From Candidatus Parvarchaeota archaeon (GTDB lineage: Archaea; Nanobdellota; Nanobdellia; B33-G15), in contig JAFCFZ010000009.1 of the NCBI GenBank assembly GCA_017608385.1, positions 1 to 54,596 on the forward strand: 54,596 bases of DNA, read 5' to 3'. The notes below the pieces were generated by a model. The model saw only the letters and a program-made list of their open reading frames with translations, was not told where the DNA came from and made no database searches. Each line of letters begins with the position of its first letter. Position 1 is the stretch's first letter. A program made the translations under genes and the position numbers. Below, piece after piece: positions 1-54,596 of this stretch.

Positions 1-953
1 GTCAAGCAGATGCCGCTGTTCTTGTAGTTGCCGTTAATGATGGTGTAATGCCTCAAACAAAGGAGCACATTTACTTGGCAAAAGTTATGGGAATTACTCA
101 AATAATGGTTGCCATGAATAAGATGGATGCAGTGAATTATGATGAGAAGAGATTCAATGAAGTGAAGAAAGAGGTAGAACAAATATTGAAAGGCGTTGGA
201 TATGATCCAAGCAAAATTCAATTTATACCTGTTTCAGCTACAGGCCCACAGAATATCAATGATAAACCAGATAAAATGGCATGGTACAGTGGAAAAACTA
301 TTGTAGGTGCAATGGACGATTTTACAGCTCCAGACAAACCAACAAACTTACCATTGAGAGTTCCAATCCAAGATGTATATACAATCAGTGGAGTAGGAAC
401 AGTTCCAGTTGGTAGAGTAGAGACAGGTATTTTGAGGCCAAACGATAAAATTATTGTTGAGCCTTCAGGTGCTGTTGGAGAGGTAAAAAGTTTGGAAATG
501 CACCATGAACAGATGCCACAAGCAGAGCCAGGAGACAACGTAGGAATGAATCTTAGGGGTGTCACAAAAGACAAAATACATAGAGGTTATGTATTAGGTC
601 CAGCAGACAATCCTCCAACCGTTGCAAAGGAATTCAAGGCACAGATAATCGTTATAAAGCACCCAACAGTGCTAACAGAGGGTTATTCGCCAGTTTTCCA
701 CATAAATACCTCACAAGTTTCTTGTAGATTCAAAAAGCTTTTAGCAAAATTGGATCCAAAAACAGGTGGAGTTTTACAGGAAAATCCAGAATTCTTGAAG
801 ACGGGAGACGCTGCCATTGTTTTAATTGAACCTTCAAGACCATTGGTTATAGAGCCGATGAAGAAAATTCCTCAGCTCGCTAGGTTTGCAATTAGAGACA
901 TGGGTGCGACAGTCGGAGCAGGAGTCTGTTTAGAGGTCACTCAGACCAAATAA
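1..953 (+). CDS. tuf: Translation elongation factor aEF-1 alpha, 5'-truncated at window edge
   Basis: Frame open from base 3 ([27 protein letters not shown]4 motif, VGRVETG, GDNVG); stop TAA 951-953; followed by rps10 as in the archaeal str-type gene order. Confidence 0.95.
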
Positions 954-994
954 ACACTTCTTTTTTTCTTCTAATTTTTAATTTTATTTAGATA

Positions 995-1555
995 TTATCT
1001 TTTTCTGAAGATTTGCATGACTTCTTGATAATCTAGATCGTCTAATAATCTATTTCCTTTAGAATCTTTCATTGGAATTAATTTAGGACCAGGATTTGAT
1101 TTTCTGGAATTATAAATAAATAGTTCTGCCATTGCTCCTTTAGATATATAATCAGTACCAATATTAACTACATCTTTTAATAGTGAATAATCAAATAAAA
1201 CATTTTCAAGGATTTCTTCATATTTAGAGATATCCAAATCAATAACAAAATTAACATCAAAAAGTGAATTTTTAAGATCTAACTTATTTTTGATATATTC
1301 TATTCCATTTTTTCCCAAAAGGTCAACTAAATCTCTTACCTTGTTTTTCTTTATGAATTCTTTAGCAACTTTTGTTAAGAATATAAAACCTTTTTTGTCA
1401 ATTATTTCATTAACATTACTAAGAGCCCATTTCAAGAATTTTTTTATTGATTTATTTTCCCAAGAACTTACATCACCAATTTCCTCTAGAATTTGATCAA
1501 GATGTTCACTATCCTCTACTTTTATTTGAGGTTTTTCTGAAGATGTAAGATACAT
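995..1555 (-). CDS. Hypothetical protein (186 aa)
   Basis: Long ATG-initiated ORF with non-repetitive composition filling the tuf-rps10 gap on the opposite strand; no motif recognised. Confidence 0.55.
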   Translation of the reverse strand: MYLTSSEKPQIKVEDSEHLDQILEEIGDVSSWENKSIKKFLKWALSNVNEIIDKKGFIFLTKVAKEFIKKNKVRDLVDLLGKNGIEYIKNKLDLKNSLFDVNFVIDLDISKYEEILENVLFDYSLLKDVVNIGTDYISKGAMAELFIYNSRKSNPGPKLIPMKDSKGNRLLDDLDYQEVMQIFRKR

Positions 1556-1609
1556 TCATTTAAACTGATGTCACTGGAATATAAACATATGGAAGGGAGT
1601 ATGGAAAAT

Positions 1610-1620
1610 CTTTTTAAAGA
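1610..1620 (+). promoter_or_regulatory. TATA-like box upstream of rps10
   Basis: ctttttaaaga centred about 27 nt upstream of ATG 1642; same spacing recurs at many genes in this window (leaderless-type layout). Confidence 0.4.
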
Positions 1621-1641
1621 GTTACAAGCTCATTGTTTAAC

Positions 1642-1953
1642 ATGCCTAAAGCAAGAATAAAATTGACATCAACAAATCCAAAGATGTTAGATCACATATG
1701 TGATCAAATTAAAGGAATAGCTGATAGGGTAGGTGTAGATATGAAAGGACCCATACCTCTACCAACAAAGAGGATGAAAGTTCCAGTTAGAAGAAGTCCA
1801 TGTGGTTCTGGAAGAGAAACATATGAGACTTGGGAAATGAGGGTTCACAAAAGGCTAATAGATATGGGCGTTGATGATAGAGGACTTAGATTGATAATGA
1901 GAATCCCCATGCCAAAAAATGTTCATGTTGAAATGGAAATAGTCGAATCATGA
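1642..1953 (+). CDS. rps10: 30S ribosomal protein S10 (uS10)
   Basis: MPKARIKLTSTNPKMLD...GPIPLPTKR...WEMRVHKRLID is full-length S10; ATG 1642 preferred over the in-frame TTG 1633 of the ORF track. Confidence 0.93.
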   Translation: MPKARIKLTSTNPKMLDHICDQIKGIADRVGVDMKGPIPLPTKRMKVPVRRSPCGSGRETYETWEMRVHKRLIDMGVDDRGLRLIMRIPMPKNVHVEMEIVES

Positions 1954-2714
1954 TGGATGCTTTTCAAGCAATATTTTTAGGTATTATTCAAGGTATTACT
2001 GAATGGTTACCTATATCAAGTTCGGGTCACTTAGTTATTTTTCAAGAATTTTTGAATATTCCTGCAAGTGTTTCTTTTGATCTCTTATTACATCTAGGTA
2101 CTTTGGTTGTGATTTGTTTTGTTTTTAGAAAAGATATATGGAATATAATAAAAGCTGTTTTGAAAAGAGATTTTGAGTCAGAAGAAGGAAAGTGGGCTTA
2201 CTATATAATAATAGGATCTATCCCTATTTTTTTAGCTGGTTTATTTTTTGAACCAATAATTGATCTGTTTTTTTCTAGTGTTCTTGTTGCAGGTATAGGA
2301 TGGATTATTACTGGAATATTTCTTTATTTTACTAAAACAATAAAAAATAATTTGACAGTTAACAAAAAGTCATCAATCAATATAGGAATTGTCCAGGCTT
2401 TTGCATTAATTCCTGGAGTTTCCAGAAGTGGTTCTACTATTTCAATGGGAATCTTTTCTGGAGTAGAGAGAGATGTTGCAGCTAAGTTTTCTTTTTTGTT
2501 GTCTATTCCTGCTATTTTGGGTGCCATGGTATTGAAAATAAATGATTTTTCAATTGATTTTGTGTCCATTATTGGATTATTGACCTCAATAATTGTTGGT
2601 TATTTGTCTTTGAGACTTCTTCTTAAGATAGTTAGGAGAGGAGATTTGTGGAAATTCTCTTATTATTGCTTTATTTTGGGTTTTTCAGCAATTGTGTTGT
2701 TTAGTAGAATTTAA
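1950..2714 (+). CDS. uppP: Undecaprenyl/polyprenyl-diphosphate phosphatase (BacA/UppP family)
   Basis: EWLPISSSGHL and PGVSRSGSTI signature motifs; polytopic membrane protein; ATG 1950 overlaps the rps10 stop (ATGA). Confidence 0.9.
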   Translation: MMDAFQAIFLGIIQGITEWLPISSSGHLVIFQEFLNIPASVSFDLLLHLGTLVVICFVFRKDIWNIIKAVLKRDFESEEGKWAYYIIIGSIPIFLAGLFFEPIIDLFFSSVLVAGIGWIITGIFLYFTKTIKNNLTVNKKSSINIGIVQAFALIPGVSRSGSTISMGIFSGVERDVAAKFSFLLSIPAILGAMVLKINDFSIDFVSIIGLLTSIIVGYLSLRLLLKIVRRGDLWKFSYYCFILGFSAIVLFSRI

Positions 2715-2733
2715 GAAATGATTTAAAAACAGA

Positions 2734-3342
2734 ATGCTTGATTTTTTTATGAAAGAAGAGCTTTCTGAGATACTTGTTTCCTTTCTTGGACTTATATTAA
2801 TATTTTTAGTTCCTTCTCAATATTCCCTATATAATATAACATTATTTGGAATAGCAATAACTATTGCTTTTCTTGCAAGGATTTGTTTACAAAAATATTT
2901 TTCCAAAAAATCAAAATACGAGACAGATAAAAAACTATTATTTATCTCTTTGTTTATATCTTTGATAAGCTTTGGAACACTTAAATGGGCTGTTGCAGGT
3001 GGTTTAAAAAACAAGACAAAGAAAGTAGCTGCTTATGGTGTTGTTTTTAACATCATCATGGGAATTTCTTTTTTATTGATGACAATGTTTTCAGGAACGA
3101 TGGTTTTGCTTTCTCAAGAAATTTTTATCATGACCTTCTCTTTTTTCATAATTTCTAATGTGAATTTTGTATTTGCAATATCAAATATGCTTCCTGTGGG
3201 AAATTTAGATGGAAAAATCCTATATAATAAGGATAGAAAATTATTTTGGGCTCTTTTTTCTTTATCTTTGTGTACCTTTTTCTTGTTATTATTATGGTAT
3301 AGATTCTCAATAATCTATCAATTTTTCAATATTAATTTCTGA
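2734..3342 (+). CDS. Polytopic membrane protein, degenerate M50 (site-2 protease)-like, catalytically dead
   Basis: C-terminal NMLPVGNLDGKILY resembles the M50 NxxPxxxLDG motif, but the protein contains no His at all, so there is no HExxH. Confidence 0.5.
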   Translation: MLDFFMKEELSEILVSFLGLILIFLVPSQYSLYNITLFGIAITIAFLARICLQKYFSKKSKYETDKKLLFISLFISLISFGTLKWAVAGGLKNKTKKVAAYGVVFNIIMGISFLLMTMFSGTMVLLSQEIFIMTFSFFIISNVNFVFAISNMLPVGNLDGKILYNKDRKLFWALFSLSLCTFFLLLLWYRFSIIYQFFNINF

Positions 3343-3360
3343 AACTAGTTTTCTACCCGT

Positions 3361-3369
3361 ATTTATAAG
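3361..3369 (+). promoter_or_regulatory. TATA-like box upstream of 3392 ORF
   Basis: atttataag centred about 27 nt upstream of ATG 3392. Confidence 0.4.
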
Positions 3370-3391
3370 TTGTTTCTGGTTATTTTACGGT

Positions 3392-3811
3392 ATGGAACAG
3401 AATATTCCTTCATTAATGTTAGCAGATCATAAGAAGATTGAATTTTGTTTGGTTGAATTAAAGAATAACTTAGACAGCGATGATGCTTTAAAGTGCTTTA
3501 ATCAACTCAAATGGACTATTCAAAAACATATGTTTACAGAGGAAAATGCTATATTTACCATGTTTAATCCTCAAGATGAGGATTTTGAAACAACTGAAAA
3601 GCTCATGAAAGACCATGTGAAGATTTTAGAGATTTTGGGGAAATTAGAAGTAGCAATGAAGATAAAAACAAACATAGATTTTAGTTATTTTGAGTCTTTT
3701 TTCACAAAACACAAAGATTTTGAGGAGGAATTATTTTATCCTAGCTTAGATAGATCACTTTCTAAAAAACAAAAGAAATCAGTGTTAAGAAAGATAATCG
3801 AAAAAGTATGA
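3392..3811 (+). CDS. Hemerythrin HHE cation-binding domain-like protein
   Basis: Repeated H-x3-E style helices (ADHKKIE, QKHMFTEENAIF, KDHVKILE, KHKDFEEELFYP) typical of hemerythrin-like domains. Confidence 0.5.
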   Translation: MEQNIPSLMLADHKKIEFCLVELKNNLDSDDALKCFNQLKWTIQKHMFTEENAIFTMFNPQDEDFETTEKLMKDHVKILEILGKLEVAMKIKTNIDFSYFESFFTKHKDFEEELFYPSLDRSLSKKQKKSVLRKIIEKV

Positions 3812-3852
3812 ATTTACCATCTAGGAGCAATAAACTTTAATTTAGACTATGT

Positions 3853-4098
3853 ATGCAAATATCAATGAAAATACCTAAAGGATGGAAGATAAAGAAGGAT
3901 ACTAAAGAATTGATAGTTTATGAAGCTGAGAAGTATATGATATATCTCTGGAAAAAAAGGAAAGATTACACAGTAGAAACATTCAGAAAATCCTCAACAT
4001 ATAACACTCGTCTTTTTGTACAGTCTTTTTTAAGTCTTAGGAATGCAAAGAAATTCTCGAAGGATATAATGAAAAGAGATAGAATAAGGAAATATTGA
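3853..4098 (+). CDS. Hypothetical small basic protein (81 aa)
   Basis: ATG ORF in an otherwise empty gap; no motif recognised. Confidence 0.4.
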   Translation: MQISMKIPKGWKIKKDTKELIVYEAEKYMIYLWKKRKDYTVETFRKSSTYNTRLFVQSFLSLRNAKKFSKDIMKRDRIRKY

Positions 4099-4100
4099 AG

Positions 4101-4114
4101 TTTTTATAAATAAG
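4101..4114 (+). promoter_or_regulatory. TATA-like box upstream of 4136 ORF
   Basis: tttttataaataag centred about 29 nt upstream of ATG 4136. Confidence 0.4.
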
Positions 4115-4135
4115 TTTAGTTATAATAATATACTA

Positions 4136-4570
4136 ATGGAACATATAGCTATTATGGAGAGATCTTGGGATCTAACAAAGAAAATACTTCTTGGAGATAA
4201 AATTATTGAATCAAGGCTTTATGAAAAAGAGGTTCCTCCATGGAATCTAATTCAAAAAGAAGAAACAATTTATTTCAAAGAGATAGGAGATCTTATCAAA
4301 TTAAAGGCAAATGTAGAGAAAGTAGTTCAATATTCTAATTTAACTCCTTTGAAAATAAAGAAGATTTGTGATAAATACGGTCACTTTTGTGGATTTGATA
4401 ATGAAGAAAAGCAGGTTTTTTATGAAGAATGTAAGGACAAGAAGTTTTGTATCCTGATTTTTATAAAAAATCCAGAATTAGTTAGGCCTTTTGAAATAAA
4501 TAATCATGAATTTGAAAAAGAATCTATGTGGATTTCAGTGGAAGATATAAAACAAATCAGATGTTTTTGA
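4136..4570 (+). CDS. ASCH/PUA-like domain protein (tentative)
   Basis: N-terminal IAIMERSWDLTKKILLGDKIIESR...IYFKE pattern resembles ASCH domains; weak call. Confidence 0.45.
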   Translation: MEHIAIMERSWDLTKKILLGDKIIESRLYEKEVPPWNLIQKEETIYFKEIGDLIKLKANVEKVVQYSNLTPLKIKKICDKYGHFCGFDNEEKQVFYEECKDKKFCILIFIKNPELVRPFEINNHEFEKESMWISVEDIKQIRCF

Positions 4571-4611
4571 TAACCCCAAGATATTTTAAGGATTGGAAAT
4601 AGTTTAATTCA

Positions 4612-4908
4612 ATGACTAATAAAAAGGACATTCTTGAGAATCTAAAAAAAGTTATTGATCCAGAGATTGGGGAAAATGTTGTTGACCTTGGTTTTATCAG
4701 AGAAGTTAAAACAAGCAAGGATAACGTGGAAATAATAATGACATTAACAACACCTTTTTGTCCAATGGCAGGAAACATAGTTAGTGATGTGAAAAAATCA
4801 GTGGAAAAGATGGGAATCAAGAAGGTTGATGTTAAATTAGATTTTGAAAAACCATGGAGTCCGGAGATGATGAAAGATGAAGTTAGGATTAGACTTGGTT
4901 TCGATTAA
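4612..4908 (+). CDS. DUF59/MIP18-family Fe-S cluster assembly protein (SufT/PaaD-like)
   Basis: VIDPEIGENVVDLGFI...MTLTTPFCPMAGNI is the hallmark DUF59 core with the conserved Cys. Confidence 0.8.
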   Translation: MTNKKDILENLKKVIDPEIGENVVDLGFIREVKTSKDNVEIIMTLTTPFCPMAGNIVSDVKKSVEKMGIKKVDVKLDFEKPWSPEMMKDEVRIRLGFD

Positions 4909-4912
4909 AAAG

Positions 4913-5257
4913 ATGCTTGAAATAAAGCAGTTTTTTAGATTTTTAGTGGCTAATTCTGAATGGATAGTTATATTGTACATGCTTCTTGTTTCTGCAGGAT
5001 TAAGTGTTCCTATTGGATTAGGTGAGGGAGGCGCAAGTATTGGTCATTTATTAGTATTTATCCCATATGGGTTCTTTTTTGGATTGATGAGTCCAGACTT
5101 CTTGCTTCTTATTGGATTTCCAATTTATGGAGAGTTTATCCAGTTATTTTTTCCATGGAAGTATTTTGATTTAGCAGATATGTCCATCAATATAGTAGGT
5201 GCATTTATTGGGTTCTTTATTGCAATATCAATCAAAAGAAGAATCGTGTTTTCTTAA
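4913..5257 (+). CDS. VanZ-like membrane protein (tentative)
   Basis: GEFIQLFFPWKYFDLADMSINIVGAFIGF fits the VanZ E..Q..P.R....D...N..G..G pattern; ATG 4913 chosen because the track start 4877 overlaps the preceding gene. Confidence 0.5.
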   Translation: MLEIKQFFRFLVANSEWIVILYMLLVSAGLSVPIGLGEGGASIGHLLVFIPYGFFFGLMSPDFLLLIGFPIYGEFIQLFFPWKYFDLADMSINIVGAFIGFFIAISIKRRIVFS

Positions 5258-5984
5258 TTGAAAATTCTCTTCTTTCAGCACTTATTTTATATTTTTTAGA
5301 TAGTATCTCTTCAAACCTTTCTAGGTCTCTTCTCAATGCAAATTTGAGAAAGATGAAGGTGCTTATTAAAACTTGAATATAGATTATTACAGAAACCCAT
5401 AATATTTCTTGAAGAGTGATTAATGAAACTCCCTTTTCTAAGATACTTAATACAAGAGAAACAACAACAAACATACTTGCAAATCCTCTGAATCTTTGGG
5501 AGAACCAATTTCCTAATCTTTCTATATATTGTTCTTTATCATCTACATATCTCAATCCACTTTGATCTAATAACCATATTACTGCAGCAACAAGGAATAT
5601 GAATGGGAATGACAAGGTAGTGAAAAATGCTTGCATTTCAAACAAATATCCAAAACTAGGTTCACCAGTTTGTAATAAAATACTTATGAAAAATAGAAAG
5701 GGATAAAGAGAATATTCAAGAATTTTAAGGAAACTCATATCGGAAACAATAAAACGATAATATTTTCTTGTGCTTCTAAGTCTTTTAGAAAATGCAGGAC
5801 CTCTATGTGCCCAAAAAACAATTTCAGCAAGATTTGGTGCAAAAAAGTAAGAGAAAACCAAAGGTAATACAAACATCACATATGAGTGTGCTATTATAGG
5901 AAATAATAAAGATATTGCGAAGAAAATGAACAGAAAAAGAGATTGAATATCTCTGTTTCTAATTCTTTGTTTATTGAACTTCAT
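5232..5984 (-). CDS. Hypothetical polytopic membrane protein (250 aa)
   Basis: Several long hydrophobic segments, ATG start; no family recognised. Confidence 0.55.
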   Translation of the reverse strand: MKFNKQRIRNRDIQSLFLFIFFAISLLFPIIAHSYVMFVLPLVFSYFFAPNLAEIVFWAHRGPAFSKRLRSTRKYYRFIVSDMSFLKILEYSLYPFLFFISILLQTGEPSFGYLFEMQAFFTTLSFPFIFLVAAVIWLLDQSGLRYVDDKEQYIERLGNWFSQRFRGFASMFVVVSLVLSILEKGVSLITLQEILWVSVIIYIQVLISTFIFLKFALRRDLERFEEILSKKYKISAERREFSIKKTRFFF

Positions 5985-6014
5985 TAAACTGTTGAAACAA
6001 GTTAGAAATAAAAA

Positions 6015-6066
6015 GCTTTAGCAGCTTCCGTCTGCTTGAGGCTTTAGCAGCTTCCGTCTGCTTGAG
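6015..6066. repeat. Perfect 2 x 26-bp tandem duplication spanning the stop codon of the DsbA-like gene
   Basis: gctttagcagcttccgtctgcttgag occurs at 6015-6040 and again at 6041-6066 with no mismatch; copy 2 encodes the last residues (SQADGSC-stop) on the minus strand. Confidence 0.9.
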
Positions 6067-7078
6067 ATCCATCATCTGATAGAACCACATCACATGCTGC
6101 AGGAGCATTGTTGAAGGCCGAACAAATAGCTTGTTTGTAAGCTTCAGGTGTTCTTGCAACATTTACTATTGCTCCGTTTATCATTAAAGTTGGAGATCCA
6201 CTAACGCCAAATTGAGATGTTAATAGTGTATCTGCTTGCATTAATGACAATCCATCTGTTTCAAAACAAGATTGGACTGCTGCTTTGTCAATCCCAGTTA
6301 CATCTGCTGCAGATTCCCAACAAGTCTCTATGTTATTTAAAGTACAATTTTTATTGGTGTAAGCTAGGAAATCCCAAAATGTTTGAATATCATAATCTCT
6401 TTGGATGCATGCTTCCCTTATGTTTTGATTGGCTTCAACTGGCCCATGAAGTGAGTTTATTGTTTCTCCAGATATAGAAACAATGTAATGAATTTTGAGG
6501 TCTATTGTATTTCCCAATAGTTCAACCACAGGATCCATTGCTTCTTCAGCAACATTTCCATAAGGACAGTATGACATTACATACAATTTAACTTCAGGAA
6601 CATCAGACTTTATTACCGTTGTTGCAGGTGGTTGTGCTGGAGCTTGTGAATTAACCAAAGCATAACTATCTGCATAAGAACCGATTAATTCATCAACCTC
6701 TTCTGGTTGTGATAAGTATAAATATTTTCCATCTTTTGAGATTAGAATAGTTATGTCAGAACCTTGCCATGCTGTTGTGACTTCATAGAGATCATCATTA
6801 AATATTACCGTGCTAACAAAAGTTGCGTTTCCTCCAGAATCAATTACTTGAGGCAAGGAATTAATTGCTTGAACTGCTCTGGCTCCTGCGGATTCTGAAG
6901 TTATAACAGCCATTCCTGTTACCCCTCCTGTTAAATGAAGACCTATGCTTAAGGCAAGGACTATTGATAAAACAATAATCATGTATTGATATTGTTGTTC
7001 AGTGAAAGCGAAACTCTTCTTATCTTTCTTTTTTTCTTCTTTCTTCTCTACTTTTTTCTCAGATTTTTTTCTAGCCAT
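6044..7078 (-). CDS. Membrane-anchored DsbA/thioredoxin-fold protein with monothiol CPYG site
   Basis: Lys-rich N-terminal tail plus one TM, then LYVMSYCPYGN (CxxC position reads CPYG) and a GVSGSPTLMING cis-Pro loop typical of DsbA-like folds. Confidence 0.65.
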   Translation of the reverse strand: MARKKSEKKVEKKEEKKKDKKSFAFTEQQYQYMIIVLSIVLALSIGLHLTGGVTGMAVITSESAGARAVQAINSLPQVIDSGGNATFVSTVIFNDDLYEVTTAWQGSDITILISKDGKYLYLSQPEEVDELIGSYADSYALVNSQAPAQPPATTVIKSDVPEVKLYVMSYCPYGNVAEEAMDPVVELLGNTIDLKIHYIVSISGETINSLHGPVEANQNIREACIQRDYDIQTFWDFLAYTNKNCTLNNIETCWESAADVTGIDKAAVQSCFETDGLSLMQADTLLTSQFGVSGSPTLMINGAIVNVARTPEAYKQAICSAFNNAPAACDVVLSDDGSQADGSC

Positions 7079-7124
7079 TAAGAAATTGGATAAAAGTCTT
7101 TTTTATAAAGTTTTTCATTCAAAA

Positions 7125-7376
7125 TTAACTGCTTTTTTTGAAAAATTCTTTTTTGATCCCATTCATTACTCCCTTTCCCATAAGGAGTAAACCTAAGTTT
7201 CCTTCAATAAGAGGTAGGAAAAAGAAGAAAGCACCCCAAAAATAATTACCCATGGTCAATAAAATGAAACCTAATCCCCCTATAGGGAGTCCAAGAATCC
7301 AGAGGAGAAACCCAAATTTATTGATTTTGGGAAGGTCTTTTAAAATCTTAAAAATCCTTTTGAGTTTCTCTTTCAT
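7125..7376 (-). CDS. Small membrane protein (83 aa)
   Basis: Two hydrophobic helices after a basic N-terminus; no family recognised. Confidence 0.4.
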   Translation of the reverse strand: MKEKLKRIFKILKDLPKINKFGFLLWILGLPIGGLGFILLTMGNYFWGAFFFFLPLIEGNLGLLLMGKGVMNGIKKEFFKKSS

Positions 7377-7447
7377 TTTTTGAGAATGGTGAGGAGTTAT
7401 TTATTTTTTGTGGAAAAAGATATAATAAGTATCTCTTTAGAAAGATC

Positions 7448-7915
7448 ATGGATAAAAAAGAGAAGATGAATAAGGATTATGAAAAATTGATGAAGAAGTA
7501 TTTATGGCCTTCTTTGGAAGAACTAGAGTCTGTTTTAGGAACGCATCTAGATAAGGAAACAAATTACTATATGTTCTTCACTTCTGCTTTACACAAGAAG
7601 TTAGTAGCGCCAACTCACATGATCGCTAATTTATTTATGCCAAAAGACATCTTTTCAATGATAGAGATTAAGTTCTTTACAAATGAAGAAAAGGAAGATT
7701 TGTTAAAATTTGGTCAAGATTGTTTACAGAGAATATGTAATTTGGAGAAAGTTTTTGTTTCTGAAGACAATGACGAGAAGGGAAAAATAGTTAAAGAAAC
7801 TTATGACTTTTATAAAAAGGAAGTTATGCCCTTTGTTAGGAAATTATTGGATAAAATGTCAGACAAATGGGGAGAAAAAAGTATAGATAAGGAAGTCCAA
7901 AACTATTTTGGATAA
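7448..7915 (+). CDS. Hypothetical protein (155 aa)
   Basis: ATG ORF whose stop overlaps the aspS start region; no motif recognised. Confidence 0.55.
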   Translation: MDKKEKMNKDYEKLMKKYLWPSLEELESVLGTHLDKETNYYMFFTSALHKKLVAPTHMIANLFMPKDIFSMIEIKFFTNEEKEDLLKFGQDCLQRICNLEKVFVSEDNDEKGKIVKETYDFYKKEVMPFVRKLLDKMSDKWGEKSIDKEVQNYFG

Positions 7916-9191
7916 AAATAAATACCCAGCTGTTTTTTCTTGTTCTATGGAATTATTTGGTTGGATTTCTGAATTAAGGGATTTTGGAGGATTAAGATTC
8001 ATTATTCTTAGAGATTCAGAAGGTTTTCATCAAGTTACTCTACCAAAAAAAGTAGTTTCCTCCAAAGTATTCAAATTATTTGAAGAATTGACAAAAGAGT
8101 CTGTTATTTATGTGGAGGGAAAGGAGAAAAAATCTGAAAGAGCAATGAATGGAAAAGAACTAATACCTTCAAAAATAAAAGTGATTTCCATATCTGAACA
8201 ACCGGTCCCTCTTGATATTTCTGGAAAAATATCTTCAGGATTAGATGCACGACTTGATTGGAGAAGTATTGATTTGAGGACATTAGACAACCAGGCAATT
8301 TTTAGAGTTAGAGCCAAGGTGATGAGATATTGGAGAGAATTTTTAGATAAGAACCATTTTTTAGAGGTCTCAACACCAACAATTATGGGAGTTGCTTCAG
8401 AAAGTGGAGCAGAGGTTTTTTCTATCTCATATTTTAATAAAAAAGCATTTTTAAGACAAGATCCGCAGCTTCATAGACAATTGACAATTTTGGGAGGATT
8501 TCCTAAAATATATGATCTTGGTCCTAATTGGAGAGCTGAAAAAAGTCATACAACAAGGCATGTTACTGAATTCACTTCTTGTGCAGTTGAGATGAATAAT
8601 ATCAAAGATGAGTATGAGATTATGGAATTAGAAGAAAAGATGATAAAATATTGTCTTAAGAAATTAGAAACTGATGAAGATTTTAAAAAGATGAAAATCA
8701 AATTGGATGTTCCTTCAAAATTTCCAGTTCTTGAGTTTCCTGAAATATATAAAATTCTTGAGAAAAAGGGTAAGAAATTCAAACCAGAAGAAGATATTGA
8801 TACTGAATCCGAATATTTGTTAGGAGAATATGTTAAAAAGAAATACAAGAGTGACTTTTTCTTTCTTAATAAATTTCCATTCAAATCCAAACCCTTCTAT
8901 GTTATGAAAGAAGGAGAGTATGCAAGAAGCACAGACTTAATCTTCAAAGGGATGGAGATGAGTTCTGGAGGTCAAAGAGAGCACAGATATGATGAATTAA
9001 TGAAAAATGTTAAAGACAAGAAACTAGGAACAAAGAGCATTGAATGGTTTACAAAATTCTTTAGATATGGTGCTCCAACTCATGGAGGTTTTGCAATAGG
9101 TGTTGAGAGATTTGTCAAACAATTATTGGATTTACAAAACATTAGAGAAGCCATTTTATTCCCAAGAGATGTGGAAAGACTTGCCCCGTAA
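7908..9191 (+). CDS. aspS: Aspartyl-tRNA synthetase, archaeal type
   Basis: N-terminal OB fold; class II motifs FRVRAKVMRYWREFL..FLEVSTPTI, QDPQLHRQL, GPNWRAEKSHTTRHVTEF, GGQREHRYD, HGGFAIGVERF; TTG 7908 as in the track (alternative ATG 7947). Confidence 0.93.
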   Translation: MDKNKYPAVFSCSMELFGWISELRDFGGLRFIILRDSEGFHQVTLPKKVVSSKVFKLFEELTKESVIYVEGKEKKSERAMNGKELIPSKIKVISISEQPVPLDISGKISSGLDARLDWRSIDLRTLDNQAIFRVRAKVMRYWREFLDKNHFLEVSTPTIMGVASESGAEVFSISYFNKKAFLRQDPQLHRQLTILGGFPKIYDLGPNWRAEKSHTTRHVTEFTSCAVEMNNIKDEYEIMELEEKMIKYCLKKLETDEDFKKMKIKLDVPSKFPVLEFPEIYKILEKKGKKFKPEEDIDTESEYLLGEYVKKKYKSDFFFLNKFPFKSKPFYVMKEGEYARSTDLIFKGMEMSSGGQREHRYDELMKNVKDKKLGTKSIEWFTKFFRYGAPTHGGFAIGVERFVKQLLDLQNIREAILFPRDVERLAP

Positions 9192-9223
9192 AATTAATAA
9201 CAGAAACACTCTTTATCTATTCT

Positions 9224-10309
9224 ATGGATACTGAATCAAAAATAGAGGCAATAAAGGGATTTGCCCAAGAAATAATAACTGAAGATGAATTAAGGTTTCT
9301 TTTAGAGACTAAAAAGCATCCAATTGCTTACGATGGTTTTGAGCCTTCTGGACTTGCTCCTCTTCATTTTGGTTTATACAGACCAATAATAATTAGAGAA
9401 TTAGTTAGATTAGGAATTGGCTTTAAGATATATATTGCTGATTGGTTTGCATGGATCAATAATAAGATGGAAGGAGACATGGATAAAATCAAGAAGGTTG
9501 GAAAATATTTTATAGAAGTTTGGAAAGCAGGAGGAGTTCCTGATAGGGGAGTAAAATATGTTTGGGCCTCTGATTTGGTTCATCAAAAGGGATATTGGGA
9601 AGATGTGATTAAGATATCCAAAAAAACCTCTTTGAATAGAGCCAAAAGATGTATGACAATCATGGGGAGAAAGGAAGGAGAATTAAATGATGTTGCCCAA
9701 TTTTTTTATCCAATGATGCAAACTACAGATATATTTCATTTAGGTGCAGACATAACCCAACTAGGAATGGATCAAAGAAAGGTAAATATGCTTGCTAGAG
9801 AAGTGGCTCCTAAAGTAGGTTTCAATAAACCTGTTGCAATTCATCACCCACTCATTTTAGGTTTGGAAGGACCTAAAAAAGCAGAAGGATTTGAGAAGGA
9901 TGAGAAATTAGATGTTTCAATAAGTTCTAAAATGAGTAAGAGTAACCCAAAAAGTTCGATATTTGTCCATGATTCTACTGAGGAAATTTCCAAGAAAACT
10001 AGAGCAGCATATTGTCCTGCTAAAATAGTTGAAAACAATCCTATGTTAGATTATATGAGAAATATGATTTTTAAACAATATAAGGAAGTAAGGATTGAAA
10101 GATCTGATAAATTTGGTGGAGATGTTTTTTATGTCAATTATAATGCTCTTGAAAAAGATTATAGAGAGGGAAATGTCCATCCTTTGGATTTGAAGACCGC
10201 AGTAGCATATTATATTGATGAGATGATAGAACCAATTAGAAGTCATTTTGAAAAAGGAAAATCAAAAGACCTTTATGAGGAGATTAAAAGTTTTAGAGTA
10301 ACAAGGTAA
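9224..10309 (+). CDS. tyrS: Tyrosyl-tRNA synthetase, archaeal type
   Basis: Colinear with M. jannaschii TyrRS as I recall it (YDGFEPSG..HFG, YPMMQTTDI, GMDQRKVNMLARE, KMSKS, AYCPAKIVENNPMLDY, HPLDLK). Confidence 0.9.
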   Translation: MDTESKIEAIKGFAQEIITEDELRFLLETKKHPIAYDGFEPSGLAPLHFGLYRPIIIRELVRLGIGFKIYIADWFAWINNKMEGDMDKIKKVGKYFIEVWKAGGVPDRGVKYVWASDLVHQKGYWEDVIKISKKTSLNRAKRCMTIMGRKEGELNDVAQFFYPMMQTTDIFHLGADITQLGMDQRKVNMLAREVAPKVGFNKPVAIHHPLILGLEGPKKAEGFEKDEKLDVSISSKMSKSNPKSSIFVHDSTEEISKKTRAAYCPAKIVENNPMLDYMRNMIFKQYKEVRIERSDKFGGDVFYVNYNALEKDYREGNVHPLDLKTAVAYYIDEMIEPIRSHFEKGKSKDLYEEIKSFRVTR

Positions 10310-10313
10310 TTCT

Positions 10314-11792
10314 ATGAAACCAATAAGAAATTTGATGAGAGAGAGAAAGAAGAAGTTGGATTTTCTAGAAAAAAAAGGAATAGAAACATATGCTTATTCA
10401 TACGATGTAAAGGATTTTTCAAAAGACATTCTAAAAAATTTCAAGAAATATGATAAAAAAACAGTTTCTTTGGCAGGAAGAATTATGAGTTCACGGACAA
10501 TGGGAAAAATATCTTTTGGTAATTTACAAGATAGAGAAGGAATAATCCAATTTTCATTAAGGCAAGATGGGATTAAAGATTATAAGACCTTTGTTGATGG
10601 CTTTGAAAGAGGAGACATAATTGGGATTCAAGGAAAGGTCTACAAGACCAAAAGAGGAGAAATTACAGTTGATGTAAAGAAAATCACAATGTTGGCAAAA
10701 TCATTAAGACCTTTGCCAGACAAATGGCATGGACTTAAGGATATGGAAGAAAGATACAGACAAAGATATGTTGATTTAATAATGAATCCAGAATCAAAAG
10801 AGGTTTTTCTTGTGAGATCTAAATTAATCTCAGCCATGAGAGAGTTTTTGGATAAAAATGGATTTATTGAGGTAGAAACACCAATTTTACAACCATTATA
10901 TGGTGGAGCAATGGCAAAACCATTTGAGACAATACATAATGAACTGAAAAGAAAAATGTATTTGAGAATTGCAGATGAATTATACTTAAAGAGATTGATT
11001 GTTGGTGGTTTAGATAGAGTTTATGAGGTTGGAAAGGACTTTAGAAACGAAGGAATAGATACTAGACATAATCCTGAATTTACTCAATTAGAATATTATG
11101 CAGCATATATGGATATTAATGATGTGATGAAATTTTCAGAAGAGCTTTACAGATTCTCTATCAAGAAAGCAATAGGAAAGTCTGTTTTTGAATATCAAGG
11201 AAATAAGATAGATATTAGCAAGAAATTCAAAGTTGTGAGCATGACTGAAGTTGTTAGTAAACACTTGAAAAAGAAGGTTTTTTCTATTCCTGAAAAAAAA
11301 CTGTTAAAGATTGGAGAAAAAATGGGAGTTGAAAGTAAAATTCCTGGAAAAATAATTGAAGAGATTTTTGCAGAAAATATTCAGCCAAAATTAATCCAAC
11401 CAACATTTGTTATTGATTTTCCTGTTGATATATCTCCTCTTGCAAAGAAAAAGAGAGGAGATGAAAAAGTAGTTGAGAGATTCGAGTTTTATATGGGTGG
11501 AGAAGAGTGTGGAAATGCATTTTCTGAGTTAAATAATCCAATAGAACAATACCAAAGATTTGCTGAACAAGACCAGTTTAGAAAATCAAAAAGAGATGCA
11601 GAAGCTCAACCATTAGATAGAGATTATGTTAGAGCTTTGGAATATGGAATGCCCCCCACTGGTGGATTCGGAACAGGAATTGAAAGACTTTTAATGGTTA
11701 TAACAGGAAATCCAAGCATTAAGAATACTATTTTATTCCCTGCTTTAAGGGAAACTGAGAAATTTGAAGTGTTTGGAGATTTTATGTGGTGA
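10314..11792 (+). CDS. lysS: Lysyl-tRNA synthetase, class II
   Basis: OB-fold N domain plus class II core (RQRYVDLIMNPE, FIEVETPILQP, YLRIADELYLKRLIVGG, FRNEGID..HNPEFT, GGFGTGIERL). Confidence 0.93.
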   Translation: MKPIRNLMRERKKKLDFLEKKGIETYAYSYDVKDFSKDILKNFKKYDKKTVSLAGRIMSSRTMGKISFGNLQDREGIIQFSLRQDGIKDYKTFVDGFERGDIIGIQGKVYKTKRGEITVDVKKITMLAKSLRPLPDKWHGLKDMEERYRQRYVDLIMNPESKEVFLVRSKLISAMREFLDKNGFIEVETPILQPLYGGAMAKPFETIHNELKRKMYLRIADELYLKRLIVGGLDRVYEVGKDFRNEGIDTRHNPEFTQLEYYAAYMDINDVMKFSEELYRFSIKKAIGKSVFEYQGNKIDISKKFKVVSMTEVVSKHLKKKVFSIPEKKLLKIGEKMGVESKIPGKIIEEIFAENIQPKLIQPTFVIDFPVDISPLAKKKRGDEKVVERFEFYMGGEECGNAFSELNNPIEQYQRFAEQDQFRKSKRDAEAQPLDRDYVRALEYGMPPTGGFGTGIERLLMVITGNPSIKNTILFPALRETEKFEVFGDFMW

Positions 11793-12802
11793 TTACAATA
11801 GATTTGGAAAGAGAGATAAAAAAAGAACTTTTTGATTTAGGATCTCAATTTGGTTATGGAAAGAGTAATAATTATTTGAGCGATGAAACGTTTATTCAAC
11901 CAAAAGAGTTATCAAAAAAAGCACATCCAAAACAAGGGTTTAAATTACATGTATCCTGTAACAATTCTGAAAAAGACTTGAAGAAGGTTATGAGAACAGT
12001 GGTACCTTATTTATTTGATAGGAAAATAGACTTTAAAGTAACTTATTCCTTAGATCATATGAAAGGGACTCAGATTGGAAAATTTCTTACAATATACACA
12101 AAATCAGATGATAATACTATTAAAGTTGCTTATGAAGTTGATAAACTTCTTTCAAAATCAGGCATAAGAGGAAAAGGACCAAAAATACCTTCCGATAATC
12201 TTATTCCAAATTCTTCTTCAGATATGGTTTATTATAGATTTGCTTCATCTGGAAAGGTGATTCAACTTCCAGATGGAAGAATGGTAGAAGATGCCAGAGT
12301 AGATCCTGTTCCTAAAGGAATAGTTGATATTTTTGAACAAGCTTATCAAAGAAAAAGACCAGAAGTACAAAAAAAAACAGTAACAGAAAAATTTGAAAGA
12401 CCCGAAACATTAGATGAATTAATTGAAGGTGTTGAATCTCAACAAGAACCAATAATAAGCAGTTCTGGAAGTTATATTCCTGAAGAAGTAGCTAAGAAAA
12501 TTGAAGCATATGCTAGTGGAGAAATTGGATTAGACAGGATTACAAGAGCAAAGGGATTAAGAACAAAAGCATGGGCCATTAAGCAAATATCAGAAGTAGA
12601 GAGCATGGATGAACTCATTAAATTGATTAAAGACAACGATTTAGAAATACCTAGTTCTTTAGGCACTTATAGTTCAGATAGATTAACCAAAGTAATAGAA
12701 CAAGTAGTTAGAACCAAAGGAAAAGACAGAGATAAAAAAATAGCTAATATAACTAGAACATTTGGATTGAGAAAAACAGTAATTAAACTGTTAAATACAT
12801 AA
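11786..12802 (+). CDS. Hypothetical protein; OspF/SpvC-like phosphothreonine-lyase-like core plus duplicated C-terminal unit (tentative)
   Basis: GTG 11786 overlaps the lysS stop by 7 nt; blocks FKLHVS / DFKVT / GKFLTIYTKSD / PSD...VYYRF occur in the order and spacing of SpvC (recalled); two roughly 45-aa repeats at aa 226-265 and 290-333. Confidence 0.6.
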   Translation: MVITIDLEREIKKELFDLGSQFGYGKSNNYLSDETFIQPKELSKKAHPKQGFKLHVSCNNSEKDLKKVMRTVVPYLFDRKIDFKVTYSLDHMKGTQIGKFLTIYTKSDDNTIKVAYEVDKLLSKSGIRGKGPKIPSDNLIPNSSSDMVYYRFASSGKVIQLPDGRMVEDARVDPVPKGIVDIFEQAYQRKRPEVQKKTVTEKFERPETLDELIEGVESQQEPIISSSGSYIPEEVAKKIEAYASGEIGLDRITRAKGLRTKAWAIKQISEVESMDELIKLIKDNDLEIPSSLGTYSSDRLTKVIEQVVRTKGKDRDKKIANITRTFGLRKTVIKLLNT

Positions 12803-12846
12803 TCTTGTGCATAAATGCTTTTAAGTGTCCTACTTGAGTGAAATGC

Positions 12847-13494
12847 ATGGCACTCGTTATTTTTGATTTAGATGATACTCTCATTTATCATGTTGAAGAC
12901 ACATTTTATGAAGTTTTTAACCGTTCTTTAGAGGAATCAGGATTAAAAAGAATGAATTATGATAAATATAAGATCTTTAGTAAGAAAGTTTGGAATCAAG
13001 AAGATAAACAAAATTCAAGAAAAGCCATAAAACAAGAGTTTGATGTTGAAATAGAAGATTTTATTGAAAAATTATACAAATATGATTTGATTGTTCATGA
13101 AGAATATTTAAAAAATGGATTTATTGAGGTTTTTGATGATGTTGTTGAATCTTTAAGTGAATTAAAAAATCAGGGTCATAAAATTGCATTGGTGACTAAT
13201 TCTTCAAGAAAATCAGCAGTTATGAAGATCAAAAAAATAGGAGAGCATTTGTTTGATTTTGTTTTAACCAGAGATGATATTGAATCTCCAAAACCAAATC
13301 CCGAACCTATTTTAAAAACAGTTTCAATAATGGGTTTTGAAAAGGAAGATTCTATTTATATTGGGGATTCTGAAGTAGACAAAATAGCTTCAGAAAGAGC
13401 AAATATTAAGTTTCTTATGATAAATAGGGGAAATGGATATGGAGATATAAAATCCTTAAATCAATTACACAAATTAATAGGTAATGAGAATTAA
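12847..13494 (+). CDS. HAD-superfamily hydrolase (phosphatase, subfamily IA-like)
   Basis: Motif I VIFDLDDTL, motif II VTNSSRK, motif IV GDSEVD; ATG 12847 (track gives in-frame GTG 12838). Confidence 0.8.
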   Translation: MALVIFDLDDTLIYHVEDTFYEVFNRSLEESGLKRMNYDKYKIFSKKVWNQEDKQNSRKAIKQEFDVEIEDFIEKLYKYDLIVHEEYLKNGFIEVFDDVVESLSELKNQGHKIALVTNSSRKSAVMKIKKIGEHLFDFVLTRDDIESPKPNPEPILKTVSIMGFEKEDSIYIGDSEVDKIASERANIKFLMINRGNGYGDIKSLNQLHKLIGNEN

Positions 13495-13537
13495 AATAGA
13501 AACATATAGTTGTTCCTCAAATGTTTCAGACCATAAA

Positions 13538-14002
13538 TTAAATATATATCCTCAAAGCATCCCTTTTAATACTTTCAATCCTTTTGATAACAATTTCCTC
13601 ATCAATTATCTCTGGATTTTTAATTGTTACAAAAAGTCCAACGTTTTTATGATCAATATGACCAACTGAAGATAATACAACAGGAACTCTTTTTAAAGAA
13701 CCATAGGATCTAACTTCTTTGTCATTAGTTTTGATATCAAGAGGCACACAATATTTTATAGAATTCTTTTGTTTTAAGACCCAATAATCCACTGGAATAT
13801 CTTTAATCTCTTTAATAATTTCTTTAGGTACAATAACAACTGCTCCATTGTTATATGATGTTGCTCTTCCTGTAGCTCCGATTCTCAATTTTTCCTTTTC
13901 GAGTAATTTTTCCAAATCTCTAAAAGTTTCTTCAAGAGAATCAGTAAGTTTACCTTCCATCCTCACACTCTTTCCATCAACAACAGAAAATCTTGCACTC
14001 AT
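13538..14002 (-). CDS. Hypothetical protein (154 aa)
   Basis: ATG ORF immediately downstream of proS on the same strand; no family recognised. Confidence 0.55.
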   Translation of the reverse strand: MSARFSVVDGKSVRMEGKLTDSLEETFRDLEKLLEKEKLRIGATGRATSYNNGAVVIVPKEIIKEIKDIPVDYWVLKQKNSIKYCVPLDIKTNDKEVRSYGSLKRVPVVLSSVGHIDHKNVGLFVTIKNPEIIDEEIVIKRIESIKRDALRIYI

Positions 14003-14045
14003 GAGTTTTCATGAGAAAATGCCTTTTAAAATAATTTTGAAAGAT

Positions 14046-15518
14046 TTAGTAACTCTTTGCGATGTATACAGTTTCTTTTGAAGGTTTTCCACAAACACAA
14101 CATTGCTTAAACTTATTTTTTTCCTTGCCAACTCGTTTTCCTCTTACTTCTGCACCTGTTTTTTCCTTGATAGATTCAGCACATTTCTTTCCGCTCAATT
14201 CTAAAGAACAAAAACCAGTACAAGCAATCATTCCATCGTCTATTACTTTTTTGATTTCGATTATTGTTTTTGCTGTTTTGACTTTTGATTCAAAACTAAT
14301 TAATGTTTTTTTCTTGAGTTGATCTGTGAAATTCTTTGAAAAATCATTGACAAATTTACCAATATTTGTCCATTTTACTGCTTGTTTTTTTCTATCAATT
14401 CTATTAACAGCAACCACTTTTTTTGATTCAATGTCTTTAGGTCCTATCTCAATTCTTAAAGGAACTCCCCTTAATTCCCACTCATTGAATTTTTCACCAG
14501 GACTTATTTCATCCCTATCATCTAATTTAACTTTACATTCTTTGAGAGAAACTTTTACAGTTTTTTCGATTTCTTTGGCTTTTTTCATCACATTATTCTT
14601 AGTTTTAGCATTGTAAATAGGAATAATCACAACATGTAATGGAGATAGATCCCACGGTAACACTAATCCATTATCATCTCCTAAAATTGCAACCATTCCT
14701 CCATAGATCCTACTTATTGCAGGCCCATAACATGTAATATGTCCATACTGTTCCTTATTGTTTTTATCAAGAAATGTTACGTTAAATGGTTTTGAAAATT
14801 TTTTTCCCAGATAGTGTGTTGAAGGTAATTGTATTACTTTTCCAGATTGAGTTAATGCATCTGCTGCAAATGTTTCTTCTGTTCCTGCAAATTTATCCCA
14901 GTGAGGTCTTTGAAAGAATATTATTGGGATGCAGAAATTATCTTGTAACATTTCATAAGTTGTTTCCATGTCTTCATTTATTTGGCTCATTGCGTCTTTT
15001 TTTGATGCAAAAACATTATGAGATTCAATCCAATGAAATTCTCTTGCTCTAAAGAAAGGAAATGTTGCTTTTCCTTCATGTCTCCAAACCTGACAGGATT
15101 GATATCTCTTGAATGGAAGATCCTTATAACTTCTAATCCATAGAGAATACATTTGATAAAATGCTGTTTCACTTGTTGGTCTTAATGCAAGCCTTTCCTC
15201 TAACTTGTTTTTTCCTCCGTGTGTTACCCAAAATACTTCAGGAGTAAATCCTTCTACATGGTCTGATTCAAGCTTGAAATTACTCTCTGGGATTAATGAA
15301 GGTAAAGTGATAGGTAAGTGACCTTTCTTTTCAAGAAGATTTTGATATTTTTCATACATTTTTCTTATAGTTATTGTTGCCCAAGGCATGTAAACTATCA
15401 TACCTTTGATTTTGTACCTAGTATCAGCTAATTCTGCTTTTTGTACCAATTCTAAGAACCATTTGGAAAAATTCTGGTTTTTCTTTACAGATATTCCCTT
15501 TATCCTTTCTTTACTCAT
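14046..15518 (-). CDS. proS: Prolyl-tRNA synthetase, archaeal/eukaryotic type
   Basis: LRPTSETAFYQMYSLWIRSYKDLPFKRYQSCQVWRHE, FHWIESH, C-terminal Zn-binding domain ending ...CCVCGKP..YIAKSY. Confidence 0.93.
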   Translation of the reverse strand: MSKERIKGISVKKNQNFSKWFLELVQKAELADTRYKIKGMIVYMPWATITIRKMYEKYQNLLEKKGHLPITLPSLIPESNFKLESDHVEGFTPEVFWVTHGGKNKLEERLALRPTSETAFYQMYSLWIRSYKDLPFKRYQSCQVWRHEGKATFPFFRAREFHWIESHNVFASKKDAMSQINEDMETTYEMLQDNFCIPIIFFQRPHWDKFAGTEETFAADALTQSGKVIQLPSTHYLGKKFSKPFNVTFLDKNNKEQYGHITCYGPAISRIYGGMVAILGDDNGLVLPWDLSPLHVVIIPIYNAKTKNNVMKKAKEIEKTVKVSLKECKVKLDDRDEISPGEKFNEWELRGVPLRIEIGPKDIESKKVVAVNRIDRKKQAVKWTNIGKFVNDFSKNFTDQLKKKTLISFESKVKTAKTIIEIKKVIDDGMIACTGFCSLELSGKKCAESIKEKTGAEVRGKRVGKEKNKFKQCCVCGKPSKETVYIAKSY

Positions 15519-15601
15519 ACTTCTATGATAAGAAAATAACTTATATTAATTATGCTTGTTATACCGAAATGTTTATATTTACTATAAAGTGGTTATTTTT
15601 T

Positions 15602-16099
15602 ATGAATAATAAAAGATTAATTGTAGAATTAGAAACACATGGAAAACCATGGAATGTTGAAAAATTACTTGATCAAGATCAAGAGATTATTTTGGGAACT
15701 ATGGAAGACACTGTAGTAAATGGTTCTACATGGGAAAAGAAATTTTGGATAGAGCAAGATAATGAGGTTATTTTAGGTTCTTCAGAACATTCAAATATAA
15801 TATTGGATGATTTGATTCCTGAGAAGTTACTTACAATATCTGTTGGAAATTTGGAAGGGATTAATCCAAAAGATTTATTTTATCAAGTTTTTGTGGAAAT
15901 GGAAAAAGACAATTCTCCTCAAAAAGTAACTGTAGCTTATAGAGATCCATATTCAAAACCAGTTATTTTAAGACCTAAATCCTCTTTTGGGATAAGAAAT
16001 CAAGGCGTTGTAGAGATCTTTGAAGGAGTTGCAGATAATTTGGATGGATATCATGAAAAATTAGGATCTTTACAAATGTATCTAGAAGGAACACGTTAG
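15602..16099 (+). CDS. Hypothetical protein (165 aa from ATG 15602)
   Basis: ORF track starts at ATG 15569, but the TATA-like tttatattta (15572-15581) lies inside that extension and about 25 nt upstream of ATG 15602. Confidence 0.5.
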   Translation: MNNKRLIVELETHGKPWNVEKLLDQDQEIILGTMEDTVVNGSTWEKKFWIEQDNEVILGSSEHSNIILDDLIPEKLLTISVGNLEGINPKDLFYQVFVEMEKDNSPQKVTVAYRDPYSKPVILRPKSSFGIRNQGVVEIFEGVADNLDGYHEKLGSLQMYLEGTR

Positions 16100-16160
16100 T
16101 TAGATAGACACAACATTTATTTAGTTTTATTTAGATTTGTTATTATCCCTAGTGATAATA

Positions 16161-17948
16161 ATGAAAAAATTAGACCATAAACAATTGAAAAAGCTTTTTT
16201 TTGAATTTTTCAAAAGTAAAAAACATGCAATTATCAAAGACTTTTCAATTGTTCCTGAAGAAGAAGGAGGAGAAGGATTGTTTATTCTAGCAGGCATGCA
16301 TCCTTTGATACCCTATTTAATGGGTAAAAAGCATAAAGATGGAAATAGAATCGCAAATTGTCAGAGATGTATTAGAACAGTTGATATTGAGGAAGTTGGA
16401 GATAAGACACATAATATTTTTTTCGAGATGCTTGGAAATTGGTCTTTAGGTGATTATTTTAAAAAAGAATCAATTGAGTGGAGCTATGAATTTCTTACTT
16501 CTAAAAAATACTTAGACATTCCTCACGAAAAGTTGTGGGTCACTGTTTTCAAAGGAAATAAGATAGTTGGAAAAGATGAAGAAAGTGTTCAAATATGGAA
16601 ATCTTTAGGAATTTCAGAAAATAAAATAATTCCCTTAGGAGAAAAAGATAATTGGTGGGCTGTTGGAGAAAATGGACCTTGTGGTCCCGATACTGAGGTT
16701 TTTATTGATTTGACTGGAAAACCGTGTGGAAAAAAGTGTTTACCTGGACATTGTGAATGTGGAAGATTTGTTGAGATATGGAATAATGTTTTTATGGTTT
16801 ATGATAAACAAGGGGGAAAAATAACTGAATTAAGCAAAAAAAATGTTGATACTGGTTTAGGATTGGAGAGAACTTTGGCTATTTTGAATGGTTATGATTC
16901 ATTGTATGAAACTTCTGTTTTAAAACCAATATTAGAAGAGATTATGAGTAAATCTCAACAAGATTTGGAAAAAGAGAAAAAAGATTTTAGAATTTTGACA
17001 GATCATTTGAGAGCAAGTGTGTTTATTTTAGGAGATGTAAATCCAACAATCCCATCCAATCATGGAAGGGGTTATGTTTTGAGAAGAATTATCAGAAGAT
17101 CTTTTAGATTTTGTAAGAAATTAGAAATTAATGTTGAAGACTGGATAAACACTTCAAATATTGTTATAGACATATATAAAGAATATTATCCTGAATTAGA
17201 GAAGAACAGGAACTTTATTATCAAAGAAATGGAAAAAGAGAATGAAAGATTTAGTAAGGCTCTTGCAAAGGGACTTTTTTATCTAAAGAGAATGATGCCA
17301 GAAATTAAGAAAAAAGGCAAGATTAATGGAGAAACTGCTTTTAGATTATATGATACTTTTGGATTCCCTATAGAGATCACAAGAGAAATAGCTGAGGAAA
17401 ACAAATGGGGAATCGATATCAAAAAATATGATATTTTGTTGGAAAAACACAAGGAAAAATCAAGAGCAGTATCAGAAAAAGCAAAAAGTGGGTTGGTTGA
17501 AGAAAGTAAGGAAACATTGCAATATCACACTTTAACTCATTTACTCCAGGCAGCGTTGATTAAAATTTTAGGAAAACAAGTAAAACAGAAAGGTTCAAAC
17601 ATAAACAAAGAGAGATTAAGATTTGATTTTTCTCATGATAGATCTATGACAAAAGAAGAGATAAAAAAAGTGGAAGAATGGATTCAAGATAAGATAGATA
17701 AAAAATTGGATGTTACAAAAGAGAAAATGACTTATGAAGTGGCAATGAAATTAGGCGCTATAGGTTTATTCAATGATATATATGCTAAAAAAGTCACAGT
17801 CTATTCAGTTGGAAATGCTTCAAAGGAAATATGTAGAGGACCACATGTGTCAAATACAAAGGAAATAAAAGGGAAATTCAAGATCAAAAAAGAAGAATCT
17901 TCTTCTGCTGGTGTAAGAAGAATCAAAGCAATTCTTATTCAGGATTAA
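16161..17948 (+). CDS. alaS: Alanyl-tRNA synthetase, short bacterial-type (catalytic, tRNA-recognition and editing domains; no C-Ala domain)
   Basis: FFEFFKSKKH, CQRCIR, HNIFFEMLGNWSLGDYFK, GPCGPDTEVF, VEIWNNVFM, DTGLGLER; editing HTLTHLL and CRGPHV; ends right after AGVRRIKA; ATG 16161 preferred over TTG 16137. Confidence 0.9.
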   Translation: MKKLDHKQLKKLFFEFFKSKKHAIIKDFSIVPEEEGGEGLFILAGMHPLIPYLMGKKHKDGNRIANCQRCIRTVDIEEVGDKTHNIFFEMLGNWSLGDYFKKESIEWSYEFLTSKKYLDIPHEKLWVTVFKGNKIVGKDEESVQIWKSLGISENKIIPLGEKDNWWAVGENGPCGPDTEVFIDLTGKPCGKKCLPGHCECGRFVEIWNNVFMVYDKQGGKITELSKKNVDTGLGLERTLAILNGYDSLYETSVLKPILEEIMSKSQQDLEKEKKDFRILTDHLRASVFILGDVNPTIPSNHGRGYVLRRIIRRSFRFCKKLEINVEDWINTSNIVIDIYKEYYPELEKNRNFIIKEMEKENERFSKALAKGLFYLKRMMPEIKKKGKINGETAFRLYDTFGFPIEITREIAEENKWGIDIKKYDILLEKHKEKSRAVSEKAKSGLVEESKETLQYHTLTHLLQAALIKILGKQVKQKGSNINKERLRFDFSHDRSMTKEEIKKVEEWIQDKIDKKLDVTKEKMTYEVAMKLGAIGLFNDIYAKKVTVYSVGNASKEICRGPHVSNTKEIKGKFKIKKEESSSAGVRRIKAILIQD

Positions 17949-18432
17949 CTTCTTCTTCTAAAATCCAAAATTCATCTTTTCCTGCTAACATCCCTTTTCC
18001 ATATTCTTTTCTTACTTTGCCTGCTTTTTTCCCTTTAGCTAGAAGACTAAAAATTATTCTATTTCCAACTCGTTTCATCTCTTCAATTGCTTTTAATGGT
18101 CTTTTTACATCTTGTAATACAGTTACAGAAATTACTATATCAAACTCTTTGTCTTTAAAAGGAAGTTCTTCAGCGTTTGAAATAACAAATTTACCTCTTA
18201 CTCCTTTTCTTTTAGCTATTTTTATCATTTCTTCACTCAAGTCTAAACAAACTAATCTAGAAGCTCTTTGTAGTTTTTCAGAAATGATTCCAGTCCCACA
18301 ACCTACCTCTAAAACTGATTTTCCCTTTACTCGTATGTAGCCCCTAATAGCTTTCCATTTCTCTTCTTGCTCCTCACCGTATAATTCATCATAACCAGGA
18401 GATATTCCATCATAATATTCCTTAATACTCAT
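17935..18432 (-). CDS. Class I SAM-dependent methyltransferase
   Basis: Motif I VLEVGCGTGIISEKL, then DLSEEMI and acidic post-I residues. Confidence 0.8.
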   Translation of the reverse strand: MSIKEYYDGISPGYDELYGEEQEEKWKAIRGYIRVKGKSVLEVGCGTGIISEKLQRASRLVCLDLSEEMIKIAKRKGVRGKFVISNAEELPFKDKEFDIVISVTVLQDVKRPLKAIEEMKRVGNRIIFSLLAKGKKAGKVRKEYGKGMLAGKDEFWILEEEVNPE

Positions 18433-18507
18433 ATCTTAGTATATGTAATAAGTAGTTAAAACCTTTTTCACAAAACATTTATTATCTTGATTTTGCTTTA
18501 TTGCTTT

Positions 18508-19791
18508 ATGATTGATTATGTTCTTTTGAAGACTAAAAAAGGAGATTTTGAGGGATTTATTGTCCCTAGAAGTGAATTTAGTCATAAGGGTTTTGTTACA
18601 TTAAAACTAAAAGATGGTTATAACATCAATGTGAAAAAAACTGATATAATTTCAATGAAAACTATGAAAAAAAGAGCAACACTTGAGAAGTTTCCTAAAA
18701 TTAATATTAAAACAAGAAAAGGGCTTCCAAATATCTCTTTAATCTCTACAGGAGGAACAATTGCTTCTCGTGTAGATTATGAAACAGGTGGAGTTAAAAT
18801 GGCACTTTCTCCTGAAGAAATAATGTTTGCTGTTCCCGAAATGCAAAATTTTGTGAATATTGACTCTGTAAAACAGGTTTTTAATATGGCATCTGAGGAT
18901 ATTTTTCCTGAACAATGGATAAAAATTGCTAAAACAATTGTAAATGAGTTAAATAAAGGTTCTAGAGGAGTAGTTATTACCCATGGAACAGATACAATGC
19001 ATTATACTTCTGCTGCTTTGTCTTTTTTAGTAAGGACTTCAAAACCAATTATTTTAACAGGAGCTCAGAGAAGCACAGATAGAGGGAGTTCAGATACGTT
19101 TCTTAATTTATTATGTGCGGGGATTGCTGCAGGAAGATCAGATTTGGGAGAAGTAGCTATTGTTTTTCATGAGAATCTTGAGGATGATTTTTGCTTTGCA
19201 ATAAGAGGAACTCGCGCAAGAAAGATGCATACTGAAAGAAGAGATGCATTTAGACCAATAAGTTCTCTTCCTTTATTAAGAATCGACAAAAAAGGAGGAA
19301 TTGAAAGAACTTCAGATTTCAAAATCTTTTCAGATGAAAAAGCAAAGTTAGATGGTGGTTTTGATAGGAATGTTGCATTGCTAAAAGTTTATCCAGGAGC
19401 AGACCCAAAAATACTTGATTTTTATCTTGAGAAAGGTATAAAGGGAATTATTATTGAAGGTACTGGTTTTGGCCATGTTCCAACAAACACACTGAAAAAA
19501 ACAGATTCTTGGATAAGCAAAGTCAAAAAATTAGTAGATAATGGAATCTTTGTTGGAATAACATCTCAAACAATATATGGAAAAACGAGCAGTACTGTTT
19601 ATAGGAATTTGAGGGTATTATCTAAAACTGGAGCAGTTCATTTATCAAATATGATACCTGAAACAGCATATGTTAAGTTAGGGTGGGCTCTTTCAAAGGA
19701 AAAAGATATTGATAAATTAAAGAAATTAATGTTAACAAACATCGCAGGAGAAATATCAGATAGAACAGAAGAAAATTGGTTTTTGAAATGA
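18508..19791 (+). CDS. gatD: Glu-tRNA(Gln) amidotransferase subunit D
   Basis: Asparaginase-like motifs ISTGGTIASRVDYETGGV and THGTDTMHYT after a short N-terminal barrel; directly followed by gatE; ATG 18508 (track TTG 18487). Confidence 0.9.
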   Translation: MIDYVLLKTKKGDFEGFIVPRSEFSHKGFVTLKLKDGYNINVKKTDIISMKTMKKRATLEKFPKINIKTRKGLPNISLISTGGTIASRVDYETGGVKMALSPEEIMFAVPEMQNFVNIDSVKQVFNMASEDIFPEQWIKIAKTIVNELNKGSRGVVITHGTDTMHYTSAALSFLVRTSKPIILTGAQRSTDRGSSDTFLNLLCAGIAAGRSDLGEVAIVFHENLEDDFCFAIRGTRARKMHTERRDAFRPISSLPLLRIDKKGGIERTSDFKIFSDEKAKLDGGFDRNVALLKVYPGADPKILDFYLEKGIKGIIIEGTGFGHVPTNTLKKTDSWISKVKKLVDNGIFVGITSQTIYGKTSSTVYRNLRVLSKTGAVHLSNMIPETAYVKLGWALSKEKDIDKLKKLMLTNIAGEISDRTEENWFLK

Positions 19792-21560
19792 AGATTGGTT
19801 TAGAAATTCATCAGCAATTGAATACTGGTAAATTGTTTTGTAGATGTGATTCCAAAATCATCAAAAGACCTCCTGACAAAGTTATTAAGAGGCAATTAAA
19901 GGCAATTTCAGGTGAATTAGGGAAAGTAGATATAGCTGCTTCTTATGAACAAAAAAAAGAAAGAGAAATTTTCTATGAATTTTATAATAATGATAATTGT
20001 TTGGTGGAATTGGATGAAGAACCCCCACAACCAATAAATAAAGATGCATTGGAAATAGCGATAAAAATAGCTTTTTTGCTTAATATGGAACCTTTGGAGG
20101 AAATTCAAGTTATGAGAAAATCTGTTGTAGATGGATCTAACACCTCTGGATTTCAAAGAACAGCATTGGTTGGGATCAATGGTTATGTTGAGACTAAGGA
20201 AGGAAAAGTTAGAGTCAATAGATTATACTTAGAAGAAGACTCTGCTAGGAGAATTTCGGGAGAGAAAACAATATTTAGATTAGATAGATTAGGGATTCCT
20301 CTTGTTGAGATAAGAACAGAACCAGATATCAAAAGTCCTGAACATGCTTATCAGATTGCTAGAAAAATAGGTCAATTATTGAGAGTTACTGACGTTAGAA
20401 GAGGAATAGGAACTATAAGACAAGATGTTAATGTTAGTGTTAGGGGAGGAAAAAAAGTAGAGATTAAGGGATTCCAAGACATTAAATCAATCAAAAAAAC
20501 AATTGAAATGGAAGCAAACAGACAAAAGGGATTTTTACAAATATCTAAAGAATTGAAAAAAAGAAAAGCCAAGTCTGGTCAAATAAGAGAGATAACCGAT
20601 ATTATTGAAAAAACAAAATCTAATTTGAAAAAAAGTTTTGGAACAAGTAATGCTTTGAAATTAAATGGATTTCAAGGATTATTGAAGAAACCAGCTGGTT
20701 TTTCTTGGCTTGGAAAAGAATTGTCGCAGATTGCCAAAAATTTTGGTTTTGGGGGGATAATTCATTCAGATGAGTTACCTGCTTTTGGGATTACTAATAA
20801 AGAAATTGAAAAGATAAGGGAAAGAGTAGGATGTAAGAAGAATGATGCTTTCTTGTTTATTGTTAGTAAAAAAGATAATATTCCTGCTTTGAAAACAATT
20901 GCAAAAAGAGCAGATATGTTTGTTAATGGGGCTCCTTCTGAAGTTAGAGTAGCTAAAGGAGATGGAACTACTGGTTTCTTAAGACCAATGCCAGGATCTG
21001 CAAGAATGTATCCTGAAACAGATTTATTGCTAATTAAAGTGGACTCAAAAAGAGTTAAGATATTAAAAAAAGATTTACCTGAAAGACCTGAGACTACAAA
21101 AGAAAGATACTTAGTTTTAGGATTAGGTTCAGAACAAACAGAACAAATAATTCGTTCGGGACATTCTAAACTTTTTGACAAGCTAATTTCAGAATCTAAA
21201 TTAAAACCAAGTGTTATTGCTAGTTTGTTATTGAGTTCTCCTAATGAATATAAGAAAAACTATGGAGTGAAGATAGAAATAGACGAAAAATGGCTTATTC
21301 CAGTGATTAGTCTCTTGGAGAAAGGAATGATAAGTAAAAATATGATTCCCCAAATAATCAATGATCTTTCAAAAGGCAAGAAATTGGAGAAAATAACCTC
21401 TTCTTTTGTTAGTGAAGATAGAATTGAATACTCTATAAAAAAAGTACTTAAGAAAAATAAAGATGTAGACAATAGGAAATTAGTTGGTCTTGTTTTAGCA
21501 GACCTAAAAGGAAGAGCTAGTCCTTCAAAGATCTTTGAAATAATCAAAAAAATTATTTGA
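19788..21560 (+). CDS. gatE: Glu-tRNA(Gln) amidotransferase subunit E
   Basis: MKIGLEIHQQLNTGKLFCRC start typical of GatE/GatB; ATG 19788 overlaps the gatD TGA (ATGA). Confidence 0.92.
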   Translation: MKIGLEIHQQLNTGKLFCRCDSKIIKRPPDKVIKRQLKAISGELGKVDIAASYEQKKEREIFYEFYNNDNCLVELDEEPPQPINKDALEIAIKIAFLLNMEPLEEIQVMRKSVVDGSNTSGFQRTALVGINGYVETKEGKVRVNRLYLEEDSARRISGEKTIFRLDRLGIPLVEIRTEPDIKSPEHAYQIARKIGQLLRVTDVRRGIGTIRQDVNVSVRGGKKVEIKGFQDIKSIKKTIEMEANRQKGFLQISKELKKRKAKSGQIREITDIIEKTKSNLKKSFGTSNALKLNGFQGLLKKPAGFSWLGKELSQIAKNFGFGGIIHSDELPAFGITNKEIEKIRERVGCKKNDAFLFIVSKKDNIPALKTIAKRADMFVNGAPSEVRVAKGDGTTGFLRPMPGSARMYPETDLLLIKVDSKRVKILKKDLPERPETTKERYLVLGLGSEQTEQIIRSGHSKLFDKLISESKLKPSVIASLLLSSPNEYKKNYGVKIEIDEKWLIPVISLLEKGMISKNMIPQIINDLSKGKKLEKITSSFVSEDRIEYSIKKVLKKNKDVDNRKLVGLVLADLKGRASPSKIFEIIKKII

Positions 21561-21726
21561 CTTTTATTGAATCTACTGGACAAGCTTCTTCTGCTTCTTT
21601 TGCACAAGGAGCTCCTTCTAACTTTTTGACAATTGATTTACTGTTTTTCATTTTGAAAATAGAAGGACATATTGCAACACAAGCTCCACATCCAATACAT
21701 GTTTTTTCATCAACGGTTACTTTCAT
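21553..21726 (-). CDS. Small [4Fe-4S]/[3Fe-4S] ferredoxin
   Basis: MKVTVDEKTCIGCGACVAICP...CPVDSIKV; ATG 21726 preferred, the track start 21780 adds 18 AT-rich codons containing TATA-like sequence. Confidence 0.8.
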   Translation of the reverse strand: MKVTVDEKTCIGCGACVAICPSIFKMKNSKSIVKKLEGAPCAKEAEEACPVDSIKVK

Positions 21727-21834
21727 TCTTTGAGTTACTTTTTGGTGATTTAAATTGATTTTGGAATATATAATACTCATTTATTAGTGGTAAAAATACA
21801 AAGGTTTTTATATGAAATTACCTCCTTCTCCATA

Positions 21835-22518
21835 ATGTCGTATAGAGAAAATCCAAATATTAAGGAATTTATGGAAGAATTAGGAATTGATGTTGAATTT
21901 CCAGAAGGAGGAAACATAGGATTTCGTTTTTATGATGAAATTAATGATAAAGTTTATGGTTATTTAGGTGAGGTTTCTAAGCCAAATCATTCCGGATTAG
22001 GTCCAAGAGCCATAGAAAATACTATTTATGAAGAGGTAGATTTTGATCTTTCAGGTAAACCTTATTTTTATAATCCTAGATACTTTGAAACATTAGGTCC
22101 TGTTGTGCTAGGTTTTTTAGGAAAAACAGGATTTAAGGAGTCAATTATTGAGGTAGCCATTGATGTTTATCAAATAGGGGGTAAAGCTACTCTAAAAGAA
22201 AAAACAATATCTGCTTTGGAAAAAAGATTAGGGGGAGATTTCTCATACTTGAATTTGGATATTGATGAAGACAAAGATAGAGTAATTAGATTTTCTTCAA
22301 GTAAAGAAAATGATTTAAATTCAATGGATTTAGATCAAAGAGAGATAGAGGTAAAACACCCCATTAATCCATTTGTTTATGGGAAAACGGGTTTTGGGGC
22401 GATGAATAGTTTCGTTTTTCTTCCTGATAAAATATCAAAATTACAAGAACTTTCTAGAGAGTTATGGATAATTGCTAGACAAGGAGTAACTCCTTTGGAA
22501 GACAATTTATCTAATTGA
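21835..22518 (+). CDS. Hypothetical protein (227 aa from ATG 21835)
   Basis: In-frame ATG about 25 nt downstream of the TATA-like ggtttttatatg; track start is GTG 21787. Confidence 0.55.
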   Translation: MSYRENPNIKEFMEELGIDVEFPEGGNIGFRFYDEINDKVYGYLGEVSKPNHSGLGPRAIENTIYEEVDFDLSGKPYFYNPRYFETLGPVVLGFLGKTGFKESIIEVAIDVYQIGGKATLKEKTISALEKRLGGDFSYLNLDIDEDKDRVIRFSSSKENDLNSMDLDQREIEVKHPINPFVYGKTGFGAMNSFVFLPDKISKLQELSRELWIIARQGVTPLEDNLSN

Positions 22519-22539
22519 AGTAACTATCAATTGAAAAAA

Positions 22540-22584
22540 GGGGCTTTGCCCCATGAAAGAAAAAGAGGAAGGGTAATGCCCTTC
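22540..22584 (+). terminator. Two adjacent short GC-stem hairpins downstream of the 21835-22518 gene (function uncertain)
   Basis: ggggc-ttt-gcccc (22540-22552) and gaaggg-taatg-cccttc (22568-22584); conspicuously GC-rich in an AT-rich spacer. Confidence 0.3.
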
Positions 22585-22682
22585 TTAGTTAATTTATATG
22601 TTTTATTATATATTTATAAGGATACACTTAACTTTTCCACTATTCCACTAATCTTATAAATTAACAATTGTTGAATTATTTC

Positions 22683-22985
22683 ATGATTGCTTGTGAATAT
22701 GCTATGTGGAAAGTATTGCCTGTTATTAGAAGAAGGTTAGCAGTAGTTATGGTTAAAGAATTGGGATTGTCTCAAAAACAAGTTTCTGAAAAACTTCACA
22801 TAAGTGAAGCAGCCATTTCTAATTATTTGAAAGGAAAAAGAGGAAATAAGAAAATAGATGGGAAGGCGCTAAAGAAAATAAGAGTTTCAGCAAAAAGAAT
22901 TGTTTCTGGAACAGAGATCAATAAGGAAATATGTACTATTTGTAAATACTTCTTGAAAACAGAAAATAAGAAGGTTTACTGTTGA
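22683..22985 (+). CDS. HTH transcriptional regulator (XRE-like, archaeal COG2522-like) with C-terminal Cys pair
   Basis: LGLSQKQVSEKLHISEAAISNYLKGKRG helix-turn-helix; C-terminal CTICKY; ATG 22683 (track TTG 22668). Confidence 0.65.
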   Translation: MIACEYAMWKVLPVIRRRLAVVMVKELGLSQKQVSEKLHISEAAISNYLKGKRGNKKIDGKALKKIRVSAKRIVSGTEINKEICTICKYFLKTENKKVYC

Positions 22986-23216
22986 TTACATTATTGCTGT
23001 TGTTCCTAAACCTGTGGTACATGAGCAAGAACAATAAAAGAAATAATCTTTCAGTGTCCAATCTGCTCCACACTCTGACAAACATTGTGTAGCCATTTTA
23101 TATGCATCACAAGAACTAATTCTGACTACTATCACAAAGAATGTGATATTAATCAATAATAACAAAATTATTACAAGAAAATACATTCGGTATTCTTTTT
23201 TTAGAATTCTTTTCAT
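22986..23216 (-). CDS. Small membrane-anchored Cys-rich protein (76 aa, 6 Cys in the ectodomain)
   Basis: N-terminal TM anchor then SSCDAYKMATQCLSECGADWTLKDYFFYCSCSCTTG; its ATG overlaps the stop of the PRC-barrel gene (ATGA). Confidence 0.5.
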   Translation of the reverse strand: MKRILKKEYRMYFLVIILLLLINITFFVIVVRISSCDAYKMATQCLSECGADWTLKDYFFYCSCSCTTGLGTTAIM

Positions 23217-23482
23217 ACAATGTCTTCCTCAGCAACGACTATTAAATCGCCAACAGCAATCACTGCATTGAATGGAATTTGATATTTGCCATTGTCATCC
23301 TTTTCTAGTTCAAAGTTTGAAGCGAATGAAGTTGGGCCATCAAGTACAAGGTAAATTATTTCTCCTGTCTTTGTTTCAAACACTAAGTCTCCCACTTTTC
23401 CAAACATCTTTCCCGATTTAGAAACAACTGTTTTATTCAGAATTTTTCTTGAGTTTACTCTTTCTTCAGTCATTTTAATCAA
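23213..23482 (-). CDS. PRC-barrel domain protein
   Basis: VVSKSGKMFGKVGDLVFETKTGEIIYLVL...IPFNAVIAVGD typical PRC barrel. Confidence 0.7.
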   Translation of the reverse strand: MIKMTEERVNSRKILNKTVVSKSGKMFGKVGDLVFETKTGEIIYLVLDGPTSFASNFELEKDDNGKYQIPFNAVIAVGDLIVVAEEDIV

Positions 23483-23524
23483 TCCTAAATATTCCTACTT
23501 CTTTTTTATATTTAACTTTTACCT

Positions 23525-24226
23525 TTAGAAGTTAACTTTAGTGTATTTTTGAAGCCAAAGAAACAAAAATAGCCATAAACCTATCAAAATTAGAATTAAG
23601 AAGCTTATAGGGATAAAAGCTATCAATAATAGCAATACTAATTCCGTTGAAAAAAGGATAGACCAAGGAATTAAAGACCATGCTAATACATGAAGACCAT
23701 CTAATTGAGGTAAAGGAAGTGTATTGAACATAGCTAACCATAGATTAAGATAAACTCCTGCAGTGAAAACAGGTGAAAGAGGCTCTAGAATCTTGAATAA
23801 TACTGCAAGAAATATATTAGTAGCTAATCCTACAAAACCAATTTTACCCATTTCAGCTTTTGTAGTTCCTTGGTAAGTTCTCCCTATTTCATAACTAGTT
23901 AGTTTCTTGATTGAGACGCCACCTACAACTAAAATAAGAAGAGGAATATCAAGAACCCATAAAAGAACGCTGATCACTAAAGAACCAATAGCAAACATTA
24001 GGTTTAGTTTGAATTCTGTTTTGAATTTTAATTTCTCAGCAAATATTTTTTGTGATAATCCATGAATAGCATATGATCCACATGCAACAATTGAAGCCAT
24101 TAACCAATTAAGATACCATATCCCCATTCTAAATGGAATAAAGATGTGTGCAATGAAACCAATAATAATAGATGCTAGCACAAGATCTCTTATTTCATCT
24201 TGGCTAAATCCTTGAGCCCATCTCAT
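23525..24226 (-). CDS. M50 (site-2 protease)-like membrane protein with degenerate active site
   Basis: NTLPLPQLDGLHVL motif retained, but the HExxH position reads HGLSQ. Confidence 0.6.
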   Translation of the reverse strand: MRWAQGFSQDEIRDLVLASIIIGFIAHIFIPFRMGIWYLNWLMASIVACGSYAIHGLSQKIFAEKLKFKTEFKLNLMFAIGSLVISVLLWVLDIPLLILVVGGVSIKKLTSYEIGRTYQGTTKAEMGKIGFVGLATNIFLAVLFKILEPLSPVFTAGVYLNLWLAMFNTLPLPQLDGLHVLAWSLIPWSILFSTELVLLLLIAFIPISFLILILIGLWLFLFLWLQKYTKVNF

Positions 24227-24270
24227 AAAGATTCATATTCTTCTTTGTTTAAATAATTAAAGAATAAACA

Positions 24271-24816
24271 TTAGAACATTCCCGATAATCCAATCAGGAA
24301 ATTATAACCATCTGTTCCTGGAAATGGAAGCATGTTAAAAATGAAAAGCCACATATTTAGCTTTTGTAACACTAAGAAAAACATGTATTTATCTCCGGAA
24401 ACTAATTCATACTTACAAATTATCCGACTAATAATTAGCACAGATAAGTTGACTAAGGGTCCTGCTAGTGCTGTTAGTGCAAATTGCCAAGCAATTGATA
24501 TGTTTTGAACAATGACATAAGCTGGAATGAAGAAAATGAAAGGAAAACCTATTGCTTTTAGAACTACACCTAAAAATAATAGTTCATGAACTCTATACAC
24601 AGCAATTCCTCCAAAGGACATTGCAACTAATTTATGTCCTAATTCATGAAAGACCACAGAAGGAATGGCTGCTAAAGCAGATAGTTTGAATTCTCTCCAT
24701 CCTGGTTTTAAATATTGATAAAACTCGGTTGAAGGTCTTCTGAAAAAATCCATGAAGATATATCCTAGAGCTAACACAGTCACTGCAATATATATCAATT
24801 CATCTAGGAAAAACAT
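24271..24816 (-). CDS. M50-family intramembrane zinc metalloprotease (short form)
   Basis: Intact FHELGHKLVA (HExxH) in a TM helix plus NMLPFPGTDGYNF. Confidence 0.7.
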   Translation of the reverse strand: MFFLDELIYIAVTVLALGYIFMDFFRRPSTEFYQYLKPGWREFKLSALAAIPSVVFHELGHKLVAMSFGGIAVYRVHELLFLGVVLKAIGFPFIFFIPAYVIVQNISIAWQFALTALAGPLVNLSVLIISRIICKYELVSGDKYMFFLVLQKLNMWLFIFNMLPFPGTDGYNFLIGLSGMF

Positions 24817-24850
24817 GTAATAAATAAAATAACAAACAATTAAATTTCTT

Positions 24851-25345
24851 ATGTTCTATGAGATTAAAATGAAGTTTGTGTTGGATGCGTCTGCTTTCAT
24901 TAATTTGGGAGAAATAGACTTTGTAGGAGAAATATTCACTACTTATGCGATTGATTTTGAAATAAGAGATTTTAGGACTAAATTATTACTAGAAGCAAAA
25001 AAAGTACAATTAAGAGCACCCACAAAAGCAAGCATGAAAGAGACAAAGGAACAGGCAAAGATAACTGGAGACTTAGAAGTGTTGTCTGAAGCAGATTTAA
25101 GTGTTATTGCTCTTGCTTTGGATCTGAAGGCAAATATTGTAACTGATGACTTCGATATTCAGAATCTTTGTTTACAGATGAATATTCCATTTTTCCAAAC
25201 AAAAACAAGAATAAAAAAGAAATTTAAGAGAAGGTTATACTGCGATAAGTGCAAGAAAACAAAAAAAGACAAAGTTTGTGAGGTTTGTGGCGCAGAAACA
25301 AGACCAAAGGTGGTAAAAGTTGAAAATATCAATAATTCTAGTTGA
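24851..25345 (+). CDS. nob1: Nob1-like PIN-domain endonuclease with C-terminal zinc ribbon
   Basis: PIN acidic residues (VLDASAFI, SEADLSVIALA, VTDDFDIQN) followed by CDKCKK...CEVCG; alternative ATG 24869. Confidence 0.75.
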   Translation: MFYEIKMKFVLDASAFINLGEIDFVGEIFTTYAIDFEIRDFRTKLLLEAKKVQLRAPTKASMKETKEQAKITGDLEVLSEADLSVIALALDLKANIVTDDFDIQNLCLQMNIPFFQTKTRIKKKFKRRLYCDKCKKTKKDKVCEVCGAETRPKVVKVENINNSS

Positions 25346-26003
25346 ACCAGAATCTGAAGGAAATGTAGGATCAATATCTAGAGTTATGAAGAATTTTGGA
25401 ATTAAAGATCTAATATTAGTTAATCCTTGTGAAATAGGAGATGAAGCAAAAATAATGTCAGTTCATGCAAAAGATATCTTAGAAAAAGCAAAAATAAAGA
25501 AGAAATTTGATACAAAGGGATTTGATTTTATTGTAGGAACTTCTGCAAAAAAAGGAGGAAGATATAATGTTAATAGATATTTTTTGACCCCCAAACAACT
25601 CAAATCTAAAATAAATGGAAAAGTTGCTTTGGTTTTTGGGAGAGAAAGTATTGGCTTAACCAATGAAGAAATGGAAAAATGCGATCTTGTTGTTACCATC
25701 CCAACCAATCATAAATATCCAACAATGAATATTTCACATTCTTGTGCTGTTTTATTGTATGAATTATCAAATTATACTGAAAAAAAAGAGATTGCTGGAG
25801 AAGATGAAAAGAAAGCGGTTTTCAAACTTATGGATGAATTAATTGATGAGATGGACCATAAAGACAAGGAAAAAGAAAAAAAGATGAGAACAGCAATGAA
25901 GAGAATGATCAGTAAAGGAGAATTAAGAAAGAAAGAAGTATTTACAATTGCTGGTTTTTTTAGGAACATTATTAATTTATTAAGGATCAGGAAAAAAACA
26001 TGA
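25320..26003 (+). CDS. trmJ: SpoU/TrmH-family tRNA 2'-O-methyltransferase (TrmJ-like)
   Basis: IILVEPESEGNVGSISRVMKNFG, LVFGRESIGLTNEEMEKCD..VTIPT...MNISHSCAVLLYEL; TTG start overlapping the nob1-like gene. Confidence 0.8.
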   Translation: MKISIILVEPESEGNVGSISRVMKNFGIKDLILVNPCEIGDEAKIMSVHAKDILEKAKIKKKFDTKGFDFIVGTSAKKGGRYNVNRYFLTPKQLKSKINGKVALVFGRESIGLTNEEMEKCDLVVTIPTNHKYPTMNISHSCAVLLYELSNYTEKKEIAGEDEKKAVFKLMDELIDEMDHKDKEKEKKMRTAMKRMISKGELRKKEVFTIAGFFRNIINLLRIRKKT

Positions 26004-26422
26004 TTAAGAAGATAATTCCTCTTCTACTTATTTTATTCTCATTAGGTTGTGTTCAACCTCTTGATTTGGAAGTAACTTTAGATGATGTTCCTGTTTATAC
26101 TATGTGTGTTTTAGATTCCACAGACACTTTAGAAAATTATCCATTTATGGAAATATATCCATTACAAAATACTTATTCTTGTGATTTGAGTACAACAACA
26201 AATGATATTTTTGACTTTTATAATTTAGAGATGGTAGGATGGACAAAGAGTAATAGTGTGAAAACAGAATTTCTTGTTGCTTTAGTTTTTGATAAAGACA
26301 TCCAAGGAGTTAAAGAGATATTTTCTTTGACTTATACTCGTTTAGATGGATTAAACCAATTAATCCTTGTAAAGGGATTTTCAGACAAAGTTTTAGATAC
26401 AGGATGGGTATTAGTTGGATAA
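26000..26422 (+). CDS. Secreted/lipobox-like hypothetical protein (140 aa)
   Basis: Signal-like MIKKIIPLLLILFSLGC; ATG overlaps the trmJ-like stop (ATGA). Confidence 0.55.
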   Translation: MIKKIIPLLLILFSLGCVQPLDLEVTLDDVPVYTMCVLDSTDTLENYPFMEIYPLQNTYSCDLSTTTNDIFDFYNLEMVGWTKSNSVKTEFLVALVFDKDIQGVKEIFSLTYTRLDGLNQLILVKGFSDKVLDTGWVLVG

Positions 26423-27040
26423 TTAGTCCAGATTAAGAGATTTCAAAACTTTTTGAAATGTTTCATTGCTTATGTTCTTTTTGTAATTTTTTAGAATCTT
26501 TGCAGTGTTTTTGTTTTTGAAGAAAAATGAGATTAATTGAGATACATTTTTTGGGTTTGTAGTATAATGACACCTCTCAAAATCAATGAATTTTGCGTCA
26601 TTTTTGTGGATTAATACATGTTTGAGTGGTTTGTGAAATTCCGTCTTGTTTATTTTTAACAAATCCATTTTGAATGCTTTTTCCAAACATATTTTGATTA
26701 TTTTTCTGATCTTTCTCTCATCTGCTTCTTTTAGAAAATCTATTAAGAACTTTCCTTTAACATAATCATATCTCACATATCTAAGCTTATTACTATACCC
26801 TCTGTATTTGGGACCAATTCCATATTTATTCAATCTGTTTAAAAAATAAGCTTCATCTTTTGAAGCTCCTTTAAAATCTGGGACGTCTTTCTCAATTTTT
26901 ATTGCTAAATCTCCTGATTTTAGAACAACAGAATGTCTACCTCTTCCAACCCATCTTGCTTTTTTATATTTTGATAAGATTTCTTTGGCTCTTCTTGTTT
27001 CTATTTTGTTTTGAACCATTCTTTCAAGCAATTTGCTCAT
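26423..27040 (-). CDS. Small protein kinase-like protein (RIO/Bud32-like fold, COG2112-like; tentative)
   Basis: Gly-loop-like GRGRHSVV, LAIKIEK lysine, and ...HVLIHKNDAKFIDFERC resembling the catalytic and DFG-like segments. Confidence 0.45.
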   Translation of the reverse strand: MSKLLERMVQNKIETRRAKEILSKYKKARWVGRGRHSVVLKSGDLAIKIEKDVPDFKGASKDEAYFLNRLNKYGIGPKYRGYSNKLRYVRYDYVKGKFLIDFLKEADERKIRKIIKICLEKAFKMDLLKINKTEFHKPLKHVLIHKNDAKFIDFERCHYTTNPKNVSQLISFFFKNKNTAKILKNYKKNISNETFQKVLKSLNLD

Positions 27041-27301
27041 AATCTTTGTAATATCTATCTACTAAATAAGTTTTTCATAAAGAAAATAAAAAGAAAGAAA
27101 GAGATTAATCATTGTCCTCGTCTTGATCGTCTTCTCCTATATCGTCAATATCCCATTCTTTGTCTTTAGTCCAATCCTCTTTTTCCCAATCTTCTTTTAG
27201 TTTGAACACCATAAGAAACTCTTTTGGAAATGGAGAGTTTAAATATTTTTCTATACAACACAAGATAAATAAGATAATCCTTCTTTCGATAATTTAAGAC
27301 A

Positions 27302-29671
27302 ATGAAAAAACCATTTGTTCTTTTGATAATAGTGTTTTTGATAGCTATGGTTGGTGTTGTTACAGCACAATACATCTCTTTGGATTCTCCTTTGGATGAT
27401 GTTTGGATAAATACAACTAATTACACTTTTAGTTTTATTCCAATTAGCATGATTAATATCAGTTTTTCTTGTAATTTGATTGTAAATTCTAATTTATTTG
27501 GATTCAATAATTCTGTTTTTAATAATACCTTAACAACTATTCTATCAAATTCTTCGATTCCAGAAGGTCAAAATCAATGGTATGTTAATTGTTCAGATTT
27601 TAATTTCACAAATTCGAGTCAAGTAAGAACGCTGTATGTTGATGTTACTCCACCAACTCCCATGATAAATCTCACAAATAATTCTTGGACCAATATATTT
27701 TACTATAATATGAGTTTTAATATAACAGATAATTTTGCTTCTTCCATAAATTACACCTTTTTTATGAATGATGTTAATATTTCTTCAGGAATTGTAGAAA
27801 ATGGTTCAAGTTCATATTTTTTGACTGATCAACTTTCAACTGGATTATACAAATTAAAAATAACAATGGGAAAAGATCATGCAAATAATAGTAATAATTC
27901 CACTGAAGTATACCTGAATGTTGACCAAGATCTTCCTGAATTTGTAAATATTACTAGCCCTTTAGATCTCTCAAATGTAAGTGTTCCAATTTATTTCAAT
28001 TTTACAACAAGAGACAATGTTGATCCTGTTTTGAATTATACTCTTTATTTAAGAATGGATCTTATTGATTATCCTAATAAAAGTGGTTTGACAACAGGTA
28101 ACAATTCAATAAATTTTTTTGAGTTAGAATTACCTGAAATGTTTTATCAATGGAAGCTTAGAATAGAAGATAACTCAGGAAATGTCCAAGATTCTCCATA
28201 TTTTTCTTTTACAGCTTTAGATATAACCGCTCCAACAACAGCTCCTCCTCTGAATCAGAGTGGAGTTAATGATAATGATGGGGAGGGTTACATTGAACTT
28301 CAGTGGTTACCTGACCCAAATGCAACTTACTATAGAATTTATAGAAAATCATTAATGATAACTACAGCAGAGGGCATGACTCCTATTTATGAAACAAACA
28401 ATACTTTTTTTGAGGACTTAGAGACAAGACATGGCAGCAATTATTGGTATGCTATAACTTCTTTAGACCATAATAAGAATGAAAACAAATCAATTGTGTC
28501 TCCTAGTTTTATTGCAACAGCAAATGACACAAAAATGCCTGTTTCTGTTTCTAATGTTAGTTTTATTACAAATTTAGATGGTTCCGTTGTGATTAATTGG
28601 GAAGAGGTTAACTCTTGTGTTGATTCTAATTTTTCAGAAAGCCATATTTATTATGAAATTTTCAGAACAAACAATATTTCAAATTTTAATTCTTCATTAG
28701 ATGATGAGAAAATAAAGAAAGAATATAATAAACTTAATTTTACAGATTATGATATTCATACTGGAGAAAATTATACTTACTTTATTTTAGTTAGAGATTA
28801 TGGAGGTAATTATAATGATACTATATTCTCATTTAATCAATTTAATACCACTCATACATCTTGTTATTCAGTTTGGACTAAATGGTTAGAAGTAACTAGT
28901 TGCGTGGATGGATTACAAACAATGAAAAGAACAAGAATATGTTATGGTTCTGGAATTTCAGTTCAACAGGAATTGTTTGAATGTAGGTCAGGGGGAGGAA
29001 TAATAGTTATTAATCGAACAGAAGAAGAAAATATAACATATGTCCCAGAAGATATTCAAGAAAGTGAAGAGCAGGGATGGATTGAAGCTAGTTGGATAAA
29101 TCTTTCTGATAAAGGAGAGATAATAATGTTATTGAATTCTTCAACAATAGGTATTACTGAAATAAAATTTAGGATAAAGGACCAGAAAAATACAGGTTCA
29201 TCTATGAGGGTAAGAAAAGCAGAACAGCTCCCATTTGGTTATGGTTTTGGTTTTTTTGCTGAACCCTATGAATTTTTTGAGATAAGTAAAATAAATATTA
29301 GTAATACTGATTTTGATGGAAACATTACTATCAAATTTAAAGTAAATGCTTCTTGGTTAGCTGAAAATTCAATTTCAAATTTCAATGTTTTTCTTTATAG
29401 ACATTATTTTGGATGGATACCTCTTCCAACTAAGGTTTTAGGATTTGATGGAAAGACGTTTCACTATGAAGTAAAAACACCAGGTTTGAGTTATTTTGGG
29501 ATAGGAGGAGTTTCTGAGGAATTTGTACCTGTCATATTTCCACAATACTTTGATACTGAACTTCCTGTTCAAGAAAATCCATGGACTTTTTTGATAATTG
29601 CTTTTGCTTTATTCTCAATAATTATAGGATATTATATGTATAATATGAAAAAACATAGTTATTATTGGTGA
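27302..29671 (+). CDS. Large surface (glyco)protein: signal peptide, FN3-like modules, TSP1-like Cys motif, PGF-pre-PGF-like domain, C-terminal TM anchor
   Basis: Signal MKKPFVLLIIVFLIAMVGVVTAQ; dozens of N-x-S/T sequons; YYRIYRK...YWYAITSLD and YYEIFR...YTYFILVRD FN3-like modules; WTKW..C..G.Q...R.R.C; ...NASWLAEN...VFLYRH..W..LPT...YEVKTPGLSYFGIGG; final TM plus KKH tail. Confidence 0.75.
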   Translation: MKKPFVLLIIVFLIAMVGVVTAQYISLDSPLDDVWINTTNYTFSFIPISMINISFSCNLIVNSNLFGFNNSVFNNTLTTILSNSSIPEGQNQWYVNCSDFNFTNSSQVRTLYVDVTPPTPMINLTNNSWTNIFYYNMSFNITDNFASSINYTFFMNDVNISSGIVENGSSSYFLTDQLSTGLYKLKITMGKDHANNSNNSTEVYLNVDQDLPEFVNITSPLDLSNVSVPIYFNFTTRDNVDPVLNYTLYLRMDLIDYPNKSGLTTGNNSINFFELELPEMFYQWKLRIEDNSGNVQDSPYFSFTALDITAPTTAPPLNQSGVNDNDGEGYIELQWLPDPNATYYRIYRKSLMITTAEGMTPIYETNNTFFEDLETRHGSNYWYAITSLDHNKNENKSIVSPSFIATANDTKMPVSVSNVSFITNLDGSVVINWEEVNSCVDSNFSESHIYYEIFRTNNISNFNSSLDDEKIKKEYNKLNFTDYDIHTGENYTYFILVRDYGGNYNDTIFSFNQFNTTHTSCYSVWTKWLEVTSCVDGLQTMKRTRICYGSGISVQQELFECRSGGGIIVINRTEEENITYVPEDIQESEEQGWIEASWINLSDKGEIIMLLNSSTIGITEIKFRIKDQKNTGSSMRVRKAEQLPFGYGFGFFAEPYEFFEISKINISNTDFDGNITIKFKVNASWLAENSISNFNVFLYRHYFGWIPLPTKVLGFDGKTFHYEVKTPGLSYFGIGGVSEEFVPVIFPQYFDTELPVQENPWTFLIIAFALFSIIIGYYMYNMKKHSYYW

Positions 29672-29714
29672 TTGAAACCAAAATATTTAAGTTGTTTCTA
29701 TCTATGAAATTTTC

Positions 29715-31088
29715 ATGAAGAAAGTATTAACTTTACTAATTATTTTAGGAATGTTATCTACTGCGAGTGCTGGATTTTTACAAGGAGATACAGATATTAT
29801 AAATAATATCAATTATGTGATAAACTCTCAATGTTCTAGTGAATGTCCTCTTCCAGAAGGATCTATTTCATTCCAAGAACTTGATTTAAATGTTTTATCA
29901 AGTTACCCTAAAATATGGACAAAAAATAGAATTCTCATAAAGAAAATAAATGAAACAAGTGATAGTAATTTATTGAAGTCACTTCTTTTTGGAGAGATAG
30001 ATGAAATACTTCAAAATCTGTCTTATTCAAGTTTAATTCCTGAGGCAGTTGCTTTATCTGGAACACAAAGAACATTTGATAATGCAATTAATTTAGGTTC
30101 ATGGATTTTTCAATGGAATGATGAAACACAAGCAAGGAGTGTTATACCTATATGTGCTATTTATCTTACAGGAGTAGGATGTTCTCATTGTGCTGTCTCT
30201 GATCCTAAATTATTTGGAGATGTTTTGAATTCTTACAATAATTTAGTGATTATAGAATATGAAGTGAAATTAGACACAAGAAATGGTCCAACTCTTGGAA
30301 CTTATTCTTCTGCCTATAATTTTCCTCCGGCAATACCTACGCTAGTTTATTCAGAGGGAAATATTAATGGAACTTGCGAAACTATTCTACCTTCTCAATT
30401 AACAGTTCCAAAAATAGTTTCTTTGGCTGCTGTAGATGCAGTGAATCCATGTGCTCTTGCTGTTTTGACATTTATGTTGTTGTCAATAATAACTTATGAC
30501 CCAAAAGATAAGAAAAATATAATACTTGGTGGAATTGCATTTTCTTTATCTGTTTTTTTGATGTATATGATTTATGGATTAGTTATAATTAGACTATTCC
30601 AGGTTGTTCAAGTATTGACTTCGGTTGGCCCTATCTTATATAAATTTCTTGGTCTTGCTGCAATAATTTTGGGTTTTTTACAGATAAAGGACTTTGTTAA
30701 TTATAAGCCAGGAGGAATGTTTACAGAAATGCCTATGTTTATTAGACCAAAAGTACAAAAAATCATAAAAAACATAACTTCTCCTAAAGGTGCATTTGTT
30801 ATGGGTTCCTTTGTTACTTTATTCTTACTTCCATGTACTATTGGACCTTATGTGATAGCTGGAGGAATTTTGTCAACAATGGAAATTATTGCAACAATAC
30901 CATGGTTGGTTTTGTATAATGCTATTTTTATTTTACCAATGTTAGTTATAACTCTCATTGTTTATGCCGGAGTTTCTACAGTTGAAAATGTTACAAAATG
31001 GAGAAAGAAAAACATAAGATATCTCCATGGAGTATCTGGAGTTATAATGGTTTTATTGGGTGTGGCGATATTTTTTGGATTAGTTTAA
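29715..31088 (+). CDS. Fusion of an extracytoplasmic thioredoxin-like domain (CSHC) with a CcdA/DsbD-type transmembrane electron-transfer domain
   Basis: Signal peptide, GVGCSHCAV CxxC, then a TM domain with the two conserved Cys contexts AVNPCALAVL and LLPCTIGPY. Confidence 0.75.
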   Translation: MKKVLTLLIILGMLSTASAGFLQGDTDIINNINYVINSQCSSECPLPEGSISFQELDLNVLSSYPKIWTKNRILIKKINETSDSNLLKSLLFGEIDEILQNLSYSSLIPEAVALSGTQRTFDNAINLGSWIFQWNDETQARSVIPICAIYLTGVGCSHCAVSDPKLFGDVLNSYNNLVIIEYEVKLDTRNGPTLGTYSSAYNFPPAIPTLVYSEGNINGTCETILPSQLTVPKIVSLAAVDAVNPCALAVLTFMLLSIITYDPKDKKNIILGGIAFSLSVFLMYMIYGLVIIRLFQVVQVLTSVGPILYKFLGLAAIILGFLQIKDFVNYKPGGMFTEMPMFIRPKVQKIIKNITSPKGAFVMGSFVTLFLLPCTIGPYVIAGGILSTMEIIATIPWLVLYNAIFILPMLVITLIVYAGVSTVENVTKWRKKNIRYLHGVSGVIMVLLGVAIFFGLV

Positions 31089-31667
31089 GAGACTTTTCCA
31101 TAGATATAGAGAAGCAATAGTTCTATAAGGTGCCCACTTTTTGGCAAATTCTTCTGCTTGTTTTGGTTTTGGCATTTCACTCATTTTGTAATTAATCATT
31201 ATTGCTTTTCTTAATCCTAAATCATCTGGGGCAAATACATCCATTCTATTCAATGTAAACATTAAGAACATTTGAGCAGACCACTTACCTATTCCTTTCA
31301 CTTGAGTTAATTCATCGATTATTTCTTCATCTGTTTGATCATTGAATTGTCCTGGTTTTATGGTTTTATCAAGAAATTTTCCAGCAAGACTGTACAAATA
31401 ACTTCTCTTTTGTCGTGATACTCCTGCAGAAGCTAAATCTTCTTGACTTACTTTTGATAATAATTTAGGAGTTGGTTTTTCTTTGAATAATAATAGAAAT
31501 TTATTATAGATACTTTCTGCTGCTTTTCCATTTAATTGTTGGTACATTATTGACTGAATTAATGTGTTGAAGTAATCTTTTTTTGGTTTTAACTCTGAGA
31601 TTTCAGTATTTTCAATGATTTTTTTCATTACTTTATCTCGTTTCAATGATTTAATTATCCCTTTCAT
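31080..31667 (-). CDS. HhH-GPD DNA glycosylase (3-methyladenine glycosylase II/AlkA-like)
   Basis: Helix-hairpin-helix VKGIGKWSAQMFLMF followed by the catalytic Asp segment FAPDDLGLRKA. Confidence 0.8.
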   Translation of the reverse strand: MKGIIKSLKRDKVMKKIIENTEISELKPKKDYFNTLIQSIMYQQLNGKAAESIYNKFLLLFKEKPTPKLLSKVSQEDLASAGVSRQKRSYLYSLAGKFLDKTIKPGQFNDQTDEEIIDELTQVKGIGKWSAQMFLMFTLNRMDVFAPDDLGLRKAIMINYKMSEMPKPKQAEEFAKKWAPYRTIASLYLWKSLLN

Positions 31668-32284
31668 AGCGTATAACCATATTTTCCTTTCAAAGGCACA
31701 AAAGAGAAACCACCGTACTCTTGGATTATATTATTACCTTGTTTTTTAGTTACTTTAGTCATGATTGATTTTACAGGAAGAACCATAGACCCTCCTTCTT
31801 TTAATTGATCAACTAAGGGATCAGGAATATTTGGACAATTAGCAGTAACAATTATTTTATCATAAGGGGCCCCTTTTGGACATCCTTTTGATCCATCTGA
31901 AAAATATATTTTAGCATTCTTTATCCCTATATTTTCTAAGTTTTTTTGAGCAAAATTCACTAATTTTTCATAGATTTCTAAAGAATGAATAATTCCTTTT
32001 GAACCAATTATTTCAGACATTACTGCTGCATTATAACCACTACCTGTACCAACTTCTAATACCATTTCTCCTTTTTTTAGTTCAAGTAATTCCACCATAA
32101 AAGCAACTGTAAAGGGTTGTGATATTGTTTGATTCTTAGGAATAGGGAGAGGATAGTTTCCATGGGCATATTTTTTATATTTTTCCTCCACAAAATTTTC
32201 TCTTGGGATTTTTCTAATGGCTTTTATTACATCTTCATTTTTGATTCCCATTGCCTTTATTTCGTCTATTAAAAACTCCTTCAT
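31664..32284 (-). CDS. pcm: Protein-L-isoaspartate O-methyltransferase
   Basis: QTISQPFTVAFMVELL..VLEVGTGSGYNAAVMSEI..., APYDKIIVTA; stop overlaps the downstream gene start. Confidence 0.9.
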   Translation of the reverse strand: MKEFLIDEIKAMGIKNEDVIKAIRKIPRENFVEEKYKKYAHGNYPLPIPKNQTISQPFTVAFMVELLELKKGEMVLEVGTGSGYNAAVMSEIIGSKGIIHSLEIYEKLVNFAQKNLENIGIKNAKIYFSDGSKGCPKGAPYDKIIVTANCPNIPDPLVDQLKEGGSMVLPVKSIMTKVTKKQGNNIIQEYGGFSFVPLKGKYGYTL

Positions 32285-32424
32285 AGATATAAACTGGAAA
32301 ATTAGCTTTTAAAAATAATTATGTGATGTGGAGAATATCATTCAGATTTAATGGAAACCTCAAAATCCAATCCAGCATAACCTAAATTCCCTTTTAGAAT
32401 AATATTCTAACATGTTTTTTTCAA

Positions 32425-33579
32425 TTATGTTGATTTTGATTTCATCCCAGAAACAATAGATTTTATCATTAAAGGTGCTGAAAATGTGGTTATTATTGAC
32501 AAAATAACTAATGAAGCAATTATTTCTGGGGCTAATAATCCTAATGATAAAGCAGAGAAAGCTATAGCAAGGGTTGTTGAAAGTTGTGGTGTTGTAGCAA
32601 TCCCCATCAACAAACTCTCATTTGTCGAGAATTTCATTGCTTTTCCGCCAATAAACCCACTAATTATCTTTGATAATAATAATCCTAAAATTATTGTTAA
32701 ACTCAAAAGAATTGAATTACTTGAAAATAAAACAGATAAGTCTGTTTGAATTCCAATGACTAAAAAGAAAATTGGGATGAAGAAACCATAACTTATTGTT
32801 CTTATTTTATCATCTAATTTTTGCCCAATTGAGTCACTTAATATTATTCCAATAAGAAAACCAGCAACAATTGCATGCATTCCTATTGATTCAAACAACA
32901 AAACAGTTGCTAATAAAACAACAAAAACAAACCGTAATTCGCTCTCAAACAAATCTTTTCCACTTTTTTTATGGTAATAAACATTTTGTATTTTTGGGAT
33001 AAATATCTTCAAAATAACAATAAGCAACACAATTATAGGAAGATAAATTGGGAGAGGGAGAGCGGTTCTTTGAGTGAAACTTTGGAGAATCAAAGCAAGA
33101 AAAATAAGACTGCAAATATCTTCTATCACAGTAGAGGAAACAATTGTTTTTCCTAGTTTAGTCCTCATTAAACCACTTGATTCAAGAGAAGGGATTATTA
33201 CTGCTACTGAAGATGAGATAAAAGCAGCCCCCAATATTATTGAAGTAAAGAAATTATATCCAAAAAAAGCACCAATAGCATATCCTGTGATAAAAGGGAT
33301 AGCCCCATTCAATAAAGCAAGGATAAAAACATTTTTTTCTATTTGTTCAAATGATTTTGATTTAATTTCACTTCCTGCCATAAACATTAAGAAGATTACT
33401 CCAATTGATGCCATCACTGTCACAGTCTCATCAGCAGTGATTAGATTCAACATAAATGGTCCTATAACAATTCCAGCAATGATTAATGCAGTTACATAAG
33501 GAAGATGGAGTCTTTTGAAAATCTCAGAAAAGATTAATCCAGCTATTAAAATTACAAAAAAAGGCAGCATTGTTGCCAT
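32425..33579 (-). CDS. Cation:proton antiporter (CPA2/Kef-NapA type)
   Basis: About 12 hydrophobic segments with typical Na_H_exchanger signatures (LPYVTALIIAGIVIGP, FLMFMAGSE, FFIPIFFLVIG). Confidence 0.85.
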   Translation of the reverse strand: MATMLPFFVILIAGLIFSEIFKRLHLPYVTALIIAGIVIGPFMLNLITADETVTVMASIGVIFLMFMAGSEIKSKSFEQIEKNVFILALLNGAIPFITGYAIGAFFGYNFFTSIILGAAFISSSVAVIIPSLESSGLMRTKLGKTIVSSTVIEDICSLIFLALILQSFTQRTALPLPIYLPIIVLLIVILKIFIPKIQNVYYHKKSGKDLFESELRFVFVVLLATVLLFESIGMHAIVAGFLIGIILSDSIGQKLDDKIRTISYGFFIPIFFLVIGIQTDLSVLFSSNSILLSLTIILGLLLSKIISGFIGGKAMKFSTNESLLMGIATTPQLSTTLAIAFSALSLGLLAPEIIASLVILSIITTFSAPLMIKSIVSGMKSKST

Positions 33580-33609
33580 ATTTATTTAGAATTAGAACTA
33601 TTTTATAAT

Positions 33610-33658
33610 CCTTTTCAATGAAAATTTAAATAATTTATTTTCTTTCATTGAGGAAAGG
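33610..33658. promoter_or_regulatory. Imperfect 14-bp inverted repeat upstream of the antiporter promoter
   Basis: ccttt-tcaatgaaa (33610-33623) ... tttcattga-gg-aaagg (33643-33658); 9-bp perfect core, AT-rich 19-nt spacer; lies just upstream of the probable TATA (about 33599-33609) for the gene starting at 33579. Confidence 0.3.
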
Positions 33659-34218
33659 AGAGATGTTTTTGGAAAATTCTACGAAAATGCTTGGTAAATT
33701 TGGTTCAAACCATCAAAATCTAATCATTTATTACTGTTATTTGAAAAATAAGAGATTATTATACAATTGTATATTTTCCCACTAATTCTTTTTAACGCTT
33801 ACATTATTAACAGTTCTTTTATCAAAAAGAATAACTCTTCCAGGAATAAAAAGACTGAAAAAGCCTCCAGATTCATCAATTTTAATGATTTGATCAAATT
33901 CAGCGTATTTTTCTCTTCCATCCATATATTGGATCAAAATAGTTTTTTTTGTTATTTTAATAAACCTCTATGATACTCATTCAAATTTAATTAAACAAAT
34001 TATCCCATTAAATAAACGTCTAAATATTTGTACTTAATATTAACAAGAAAAGGTACCTTAAAAAAGTATAGTTATATTATTTTAACTAAAAATAGATACC
34101 TGGAGCGGGATCTCTATTATTGCTTTAATGTTGCTTTTAGAATGGTTTGTGATGTTACTTCTTATAATTATTACAATATTAAAGATATTTTTATAAAATC
34201 TGTTTATTTAGAGACATT

Positions 34219-34464
34219 ATGGAAAAAAAGGATAGAGAAGGACTTAAGAAAAATATTTTGAAAAATATTCCAAAAGAAGGAATTAGTCCCTTTGGTCTTG
34301 CAAGGGTTTCATATAATAGTTTTAAACCTGTATCTGGTGAGAACATAGGGGAAAAAAAAGGAATTCCAAAAATCTACTATACTATCATTAATGAAATGGA
34401 AATAGAGGGAAAAATAAAGATTAAAGAGGAAAAAGATAGAGGATATACTGTTTATAAAAAATAG
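34219..34464 (+). CDS. Small hypothetical protein (81 aa), possibly winged-helix
   Basis: ATG about 25-30 nt downstream of the TATA-like atttttataaaatc; helix-rich then beta-hairpin-like C-terminus; weak. Confidence 0.45.
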   Translation: MEKKDREGLKKNILKNIPKEGISPFGLARVSYNSFKPVSGENIGEKKGIPKIYYTIINEMEIEGKIKIKEEKDRGYTVYKK

Positions 34465-34539
34465 TAACACAGAGCAGGATTCTTGCTTGTGATTTCCATA
34501 ATAATATAAAAGAAAAAATATTTCATAAATCTAAATGAA

Positions 34540-34857
34540 TTATCTTCTATGATCTATGATTTTATCCCCAGATCTTGGATTTCTCCAATCTTGACTTTTA
34601 AGTACATTCTCAAATTTTGTTGGAAAATCGGGGTTTTTCTTTGAAAACTCATTTATTTCTGCAATAGAAAATATTGTGTCACCATAAGCTCTATATGCAA
34701 TAGTTGATCCAGGAATTATTTTTCTCTCATCTTCATTGCTACTAAGATCTATATTTAGATTAATTCCTTCTTCTAAACCAAATAAGCCCATAGTTATATT
34801 GGGAGTATATTCAACATGTTTAACTGTACCAATTCCATAATGTAATATTTCAATCAT
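34540..34857 (-). CDS. Hypothetical protein (105 aa)
   Basis: ATG ORF with balanced composition; no family recognised. Confidence 0.5.
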   Translation of the reverse strand: MIEILHYGIGTVKHVEYTPNITMGLFGLEEGINLNIDLSSNEDERKIIPGSTIAYRAYGDTIFSIAEINEFSKKNPDFPTKFENVLKSQDWRNPRSGDKIIDHRR

Positions 34858-34986
34858 TTTACCACTCCTTTTAGATAATTAAAACTGAAAATGGCTTTTT
34901 AAAGTTTATTAATAGACTAAATTTACTGCGAAAAGGTTTTTCATACACTTCAAAGAATTTTTAATATTATATCTCTAACTAAAATT

Positions 34987-35703
34987 ATGAGCGTTGTAAT
35001 CTCTGCACCACACGATGGTTATGATAGAAATACAGGTAGAATTGCAGAATTAATGAGTAGTGCTCTGTATGGGAATCCAGATTTAGCAGTAACCATGAAA
35101 GGTAGAAAAATTGGAAAAGTTGATATTAATAGACCAGGAAATACAGAAGAAAGTAAACAGGCTTTTGAAGCGTATATGAAAAAAGTGGAAGAAGTTTCAA
35201 AAAAAGTTAAATCTAAAGAAGGGTTAGGTGCTTTATTGCAGGGTTATGATGATACTTTTCTTGTTGAAATTCATGGTAAGAAAAATACCAGTGGAAAACA
35301 AGGATATATTGAAATTGCTACAAAAGGGATGAGTAAAAAGGAAGAGCAATTTATCAAAGATTTATTGTATGAAGGAGTCAAATTTGAGAAAGAGAGAACT
35401 TTCAAAGAAGAGGGAAAGAGAGTTGGTTGGATTGATGAAAAAGGAGTAGGTGATGCTGAAATTGTTTTTAGAGCATCAAAAGCTAAAGAGGAAGGATCTT
35501 TTAGTAAAGTTGGGAAAGGAATTCATGTAGAATTAGGTGCAAAGTTGAGAGTATCTCCACATAATCCAGATAAGTTGACATTAGAAGGTAGATGTGTTCA
35601 TAGAGCTTTAACAGCAGCAATAGCAGTTTATTCTGGACTAACACCAAAAGGAAAAAGTATTCAAAAAACATTTAATCATTTACAATCTTATTCAAGAAAA
35701 TAA
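34987..35703 (+). CDS. Hypothetical protein; possible zinc amidohydrolase of the PghP/DUF867 (poly-gamma-glutamate hydrolase-like) type
   Basis: ISAPHDGYDRNTGRIAE and LVEIHGKK resemble the APHGG.IE.GT.EIA / .IHG metal-ligand blocks of that family (recalled); weak product call. Confidence 0.5.
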   Translation: MSVVISAPHDGYDRNTGRIAELMSSALYGNPDLAVTMKGRKIGKVDINRPGNTEESKQAFEAYMKKVEEVSKKVKSKEGLGALLQGYDDTFLVEIHGKKNTSGKQGYIEIATKGMSKKEEQFIKDLLYEGVKFEKERTFKEEGKRVGWIDEKGVGDAEIVFRASKAKEEGSFSKVGKGIHVELGAKLRVSPHNPDKLTLEGRCVHRALTAAIAVYSGLTPKGKSIQKTFNHLQSYSRK

Positions 35704-35704
35704 G

Positions 35705-35738
35705 TACGCCAGGAGCAGGACTCGAACCTGCGACTGGG
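35705..35738 (-). repeat. tRNA 3'-end-derived direct repeat, copy 1 (att-like)
   Basis: tacgccaggagcaggactcgaacctgcgactggg; in minus sense this gives T-arm GCAGG-UUCGAGU-CCUGC plus acceptor 3' strand UCCUGGC-G; tRNA-Ser-like similarity continues through a variable-arm-like GGGUCUAAAUCCCC to about 35752; no 5' half. Confidence 0.85.
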
Positions 35739-35832
35739 GATTTAGACCCACTTTTAGGGAAACTTGCGAGGGAATTCTCAGGATGTGATTTGTTTGTCAT
35801 AATAAATTATATTATAATAAGTTAATAATAAC

Positions 35833-36177
35833 TTACCTCTCATATAAATCTGGAATAGATGAAGTATCAGCTACTTTTCTTGCGATTGACTTCATTTCAC
35901 CTTCCCAGAATCTTACTGTTTCTCGAAGTCCATCTCTTCTCCTCTCTTTTGGTGTTCCACATATTCTCCTTGTAGAACTTACCCAAAAAGGGTCATCCAT
36001 ATCAGAAATTTGATTAAATCTTTTTCTTATCTCTTTCTTAACTGAACTTCTAACTTCTTTTTTAAACCATTTTTTTTGGTCTAAAATTGAAATATATTTT
36101 TCCATATCTTTTTCCATTTCTGGAATTTTTTCCGCCAGAATTTTTCTAACTGTCAAATAATTATCAATAACTCCCAA
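35833..36177 (-). CDS. Hypothetical basic protein (114 aa)
   Basis: TTG start preceded by AGGAG 7 nt upstream, 15 nt after the stop of the upstream gene (operon-internal SD). Confidence 0.5.
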   Translation of the reverse strand: MGVIDNYLTVRKILAEKIPEMEKDMEKYISILDQKKWFKKEVRSSVKKEIRKRFNQISDMDDPFWVSSTRRICGTPKERRRDGLRETVRFWEGEMKSIARKVADTSSIPDLYER

Positions 36178-36192
36178 AACAGAACTCCTAAA

Positions 36193-36573
36193 TTATCTAA
36201 CATTTCTCGTTAGTTTTCCTCCATCTTTTTTGTAATCCAATTTATCTAATGTCTGATAAACTTCTCCTGAATGTATTTTAGTAGTGTCCCTAAAACTACC
36301 AAATTGATAAAAGAAATCTTCATCATAATCAGTATATCCATCAATATCTGTTGCTTCAATAATCTTTTCGGCAAGACCATACTTTTTTGGTTTTACATAT
36401 TTTTCTAATATTTTCCTTGCGATTTTTTTTATTTCTTTAATTTCTTTAGGATTTTCTGGAAAAGGTTCATATGCTATTTTTTCTAAAACACCTTCCTTAA
36501 AGCTTAAGGGGTCCTTTAATGCTTTTTCAGCAAATTTTAGATAAGCGATATAAAATGGTGTAGTTTTAGACAT
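36193..36573 (-). CDS. Hypothetical protein (126 aa)
   Basis: ATG ORF starting about 30 nt downstream (minus sense) of repeat copy 2; no family recognised. Confidence 0.55.
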   Translation of the reverse strand: MSKTTPFYIAYLKFAEKALKDPLSFKEGVLEKIAYEPFPENPKEIKEIKKIARKILEKYVKPKKYGLAEKIIEATDIDGYTDYDEDFFYQFGSFRDTTKIHSGEVYQTLDKLDYKKDGGKLTRNVR

Positions 36574-36603
36574 AATATTTCATATTTTTAGTAGAATAAA
36601 TAA

Positions 36604-36637
36604 TTACGCCAGGAGCAGGACTCGAACCTGCGACTGG
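36604..36637 (-). repeat. tRNA 3'-end-derived direct repeat, copy 2 (att-like)
   Basis: Identical 34-mer to 35705-35738; the flanking about 60 nt (to 36696) is about 70% identical to the copy-1 flank with a single 3-nt indel. Confidence 0.85.
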
Positions 36638-36736
36638 GTCTTTGAGGTTGTTCTTAAAGGAATTTGCGGGGACGCTCTCAGGATTTTTGTTTTTCATAGA
36701 ATCCTTTAATAATTATGAATTAATAAAATTATTATA

Positions 36737-37144
36737 GTGACTATACTTATTGAAAGAACCAAAAAGAAGAAGCCAGTGAATGTTGTTACCGCCTTAGGAT
36801 TAACAATTCTCGTTATCTCTTTGTATAGTTTAGTTGATTTCGAAAATAAAACTACAAACCCTTGGGCACTCTTAGGTACGTTGGTGGGTTTATTACTGGC
36901 ATTATTGGGTTTTATTTTTTCAGAAGAAATTCCAAAAAGAAATCAAGAGGGAATATTTCCTAATTTTAAGTATTATTCTGAAAGAATATCTGTAATGGGT
37001 ACGTGTGCTTTTATGTGTTATTTGTTTACCCTCCTTTCAATAGAACTACCTGGCTTTTTCCTTATAGGGTTATTAGTAATTATCACTTTCTCCTTCATTT
37101 TTATTTGGGGGCTCTGGGAAATTTATAAAAAGATGAAAGAGTGA
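36737..37144 (+). CDS. Hypothetical membrane protein (135 aa)
   Basis: GTG start, four hydrophobic segments; stop lies 6 nt from the 3' end of tRNA-Ser(CGA). Confidence 0.45.
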   Translation: MTILIERTKKKKPVNVVTALGLTILVISLYSLVDFENKTTNPWALLGTLVGLLLALLGFIFSEEIPKRNQEGIFPNFKYYSERISVMGTCAFMCYLFTLLSIELPGFFLIGLLVIITFSFIFIWGLWEIYKKMKE

Positions 37145-37150
37145 ATTCAA

Positions 37151-37234
37151 CGCCCGGAGCAGGATTCGAACCTGCGAGGGGATAAACCCACTTGCTTTCG
37201 AGGCAAGCGCCATACCGGACTAGGCGATCCAGGC
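37151..37234 (-). tRNA. tRNA-Ser (anticodon CGA), type II with long variable arm
   Basis: Folded by hand: acceptor GCCUGGA/UCCGGGC (one G-U), D arm GCC..GGC, anticodon stem CUUGC/GCAAG with loop CUCGAAA, variable arm GGG-UUUAU-CCC, T arm GCAGG-UUCGAAU-CCUGC, discriminator G; no encoded CCA. Confidence 0.9.
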
Positions 37235-37280
37235 ATTATTAATAATTAAAGAATTGATTTAAAAACATTATAAAAAAAGA

Positions 37281-37520
37281 TTATTTCGAACCGTATTTAG
37301 TAAAAGCCCTTAATCTTGGCAAATACTTTGTATCTTCTAAAAATTTCGTTTGTTCTGCAGACACCATTCCATTATCACCCATGTCATTCAAAAATTCCGA
37401 ACATAATCCAGCTTCTTGACAAGCGATATCCATCTCTATTTCTTTGAATAATTCACTGACTTCTTCATTAATTAATTCTATATCTCTCATTTTATAAGCT
37501 ATATAATTTATATTTTTCAT
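37281..37520 (-). CDS. Hypothetical acidic protein (79 aa)
   Basis: ATG 25 nt downstream of the duplicated TATA module. Confidence 0.5.
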   Translation of the reverse strand: MKNINYIAYKMRDIELINEEVSELFKEIEMDIACQEAGLCSEFLNDMGDNGMVSAEQTKFLEDTKYLPRLRAFTKYGSK

Positions 37521-37534
37521 ATTGGTTACTTAAC

Positions 37535-37564
37535 AGTGATTATTTATAAATATTTTTAAATTAA
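37535..37564 (-). promoter_or_regulatory. Duplicated promoter module, copy A (TATA tttataaata in minus sense)
   Basis: agtgattatttataaatatttttaaattaa; 27/30 identical to 37881-37910; same distance to the downstream ATG. Confidence 0.55.
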
Positions 37565-37607
37565 AAAAAACATAATAAAGAGAATGAAAAAATGTTTAAA
37601 AAACTAA

Positions 37608-37865
37608 TTACTGATGACTTGACTCATACTTTGAGCAGAGAGTAAGTCCACTAATTATTACTCTGTCAAGAAGTCCCTTACCTATTCCTTGTTTTTTTAA
37701 CTTCCTTTCTAAATTCACTATTTTTTCTCTGTCTATTGTACAAGATTGTCTACCAACATTAATTTTTCTTGGAAATGGTCTTTTACTATATGAATTTAAT
37801 TTTCTACTTTTGTCGTTTTCACTAATATCATGTAAATCCATAAATCGTAAATATTTTTCTTCCAT
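37608..37865 (-). CDS. Hypothetical protein (85 aa), possibly ribbon-helix-helix
   Basis: RQSCTIDREKIVNLERKLKKQGIGKGLLDRVIISGL has a strand-helix-helix look; weak. Confidence 0.45.
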   Translation of the reverse strand: MEEKYLRFMDLHDISENDKSRKLNSYSKRPFPRKINVGRQSCTIDREKIVNLERKLKKQGIGKGLLDRVIISGLTLCSKYESSHQ

Positions 37866-37880
37866 AATTAACTACGAATT

Positions 37881-37910
37881 AGTGGTTATTTATAAAGATT
37901 TCTAAATTAA
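37881..37910 (-). promoter_or_regulatory. Duplicated promoter module, copy B
   Basis: agtggttatttataaagatttctaaattaa; TATA centred about 26 nt upstream of ATG 37865; overlaps the nitroreductase stop. Confidence 0.55.
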
Positions 37911-38437
37911 TATTTTTCCCAATGTATTATCTCTTTAAGAGGCTTTTTATTGCGTGGAACAAGCTTTCTGCTGATTTTCCTTAAGACTTCTTCTTTTTTA
38001 GTTCTTTCTAATCGTTGATAACCCACAGAAATTAGACAAACAATCTTCTTTTTTTTAGGAATGTTAAGAAGTTTTTTGACCTTTTCTTCTCTAAAATCAC
38101 CAATCCAACAGGACCCTAAACCTAATTCTGTTGCTTGCAGAACCATATTTTGTAAGGCAATAGATACATCTATTTTATAGTATTTTAATTGTGGGTCTCC
38201 AACACCAACAATAACAAGTGGAGCTTGATCAAGAAATCTCGCAAAAAAAGTATCCTTGGCTATTTTTTCCCTTGTTTTTTGATCTTGAACAATAATAAAG
38301 TCCCAGGGTTGCTTATTCATAGCAGAAGGGGCTAATCTCCCTGCTTCAAGTATTTTTAGGATTTTCTCTTTTTCCACTTTTTTGTCTAAATATTTCCTTA
38401 CACTTCTTCTCTTTTTGATTGCTTCTTCTACCTTCAT
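37907..38437 (-). CDS. Nitroreductase-family flavoprotein
   Basis: AIKKRRSVRKY...ILEAGRLAPSAMNKQPWDFIIV...LGLGSCWIG. Confidence 0.85.
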   Translation of the reverse strand: MKVEEAIKKRRSVRKYLDKKVEKEKILKILEAGRLAPSAMNKQPWDFIIVQDQKTREKIAKDTFFARFLDQAPLVIVGVGDPQLKYYKIDVSIALQNMVLQATELGLGSCWIGDFREEKVKKLLNIPKKKKIVCLISVGYQRLERTKKEEVLRKISRKLVPRNKKPLKEIIHWEKY

Positions 38438-38498
38438 GATTATTCTAAATGGTTTGCAAATAAAAATCTATATTAAAGAATGCTTGATATTCTTAAAT

Positions 38499-39809
38499 AT
38501 GGCTCATCAAATTGTAATAGGTAGAAATCCAGATGATAGAGAAAAATTTGGTTTGAAAGGATCTGTTTTTATTGGTAAACAATATATCACAATGGGTAAA
38601 ACAACTTCTTTAGCAAATGAGATTTATCTTGATGTTTCAAGACCCCATGTTCTATTATTGTCGGGTAAGAGGGGTTCTGGGAAATCTTATACTATGGGAG
38701 TAATTGCAGAAGGTGTTTCTGAGATGCCTGATGAGGTTAAAGACAATCTTTCATGCATATTCTTAGACACTATGGGAATCTATTGGAGCATGAAATTTCC
38801 TAATTATAGGCAAACAGATATTTTAGAGGATTGGAAGATAGAACCAAAAGATATGAGCAAAAATGTTAGAGTATTTGTTCCAAAAGGTAAATTTAATGAG
38901 ATGAAGAAGAAAGGAATACCTGTAGACCATGCTTTTTCAATAAAACCTTCTGAATTAGAGCCAATGGATTGGTGTATTATTTTTGAGTTGGATTTAAACC
39001 ATCCTATAGGGATATTGATGACTCGTGTTATTACAGAACTAAAAAAAGGGAAAACAGAATTTTCAATAGAAGATATAATTGATAAGGTTGAAAGAGATGA
39101 AAAATCAGACTCAATAATGAAAGATTCTGCTGTTTCCAGATTTAAAATAGCTGATTCTTGGGGTATTTTTGATGAAAAAGGGACAGATTTGACTTTTTTG
39201 TTGGAAAGAGGAAAGGTTTCGGTTCTCGATGTCTCTCAATATAGTCATGCAACTCAAGGATTTAGTATAAGATCTTTGGTTGTAGCTTTATTATCTAGGA
39301 GAATTCTTCGTGAAAGAATGGATGCAAGGAAGATTGAAGAATTATCAGAAATACAAACTGGTTGGAGATATTTTAAAATAAGTTACAAAGAAAAGAAGAC
39401 AAAACAGGTTCCTTTGGTATGGCTCTTTATAGATGAGGCACATGAATTCTTACCAAGAGAAGGTTCTACAATAGCAACAGGGCCTTTAATTCAACTAATT
39501 AGAGAAGGAAGACAACCTGGAATATCATTAGTATTAGCAACACAACAACCAGGAAAAATTCACACTGATGTAATGACTCAATCAGATCTAATAATTTCTC
39601 ATAGAGTTACTTCAAAATTAGATGTGGATGCACTTAATGTAGTAATGCACTCTTATTTACCATATGCTCTTCAAAAATACCTTGATAATTTACCTAGAAT
39701 AGGTGGTTCTGCAATTGTTTTGGATGATAAACAAGAAAAGGTGTATCCAATTCAGATAAGACCAAGATTTACTTGGCATAGTGGGGCAGAGCCAGTTGCT
39801 ATTGAATAA
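38499..39809 (+). CDS. HerA/DUF87-family P-loop ATPase
   Basis: Walker A SGKRGSGKSYTMG, Walker B LVWLFIDEAHEF, ATQQPGKI...QSDLIISHRVTS; ATG 38499 lies about 27 nt after a TATA-like box, and the track start 38382 is antisense overlap with the nitroreductase gene. Confidence 0.75.
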   Translation: MAHQIVIGRNPDDREKFGLKGSVFIGKQYITMGKTTSLANEIYLDVSRPHVLLLSGKRGSGKSYTMGVIAEGVSEMPDEVKDNLSCIFLDTMGIYWSMKFPNYRQTDILEDWKIEPKDMSKNVRVFVPKGKFNEMKKKGIPVDHAFSIKPSELEPMDWCIIFELDLNHPIGILMTRVITELKKGKTEFSIEDIIDKVERDEKSDSIMKDSAVSRFKIADSWGIFDEKGTDLTFLLERGKVSVLDVSQYSHATQGFSIRSLVVALLSRRILRERMDARKIEELSEIQTGWRYFKISYKEKKTKQVPLVWLFIDEAHEFLPREGSTIATGPLIQLIREGRQPGISLVLATQQPGKIHTDVMTQSDLIISHRVTSKLDVDALNVVMHSYLPYALQKYLDNLPRIGGSAIVLDDKQEKVYPIQIRPRFTWHSGAEPVAIE

Positions 39810-39824
39810 AATAAAAAAGAAAGA

Positions 39825-41348
39825 TTATTGACATAATCTTGTTGCTGCTTCTAAGGTTTGTTTAGCTAAGACATACCTTTTTTGTAAGTAAAGTGCTTTA
39901 GCAGATCCTAAAGCCAATACACACTCTCTTGATTGTCTTTGTACTGATGCAATATTTACATTTGATACAGAACTTATTGATGGAGCTTGTGTCAGTGTTG
40001 CATATAAACCCCTTAATTCAGCATCTAAACTAGCTGTATTGGTTGTTGTGCTTTCATCTGAAACTAATTGATTGACTGTTTTGTTCAATTGGTTTCTATA
40101 TTTCCACACATATTTGTTCTTTAATTGTATCAATTGGTAACACTTTCTCATTGCTTGAACATAATCCCCATCTTGGTATGTGGAAATTGTTTCATCAATG
40201 GTTTCTTCTGCAACACTAGGAATTATTGCACTGTATATTCTGAATTGATGTAGTGTTTCATTACACCTTCTTACAATAGCTGGCCAGTTATCTCTTATTG
40301 CGTTGGTTATTGTTCCTAAATTAATTTTCCAATTATCACTGAGATTTCCTATTGTTTGGTTTAATCTATTCCTTATTAAGATTGCAACATCTTTTGGAAC
40401 ACCAACAATGTGGTCAACAGTGATGTTTTCAGCTTCAAGAACATTCACTATTTCTAATGCTAATGCTCTTTTTCCAACAACAAATAATTTAGAATAATTG
40501 GCTTCTTTTACAGTATCTACTGTATCATCTATTTCGCTTTCAGACCATACTAAAAGAGCTCTTCCTTTTGGTATACTTGGTGCATTTATGTGATCTGTCC
40601 AATTTCCTGCTGCAACAATAACTAATGGAGTATTTTGTCCCCATCTGTTTGTTATTCTGTTTTTTACCCTTGTTTGAATGGTTTCCTTTAATTGGGTAGC
40701 TGTTCCTGTAAAGGATTCTACAGCTTTATTTGCTTGCTGGAGTTTTGTTCTTAATGTATCATTCCCCCCAATTACTGTAATATTGTCAATTCCCAATTCA
40801 TTCAAAGTATTATTTACATCTGTTGGTAATTCTCCTTCTGGAACAAATAACAAAGGAATTACTTCTGAAGCAGCTTCTTCTTTGGCTAAGGCAACTAAAT
40901 CAGGATTTCCATCTTCTGGATTTCCCTCTGTGTCAGCTACAATAATAGCTCTATCAATTCCTTCTGCCCAAAAATATCTTGCAACTTCTGCTGCAGTTCC
41001 ATATCTTGTCATTCCAAAAAATCTGACAACATTGTAACTTGAAAAGAAATCTTCTATTTCTTCACTAACAACTGCAGGTCCACCAAAAATGTAAACATTT
41101 TCAGGGTTAATGTCTTCAATTGCAGACATAACTTCTGATGCAACAGTGTCTTTATCTATCACAAAAACACTAGCGCCTATTTTATTGGCAACAACTCCTG
41201 CTATCATACTATCTGCATAGTTTAAATTTGAGACTAATATGACATCTTCCCCATATGCAACTGAAATAAGCACAGGGTCAGCTGCAAAAGCTGTTCCAAA
41301 AGCACTTAGTATAAAAATACTTAAAACAGCTAAAATGGCTTTCTTCAT
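39825..41348 (-). CDS. Secreted protein with three cell-wall-binding-repeat-2 (CWB2)-like modules and a helical C-terminal domain
   Basis: Signal peptide; three units of the type ..ILVS..NYADSM.AG.VA.K.GA.V....D....EV...I....P..VYIFGG..VVS; visibly less AT-rich than neighbouring genes. Confidence 0.6.
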   Translation of the reverse strand: MKKAILAVLSIFILSAFGTAFAADPVLISVAYGEDVILVSNLNYADSMIAGVVANKIGASVFVIDKDTVASEVMSAIEDINPENVYIFGGPAVVSEEIEDFFSSYNVVRFFGMTRYGTAAEVARYFWAEGIDRAIIVADTEGNPEDGNPDLVALAKEEAASEVIPLLFVPEGELPTDVNNTLNELGIDNITVIGGNDTLRTKLQQANKAVESFTGTATQLKETIQTRVKNRITNRWGQNTPLVIVAAGNWTDHINAPSIPKGRALLVWSESEIDDTVDTVKEANYSKLFVVGKRALALEIVNVLEAENITVDHIVGVPKDVAILIRNRLNQTIGNLSDNWKINLGTITNAIRDNWPAIVRRCNETLHQFRIYSAIIPSVAEETIDETISTYQDGDYVQAMRKCYQLIQLKNKYVWKYRNQLNKTVNQLVSDESTTTNTASLDAELRGLYATLTQAPSISSVSNVNIASVQRQSRECVLALGSAKALYLQKRYVLAKQTLEAATRLCQ

Positions 41349-41430
41349 AAATGAATTATATTCAAACTTTTTTAAATAGTTTTAGTAGAACAGGGAAAGG
41401 TTTTTATGTTTGTTAGTGGTTTAATCTTTT

Positions 41431-41757
41431 ATGAGTGAAGTTATATTTCCTGTTTATGAAAGACTCCAAAAATTAGGAGGAGCTAAGAAAACAGGACCAA
41501 TAACAGCGTTTATACATGTTTATCTCAAAGAAAAGACATCTGGAAAAGATAAAGCCACATTAAAGGGAATTGCTAAAAAATTATTAAATCAAAAGATAGT
41601 TCAAGAAGTTTATATCGTAGCAGGAGAAGCAGATATTTTGTTGAAAGTAAGAGCTCAGGATGTTTTTGAATTAGGTGAATTTGTTTCGGAAAAGATGAGA
41701 GAAATTAAAGGAATCGAAAAAACAGTCACAATGATAATTTTGAATAAAGTTAAGTAA
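41431..41757 (+). CDS. Stand-alone Lrp/AsnC ligand-binding (RAM) domain protein
   Basis: AFIHVYL...VQEVYIVAGEADILLKVRAQDVFELGEFVSEKMREIKGIEKTVTMIIL. Confidence 0.6.
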   Translation: MSEVIFPVYERLQKLGGAKKTGPITAFIHVYLKEKTSGKDKATLKGIAKKLLNQKIVQEVYIVAGEADILLKVRAQDVFELGEFVSEKMREIKGIEKTVTMIILNKVK

Positions 41758-41787
41758 AAATATAAATCAAAACCCTCTCTTTATTTT

Positions 41788-42402
41788 ATGAAATTAATGC
41801 AATTTTCAATTGTTTTATTGTTGATTATATTTGTAATGGGATGTACTTCTCCAACAAATATTGTTAAATTATCTGAAATTGCTAGAGAAAAAGATGATGG
41901 AGCTGTTAGGATATATAATGCTCAATATAATCTAAGTATAGGTGATTTAGAAGGAGAAATTAGTGGCGTTTTTATTGGTTTAAACAACGATATGACTTCT
42001 AGAGGCCTTTATCGTTTTAATATTTCAAATTGGGAAGGAGAAGACATTACTTTTAATATTAGATGTAATGAGAGAACAGGTAATCCAGGAAGTTTGGCTG
42101 TTTATGTTATTGATGATTTTGGAAGTGTTTCTGATAAACAAGGAGTCGATATTTCAAGATATTGGGAATTTTTAGAAGGAGGAGTGTTGGCAGGAGAAGT
42201 GTCTCCTCTAACAAATCAATGGATGGAAATTTTAATCCCAAAAAATATAGTTGAGTCTAAACTAGATCATGAAACCATTGCTTTTATGATAAAATTATCA
42301 AATGAGAATAAAACAGAGGGAAGTGGTTATTCCTTGATAACATATGAATGGTCTATTTTGTATAACTTTTCTTTACCTTATTTAACTGAGAAGTTCATCT
42401 AA
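41788..42402 (+). CDS. Secreted/lipobox-like hypothetical protein (204 aa)
   Basis: Signal-like MKLMQFSIVLLLIIFVMGCTSP; no family recognised. Confidence 0.55.
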   Translation: MKLMQFSIVLLLIIFVMGCTSPTNIVKLSEIAREKDDGAVRIYNAQYNLSIGDLEGEISGVFIGLNNDMTSRGLYRFNISNWEGEDITFNIRCNERTGNPGSLAVYVIDDFGSVSDKQGVDISRYWEFLEGGVLAGEVSPLTNQWMEILIPKNIVESKLDHETIAFMIKLSNENKTEGSGYSLITYEWSILYNFSLPYLTEKFI

Positions 42403-43035
42403 TGCCTGTTTTTGAAGAAATTGTATTTTCTTTTGAAACACTAATGAGAGAAAGTTATTATGGAGCCCAAAATCAATTCTTTCTGTGCTGTCTTTTTCAA
42501 ATTTTGTAGATAGTTCTACAATAGACCCCCCATTTTCTGAATATAATTGATGAACAGAATTAAATGGTAATTCTAATTTAACTTGAAATTTTTCTTCTTG
42601 ATCTAAAACCATTAAATTTTCAAGAGAAGGACAAATAAGAGATCCTTCAACTTTTTTTGGAGTTTTCATATATGCTAATTCTGGTTTTGGGGGAAAGAAT
42701 AGAGTATAAACTGTTCCTTTGTAAGCCATAAATACTTCTTCTTTTCCTTTCTTTTCTTTAGATCCTGGATGATATTGTAAACTCAGATTTTTTCCTTTAT
42801 CTATTTCTAATATTTTAACACAAATATCGTCATTTCTGTAAATTCTTTCTTCCCCCCAATTGTCTTTTGGAACAATTTTTATAGGGTTTTCAAAATCTAT
42901 TTTTAAGGGCTTTTCTAGTTGACTTAATTCTGTGTATTCTTTTTTTGAAATTTCATCAGTAATATTTCTTAAAACAGGATCTACTACTCGCATTGTTTTT
43001 GCTAAGGACATGATTTGAATCGAGAAAACCCACAT
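42382..43035 (-). CDS. Cupin-fold protein, mannose-6-phosphate isomerase type II-like (tentative)
   Basis: KILEIDKGKNLSLQYHPGSKE...EVFMAYKGTVY resembles the cupin LSLQ.H motif region. Confidence 0.45.
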   Translation of the reverse strand: MWVFSIQIMSLAKTMRVVDPVLRNITDEISKKEYTELSQLEKPLKIDFENPIKIVPKDNWGEERIYRNDDICVKILEIDKGKNLSLQYHPGSKEKKGKEEVFMAYKGTVYTLFFPPKPELAYMKTPKKVEGSLICPSLENLMVLDQEEKFQVKLELPFNSVHQLYSENGGSIVELSTKFEKDSTERIDFGLHNNFLSLVFQKKIQFLQKQALDELLS

Positions 43036-43089
43036 AATAAGTCTTTTTAATCAATATATTTTATAAATGATTTCATCGTATTTATAATC

Positions 43090-44034
43090 ATGATTTATGA
43101 TGTCATTATAGTGGGAGCAGGTCCTGCAGGATTATCTGCTGGTATTTATGCTGCTAGATATGACCTAAAAATATTGATTATATCCCAATTACCTGGAGGT
43201 TTAGCAACAACAGCACATCTAGTTGAAAATTATCCCGGATTTTTAAAGATAAATGGAATTGAATTGATGAATAAATTCAAAAAACAAGCAGAAACATTTG
43301 GAGCAAAAACAATGGTTGCAGAAGTTTTAGATATTCAAAAAAAAGGAAGAACTTTCCAGGTGATAACTTCTGATACTAAAAAACATTCAGCAAAATCAGT
43401 TATTTTAGCTTTAGGGTCTGTTAGAAGAAAATTAAATGTCCCTGGAGAAGATGATTTGTTAGGAAAAGGAATTAGCTATTGTGCTACATGTGATGCTGCA
43501 TTTTTCAAAAACAAAGAAGTAGTAGTTATAGGGGGTTCTGATACTGCTTTAAAGGGAGCTCTTGTTCTAAAAGATCATGCTAAAAAAGTAACTATAATTT
43601 ATAGAAAGGATAAATTAAGAGGAGAACCTATGATGAGAAAAAGAGTTCTTTCTTCAAAAAAAGTTTCAGTTATCTACAATAATTCTCCTGTTAAGATAAA
43701 AGGTAAAAACAAAGTGGAGTCCATAATAATTCAAGAGGTTAATACTAAGAAAAAGACTAAATTAAAGACAGATGGCGTTTTTATTGAAGTAGGAGACATT
43801 CCTTCTACTTCTCTTGCTAAGAGAATTGGAGTCAAGGTGAATAAAGAAGATTATATCATAGTAGATAAAGACATGAAAACAAGTTTACCAGGTTTTTTTG
43901 CAGCAGGAGATGTGACCAATGAAACTAACTTCAAGCAAATAATCACTGCAGCTTCTCAAGGATCTAAATCAGCATATTCTTGCTATATGTTTCTTAATAG
44001 CGGAAAAATAAAGAAAACTAATTGTAATTCTTAG
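43090..44034 (+). CDS. trxB: Thioredoxin reductase
   Basis: YDVIIVGAGPAGLSAGIYAAR, redox-active CATCDAAFF, second Rossmann VVVIGGSDTA, GFFAAGDV. Confidence 0.9.
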   Translation: MIYDVIIVGAGPAGLSAGIYAARYDLKILIISQLPGGLATTAHLVENYPGFLKINGIELMNKFKKQAETFGAKTMVAEVLDIQKKGRTFQVITSDTKKHSAKSVILALGSVRRKLNVPGEDDLLGKGISYCATCDAAFFKNKEVVVIGGSDTALKGALVLKDHAKKVTIIYRKDKLRGEPMMRKRVLSSKKVSVIYNNSPVKIKGKNKVESIIIQEVNTKKKTKLKTDGVFIEVGDIPSTSLAKRIGVKVNKEDYIIVDKDMKTSLPGFFAAGDVTNETNFKQIITAASQGSKSAYSCYMFLNSGKIKKTNCNS

Positions 44035-44746
44035 GCAACTCACCTAACTTTTGGATAAATTCATGGATTTCTTCATTAGTCAAATTTATTATTCTTTTTG
44101 AAAGAATTTCATCATTAAGTTTCATTGAATTGATTGCCATGGTTGCTTCTTTTTTATTCATATTAAAATGACAGAAAGATTCTCTCAAAGCATTTTTTAG
44201 TTTTTTATCAAATTGCTCTATTGTTTTTGATAATAAATTATCAGATGGTTTTCTCTCCAATTTTAATAGAACAGACTTTGTTTTTGGTTTTGGTTCAAAA
44301 GAATCTTTTGATATTTCTTTAAGAAGTTTTATTTTGAACATTTCAGAATAGAAAATTCCTGCTTTAGTATCTTCAAACTTTTCATACAATTTCTTTGGGA
44401 AAGTCACAATAATATATTCAAAATCATTTCTCAAAAATTTCATTATTAAAGCTTCACATATTTTGTATGGTAAATTAGAAATTAGGACTTCTGATGAGGG
44501 CCAATTCAATTTTAATGCATCCCCAATTATCACCTCAACTCCGATCTTCTTTAATTCATCTTCAAATCTTTGATCTTTTTCAATAACAACTACTTTTTTT
44601 GCTTTTTTTATAAGAAATTTTGTTAGATTCCCAGACCCCCCACCAATTTCTAAAACAGTTTTATCTTTTCCAAAATCAGAGATAAAATCTAATAGAGGTT
44701 CATCAATCATAAAATGCTGATCTTTTTCAGGGATTGGAGATTTCAT
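44018..44746 (-). CDS. ksgA: 16S/18S rRNA (adenine-N6,N6)-dimethyltransferase KsgA/Dim1
   Basis: QHFMIDEPLL, VLEIGGGSGNLT, ISNLPYKI; ATG overlaps the upstream stop (ATGA). Confidence 0.85.
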   Translation of the reverse strand: MKSPIPEKDQHFMIDEPLLDFISDFGKDKTVLEIGGGSGNLTKFLIKKAKKVVVIEKDQRFEDELKKIGVEVIIGDALKLNWPSSEVLISNLPYKICEALIMKFLRNDFEYIIVTFPKKLYEKFEDTKAGIFYSEMFKIKLLKEISKDSFEPKPKTKSVLLKLERKPSDNLLSKTIEQFDKKLKNALRESFCHFNMNKKEATMAINSMKLNDEILSKRIINLTNEEIHEFIQKLGELPKNYN

Positions 44747-45360
44747 ACATTCAATCTTCTCTTTATTTCGTCTTCAACATGAGTGAGAAGAGTTTTTCTT
44801 AACAAAGATCTGGTCCTTTTTTCATATTTTTCTTGCTTTTCAATTTTCCTAAATTCTTTTCCAATTTCTTCTTCACCTATCAAAAATAACCAGCTAGAGA
44901 AATCTTTAGATTTAAAATGATGTTTTAGAGATTTTTCAGATAAATCTTCAAGAACATTGTAAAATTCTCCAAGATTAGTAGCAATAGCTTCAGAATACCA
45001 AAAGTTGAAAGGATTTCTCATTGCAATTAATTCTTCTGTTTGTTCATCGTTTAAATGAGCTAAGACTTTTGTGCCCCCAAATCTTATTATTCCTACTTTT
45101 CCAGAATTTGTGGTTTTAACTTTTGATTCCCCATATTCAGAAATATTCAAAAATTCTTCAGCTAGAATTCTAATAACATTATTATCTTTTCTAACAAAAA
45201 TAACTGATCTAACTCCATGAGATTGCAATTTTTCAAGAGTTTTATTTAATGAATCTACGTTTCCTTTGATTCTGCTTATTTCTTTTATATGTTTTTCAAT
45301 TGGTTGAACTTCAGATAATTCAAAATCCTCTACTACTATTTCTCTAATTTTTTCGATCAC
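44743..45360 (-). CDS. Hypothetical protein (205 aa) coupled to the MinD-like ATPase
   Basis: GTG start overlapping the minD-like stop (GTGA); central VRSVIFVRKDNNVIRIL has a roadblock-like look (weak). Confidence 0.5.
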   Translation of the reverse strand: MIEKIREIVVEDFELSEVQPIEKHIKEISRIKGNVDSLNKTLEKLQSHGVRSVIFVRKDNNVIRILAEEFLNISEYGESKVKTTNSGKVGIIRFGGTKVLAHLNDEQTEELIAMRNPFNFWYSEAIATNLGEFYNVLEDLSEKSLKHHFKSKDFSSWLFLIGEEEIGKEFRKIEKQEKYEKRTRSLLRKTLLTHVEDEIKRRLNV

Positions 45361-46112
45361 AATCCAATCCTCCTTCTGAACATTTGTAAAAACCCGGGAG
45401 TCTCAAACTCTTCCCCAACTATATCTCCTGCTAATCTTTTGAAAGCAATTGATGCTTTACTATGTGGATATAAATGAACTGAAGGAACATTAAATTTAAT
45501 TCCTTTTTCAATACTTTTGTCTTCTGGAACCTCAGAAATTATTGGTAACCCCATTAATTTTTCAATATCTGAATTAGTCATGGATTGTTTTTTCTTAGAT
45601 CTGTTGACAACTACTCCCAATACTTTTATGCTGTGGTCTGAGACTCTTTTAGCCATTTTTAATGAATCAATTACTGAAGGTAAATCGGGATTTGTAACAA
45701 TAATCCCTTCTCTTACTGCGTTGAAAGTCCAAGCAGTTTCACTTCCTACTGTTGGAGCTGTATCTACTAAAACAATATCAAATCTTTTTGAAATTCTCGA
45801 AATAACATCTGGAAGTTTACTATGATCAACAAAATAATCTTTTAGTTTTATAGAGGCAGGTAAAACCCACATACCTGATCCATGTTCACTTAATGCATCC
45901 CATTCTGTAATTTCTCCTTTTAACACATTGTTGAGATTGACAGGGTTGAAATGCATTCCTAAATGAATTCCTAATGAAGAACCAGAAGTATTAGCATCAA
46001 TAGTGGCAACTTTTTTTCCAAAATCATGAGCTAAAGAAGAACCAAGATTTGCTACTGTGGTTGTTTTTCCCACTCCACCCTTTCCAGAGAAAATCCCAAT
46101 TATCCTTGCCAT
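45357..46112 (-). CDS. minD: MinD/ParA-family P-loop ATPase
   Basis: Deviant Walker A SGKGGVGKTTT, VLVDTAP, archaeal MinD-like length. Confidence 0.85.
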   Translation of the reverse strand: MARIIGIFSGKGGVGKTTTVANLGSSLAHDFGKKVATIDANTSGSSLGIHLGMHFNPVNLNNVLKGEITEWDALSEHGSGMWVLPASIKLKDYFVDHSKLPDVISRISKRFDIVLVDTAPTVGSETAWTFNAVREGIIVTNPDLPSVIDSLKMAKRVSDHSIKVLGVVVNRSKKKQSMTNSDIEKLMGLPIISEVPEDKSIEKGIKFNVPSVHLYPHSKASIAFKRLAGDIVGEEFETPGFLQMFRRRIGL

Positions 46113-46260
46113 GTAAAAAAAGTATTATAACTGCATTCTTAAAGTTTTCTTTAACTTATTTCTAGACAATATATTAAGTTTTAATAATCATTTTTGTTGA
46201 GCTTAGACTCTTTAATGTTAGGCAAAAAGAATATTAAATAGCATGATTATGTTTTAACTA

Positions 46261-47229
46261 ATGGTTAAGAAAACTCTCACTAAGTTTTTGAAAAGATTGA
46301 AGTTTTGGGACAGGAAAAGAATAGGAGAATTTCCATTAGAAGTTAAGAAACTGTATGGTGGACCTAATAATCTTATCAAAAACGTCACGTTTCGTGTTAG
46401 GAAGAGAGATACTTTTGCAATAGTTGGTCCTTCTGGTTCTGGTAAAACCTCTTTAATGAAGATTATTTTAGGACTATTCAAAAAGAATTCAGGTGAGATA
46501 AGAGCATATGGAAAATCAATTAGAAAAATGAAAAATAAAATGGCTTTTTGTCCACAACACCTGTCTTTTTTCAGTGAATTAACTGTTAGAGAAAATATTC
46601 TCTTGTTTGGCTCTTTGAATGGATTATCAGATGAGGGAAGTATTGAGAAAGGAACCAATTATTTGAAAGAATTAGAAATGGAAAATAAAATCGATGATTT
46701 GTCCTCTATTTTATCAGGAGGTCAAAAAACAAGATTGAATATTATAGTATCTATTCTTCATGAACCTAAACTAATATTTTTAGATGAACCTTTTACGGGT
46801 TTGGATTATTTTAACAGGAATCTTTTGTGGGGATTCATTAAAAAACTGCAAAGAGGAGGAAGTACAGTTATTTTGACTACACATCTATTAACAGAGGCTC
46901 AAAAAAATTGTAATAGAATGTTGGTCATAAAAGAAGGTAAAAAATATGTTATGGGTGATGTAGAAGATATTAGAGAAAAAGTCAATTTAGATTATATTTA
47001 TGAAGTGAAATTCAAAAAAATTAGCAAGAAGAAAGAAAAACAAATTGAAAGATATTGTAATATCCATAATATTGACATTTTATCAAAACAAGTTGATGTT
47101 TTTTGGTTTGGAATTGATGAGAAAAAAAGAGCAAAATTAGAAACATTGTTGAGAAGATTTGAGCATAAGACTTTGTCAATCAGGGAACCAGAGATTAATG
47201 ATTTATTCTTAAAGGTGGCTGAAACATGA
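46261..47229 (+). CDS. ABC transporter ATP-binding protein
   Basis: Walker A GPSGSGKTS, signature LSGGQKTRL, Walker B LIFLDEPFTGLD. Confidence 0.85.
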   Translation: MVKKTLTKFLKRLKFWDRKRIGEFPLEVKKLYGGPNNLIKNVTFRVRKRDTFAIVGPSGSGKTSLMKIILGLFKKNSGEIRAYGKSIRKMKNKMAFCPQHLSFFSELTVRENILLFGSLNGLSDEGSIEKGTNYLKELEMENKIDDLSSILSGGQKTRLNIIVSILHEPKLIFLDEPFTGLDYFNRNLLWGFIKKLQRGGSTVILTTHLLTEAQKNCNRMLVIKEGKKYVMGDVEDIREKVNLDYIYEVKFKKISKKKEKQIERYCNIHNIDILSKQVDVFWFGIDEKKRAKLETLLRRFEHKTLSIREPEINDLFLKVAET

Positions 47230-48503
47230 AAATAAAACTACCAAACTCCAAATTGAAGAGTTTATTGTTGAAAGAATACTTACTCTTGTTAAGAAAAAAG
47301 AAATTTTTAGTTATGGTTTTAGCTCTCCCGATAATTTTTGGAGTATTTTATCAAACAAGTATGACCATGGAACCAGGAATTGCTATTAATGTAGGTGTTT
47401 GTAATTTAGACCCTAGTGAACATTCTTCTAGTTTAGTTAGTGAATTAAGCAGTGTTTTTTCAGTAACTCAATATTCAGAACCTTGTGATGAAAATCTAGC
47501 AAGAGGCGTAAGAGATACTGAAATATTTTTAGGATTATTAGTCCCAGAAGATTTTTTCCAAAAACTTTCCACATTGAATAAATCAGACATTTTCATTTAT
47601 TATGATAACTCTAATCCAGTCCTATCTAATTATTTGGACTTCTTTTTCCAATTAAGTATAAAAAATTATGAAAATGCATTGTTAAGACAGGCAGGAGATG
47701 TTGTAAAGACAGAAACACAAAAAGCAGATTTAATTATTTCAAGTGCCTATACTGTTTTAGATTCCATAAGATTTTTAGGGTATGGAATTTCTAGTGTGGC
47801 AGATCAAGTTCAAGAGATCCAACAAGCATTGAATACAATTGAAGCAATGGACATTAGTTTTGTGACTGAACCAGTTGTTGTAAATAAGGTAGGAGCATAT
47901 GATCTAAAGAATGAATCGGGTATTAGTGCAGCATTAATTTTTGGTATTTTATCCCTATTTACTGCGTTATTGTTAGTATCTTCCAATATTCTTTCAGATA
48001 AAGAAGACAATTTCATAATTCGCTTGAAAGTTTCAAAAACTTCTAGTGTAACATATCTTTTGTCAAAGATTATTTTCTTTGATTTCGTATTGATTTTTCA
48101 GTATATGGCAGTGTTTCCTTTATTTTTGTCAGCTTCATGGTTAAATGTCAATATTTTTGCTCTTGTTTTTTCATTAATTATTGTTGCAAGTATCAATGTT
48201 TTGATGGGAATTTTAATTGGATTGTTTAGTGAGAATCAAGCAATAGCAGTTCTAACAGCTCTTTTATTGACTCTTCCATTTTTGTTTATGTCTGGGATGT
48301 TTTATCCAAGAGAATTGTTCCCACCTCCACTCAAATTCATTTCAGATGTCTTTCCATTAAGTAATGAAATAACCTTGTTAAAACAGTCAATGGTTTTTGG
48401 TTATGATTTTTCTTTGAATTCAACAATGGTTCAACTTAATTTGATGTACTTAATCTGCTTTTTTGTAGTTGCTTGGCTTTTACTCCGATTTAAACAACAC
48501 TAA
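47226..48503 (+). CDS. ABC-2 type transporter permease
   Basis: ATG overlaps the ATPase stop (ATGA); N-terminal TM, large extracytoplasmic loop, then about 5 C-terminal TM helices, as in ABC-2/YhaP-like permeases. Confidence 0.7.
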   Translation: MKIKLPNSKLKSLLLKEYLLLLRKKKFLVMVLALPIIFGVFYQTSMTMEPGIAINVGVCNLDPSEHSSSLVSELSSVFSVTQYSEPCDENLARGVRDTEIFLGLLVPEDFFQKLSTLNKSDIFIYYDNSNPVLSNYLDFFFQLSIKNYENALLRQAGDVVKTETQKADLIISSAYTVLDSIRFLGYGISSVADQVQEIQQALNTIEAMDISFVTEPVVVNKVGAYDLKNESGISAALIFGILSLFTALLLVSSNILSDKEDNFIIRLKVSKTSSVTYLLSKIIFFDFVLIFQYMAVFPLFLSASWLNVNIFALVFSLIIVASINVLMGILIGLFSENQAIAVLTALLLTLPFLFMSGMFYPRELFPPPLKFISDVFPLSNEITLLKQSMVFGYDFSLNSTMVQLNLMYLICFFVVAWLLLRFKQH

Positions 48504-48519
48504 TATTTTTATTTAAGTC

Positions 48520-50055
48520 ATGTATCTTGCTTTTATGGCTAAAAAATTCTTAGCAGTTATTAAAGAAAATGGTAAAGAAGTAGGAATTTTCAATGATTTA
48601 AAAGGAGCTAAAGGCCCCGGAATTGCTCTTTCCGAGATATTTCAAGCATTTCATACGAAAAATGAAAAATTAACTAAAAGAGTTTTAGAATCTAAGATTG
48701 TTAATGACGAAGGTTTTTTACAAATGTTAAGAACATCTCATAACTTTTCAACTGAAATCAATAAAAAATTCCCTGAGTACATAATTTCAGTTATTATTTT
48801 TGGTTCTTGGGCAAGAGGAGAAGCAAAGAAGACAAGTGATTATGATTTAGCAGTTGTAGTAGATGATACAGATTTGAGAGAAATGACAAGAGTTGAGGCA
48901 AAGCAAAGACTATTTGGAATAGTTAATATGACTGCAAGAAAAATGGATAAAAAATTCACAATCCAAGCATACTTGTTAACTGAATTTTGGGATTATTTGA
49001 AAAAAGCAAATCCGGTTATTTTTACTTTATTGAGAGATGGTGTTCCAATTTATGATAGGGGTTTGTTTGTTCCATGGAAACTATTATTGAAAATGGGAAA
49101 AATAACTCCTACACCAGAAGCAATTGAGACATTTATTAGCTCTTCAAGATTATTGGGTAAACAAATTGAATCTAAATTAGAAGAAATTGTTATAGAAAAT
49201 ATTTATTATCTCTTGTTAAATCCCGCTCAAGCATTATTGATGTTAGATGGTGCTTCTCCTAGCACTTATTCAGAAACAGCTCCACTTTTGAAAAGAACCT
49301 TTGTTTCGAAAGGGATTATGCCTTTAAAATATGTTAATTGGTTAAGTGAAATTGTTCAATTAAGGAAGGATGTGGAACACAAGAAAAAACATATTTCAGG
49401 TAAAGAATTGGATCTTCATTGGAAAAGAGCCAAAGAATACCTTCTTTTTATGGAGAAATTATTTGAAAAACTCAAAAAAGAGAAGTCTAAAAAGGATGTA
49501 GATGAGTTGGAAAAAGCTTTTGAGAAGACAGTTAAAGCAACATTGAAGAGTATGGGTTTAAAATCAGGAGAAGGAGCATACATTGCTTTTAGGAAACATT
49601 TGGTGAAAAAAGGATTAATTCCCCCAGGTTATTTGGAATTTTCTAATTTTTTATATTCACTCAAAAAAACAAGTAAAGCTGGAAAAATAGTTACAGAAAC
49701 TGAATTAGAAAAAGCTAGAGAAGATGCAAACGACTTGTTTAATTTAATGAATTCTATTGTTGAAACAAGAAAAATAAAGCCAGGAAAACCAGTTAAGTTC
49801 CTTTCAGGAAAGAAACAAGGTGAGATTTGGTTATTAGGTAATAAGATATTCATAATAAAAGATATTAAACATCCAGAAGAGCCTATTTTTGTTGCTGTTT
49901 TGAAAAAGGATGGTTTTTTTGTAGAAATAAAGAAAACAGGAATAGATAGATTAAATATGGAAAGAAGAAAGTGGAAAGGAAAGACTATATTGATGGAAAA
50001 AACTTTAGAGAGCTTAGCTGATTTTATTGGAAATGATATTAAGATAGTTCTTTGA
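48520..50055 (+). CDS. Pol-beta-type nucleotidyltransferase fused to HEPN-like helical domain(s) and an extra C-terminal domain
   Basis: VIIFGSWARGEAKKTSDYDLAVVVDD (GS..x..DxD) then a helical region containing LRKDVEH (R-x4-H); alternative ATG 48535. Confidence 0.65.
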   Translation: MYLAFMAKKFLAVIKENGKEVGIFNDLKGAKGPGIALSEIFQAFHTKNEKLTKRVLESKIVNDEGFLQMLRTSHNFSTEINKKFPEYIISVIIFGSWARGEAKKTSDYDLAVVVDDTDLREMTRVEAKQRLFGIVNMTARKMDKKFTIQAYLLTEFWDYLKKANPVIFTLLRDGVPIYDRGLFVPWKLLLKMGKITPTPEAIETFISSSRLLGKQIESKLEEIVIENIYYLLLNPAQALLMLDGASPSTYSETAPLLKRTFVSKGIMPLKYVNWLSEIVQLRKDVEHKKKHISGKELDLHWKRAKEYLLFMEKLFEKLKKEKSKKDVDELEKAFEKTVKATLKSMGLKSGEGAYIAFRKHLVKKGLIPPGYLEFSNFLYSLKKTSKAGKIVTETELEKAREDANDLFNLMNSIVETRKIKPGKPVKFLSGKKQGEIWLLGNKIFIIKDIKHPEEPIFVAVLKKDGFFVEIKKTGIDRLNMERRKWKGKTILMEKTLESLADFIGNDIKIVL

Positions 50056-50098
50056 ATCCAATAATTATTAAAACCGTTTGTTGCATTGTTTTTCTTAG

Positions 50099-50183
50099 GC
50101 CGGGGTGGCTGAGTGGACTAAGGCGCCAGCCTGGAAAGCTGGTGAGCGTTAAGCTCTCCAGGGTTCGAATCCCTGCCCCGGCG
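50099..50183 (+). tRNA. tRNA-Ser (anticodon GGA), type II
   Basis: Acceptor GCCGGGG/CCCCGGC, anticodon stem CCAGC/GCUGG with loop CUGGAAA, variable arm GAGC-GUUA-GCUC, T arm CAGGG-UUCGAAU-CCCUG, discriminator G; followed by an oligo-T run. Confidence 0.92.
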
Positions 50184-50216
50184 TCCTTTTTTTGAGTAGA
50201 ATCAATAGATGATTAT

Positions 50217-50228
50217 CTATATAAATTA
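50217..50228 (+). promoter_or_regulatory. TATA-like box upstream of the radical SAM gene
   Basis: ctatataaatta centred about 25 nt upstream of ATG 50247. Confidence 0.4.
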
Positions 50229-50246
50229 ACTAATTAGGATTTTATT

Positions 50247-51740
50247 ATGTCAAATGGTTTTATTAAATCTGAAATTCCTAATGAGATCAAGAAAAAAACG
50301 CTAAAGCAGTCTATTTTTTCATTTAAAAATCAAAGAGAAAATGATTATTGTATATTTCATTCTTTGTCATTAAAGAAAATATATGGTAATCAAGATATTT
50401 TCAGAATATTTGACATTTTTGAAAAAGGGAAAAAAGTTAGTGATATTTTGAAAGAATTTAGCGAAAAGGATAAAGACAAATTCTTGAAAACTGTGACTCA
50501 AATGTATAATTTTAGCTTTCTTGTTGAAGAAAATTTAAATGAAAAGGAATTGCTCAATATAGCAAGGAAGGAGCTCCCAAAAAAACCATTACTTAATGTA
50601 ATGTACTTGATTTTGACAGATAAATGTAATTTTGCTTGTAAGTATTGTTTTGTTGAAGGTAATATCAAAAAAGACTATAAATTTAGTTCTATGAATGAAG
50701 CAACGGCAAAAAGAGCAATTGACTTGTTCTTCCTTAATATTAACAAAAAGAAACTAAAAAAGAGCCAAATAATTTTTTATGGAGGAGAACCTCTGTTAAA
50801 CAAAGATGTTTTCAAGTTTGCTGTTGAGTATATTCAAGAAAACCAAAAGAAAATCTCATTTGAACATAAACATACTATGATGATTGTAACCAATGGTACC
50901 TTTGTGGATGAAGAATTAGCTGTTTTTTTTAAGAAAAATGATGTTGAAATAGGGATTTCTTTGGATGGTTCAAAAGAAATTAATGACCAAATGAGAATTA
51001 AAACAGATGGAAAAGGAACATTTGAAGATATAATTAATGCAATTGAAATTTTAAGAAGACATGGTATCCCCTTTGGAATTTCTTGTACCATAAGTACACA
51101 TAATTTGGATAAACTTGAAGAGGTTAGTAAGTGGTTTGTAGACTATTTAAAAACAGAATCCTTTGATTTCAATATATTGATTGATACCCTCGATAAAAAG
51201 AACCCAAAACTTAATGCAGAAAAAGTGGCAAAAAAACTTATAAGTTGTCACAAAATAGCCAGAGACGCAGGAATTGGTGAAGGGAGGATTAGCAGGAAAG
51301 TTGGTCCATTTTTAAGAGAAGAATTGTATTTAACTGATTGTGCTGCTTGTGATGGACAATTAATCATAGCACCAGATGGGGAAATTGGGATTTGTCATGC
51401 TTTTATTGGGAATAGAGAATATTTTTTCACAAATGTAAATGACATTGAAATTAATGAAAAGAGTTTAGAGAATATTGAAAAAAATAATTATATGATTGAA
51501 TGGACAAATAGAACTCCCATAAACATTAAGGAATGTTGGGATTGTGTGGCGTTAGGTATTTGTGGTGGTGGATGTCCATATAATTCTTTTGTTGATTCGG
51601 GAAGTATTTGGGAAGTTGATAAACGTTTTTGTCCTCATGCAATTAAAACGGTGGAATGGCTGATTTGGGATACTTTCGATAGAATGAATAAAAACGAAGA
51701 AATCGTTAGGCTTAAAAGTATCGAAAAGAAATATGTATAA
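50247..51740 (+). CDS. Radical SAM/SPASM-domain peptide-modifying enzyme with N-terminal RRE-like domain
   Basis: CNFACKYC (CxxxCxxC, aa 127-134); SPASM pattern C-x10-G-x4-C, CWDCVALGICGGGC, RFCPH; about 115-aa N-terminal extension with a PqqD-like look. Confidence 0.88.
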   Translation: MSNGFIKSEIPNEIKKKTLKQSIFSFKNQRENDYCIFHSLSLKKIYGNQDIFRIFDIFEKGKKVSDILKEFSEKDKDKFLKTVTQMYNFSFLVEENLNEKELLNIARKELPKKPLLNVMYLILTDKCNFACKYCFVEGNIKKDYKFSSMNEATAKRAIDLFFLNINKKKLKKSQIIFYGGEPLLNKDVFKFAVEYIQENQKKISFEHKHTMMIVTNGTFVDEELAVFFKKNDVEIGISLDGSKEINDQMRIKTDGKGTFEDIINAIEILRRHGIPFGISCTISTHNLDKLEEVSKWFVDYLKTESFDFNILIDTLDKKNPKLNAEKVAKKLISCHKIARDAGIGEGRISRKVGPFLREELYLTDCAACDGQLIIAPDGEIGICHAFIGNREYFFTNVNDIEINEKSLENIEKNNYMIEWTNRTPINIKECWDCVALGICGGGCPYNSFVDSGSIWEVDKRFCPHAIKTVEWLIWDTFDRMNKNEEIVRLKSIEKKYV

Positions 51741-51936
51741 CATGAATGAATACCTAAATAAGGAACTCATAATCTATCAACCAAAAACAATGGTTGAATC
51801 GATAACTCCAACTATAGGATTTAACTTAGATAATTTAGTTGTTTTTGCACCAGAAAAAAAGGACTTAGAAGTGCTTTTACCAAAAACAGAAGCTTATGTT
51901 AGGGCCTGTAGTTGTCAAAGATGTGGAAAATGCTAA
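51733..51936 (+). CDS. Candidate RiPP precursor peptide (67 aa) with C-terminal ACSCQRCGKC
   Basis: ATG overlaps the maturase stop by 8 nt (second ATG 51742); Cys-free leader-like 57 aa, then 4 Cys in the last 9 residues, ending at the stop codon. Confidence 0.55.
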   Translation: MYNMNEYLNKELIIYQPKTMVESITPTIGFNLDNLVVFAPEKKDLEVLLPKTEAYVRACSCQRCGKC

Positions 51937-52637
51937 AAACTAATTCCTTTAGCTTTATGGGCTTTCTTTAAAAATGAAGGGAAATCTTTCCTATTTTTCC
52001 ATATAGGGTTTAATATCCTTCTATTCTTTTCAATAAAATCATAATTTCTTTTCACCTTCCAAAATTTGGATAGAATGGGATCTTCAAGTAGGACATATTC
52101 CACAATTATTTCAGATAAAAGCCAGCTTTTTTCATTAGTAAAGGGATATTTCTCTTTAGAATTAAATACTTCCTTAAAAATATCCCAATAATGTAAATGG
52201 AACAATTCTTCTGCTATTGGATATACATTATGTTCTGAGATTCTTATTTCATTTGGAACCAAATAATGTCCAACAGTAACATCATTAACAAAACAAGAAT
52301 ATTTTCTGTGTTTCCATTGAAAACCTGTTATTTCACTTACTCTCTTCCAAAAAACATTGTCTATTTTATCCCATTTAGCTTCTAAAAAATGCTTTTTTGG
52401 TTTCAAATTGGTTCTTTTTTTTCTGACCAATTTTATAAGTTCATTTTTTAAATTTCCTGCCAAATATTTTTTAGATATAATCAAATTAAAAATTTCTTCT
52501 GGGATTTTCAAAAGGAAGGGAGACCAAGAAGTAAATGGTTTTCCTCTTTTAATTTCTTCTTCTACACTCTCCTTGAAGTCAAAAATTATTTTAGCACTTT
52601 TTTTGTGATTTGCTATATTAAAATATAATTTAGGCAT
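51933..52637 (-). CDS. Hypothetical protein (234 aa)
   Basis: ATG ORF convergent on the peptide gene (4-nt overlap of stops); contains EELFHLHYWD; no family recognised. Confidence 0.6.
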   Translation of the reverse strand: MPKLYFNIANHKKSAKIIFDFKESVEEEIKRGKPFTSWSPFLLKIPEEIFNLIISKKYLAGNLKNELIKLVRKKRTNLKPKKHFLEAKWDKIDNVFWKRVSEITGFQWKHRKYSCFVNDVTVGHYLVPNEIRISEHNVYPIAEELFHLHYWDIFKEVFNSKEKYPFTNEKSWLLSEIIVEYVLLEDPILSKFWKVKRNYDFIEKNRRILNPIWKNRKDFPSFLKKAHKAKGISF

Positions 52638-52661
52638 ATTCTCATTAAAGTAGATCTACAT

Positions 52662-53315
52662 TTAAATTCTTTTTATGACTTGATAAAAAGCATTGTTTTT
52701 CTCTTTTTGTTCAACAACTCTAAAACCGTTTTCTTTAGAGATATTTGCTATTTCTTGAGGATTTGTGATCCTTCTGTAAACCTGAAGGGGTTTTAATCCC
52801 CATTCTCCTACCCATTCATCAACATCCAAATGTTTTTCATTTAGAACAACACCATCAATATTATACACATTATCTCCAATGATAATTGTACCATCCTTTT
52901 TAACCAATCTATACATTTCATTGAGAGCACTTTTTAGATCATTAAGAGTAAGCATATGTTGAAGTGTCCAAAAAGAAGTGACAGTTCCAAAAGAATTGTC
53001 TTTAAATGGAACTTGACGAATGTCAGAAAGAATAAGATTCTCTAAACCTTCTTTTTTTGCAATTTCAAGCATTTCTGGGGAAATATCTATCCCAACCACA
53101 GAATAACCTCTTTTCGAAAATATCTTGGTCCAATGACCTGTGCCACACCCCAAATCAAGAATAGGGTCCCTTAATTCTATAAAATCTACAATGTTTTTAA
53201 GAACTGCCTGTTCTTCTACCATTTCTTCAGGGATATTGGTATAAATAGCATCATCATAAATTTTAGAAATTTCTTCATAATACTTCTTTATAACGTCTAA
53301 ATCATCATTGTCCAT
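52662..53315 (-). CDS. Class I SAM-dependent methyltransferase
   Basis: ILDLGCGTGHWTKIFSKRGYSVVGIDISPEML motif I/II. Confidence 0.8.
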   Translation of the reverse strand: MDNDDLDVIKKYYEEISKIYDDAIYTNIPEEMVEEQAVLKNIVDFIELRDPILDLGCGTGHWTKIFSKRGYSVVGIDISPEMLEIAKKEGLENLILSDIRQVPFKDNSFGTVTSFWTLQHMLTLNDLKSALNEMYRLVKKDGTIIIGDNVYNIDGVVLNEKHLDVDEWVGEWGLKPLQVYRRITNPQEIANISKENGFRVVEQKEKNNAFYQVIKRI

Positions 53316-53375
53316 GATATCAACGTTAAAATAGGATTAATAAGTTTTATTAAGAGAGTTCTTTAAATTTTTAAT

Positions 53376-53558
53376 ATGGCCGCTTATCTCAGTATAAAAC
53401 TTAGAGAAATGGAATTCTTAGAAAATTGTTTAAGTGAAGTTAAAAGCGATATAAGAGTTTATGAATCATCTGAAAGAGTAGATAAAGAAGTTTTGGAAAA
53501 AAAGAAAAATTTTTGCTCTAAAATATCCGAATTATTAAATAATTTGTACAGAACCTAA
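53376..53558 (+). CDS. Small hypothetical helical protein (60 aa)
   Basis: ATG ORF in an otherwise empty gap; low confidence. Confidence 0.35.
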   Translation: MAAYLSIKLREMEFLENCLSEVKSDIRVYESSERVDKEVLEKKKNFCSKISELLNNLYRT

Positions 53559-53589
53559 AATTTTTATCTGAACAATTTACATTATTATT

Positions 53590-54066
53590 ATGAGTTTATT
53601 AGATATTTGGAAGAAGGATGAACCAGAAGAGCCTTATTGGATTAAAAGCAAGTTCGAACTTGATCAGTTGGAACATTCGTCAAAAGATTTGCTAACAAAA
53701 TCAGTATTTGCACCCAAAAAAGATTTTAAAATTCCAGTTTATGACTGGAGTAAACCAAAAGAACCAGTAGATGCAACTCCACTTTTAAACATTAGTAGTA
53801 GATTTAATGAACCAAAACAACCATTTGAACCACTACCAAAATTTGAATTACCTATTAAAATGTATGAACCTGAACCAATGGATTTAGGAACAGATTTATT
53901 TGGTACAAAAATACAATTGCCAGGAGCACCATTAGCTGGTTTGGAAGCTATTGACTACATGGCCAAAGGTTCTGGAATGTTACCCTCACCAATGATGCCA
54001 ACATCAGGTATGGATTTGTTACCCATGGGTATACAAAGAACAATGATGGACCCTAACTGGAGATAA
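53590..54066 (+). CDS. Pro-rich hypothetical protein (158 aa), paralogue of 54162-54536
   Basis: Shares an N-terminal LLDIWKK/LLRWLDKK motif, a KDLL(T/S).KS block, Pro/Lys-rich linker style and a similar upstream region with the next gene. Confidence 0.55.
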   Translation: MSLLDIWKKDEPEEPYWIKSKFELDQLEHSSKDLLTKSVFAPKKDFKIPVYDWSKPKEPVDATPLLNISSRFNEPKQPFEPLPKFELPIKMYEPEPMDLGTDLFGTKIQLPGAPLAGLEAIDYMAKGSGMLPSPMMPTSGMDLLPMGIQRTMMDPNWR

Positions 54067-54161
54067 TATTAGATACTTTTATCTTTTTTAACTTTGACCT
54101 CAAAAAAACACGATTTTTTACATAAAGAAAGGTTTATTTTTAGGTATTTTACTATTATTTT

Positions 54162-54536
54162 ATGGTAATGGATCTTTTAAGATGGTTAGATAAAAAACTC
54201 AATGACTTTGATGATTGGTTTATGAAAGGCTTCCCAGAGAACAAGCCAGGTAAATCAGCATATGAACCAACAACACTACATAATTTTCAACGGCCACTAT
54301 CTGAATGGGAACTTAAAGACCTTTTGAGCTCTAAATCGTCAGGAATTCCACCAACTCCTTTTAAACCGCCAATGTTATCTGAAAGGGAATTAATGTTCCC
54401 GGATATTCCAAGTTTGAAAGCATATAAACCTACACAGGGGGACTTGGATAGCTCATTAGGGAAGCCAGTTCATTTTGATATGTCATCGGGAAAGATAAGT
54501 TATGGGAACTCATTTCCACAAAAATGGAATCCTTAA
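54162..54536 (+). CDS. Pro-rich hypothetical protein (124 aa), paralogue of 53590-54066
   Basis: See the previous entry; ATG preceded by a similar tttat...attta.c.attatt spacer. Confidence 0.55.
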   Translation: MVMDLLRWLDKKLNDFDDWFMKGFPENKPGKSAYEPTTLHNFQRPLSEWELKDLLSSKSSGIPPTPFKPPMLSERELMFPDIPSLKAYKPTQGDLDSSLGKPVHFDMSSGKISYGNSFPQKWNP

Positions 54537-54596
54537 CTCAGTTAAACAAAATCTTTTCATAGATAGGGTTTTCTTGTTTTCCTCTTTGTTGCAAAA

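Follow-up and report, generated by a model that had tools for sequence, protein, structure and literature searches.

A predicted LanKC/LanL-type lyase domain joined to a new tandem module in a kinase-less archaeal protein encoded at the end of lysS

Phosphothreonine lyases are known from two contexts, as virulence effectors with which bacteria permanently inactivate the MAP kinases of their hosts and as one domain of lanthipeptide synthetases. What, then, is a reading frame that resembles them doing at the 3′ end of lysS in an archaeon, to which branch of the fold does it belong, and what is the repeated unit with which its product ends? These questions are raised by an ORF within a 54,596-nt stretch of DNA (hereafter the window, i.e. 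the whole stretch analysed), for which an earlier note had proposed an OspF/SpvC-like phosphothreonine lyase carrying a duplicated C-terminal unit outside any family. The archaeal host assumed there is borne out by GatD/GatE, an eEF1A-type EF and synteny with Woesearchaeota, the organism being close to a Woesearchaeota MAG whose corresponding locus is referred to as L001.

The gene and its neighbourhood

The ORF follows three co-directional aminoacyl-tRNA synthetase (aaRS) genes:

7908-9191, + strand: aspS, upstream and co-directional
9224-10309, + strand: tyrS, after a 32-nt gap from aspS
10314-11792, + strand: lysS, after a 4-nt gap from tyrS
11775..11778, + strand: GGAG, a Shine-Dalgarno-like element 7-10 nt 5′ of the ORF start, within the 3′ end of lysS (sequence)
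11786..11792, + strand: start/stop overlap of the ORF with lysS (GTGGTGA), with the geometry of translational coupling (sequence; overlap kept in L001)
11786..12802, + strand: the whole ORF, 338 aa plus stop, with a GTG start; homologs P0009-P0013
12838..13494, + strand: HAD-family phosphatase, the downstream neighbour, kept in L001

The reading of a 338-aa ORF that starts at GTG 11786 and overlaps the lysS stop by 7 nt was correct, and the motifs quoted from its product (GFKLHVS, FKVT, GKFLTIY, IPSD and YYRF) read exactly as the earlier note gave them. A second in-frame GTG at 11789 produces the classic 4-nt GTGA overlap with lysS; public gene calls begin there (P0001, 337 aa), and it is probably the true start rather than GTG 11786. 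The ortholog in L001 has ATGA as its start/stop overlap and GGGAG in the position equivalent to the GGAG of the window, and the order lysS-lyase-HAD is kept as well. The HAD-family phosphatase of the window has its probable true start at ATG 12847.

Judged from the spacing, co-transcription of the ORF with the aaRS genes is plausible, and a probable aspS-tyrS-lysS-ORF operon would end with it, its translation being coupled to that of lysS. The wider region is rich in aaRS-related genes (aspS, tyrS, lysS, proS, alaS and gatDE). Neither a signal peptide nor a transmembrane segment was found in the window protein (maximum 19-aa Kyte-Doolittle value 0.39), and the product would be a soluble, cytoplasmic protein of two parts.

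The family is very rare: 1.84 billion representatives contain about ten clusters of it at 50% identity, which keeps comparative power low. Word-indexed homolog searches were insensitive (4, 4 and 9 matches) and an exhaustive search of representatives was productive; genome contigs of GTDB representatives, a set that excludes the window's own genome, were scanned with a 4-sequence alignment. The run search returned one DNA run, a seawater metagenome with 12% of the sampled words, and no RNA runs. The lineage of P0011, P0012 and P0013 has its copy of the gene flanked by radB and cdc48, as seen in three genomes.

Family, fold and active site of the lyase domain

The N-terminal part of the protein contains the following features, the residue equivalences being those to ThurKC and SpvC:

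11786..12355, + strand: phospho-Ser/Thr lyase domain, predicted, aa 1-190 (Pfam RamC_N, AF2, Foldseek)
11915-12286, + strand: match to Pfam RamC_N (PF25816), aa 44-167 (profile HMM)
11942..11950, + strand: K53-L-H55 (AAA TTA CAT) = ThurKC K65/H67 = SpvC K104/H106; carbonyl/phosphate contact and general acid
12035..12037, + strand: K84 = ThurKC K94 = SpvC K136; general base
12080..12097, + strand: K99 (= ThurKC K117, SpvC R148) to Y104 (GKFLTIY)
12194..12196, + strand: D137 = ThurKC D152 = SpvC D201 (profile columns)
12236..12238, + strand: R151 = ThurKC R163 = SpvC R213; phosphate binding (profile columns)
12296..12298, + strand: R171 = ThurKC R191 = SpvC R220; phosphate binding (profile columns)

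The window protein scores 57.2 bits on RamC_N, for which the gathering score is 27 (E 2e-15, Pfam), its relatives P0009-12 score 50-91 bits, and PDB profile searches reach the lanthipeptide synthetases ThurKC, CuvL, PneKC and SalKC with E values from 1e-32 to 1e-18. The AF2 model of the domain has a pLDDT >90 over aa 11-190, and its best structural matches in Foldseek are again ThurKC (E 2.4e-8) and CuvL (E 4e-8), both with probability 1.0; the entries retrieved include 8sap (E 2.4e-8), 8cav (E 4.2e-8, rmsd 2.7 Å over 200 columns), 9ugq and 8wgo. OspF follows (3i0u, E 4.3e-4, probability 1.00, TM (target) 0.47), as does HopA1 (4rsx, E 8e-3, probability 1.0), the latter similarity being at the level of the fold only and the window protein having no match to the HopA1 profile (PF17914). 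Profiles and predicted model together confirm residues ~1-190 as a phosphothreonine-lyase-fold domain.

As to the family, no SpvC-family Pfam profile matched the window protein at E<=10, and a direct link to SpvC or OspF was never retrieved from the PDB at that threshold, whether with a single sequence, a 4-sequence profile or a 39-sequence profile. Going by its profile matches, the domain is of the LanKC/LanL (RamC_N) type and not a member of the OspF/SpvC family. Of the OspF/SpvC-like assignment, the fold thus stands and the family does not: structure prediction followed by Foldseek, one of the checks that the earlier note had suggested, led to the lyase fold (ThurKC and CuvL, then OspF and HopA1), and HMMER, another, to the RamC_N domain rather than to SpvC/OspF.

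The residues of ThurKC used here are essential by mutagenesis and have been equated with the catalytic residues of SpvC (PMC10604976), for which the roles of K104, H106, K136 and Y158 are described (PMC2843593). All seven of the mapped residues (K53, H55, K84, K99, D137, R151 and R171) are intact in the window protein, as is Y104, which lies in a conserved TIY motif and is the counterpart of SpvC Y158 and VenL Y108 by motif position and spacing. The proposed correspondence of K/H/K/Y to the SpvC catalytic set was accordingly recovered, for K53, H55 and K84 through the ThurKC equivalences and for Y104 through its motif position. K53, H55, K84 and K99 do not vary among 39 aligned lyase domains, and Y104, R151, D169 and R171 vary little or not at all; R151 is replaced in P0012 (FYTY) and Y104 by W in P0022.

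What sets the protein apart from lanthipeptide synthetases is its architecture. It ends at aa 338 with no Pkinase match at E<=10 and no LanC-like cyclase domain (both Pfam), no kinase or LanC gene was found among ~50 ORFs scanned on the 54.6-kb contig, and its scores fall far below the NCBIfam equivalog cut-offs for LanL (56.7 vs 650 bits) and LanKC (46.7 vs 575 bits). As kinase and cyclase domains are lacking, the phosphate would be added by a kinase encoded elsewhere. In ThurKC, the loop that connects the base Lys to the GK Lys touches the kinase domain (PMC10604976); this loop is 23 aa long in 82 kinase-fused homologs, 15 aa in the window protein and 12 aa in SpvC. In a neighbour-joining tree built from 130 lyase domains, the 30 nearest kinase-less domains, including all 8 that are fused to the repeat described below, lie on one side of a split; the side with the window domain holds no kinase-fused homolog, which at a bootstrap of 1/60 is only suggestive, and the pair of the window domain and P0009 has a bootstrap of 31/60.

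The C-terminal tandem module

The remainder of the protein consists of a linker and two related units:

12356..12397, + strand: basic linker, aa 191-204, low model confidence (AF2)
12398..12589, + strand: repeat unit A, aa 205-268; helix, beta-hairpin (IISSSGSY), helix, helix (ITRAKGLR...)
12590..12799, + strand: repeat unit B, aa 269-338; architecture as in unit A, with a 6-aa insertion before the last helix

The two-copy unit claimed for the C-terminal third is real, although not at the ~45 aa originally given: with the boundaries of the earlier note, the duplication scored 43 against 21.4±4.1 for shuffled sequences and was reached by 2/2000 of them, whereas corrected boundaries raised the score to 67 against 22.4±4.2 (z=10.6), reached by 0/2000. 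The units start at ETLDELI (aa ~205) and ESMDELI (aa ~269), are ~62-66 aa long and score 77.5 bits (A) and 70.7 bits (B) to the unit HMM. There is no in-register DNA-level repeat between A and B, which argues that the duplication is old. With pI values of 4.8 and 9.4, the units are not uniformly basic.

Lyase domain and repeat tandem were predicted in separate runs. Modelled on its own with AF2, the tandem reaches a pLDDT of 95.4 and a pTM of 0.85, with helix, beta-hairpin, helix and helix in each unit; in the full-length model, the interdomain geometry is without confidence and the C-terminus has a pLDDT of 40-79 with a shallow alignment. The claim that the unit lies outside any family held up, as the module has no match in Pfam, NCBIfam, PHROG, PADLOC, PDB or BFVD. 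Matches to an engineered OspA, over 17 residues, and to NusA, at 15.6 bits, were spurious. A HEAT or PBS-lyase HEAT-like C-terminus, suggested by weak phmmer matches to AlphaRep and HEAT proteins at aa 258-321, was ruled out by an hhalign probability of 0.3%, the lack of any HEAT protein among the Foldseek matches and the presence of a beta-hairpin in each unit. The enzyme part is thus recognisable, and the tandem module is new, i.e. it matches no known family or solved structure.

The module recurs in other contexts, across about ten rare clusters of proteins. P0010-13 have two copies on the N-terminal side of the lyase, P0009, P0022 and P0024 have a single copy, and P0140, which matches Pfam HopA1, has two copies together with a HopA1-fold domain; the module stands alone in P0049, P0155-158 and L012. 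Judged from these sequence matches, it is a mobile domain common to other proteins, and its fusion to a HopA1-family domain means that it partners both branches of the lyase fold. The hairpin carries a largely conserved [GS]-[ST]-x3-Y. One further candidate carrier, P0018 (1960 aa, 27 matched stretches), was rejected for want of a unit-HMM match. P0018 may be repetitive or compositionally biased.

Proposed function and relation to known systems

The reading that we favour, with moderate confidence, is that of an autonomous lyase, encoded in coupling with lysS, that would beta-eliminate phosphate from pSer/pThr and be targeted by its tandem module. A phosphorylated Ser or Thr would be bound through K53, K99, R151 and R171, with K84 as the base that takes the alpha-proton and H55 as the acid that protonates the leaving phosphate; the product would be dehydroalanine or dehydrobutyrine, and the phosphorylation site would be irreversibly lost. 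The module (aa ~205-338) would serve as the targeting or docking part that chooses the phosphorylated protein or peptide, a role comparable to that of the MAPK-docking motif of OspF/SpvC or the leader-binding surface of LanKC. We infer the enzymatic activity and the nature of the substrate from conserved residues and fold, and domain co-occurrence makes targeting the most likely role of the module; it could also be regulatory, an oligomerisation device or, given its largely conserved hairpin motif, itself the substrate.

Other roles can be envisaged for an enzyme of this type. It might be the dehydratase half of a split lanthipeptide-like RiPP pathway in which a separate kinase phosphorylates the precursor and the lyase makes Dha/Dhb, and indeed its best matches in sequence and structure are the lyase domains of lanthipeptide synthetases, clusters of stand-alone kinase and lyase have been described (PMC4159009), and class V has a separate HopA1-like LanY (PMC10604976), the module being fused to a HopA1 domain in P0140. 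Yet the contig that yielded no kinase or cyclase also shows no RiPP-type set of protease and transporter genes beside the ORF, a single Cys is present in the protein, and an unsystematic look at small ORFs brought out no obvious precursor-like gene. Since the housekeeping context of aaRS genes and HAD is kept in L001 and relatives lie between radB and cdc48, we regard such a pathway as unlikely. An exported effector or toxin, with which an episymbiotic DPANN archaeon would irreversibly erase phosphorylation sites of its host, also strikes us as improbable. In its favour, the group around the window domain in the neighbour-joining tree includes P0072, which bears eCIS_core, the domain that marks the N-terminus of contractile-injection cargo, as well as P0030 and P0139 with signal-peptide-like or transmembrane N-termini, and the window protein diverges far more rapidly than the products of neighbouring genes (37% identity to L001, as opposed to 74% for both LysRS and TyrRS). 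However, that split is almost without bootstrap support (1/60), the window protein lacks any signal peptide or hydrophobic segment, no secretion-system genes occur near the ORF and no T3SS genes on the contig, and the gene is coupled to lysS and vertically kept at fixed chromosomal positions among housekeeping genes in three lineages. These archaea are not known to possess a delivery mechanism for effectors.

The replacements of R151 in P0012 and of Y104 in P0022 might indicate a pseudoenzyme, i.e. a phospho-binding or scaffold protein that uses the lyase fold for binding without catalysis. However, it is usually the base or the acid that is missing in pseudoenzymes, and the window protein retains every catalytic and phosphate-binding residue, with the four positions K53, H55, K84 and K99 invariant throughout the 39 domains, making this very unlikely. 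Hardly to be expected, finally, is an activity on a translation-linked phosphoester such as O-phosphoseryl-tRNA or the phosphoform of an aaRS or of a translation factor, which would account for the conserved linkage to aaRS genes. The start/stop coupling to lysS in an aaRS-rich region would fit, as would the P0012 and P0013 loci, which have tyrS and a second class II aaRS gene 5-7 kb upstream. This is pure context inference, though: in the P0011-13 loci no aaRS gene is adjacent, the 16-kb L002 locus has none at all, the protein shows no recognisable tRNA-binding domain, and its repeat units are not uniformly basic. The known members of the lyase fold all use peptides or proteins as substrates.

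An extension of the favoured reading, tentative and on balance doubtful, is that the module recognises phosphoproteins, phosphopeptides or another specific target as a domain of a new kind and that, together with kinase-less RamC_N and HopA1 lyases, it constitutes a hitherto unrecognised archaeal system of irreversible 'eliminylation'. If so, pSer and pThr would be converted in a programmed manner to dehydro-amino acids in the cell's own proteome or, in DPANN lineages, in that of a partner cell, and Woesearchaeota would express such a system together with the translation apparatus. More generally, a kinase-less member with an intact site that is conserved in archaea and set among housekeeping genes suggests either endogenous irreversible removal of phosphosites or effector-like enzymes in archaea with small genomes. 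Because it folds confidently, has no relative of known family or structure and is repeatedly combined with two branches of lyases, the module offers a concrete handle for finding substrates and is a candidate new binding domain.

How does this protein compare with known systems? With LanKC/LanL enzymes (ThurKC, CuvL, PneKC, SalKC and VenL) it shares the profile, the fold and the K/H/K/K/D/R/R set plus Tyr, and the same chemistry, beta-elimination of phosphate from pSer/pThr, is presumed. It differs from them in having no kinase, LanC-like cyclase or N-helix/kinase interface, in a kinase-contact loop that is 8 aa shorter and in its C-terminal tandem, which takes the place of the kinase; its gene is archaeal and lies in a housekeeping context instead of a biosynthetic cluster. 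The OspF/SpvC/HopAI1/EseN effectors have in common with it the fold, the stand-alone kinase-less architecture and the positions of the catalytic Lys/His/Lys/Tyr and phosphate-binding Arg residues, and the loop from the base Lys to the next phosphate ligand is similarly short in SpvC and in the window protein. In contrast to these effectors, it has no detectable profile relationship to the family, no T3SS context and an archaeal producer without a known injection apparatus, and nothing in it points to a pT-x-pY MAPK loop as substrate.

HopA1 and the class V LanY (PF17914) have the same superfold as the window lyase and are tied to it through the module of P0140, but LanY acts in complex with a kinase, LanK (LxmKY), for which no counterpart gene lies near the window ORF. 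Archaeal BLES03-like putative lyases, and lyases encoded apart from kinases, have been proposed before (Khater & Mohanty 2014, PMC4159009); BLES03-like proteins belong to a different sequence family, and their neighbourhoods are kinase-rich, unlike that of the window. According to the same survey, lyases of the SpvC-like and LanL-like types are confined to bacteria (PMC4159009), a picture from which the window protein departs as a predicted LanL/LanKC-type domain in archaea. A kinase-less lyase set on variable partners is likewise seen in bacterial proteins, as yet uncharacterised, that end in a RamC_N domain, such as P0072 (eCIS_core, SH3_3, DUF6861 and lyase) and P0054 (two lyase domains and FHA), and these group with the window domain in the neighbour-joining tree. 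Their partner domains are different ones, secretion or cargo markers and FHA, and no such protein carries the repeat module.

The lyase domain and its active site

The ORF listing and the raw sequence give the gene under study as follows, and residues are numbered throughout on this ORF.

11786..12802, + strand: lyase-repeat ORF, 338 aa, GTG start

It shares 7 nt, from its GTG through the lysS TGA, with the upstream class II lysS (10314..11792), and GGAG lies 7–10 nt 5′ of the start. An in-frame GTG at 11789 is an alternative start yielding a GTGA overlap; the publicly annotated protein (P0001, 337 aa) begins there. Listing and sequence bear out the ORF, the lysS overlap and all motifs quoted in the earlier note. 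No hydrophobic segment was detected in the protein (maximum 19-residue Kyte–Doolittle mean 0.39).

The sole significant Pfam-A family in the protein is RamC_N (PF25816), which models the lyase domain found at the N-terminus of class III/IV lanthipeptide synthetases (aa 44–167, E 2e-15, 57.2 bits; gathering score 27). The NCBIfam LanL and LanKC equivalogs are matched over their first ~150 positions only, at 57 and 47 bits, far under the whole-protein cut-offs of 650 and 575 bits. Searched against the PDB, a profile of 39 lyase domains retrieved 9wj0 (1.7e-32), ThurKC 8sao/8sap (7e-32), CuvL 8car (2e-24) as well as PneKC and SalKC (~1e-18), and no SpvC/OspF chain at E<=10. By sequence, the domain is therefore of the LanKC/LanL type instead of belonging to the OspF/SpvC effector lyases, as the earlier note had proposed. 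The phosphothreonine-lyase fold proposed alongside was nevertheless right: an AlphaFold2 model from the 39-domain alignment (pLDDT >90 over aa ~11–190) finds ThurKC (E 2.4e-8) and CuvL (4.2e-8; rmsd 2.7 Å, 200 columns) as its top Foldseek matches in the PDB, together with SalKC and PneKC, followed by OspF 3i0u (E 4.3e-4) and HopA1 4rsx (E 7.6e-3), both with probability 1.00. The lyase domain itself is of an already-known kind, being detected by a curated Pfam model, and some relatives already carry the NCBI name 'LanKC N-terminal domain-containing protein'.

Across alignments of 4, 9 and 39 lyase domains, K53, H55, K84 and K99 are invariant, with Y104, R151, D169 and R171 showing little or no variation. 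In a HMMER alignment to chain 8sao_B (chain index +3 gives the published numbering), K53, H55, K84, K99, D137, R151 and R171 occupy the columns of ThurKC K65, H67, K94, K117, D152, R163 and R191. These ThurKC residues are required for dehydration by mutagenesis and have been equated with SpvC K104, H106, K136, R148, D201, R213 and R220 (PMC10604976). In SpvC, the carbonyl is polarised by K104 and Y158, with K136 as the base and H106 as the acid, and K51/H53/R83/Y108 of VenL have been aligned to SpvC K104/H106/K136/Y158 (Goto et al. 2010, PMC2843593). In the window protein, K53/H55/K84/Y104 are spaced alike. The column mapping and the published equivalences thus verify the K/H/K part of the K/H/K/Y correspondence given in the earlier note and add four further residues, with the tyrosine placed by motif position only. 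As judged from the aligned residues, all of which are present, the active site is intact.

Kinase-less members of the family

Pfam-A reveals neither a kinase nor a cyclase domain in the protein, which is not a LANTHIPEPTIDE synthetase; protein kinase and LanC-like genes are also missing from the ~50 contig ORFs scanned with Pfam. In ThurKC, the kinase DF(G/E) segment is contacted by the loop that joins the base Lys to the following phosphate-binding Lys, a loop that SpvC/OspF lack (PMC10604976). This stretch spans 23 residues (range 20–24) in 82 kinase-fused homologs, 15 in the window protein, 15–21 in repeat-fused proteins and 12 in SpvC; the trimmed kinase-contact loop agrees with autonomy.

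Classification of 145 of the 150 best representatives found a kinase domain in 89 (LanKC/LanL-like or lyase plus kinase) and the repeat module in eight. The lyase is C-terminal behind unrelated N-terminal regions in 19/145, 22 are essentially lyase-only (some possibly fragments), and seven show other arrangements (N-terminal lyase with an unrelated C-terminal region, n = 3; lyase between other regions, n = 4). One bacterial-looking protein (P0072, 835 aa) combines eCIS_core (PF13699), SH3_3 and DUF6861 with a C-terminal RamC_N lyase, making it a candidate contractile-injection-system cargo with a phosphothreonine-lyase-type toxin domain. Among the C-terminal lyase forms, the N-termini of P0030 and P0139 resemble signal peptides or TM segments. 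P0054, a giant protein of 2266 aa, unites a pair of RamC_N lyase domains with an FHA (phosphothreonine-binding) domain and an EDR1/CTR1-type peptidase-like domain, and is another kinase-less context pairing a phospho-binding module with the lyase. A neighbour-joining tree built from 130 domains has a split with no kinase-fused member on one side, where all 30 nearest kinase-less proteins are placed; bootstrap is negligible for this split (1/60) and 31/60 for the pairing of the window protein with P0009, its closest relative.

Separately, the N-terminus (MVVGLLSIELYIPHAQSLKDKRMVLRSIKDRL) of P0014, a close lyase-domain relative of 209 aa, looks DUF503/YlxP-like by eye; if so, the kinase-less lyase would have one more fusion partner of a separate type.

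The C-terminal tandem module

Local alignment of aa 205–268 (unit A) with aa 269–338 (unit B) scores 67 against 22.4±4.2 for shuffles (z = 10.6; 0/2000). The duplicated C-terminal unit described from sequence is hence real, with units larger than the ~45 aa then assigned to it. No in-register DNA repeat exists between the two, so the duplication is ancient. A 13-unit HMM scores them at 77.5 and 70.7 bits. Modelled alone from a 13-row alignment, aa 195–338 reach pLDDT 95.4 and pTM 0.85, each unit comprising a helix, a beta-hairpin, a helix, a short turn and a helix.

That the unit fits no family, as first suspected, was confirmed by Pfam, NCBIfam, PHROGs and PADLOC, none of which holds a matching family, by a PDB profile search yielding spurious short matches only, and by Foldseek, whose best matches were at E 1.8 (probability 0.06) in the PDB and E 0.21 (an uncharacterised Alteromonas phage protein) in BFVD. 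A HEAT-like repeat reading of aa 258–321, prompted by weak phmmer similarity, was rejected on an hhalign probability of 0.3%.

Exhaustive phmmer searching of 1.84 billion representatives returned 254 matches and revealed the unit to be a mobile domain, whose consensus reads xFxELYxxIxxxGxIxG[ST]xxxYxPxELIxIIExVRxGxxxxxxVTRxxGLRxKVxxL.

Arrangements of the repeat module in homologous proteins and loci
P0009, closest relative (E 3.8e-37): one unit C-terminal to the lyase
P0010–P0013 (~310 aa): two units N-terminal to the RamC_N lyase
P0022, P0024 and probably P0050: one unit
P0140 (L010, 1063–2856; groundwater metagenome SRR1658466): two units, then a HopA1-family (PF17914) domain
P0049: two units, lyase-free
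P0155–158: one unit, lyase-free
L012, 101–1031: two neighbouring repeat-only genes 4 nt apart, 119 aa (one unit) and 188 aa (two units), no lyase domain

The P0140 architecture means that the module partners both branches of the phosphothreonine-lyase superfold, to which it has been fused repeatedly and independently, and the L012 pair shows that the module is found on its own as well, in proteins encoded in tandem. The single unit of P0009 (L001, 2514–3344) is nearest unit A in its N-terminal half and unit B in its C-terminal half, scoring slightly higher overall with B (86 vs 72); such a mixed unit is compatible with a deletion by unequal recombination, or else with duplication inside the gene in the lineage of the window.

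Genomic setting and function

As the earlier note had it, the contig (GC ~30%) is archaeal, since it encodes an archaeal/eukaryal-type ProRS and the following genes.

48–953: eEF1A-type elongation factor fragment
18487–21560: GatD/GatE

Among GTDB species representatives, a scan located the ortholog (P0009) in L001, from a Candidatus Woesearchaeota MAG, where the order tyrS-lysS-gene-HAD equals that of the window and an ATGA start/stop overlap is preceded by GGGAG. Identity between the two loci is 74% for LysRS and TyrRS and 48% for the HAD protein but 37% for the lyase-repeat protein, which therefore evolves much faster than its neighbours. In the window, the ORF ends a tight aspS-tyrS-lysS row (gaps of 32 and 4 nt, then the overlap); the HAD gene follows after 36–45 nt with an A/T-rich TATA-like stretch and may have a separate promoter. 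Relatives with two repeats and a lyase occur in other archaea: the L002/L007 copy adjoins topoisomerase VI, and in L006, L011 and L013–15, from three different genomes, radB and cdc48 flank the gene, and upstream are topA, tyrS and another class II aaRS. The gene is thus a stably inherited chromosomal one in at least three lineages, with no obvious mobile element linked.

Several further features were observed in these loci. The translation-gene block of the window is unusually dense, and its LysRS is of the class II (tRNA-synt_2) type; many archaea have a class I LysRS.

7908–21560: aspS, tyrS, lysS, proS (− strand), alaS, gatD/gatE
6044–7078, − strand: 344-aa ORF matching GILT (gamma-interferon-inducible lysosomal thiol reductase, PF03227; E 4.5e-6, 27.4 bits vs gathering score 22.4), a family known mostly from eukaryotes
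27302–29671, + strand: 789-aa ORF with no Pfam match, followed by an SfLAP/DsbD_2-like membrane protein (29715–31088); several more ORFs of 200–250 aa on the contig are without family
39825–41348, − strand: 507-aa ORF with a pair of CWB2 cell-wall-binding domains (PF04122), which are characteristic of surface proteins in Firmicutes and unexpected on an archaeal contig
37150–37235, − strand, and 50099–50183, + strand: the only two tRNA genes, both tRNA-Ser (anticodons CGA and GGA)
L013, 11024–16135: CDC48 homolog of 1703 aa downstream of the P0013 gene, with an intein and LAGLIDADG inside the AAA modules

With its family, fold, lack of kinase and cyclase, conservation and synteny established, the protein is best read as an autonomous phospho-Ser/Thr lyase that would draw its specificity from the new tandem module, the latter serving in targeting. 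Probably co-translated with LysRS, it would act on a protein or peptide phosphorylated by an unlinked kinase. For a translation-linked substrate, an unlikely rival reading, only the gene context speaks. A pseudoenzyme is hard to reconcile with catalytic residues that are all intact, and a split RiPP dehydratase lacks the cluster context. The host-directed effector once considered possible would suit the effector-like bacterial relatives and the fast evolution of the protein; however, no export signal and no delivery genes came to light, and its operon position is a housekeeping one, leaving that proposal unsupported.

Full-text literature searches found no paper that brings DPANN or Woesearchaeota together with these lyases, nor one that does so for contractile injection systems and phosphothreonine lyases. 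A genome-wide survey in 2014 reported SpvC-like and LanL-like lyases in bacteria only and, for archaea, put forward the BLES03-like proteins, a separate family (PMC4159009). New here is an archaeal, kinase-less and operon-embedded variant of the lyase, joined to an uncharacterised partner module.

Follow-up and report, generated by a model that had tools for sequence, protein, structure and literature searches.

A cassette of four genes in the window (the whole stretch of DNA analysed here, 54,596 nucleotides) encodes a radical SAM (rSAM) enzyme, a small peptide with a four-cysteine tail, a zincin-like protein, and a methyltransferase, and most likely makes a chemically modified peptide. The cassette is a divergent branch of the FibroRumin-like family, which is known from database models only. 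As the original prediction had proposed, the locus is probably a compact RiPP-type peptide-maturation cassette, here FibroRumin-like, in an archaeal chromosome: the enzyme sorts with RiPP maturases, an RRE-like fold is predicted for its N-terminus, and the small ORF is conserved. The GatD/GatE genes and the eEF1A-type elongation factor found in the window show that the DNA is archaeal, and a DPANN affiliation is plausible. The genes form two convergent two-gene units, with the rSAM gene followed by the precursor peptide gene on the plus strand and the methyltransferase gene followed by the zincin-like gene on the minus strand. The peptide and zincin-like genes converge with an overlap of 4 nt, and the methyltransferase gene lies upstream of the zincin-like gene in the same direction, separated by 24 nt. 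The same four genes in the same arrangement are found in three related loci (L001, L003, and L004). The features are as follows:

50247..51740, plus strand: maturase of 497 aa, FibroRumin-like, under the equivalog cut-off (ORF, family models, structure matches)
50298..50528, plus strand: predicted N-terminal RRE-like winged-helix domain, aa ~18-94 (AF2 secondary structure, alignment with TigE and CteB)
50625..50648, plus strand: CxxxCxxC radical SAM cluster motif CNFACKYC, aa 127-134, with C127, C131, and C134 (read directly; invariant in 48 homologues)
51339..51632, plus strand: SPASM region with invariant C365, C383, C430, C433, C439, C443, and C462, including CxxCx5Cx3C (48-sequence alignment, fold match)
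51733..51936, plus strand: precursor peptide gene, 67 aa, or 64 aa from the ATG at 51742 (ORF; conserved position in relatives)
51856..51894, plus strand: leader segment PEKKDLEVLLPKT, degenerate family leader motif (alignment with related peptides; weak similarity)
51895..51933, plus strand: conserved C-terminal core YVRACSCQRCGKC, with CxCxxCxxC at the very C-terminus (comparison with L001 and L004)
51933..52637, minus strand: zincin-like protein of 234 aa, putative leader peptidase (motif, AF2 fold, gene neighbourhood)
52191..52211, minus strand: active-site-like motif EELFHLH, aa 143-149, in the family [H/E]ExxH (column counts, 48 sequences)
52110..52112, minus strand: invariant Glu176, candidate third metal ligand, 28 residues after H147 (E176 in 48/48)
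52662..53315, minus strand: class I SAM-dependent methyltransferase of 217 aa (Pfam; orthologues in related loci)

The 497-aa ORF and the 67-aa ORF that overlaps it are both confirmed in the sequence where they had been described. The maturase consists of three domains, namely a winged helix resembling an RRE, the radical SAM core, and a SPASM domain with seven cysteines, and its AF2 model has a pLDDT of 91.5. The radical SAM triad had been read correctly, its three cysteines being invariant in the 48-sequence homologue alignment, and Pfam Radical_SAM (PF04055) scores 81.9 bits against a cut-off of 29.5, which places the protein among the radical SAM enzymes. A complete SPASM cysteine pattern had also been claimed. 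Out of the seven or eight cysteines that define such a domain, including CxxCx5Cx3C, seven are invariant across the 48 homologues, with binding of two auxiliary [4Fe-4S] clusters being a prediction, and the fold matches the SPASM enzymes TigE, CteB, and anSME in Foldseek. However, C368 (in 'CAAC') is not conserved, and Pfam SPASM stays below threshold (15.7 versus 21.5 bits).

Among the NCBIfam models, TIGR04136 (FibroRumin maturase) is the best and the sole strong one for the maturase, with 268.5 bits over the full length, the N-terminal domain included, which is below its cut-off of 400 bits. Models for PapB, nif11, ScfB-like, SCIFF, and DynA maturases follow. The enzyme falls outside the sulfatase-maturating and cofactor-biosynthesis rSAM enzymes: the FibroRumin model ranks on top, and the anSME model TIGR03942 attains 134.7 bits against a cut-off of 349. 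Searches with phmmer against PDB sequences return CteB (E 4e-34) and TigE (9e-27), and Foldseek returns TigE as the best match (7e-24), then CteB (8e-23) and anSME (8e-17). Structural alignments extend over approximately 470 columns with TigE and CteB versus approximately 390 with anSME. The closest solved structures are those of the RRE-RS-SPASM peptide maturases TigE and CteB.

An RRE of the PqqD type had been suggested for the N-terminal 115 residues. The RRE-like fold is confidently predicted. Pfam PqqD gives no match in aa 1-115, where a weak MCM winged-helix match is the only one. In the AF2 model, residues ~18-94 form a beta-sheet (strands 18-21, 25-30, 33-38, and 44-47) and three helices (49-57, 64-68, and 73-88) with pLDDT values above 90. 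TigE and CteB, with which the maturase model aligns over its full length, both possess crystallographic RREs. In phmmer, the maturase from aa 29 aligns with TigE from residue 18 onward, i.e. with the TigE RRE region (limits according to PMC10878394).

CteB, the SCIFF (thermocellin) maturase (PDB 5WGG), shares the RRE, radical SAM, and SPASM domains, seven SPASM cysteines, and a Cys-containing peptide substrate, and is the best PDB sequence match (aligned over 51-475) and the second-best structural match; the two enzymes are, however, only about 21% identical. The SCIFF model TIGR03974 yields 143 bits for the window maturase versus a cut-off of 425, and the window peptide, with four cysteines in a different pattern, matches no SCIFF model, SCIFF peptides being of the six-Cys-in-45 type. 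PapB is a thioether-forming rSAM/SPASM enzyme acting on Cys-rich repeats. Its model (the PapB/freyrasin ranthipeptide maturase, NF047865) is the second-best NCBIfam match, with 173 bits over the RS-SPASM part against a cut-off of 340, and the match starts at aa 119, so the N-terminal domain is left uncovered. PapB substrates carry Cys-X3-Asp/Glu motifs, which the window peptide lacks. In correction of the proposed sactipeptide/ranthipeptide (SCIFF-like) signature, the closest family is FibroRumin instead of SCIFF. A thioether from the Cys sulfur to the alpha-carbon (sactipeptide) or to the beta- or gamma-carbon (ranthipeptide) is a candidate modification by similarity to CteB and PapB. The best structural match, the cyclopropylglycine synthase TigE (PDB 8VPO), aligns over 471 columns, RRE included. 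TigE acts on Ile/Val-rich repeats, where it forms C-C bonds, and the Tyr of its GYW motif ligates auxiliary cluster I (PMC10878394). Since the window substrate is Cys-rich, the chemistry of the window maturase probably differs from that of TigE.

The frame opening at ATG 51733 overlaps the maturase stop codon TAA (51738-51740), and a second ATG follows at 51742. The encoded leader is Cys-free and the peptide ends in ACSCQRCGKC-stop, both the overlap and the tail being present as originally read. Taken by itself, the Cys pattern could have arisen by chance at the window's GC content of 30.6%, since some ten further stretches dense in cysteines lie in frames that are non-coding. A second Cys-rich stretch, at window position 11, proved to be an artefact, read out of frame within the aEF-1alpha gene that opens the window. 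When the 67-aa peptide served as query in a word-based homology search, only the peptide itself was retrieved, so that conservation had to be traced via the neighbors of enzyme homologues. There, the small ORF occupies the same place and orientation in L001 and L004, two independent relatives with enzymes 47% and ~59% identical to the window enzyme, and an identical copy of the peptide gene lies on a second contig (L003). Judged by this conservation beside orthologous enzymes, on which the prediction had been staked, the 67-aa ORF is a real gene. The core reads YVKACSCTKCGKC in L001 and YVRACSCTKCGKC in L004, with synonymous changes at Val, Ala, Cys, Ser, Arg, and Lys codons; its consensus YV[RK]ACSC[QT][RK]CGKC is of equal length and identical at 11 of 13 positions across three independent loci, which are the only independent examples of the exact core, and the leaders are divergent. 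By this comparison, the peptide C-terminus is under purifying selection.

Upstream of the core, peptides of the wider family share a leader motif located ~10-15 aa ahead of the Cys core (hydrophobic-hydrophobic-G-[K/N]-hydrophobic; e.g. PKSEDLSVVLGKLQ in L025), and segment PEKKDLEVLLPKT may serve as the corresponding recognition motif in the window peptide. With a family-peptide profile built without the window's own clade, the window peptide ranks first among 997 six-frame ORFs, at a marginal E-value of 0.018.

The FibroRumin relationship is visible in the enzyme and in the gene neighborhood. Over 25 loci encode a Cys-rich CxC-repeat peptide beside a homologous enzyme, among them loci of CPR bacteria (Patescibacteria), Firmicutes, and DPANN archaea (Micrarchaeota). 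Core length and Cys number (from 4 to >10) differ greatly between loci. The peptides from Firmicutes are recognised by TIGR04135, 'FibroRumin family radical SAM-modified Cys-rich RiPP', with E 4e-19. The window cassette resembles this family in the full-length TIGR04136 match of its maturase, N-terminal domain included, in the Cys-rich CxC/CxxC small ORF directly beside the maturase gene, and in the related leader motif; the canonical core, CACVACNSC…, also opens with the CxCxxCxxC spacing of the window core. The window maturase nevertheless falls short of the TIGR04136 cut-off, as do relatives with the same cassette (225-296 bits), in comparison with 765 bits for a canonical Lachnospiraceae member. 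TIGR04135 (cut-off 45 bits) gives no match for the window peptide even at E-values up to 10; the downstream peptide of L025 matches it weakly (E 8.5e-4). The window peptide is tied to the FibroRumin peptides solely via the leader motif and the custom profile. It also differs in being encoded downstream of the enzyme, in having only four cysteines and a long leader, and in ending at its last Cys. Further differences are the zincin-like and methyltransferase genes and the archaeal host. Literature searches on the FibroRumin family, TIGR04136, and the maturases of Fibrobacter and Ruminococcus albus found no specific paper and no product, and FibroRumin chemistry appears to be uncharacterised, although the family is spread over many phyla.

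The convergently encoded 234-aa protein, previously listed as a possible partner, has no match in Pfam, NCBIfam, or PHROG. Its AF2 model (pLDDT 94) shows a zincin-like topology of beta-sheet, active-site helix, and Glu-helix. An HMMER search of 1.84 billion proteins yields a family of 84 representatives (clusters at 50% identity). A word-based search with the same protein found one relative only, which made the exhaustive HMMER search necessary. Of 48 aligned family members, 31 have Glu and 17 have His at position 143, while E144 is found in all, H147 in 47, and E176, on the predicted helix 169-184, again in all. Canonical HExxH is thus present in 17 of 48 members, and the window's clade has Glu in place of the first His (EELFH). 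Glu176 may act as the third metal ligand with gluzincin-like spacing. The family resembles gluzincins (M1, M48, YgjP-like, SprT-like) in combining [H/E]ExxH with a Glu 28 residues further on, on consecutive predicted helices after a small beta-sheet, and differs from them in that two thirds of the members carry Glu instead of the first His and in that no significant sequence or structure match to any defined peptidase is found. Foldseek returns weak matches dominated by the zinc peptidases M1, M30, and M48, all non-significant (E >1), some family members weakly match YgjP-like, SprT-like, and other zincin Pfams, and the family profile produces only noise against PDB sequences. Of the 14 metagenome contigs that were informative in a related-locus search based on a 10-sequence alignment, 10 carry the gene next to an rSAM gene, and so do L104 and L105. 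Because the zincin-like family adjoins the rSAM family in most loci, the 234-aa protein is probably a leader peptidase.

Another role of this protein is an alternative, albeit rather unlikely: with an inactive or catalytically different zincin fold, it might, for example, assist the Cys-rich peptide as scaffold or chaperone, provide immunity, or hydrolyse some other substrate, in which case a housekeeping protease would remove the leader or the leader would stay. The Glu at the first zinc-ligand position in 31 of 48 members, the window protein included, the lack of a significant structure or profile match to any peptidase, and the three or four zincin loci without an adjacent rSAM gene would agree with such a role. 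On the other hand, E144 (the catalytic base), H147, and E176 are invariant or nearly so, the canonical motif persists in the 17 members mentioned, every function-labelled weak match of the predicted zincin fold is a metallopeptidase, and the gene is frequently found next to rSAM and peptide genes.

The methyltransferase belongs to class I according to Pfam (Methyltransf_11, PF08241, 91 bits; PF13649, 82 bits), and no NCBIfam equivalog reaches its cut-off. Its suggested role as a tailoring partner gains from its conservation as a neighbor: orthologues occupy the same position in L001 (38% identity), L003, and L004 (43%), the gene directly adjoins the rSAM gene in several other loci, and rSAM-methyltransferase fusions exist in two relatives (P0059 and P0100). 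Outside the window's clade, a methyltransferase gene is a neighbor with no more than moderate frequency, in 11 of 80 loci at up to 4 kb.

If the leader peptidase assignment is adopted, peptide maturation may be envisaged as follows. Translation of the 67-aa precursor is coupled to that of the maturase gene through the observed stop/start overlap. Its Cys-free leader would dock on the RRE-like domain, as suggested by the fold and by CteB. The radical SAM cluster would cleave SAM, giving a 5'-deoxyadenosyl radical that abstracts H from a core residue, and the two SPASM auxiliary clusters would handle the thiolate and the electron. At least one of the four cysteines in YVRACSCQRCGKC would become cross-linked, and by analogy with CteB and PapB the cross-links are probably thioethers from Cys-S to carbon. 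The methyltransferase could add a methyl group, the candidate targets being a thiol, a carboxylate, or an amine. Finally, the zincin-like protein would remove the leader, a step suggested by its motif, fold, and gene neighborhood.

Among alternatives for the pathway as a whole, it is conceivable, but quite unlikely, that the Cys4 tail is turned into a small molecule, a cofactor or a metal binder, instead of a bioactive RiPP. As with PqqA/PqqE or MftA/MftC, the invariant C-terminal segment would then be all that matters, and rSAM enzyme, methyltransferase, and peptidase would yield a small product for the cell's own use, redox-active or metal-chelating. The core is near-invariant among loci in which the leaders have diverged almost fully and enzyme identity is as low as 47-59%. 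This combination also counts against the main RiPP reading, antibiotic RiPPs usually showing the reverse. The position of the core at the extreme C-terminus, as in MftA, and four thiols within ten residues, a plausible metal site, fit a cofactor too, as do the housekeeping-rich chromosomal surroundings without GC anomaly and without any exporter or immunity gene conserved beside the cassette in related loci. Against it, the closest matches of the enzyme are thioether-forming RiPP maturases and the FibroRumin model rather than PqqE or MftC. Moreover, the wide variation of cores across the family is a poor fit to a single cofactor, and the cassette has no linked oxidoreductase or cofactor-using enzyme that could be its partner.

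More speculatively, the window clade may represent a distinct minimal system of ultra-small archaea and CPR bacteria, in which the rSAM enzyme, the methyltransferase, and the EExxH zincin-fold enzyme convert the invariant 13-residue Cys4 C-terminus into a new structural class. Such a product might be, for example, an S-methylated or multiply thioether-bridged molecule, metal-binding or redox-active and related to an episymbiotic lifestyle, unlike a sactipeptide or ranthipeptide bacteriocin.

It is highly improbable that the rSAM enzyme modifies another protein (with anSME-like formylglycine or otherwise), which would leave the 67-aa ORF either non-functional or as the gene of a small metal-binding Cys4 protein: anSME (PDB 4K36-39) is a detectable relative sharing the radical SAM and SPASM core fold, CxCxxCxxC could be a zinc or Fe-S knuckle, and chance Cys-dense frames do arise in this AT-rich window, but anSME has no N-terminal recognition domain and scores far under its cut-off, no sulfatase gene is found near the cassette among the window ORFs and Pfam matches, the C-terminus of the ORF is under purifying selection and its translation is coupled to that of the enzyme, and Cys-rich ORFs accompany the enzyme family across phyla, the canonical ones being curated as its targets.

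The chemistry had been called essentially uncharacterised in DPANN archaea. This stands insofar as a 2025 survey records no experimentally characterised radical-SAM-modified peptide from any archaeon, haloarchaeal lanthipeptides being the only characterised case; predicted radical SAM RiPP clusters of archaea, including DPANN, have however already been catalogued (PMC12144867). A literature search on RiPPs in DPANN or CPR organisms found nothing specific. The cassette offers a very small, well-delimited test case, comprising four genes and a core of 13 residues, four of which are cysteines, and the three natural core variants already indicate positions that tolerate change. The unannotated zincin-like family gains a likely role as peptidase partner of rSAM enzymes, and its Glu-for-His active-site variant is unusual. 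If the product were metal- or redox-active in these genome-reduced archaea, it would bear on the interaction between organism and host.

Two further elements of the surroundings had been brought into connection with the cassette. The ABC-2 exporter (46261-48503) had been proposed as a possible partner; this is unsupported because the exporter is not conserved next to related cassettes, and a nucleotidyltransferase gene and a tRNA intervene before the rSAM gene. The tRNA-Ser(GGA) maps to 50099-50183, directly upstream of the rSAM gene, as had been stated. A mobile island, considered in view of the tRNAs upstream in the window and in L001, is unsupported because neither a direct repeat of the tRNA 3'-end nor a GC shift is present. 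In L001, the tRNA lies directly upstream of the cassette, too.

The radical SAM (rSAM)/SPASM enzyme and the small Cys-rich peptide belong to a compact four-gene cassette, completed by a zincin-like protein and a methyltransferase. All features listed in the original prediction were found where it had placed them. The parts of the locus and its neighbours, as now read, are:

46261-48503: ABC-2 transporter
50099-50183: tRNA-Ser(GGA)
50247-51740, + strand: rSAM/SPASM enzyme, 497-aa ORF read in the window
51733-51936, + strand: peptide, 67-aa ORF with the C-terminal end ACSCQRCGKC
51933-52637, - strand: zincin-like protein, 234-aa ORF, convergent with the peptide gene
52191-52211, - strand: EELFHLH motif of the 234-aa protein, the window version of [H/E]ExxH
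52662-53315, - strand: methyltransferase, 217-aa ORF

The peptide ATG overlaps the enzyme TAA (51738-51740), with a second ATG at 51742, and the two genes are translationally coupled. They converge with the methyltransferase gene followed by the 234-aa gene, the converging ends overlapping by 4 nt. The identical arrangement is present in the related loci L001, L003, and L004, and the L003 peptide is identical to that of the window.

A Cys-dense stretch alone has little meaning here, since the window is AT-rich and about ten further ones occur in its non-coding frames. The window also begins inside an aEF-1alpha gene (1-953), where an out-of-frame CxCxCxC stretch from position 11 has arisen by chance in AT-rich sequence, illustrating how little weight a Cys pattern carries here by itself. 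Downstream of the closest enzyme homologue, P0002 on contig L001 (47% identity), lies a 54-aa ORF with the C-terminal end YVKACSCTKCGKC; in a third locus (L004/L005), an enzyme fragment of about 59% identity is followed by a 57-aa ORF ending in YVRACSCTKCGKC. The three leaders are barely alignable; the 13-residue C-termini are identical at 11 positions, and the last Cys ends the peptide in all three. A small Cys-rich peptide is thus conserved beside orthologous enzymes, in favour of the original prediction. Core codons differ mainly synonymously (GTT/GTA/GTG, GCC/GCG/GCT, TGT/TGC, AGT/AGC, AGG/CGA, AAA/AAG), a sign that purifying selection acts on the core peptide sequence. Judged from these sequence comparisons, the 67-aa ORF is a real gene, and its product is likely the substrate of the rSAM enzyme.

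Sampling of the wider enzyme family covered 80 genome loci and, in addition, loci from metagenomes. Directly beside the enzyme, and usually upstream of it, Patescibacteria, Firmicutes, Micrarchaeota, and others encode Cys-rich peptides with CxC or CxxC repeats. These peptides share a leader motif, hydrophobic-hydrophobic-Gly-[Lys/Asn]-hydrophobic, which precedes the first Cys by about 10-15 residues and often follows (I/V)VPxxx(D/E); the window leader segment PEKKDLEVLLPKT resembles PKSEDLSVVLGKLQ of locus L025. Against a custom profile of 21 family peptides, from which the window's clade was left out, the 67-aa ORF ranked first of 997 six-frame window ORFs, with a marginal E-value of 0.018. 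In locus L103 (3660-3920), an 86-aa ORF precedes the rSAM-methyltransferase fusion P0059 and carries its Cys cluster (CSLQWCMCHC) mid-peptide instead of C-terminally, so that a follower sequence is present. Enzyme relatives (L024-L086 set) are common in CPR/Patescibacteria (e.g. L008, L011, L012, L016-L018, L020, L022) and DPANN archaea (Woesearchaeota and Micrarchaeota, e.g. L028, L039, L043, L048, L059, L069), and also occur in Firmicutes. CPR and DPANN are the two groups of ultra-small episymbionts, and this distribution may point to transfer between domains or to a niche function in common.

In the enzyme, Pfam Radical_SAM scores 82 bits, and among the NCBIfam models TIGR04136, the 'FibroRumin system radical SAM peptide maturase', leads clearly (268.5 bits over profile positions 3-454 of 458, below the cut-off of 400 bits), followed by PapB, nif11, ScfB-like, SCIFF, and DynA maturases. 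All 48 aligned homologues (33-46% identity) retain the three radical SAM cysteines. The complete SPASM cysteine pattern originally proposed holds for seven invariant cysteines (C365, C383, C430, C433, C439, C443, and C462), but C368 is not conserved and the Pfam SPASM match is sub-threshold. The closest solved structures by sequence are the maturases CteB (5WGG, E 4e-34) and TigE (8VPO, E 9e-27), in both of which N-terminal RRE domains are defined crystallographically beside seven-Cys SPASM domains (PMC10878394). In a confident AlphaFold2 model built on the alignment (pLDDT 91.5), residues 18-94 or so form a small beta-sheet followed by three helices, and Foldseek aligns the whole model with TigE (E 7e-24, 471 columns) and CteB (E 8e-23, 476 columns). 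The N-terminal domain, predicted to be a PqqD-type RRE, was not matched by the Pfam PqqD model; its RRE-like nature is predicted from the modelled fold and from the homology with TigE and CteB.

The 234-aa protein matched nothing in Pfam, NCBIfam, or PHROG. An exhaustive HMMER search of 1.84 billion proteins returned 84 representative relatives, all of about 200-260 aa, sharing the motif [H/E]-E-x-x-H and, 28 residues on, Ser-Glu. In an alignment of 48 members, E144 and E176 are invariant and H147 is present in 47; position 143 is His in 17 and Glu, as in the window, in 31. This EExxH variant, found in two thirds of the family and often followed by a further His (HxH), could signify a different metal or ligand set. 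In a very confident AlphaFold2 model (pLDDT 94), a three-stranded sheet precedes the long helix that bears the motif, and E176 sits on the helix that follows, a zincin topology. Foldseek found no significant PDB match to it; weak matches were mostly M1, M30, and M48 zinc peptidases, and individual members weakly match Pfam YgjP-like, SprT-like, phage metallopeptidase, M56, and DUF3267 zincins. An rSAM gene is directly adjacent in 10 of 16 metagenome contigs encoding the protein (two are too short to judge, three to four have none); two additional loci carry the trio in the orders peptide-rSAM-zincin (L105) and rSAM-peptide-zincin with canonical HEMLH (L104). Motif, topology, peptidase-dominated weak matches, and rSAM adjacency make it, with moderate confidence, a probable leader peptidase. 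Because Glu replaces the first His and no match reaches significance, it may nevertheless not be a peptidase. Directly after the L105 trio, a large, probably secreted Cys-rich protein (3279-4418, >380 aa) reaches the contig end. Since zincin-like genes without an rSAM neighbour adjoin a large secretion-ATPase-like gene and membrane protein genes (L093 5001-5720) or an RtcB-like gene and a 164-aa ORF (L089 1191-1886), the family may have wider roles.

The peptide leader would dock on the RRE-like domain, a 5'-deoxyadenosyl radical would abstract hydrogen, and, as CteB and PapB suggest, a Cys-to-carbon thioether would form with the auxiliary clusters assisting; the methyltransferase would methylate the peptide, and the zincin-like protein would remove its leader. 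The chemistry is the weakest part, because no report characterising any FibroRumin family member was found in the literature searched outside subscription journals. A variable leader ahead of an invariant C-terminal core would also suit a cassette that makes a small cofactor or chelator in the manner of PQQ or mycofactocin. Against this speak the relatives of the enzyme and the great variation of cores in the rest of the family. Several observations contradict a non-peptide role, anSME-like or other: the scores (anSME model only 135 bits, outside the sulfatase-maturating group), the additional N-terminal domain (absent from anSME, whose alignment spans about 390 columns), the gene neighbourhood, and the conserved ORF.

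The nearest functional parallel to the cassette is the FibroRumin system; the CteB/SCIFF and PapB ranthipeptide systems are more distant ones. Unlike in canonical FibroRumin, the peptide lies downstream of the enzyme, its minimal four-Cys core ends the peptide, zincin-like and methyltransferase partners are added, and the host is an archaeon. Both FibroRumin thresholds are missed: the enzyme reaches 268 of 400 bits (other zincin-associated enzymes 225-296, a canonical member 765), and the peptide does not match TIGR04135 ('FibroRumin family radical SAM-modified Cys-rich RiPP'), which Firmicutes peptides match at E 4e-19. As archaeal radical SAM RiPP clusters, DPANN included, are already catalogued as predictions, none characterised (PMC12144867), in line with the original remark that such chemistry is essentially uncharacterised in DPANN-like archaea, the cassette is a real, cleanly delimited variant of a known, apparently uncharacterised kind.

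The 217-aa protein is a generic class I methyltransferase (Pfam). Its proposed partnership is supported by orthologues at the same position in the three cassettes, by two enzyme homologues that are rSAM-methyltransferase fusions (P0059 and P0100), and by methyltransferase genes directly adjoining rSAM in several other loci. The ABC-2 exporter, also suggested as a partner, is not supported as one: a nucleotidyltransferase gene and the tRNA separate it from the cassette, and it has no counterpart in related loci. N-terminally, the intervening 511-aa protein (48520-50055) carries a Pol-beta/MNT-type nucleotidyltransferase domain (weak MntA-antitoxin-like match); its long C-terminal part is uncharacterised. 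A nucleotidyltransferase/HEPN gene also occurs in L002, a few kb away from the rSAM. In L002 (8175-10066) and L106 (1856-3756), a FibroRumin-like rSAM occurs together with genes for a methyltransferase, an M23 peptidase, and another radical SAM protein that is shorter, an accessory set differing from the window's.

The cassette lies directly 3' of different tRNAs in two genomes (window, Ser-GGA; L001 912-997, Leu-TAG); integration at tRNA genes is unproven, since the window showed neither a tRNA 3'-end repeat nor a GC shift (GC about 30% throughout). The window is archaeal, as it encodes GatD, GatE, an archaeal-type non-discriminating AspRS, a PGF-pre-PGF domain protein, and an eEF1A-type elongation factor; DPANN affiliation is plausible. 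A dense translation-gene cluster (7908-21560) encodes AspRS, LysRS, ProRS, AlaRS, and GatD/GatE; its class II LysRS (bacterial-type model) and short AlaRS (603 aa, PRK01584) may be useful for taxonomic placement.
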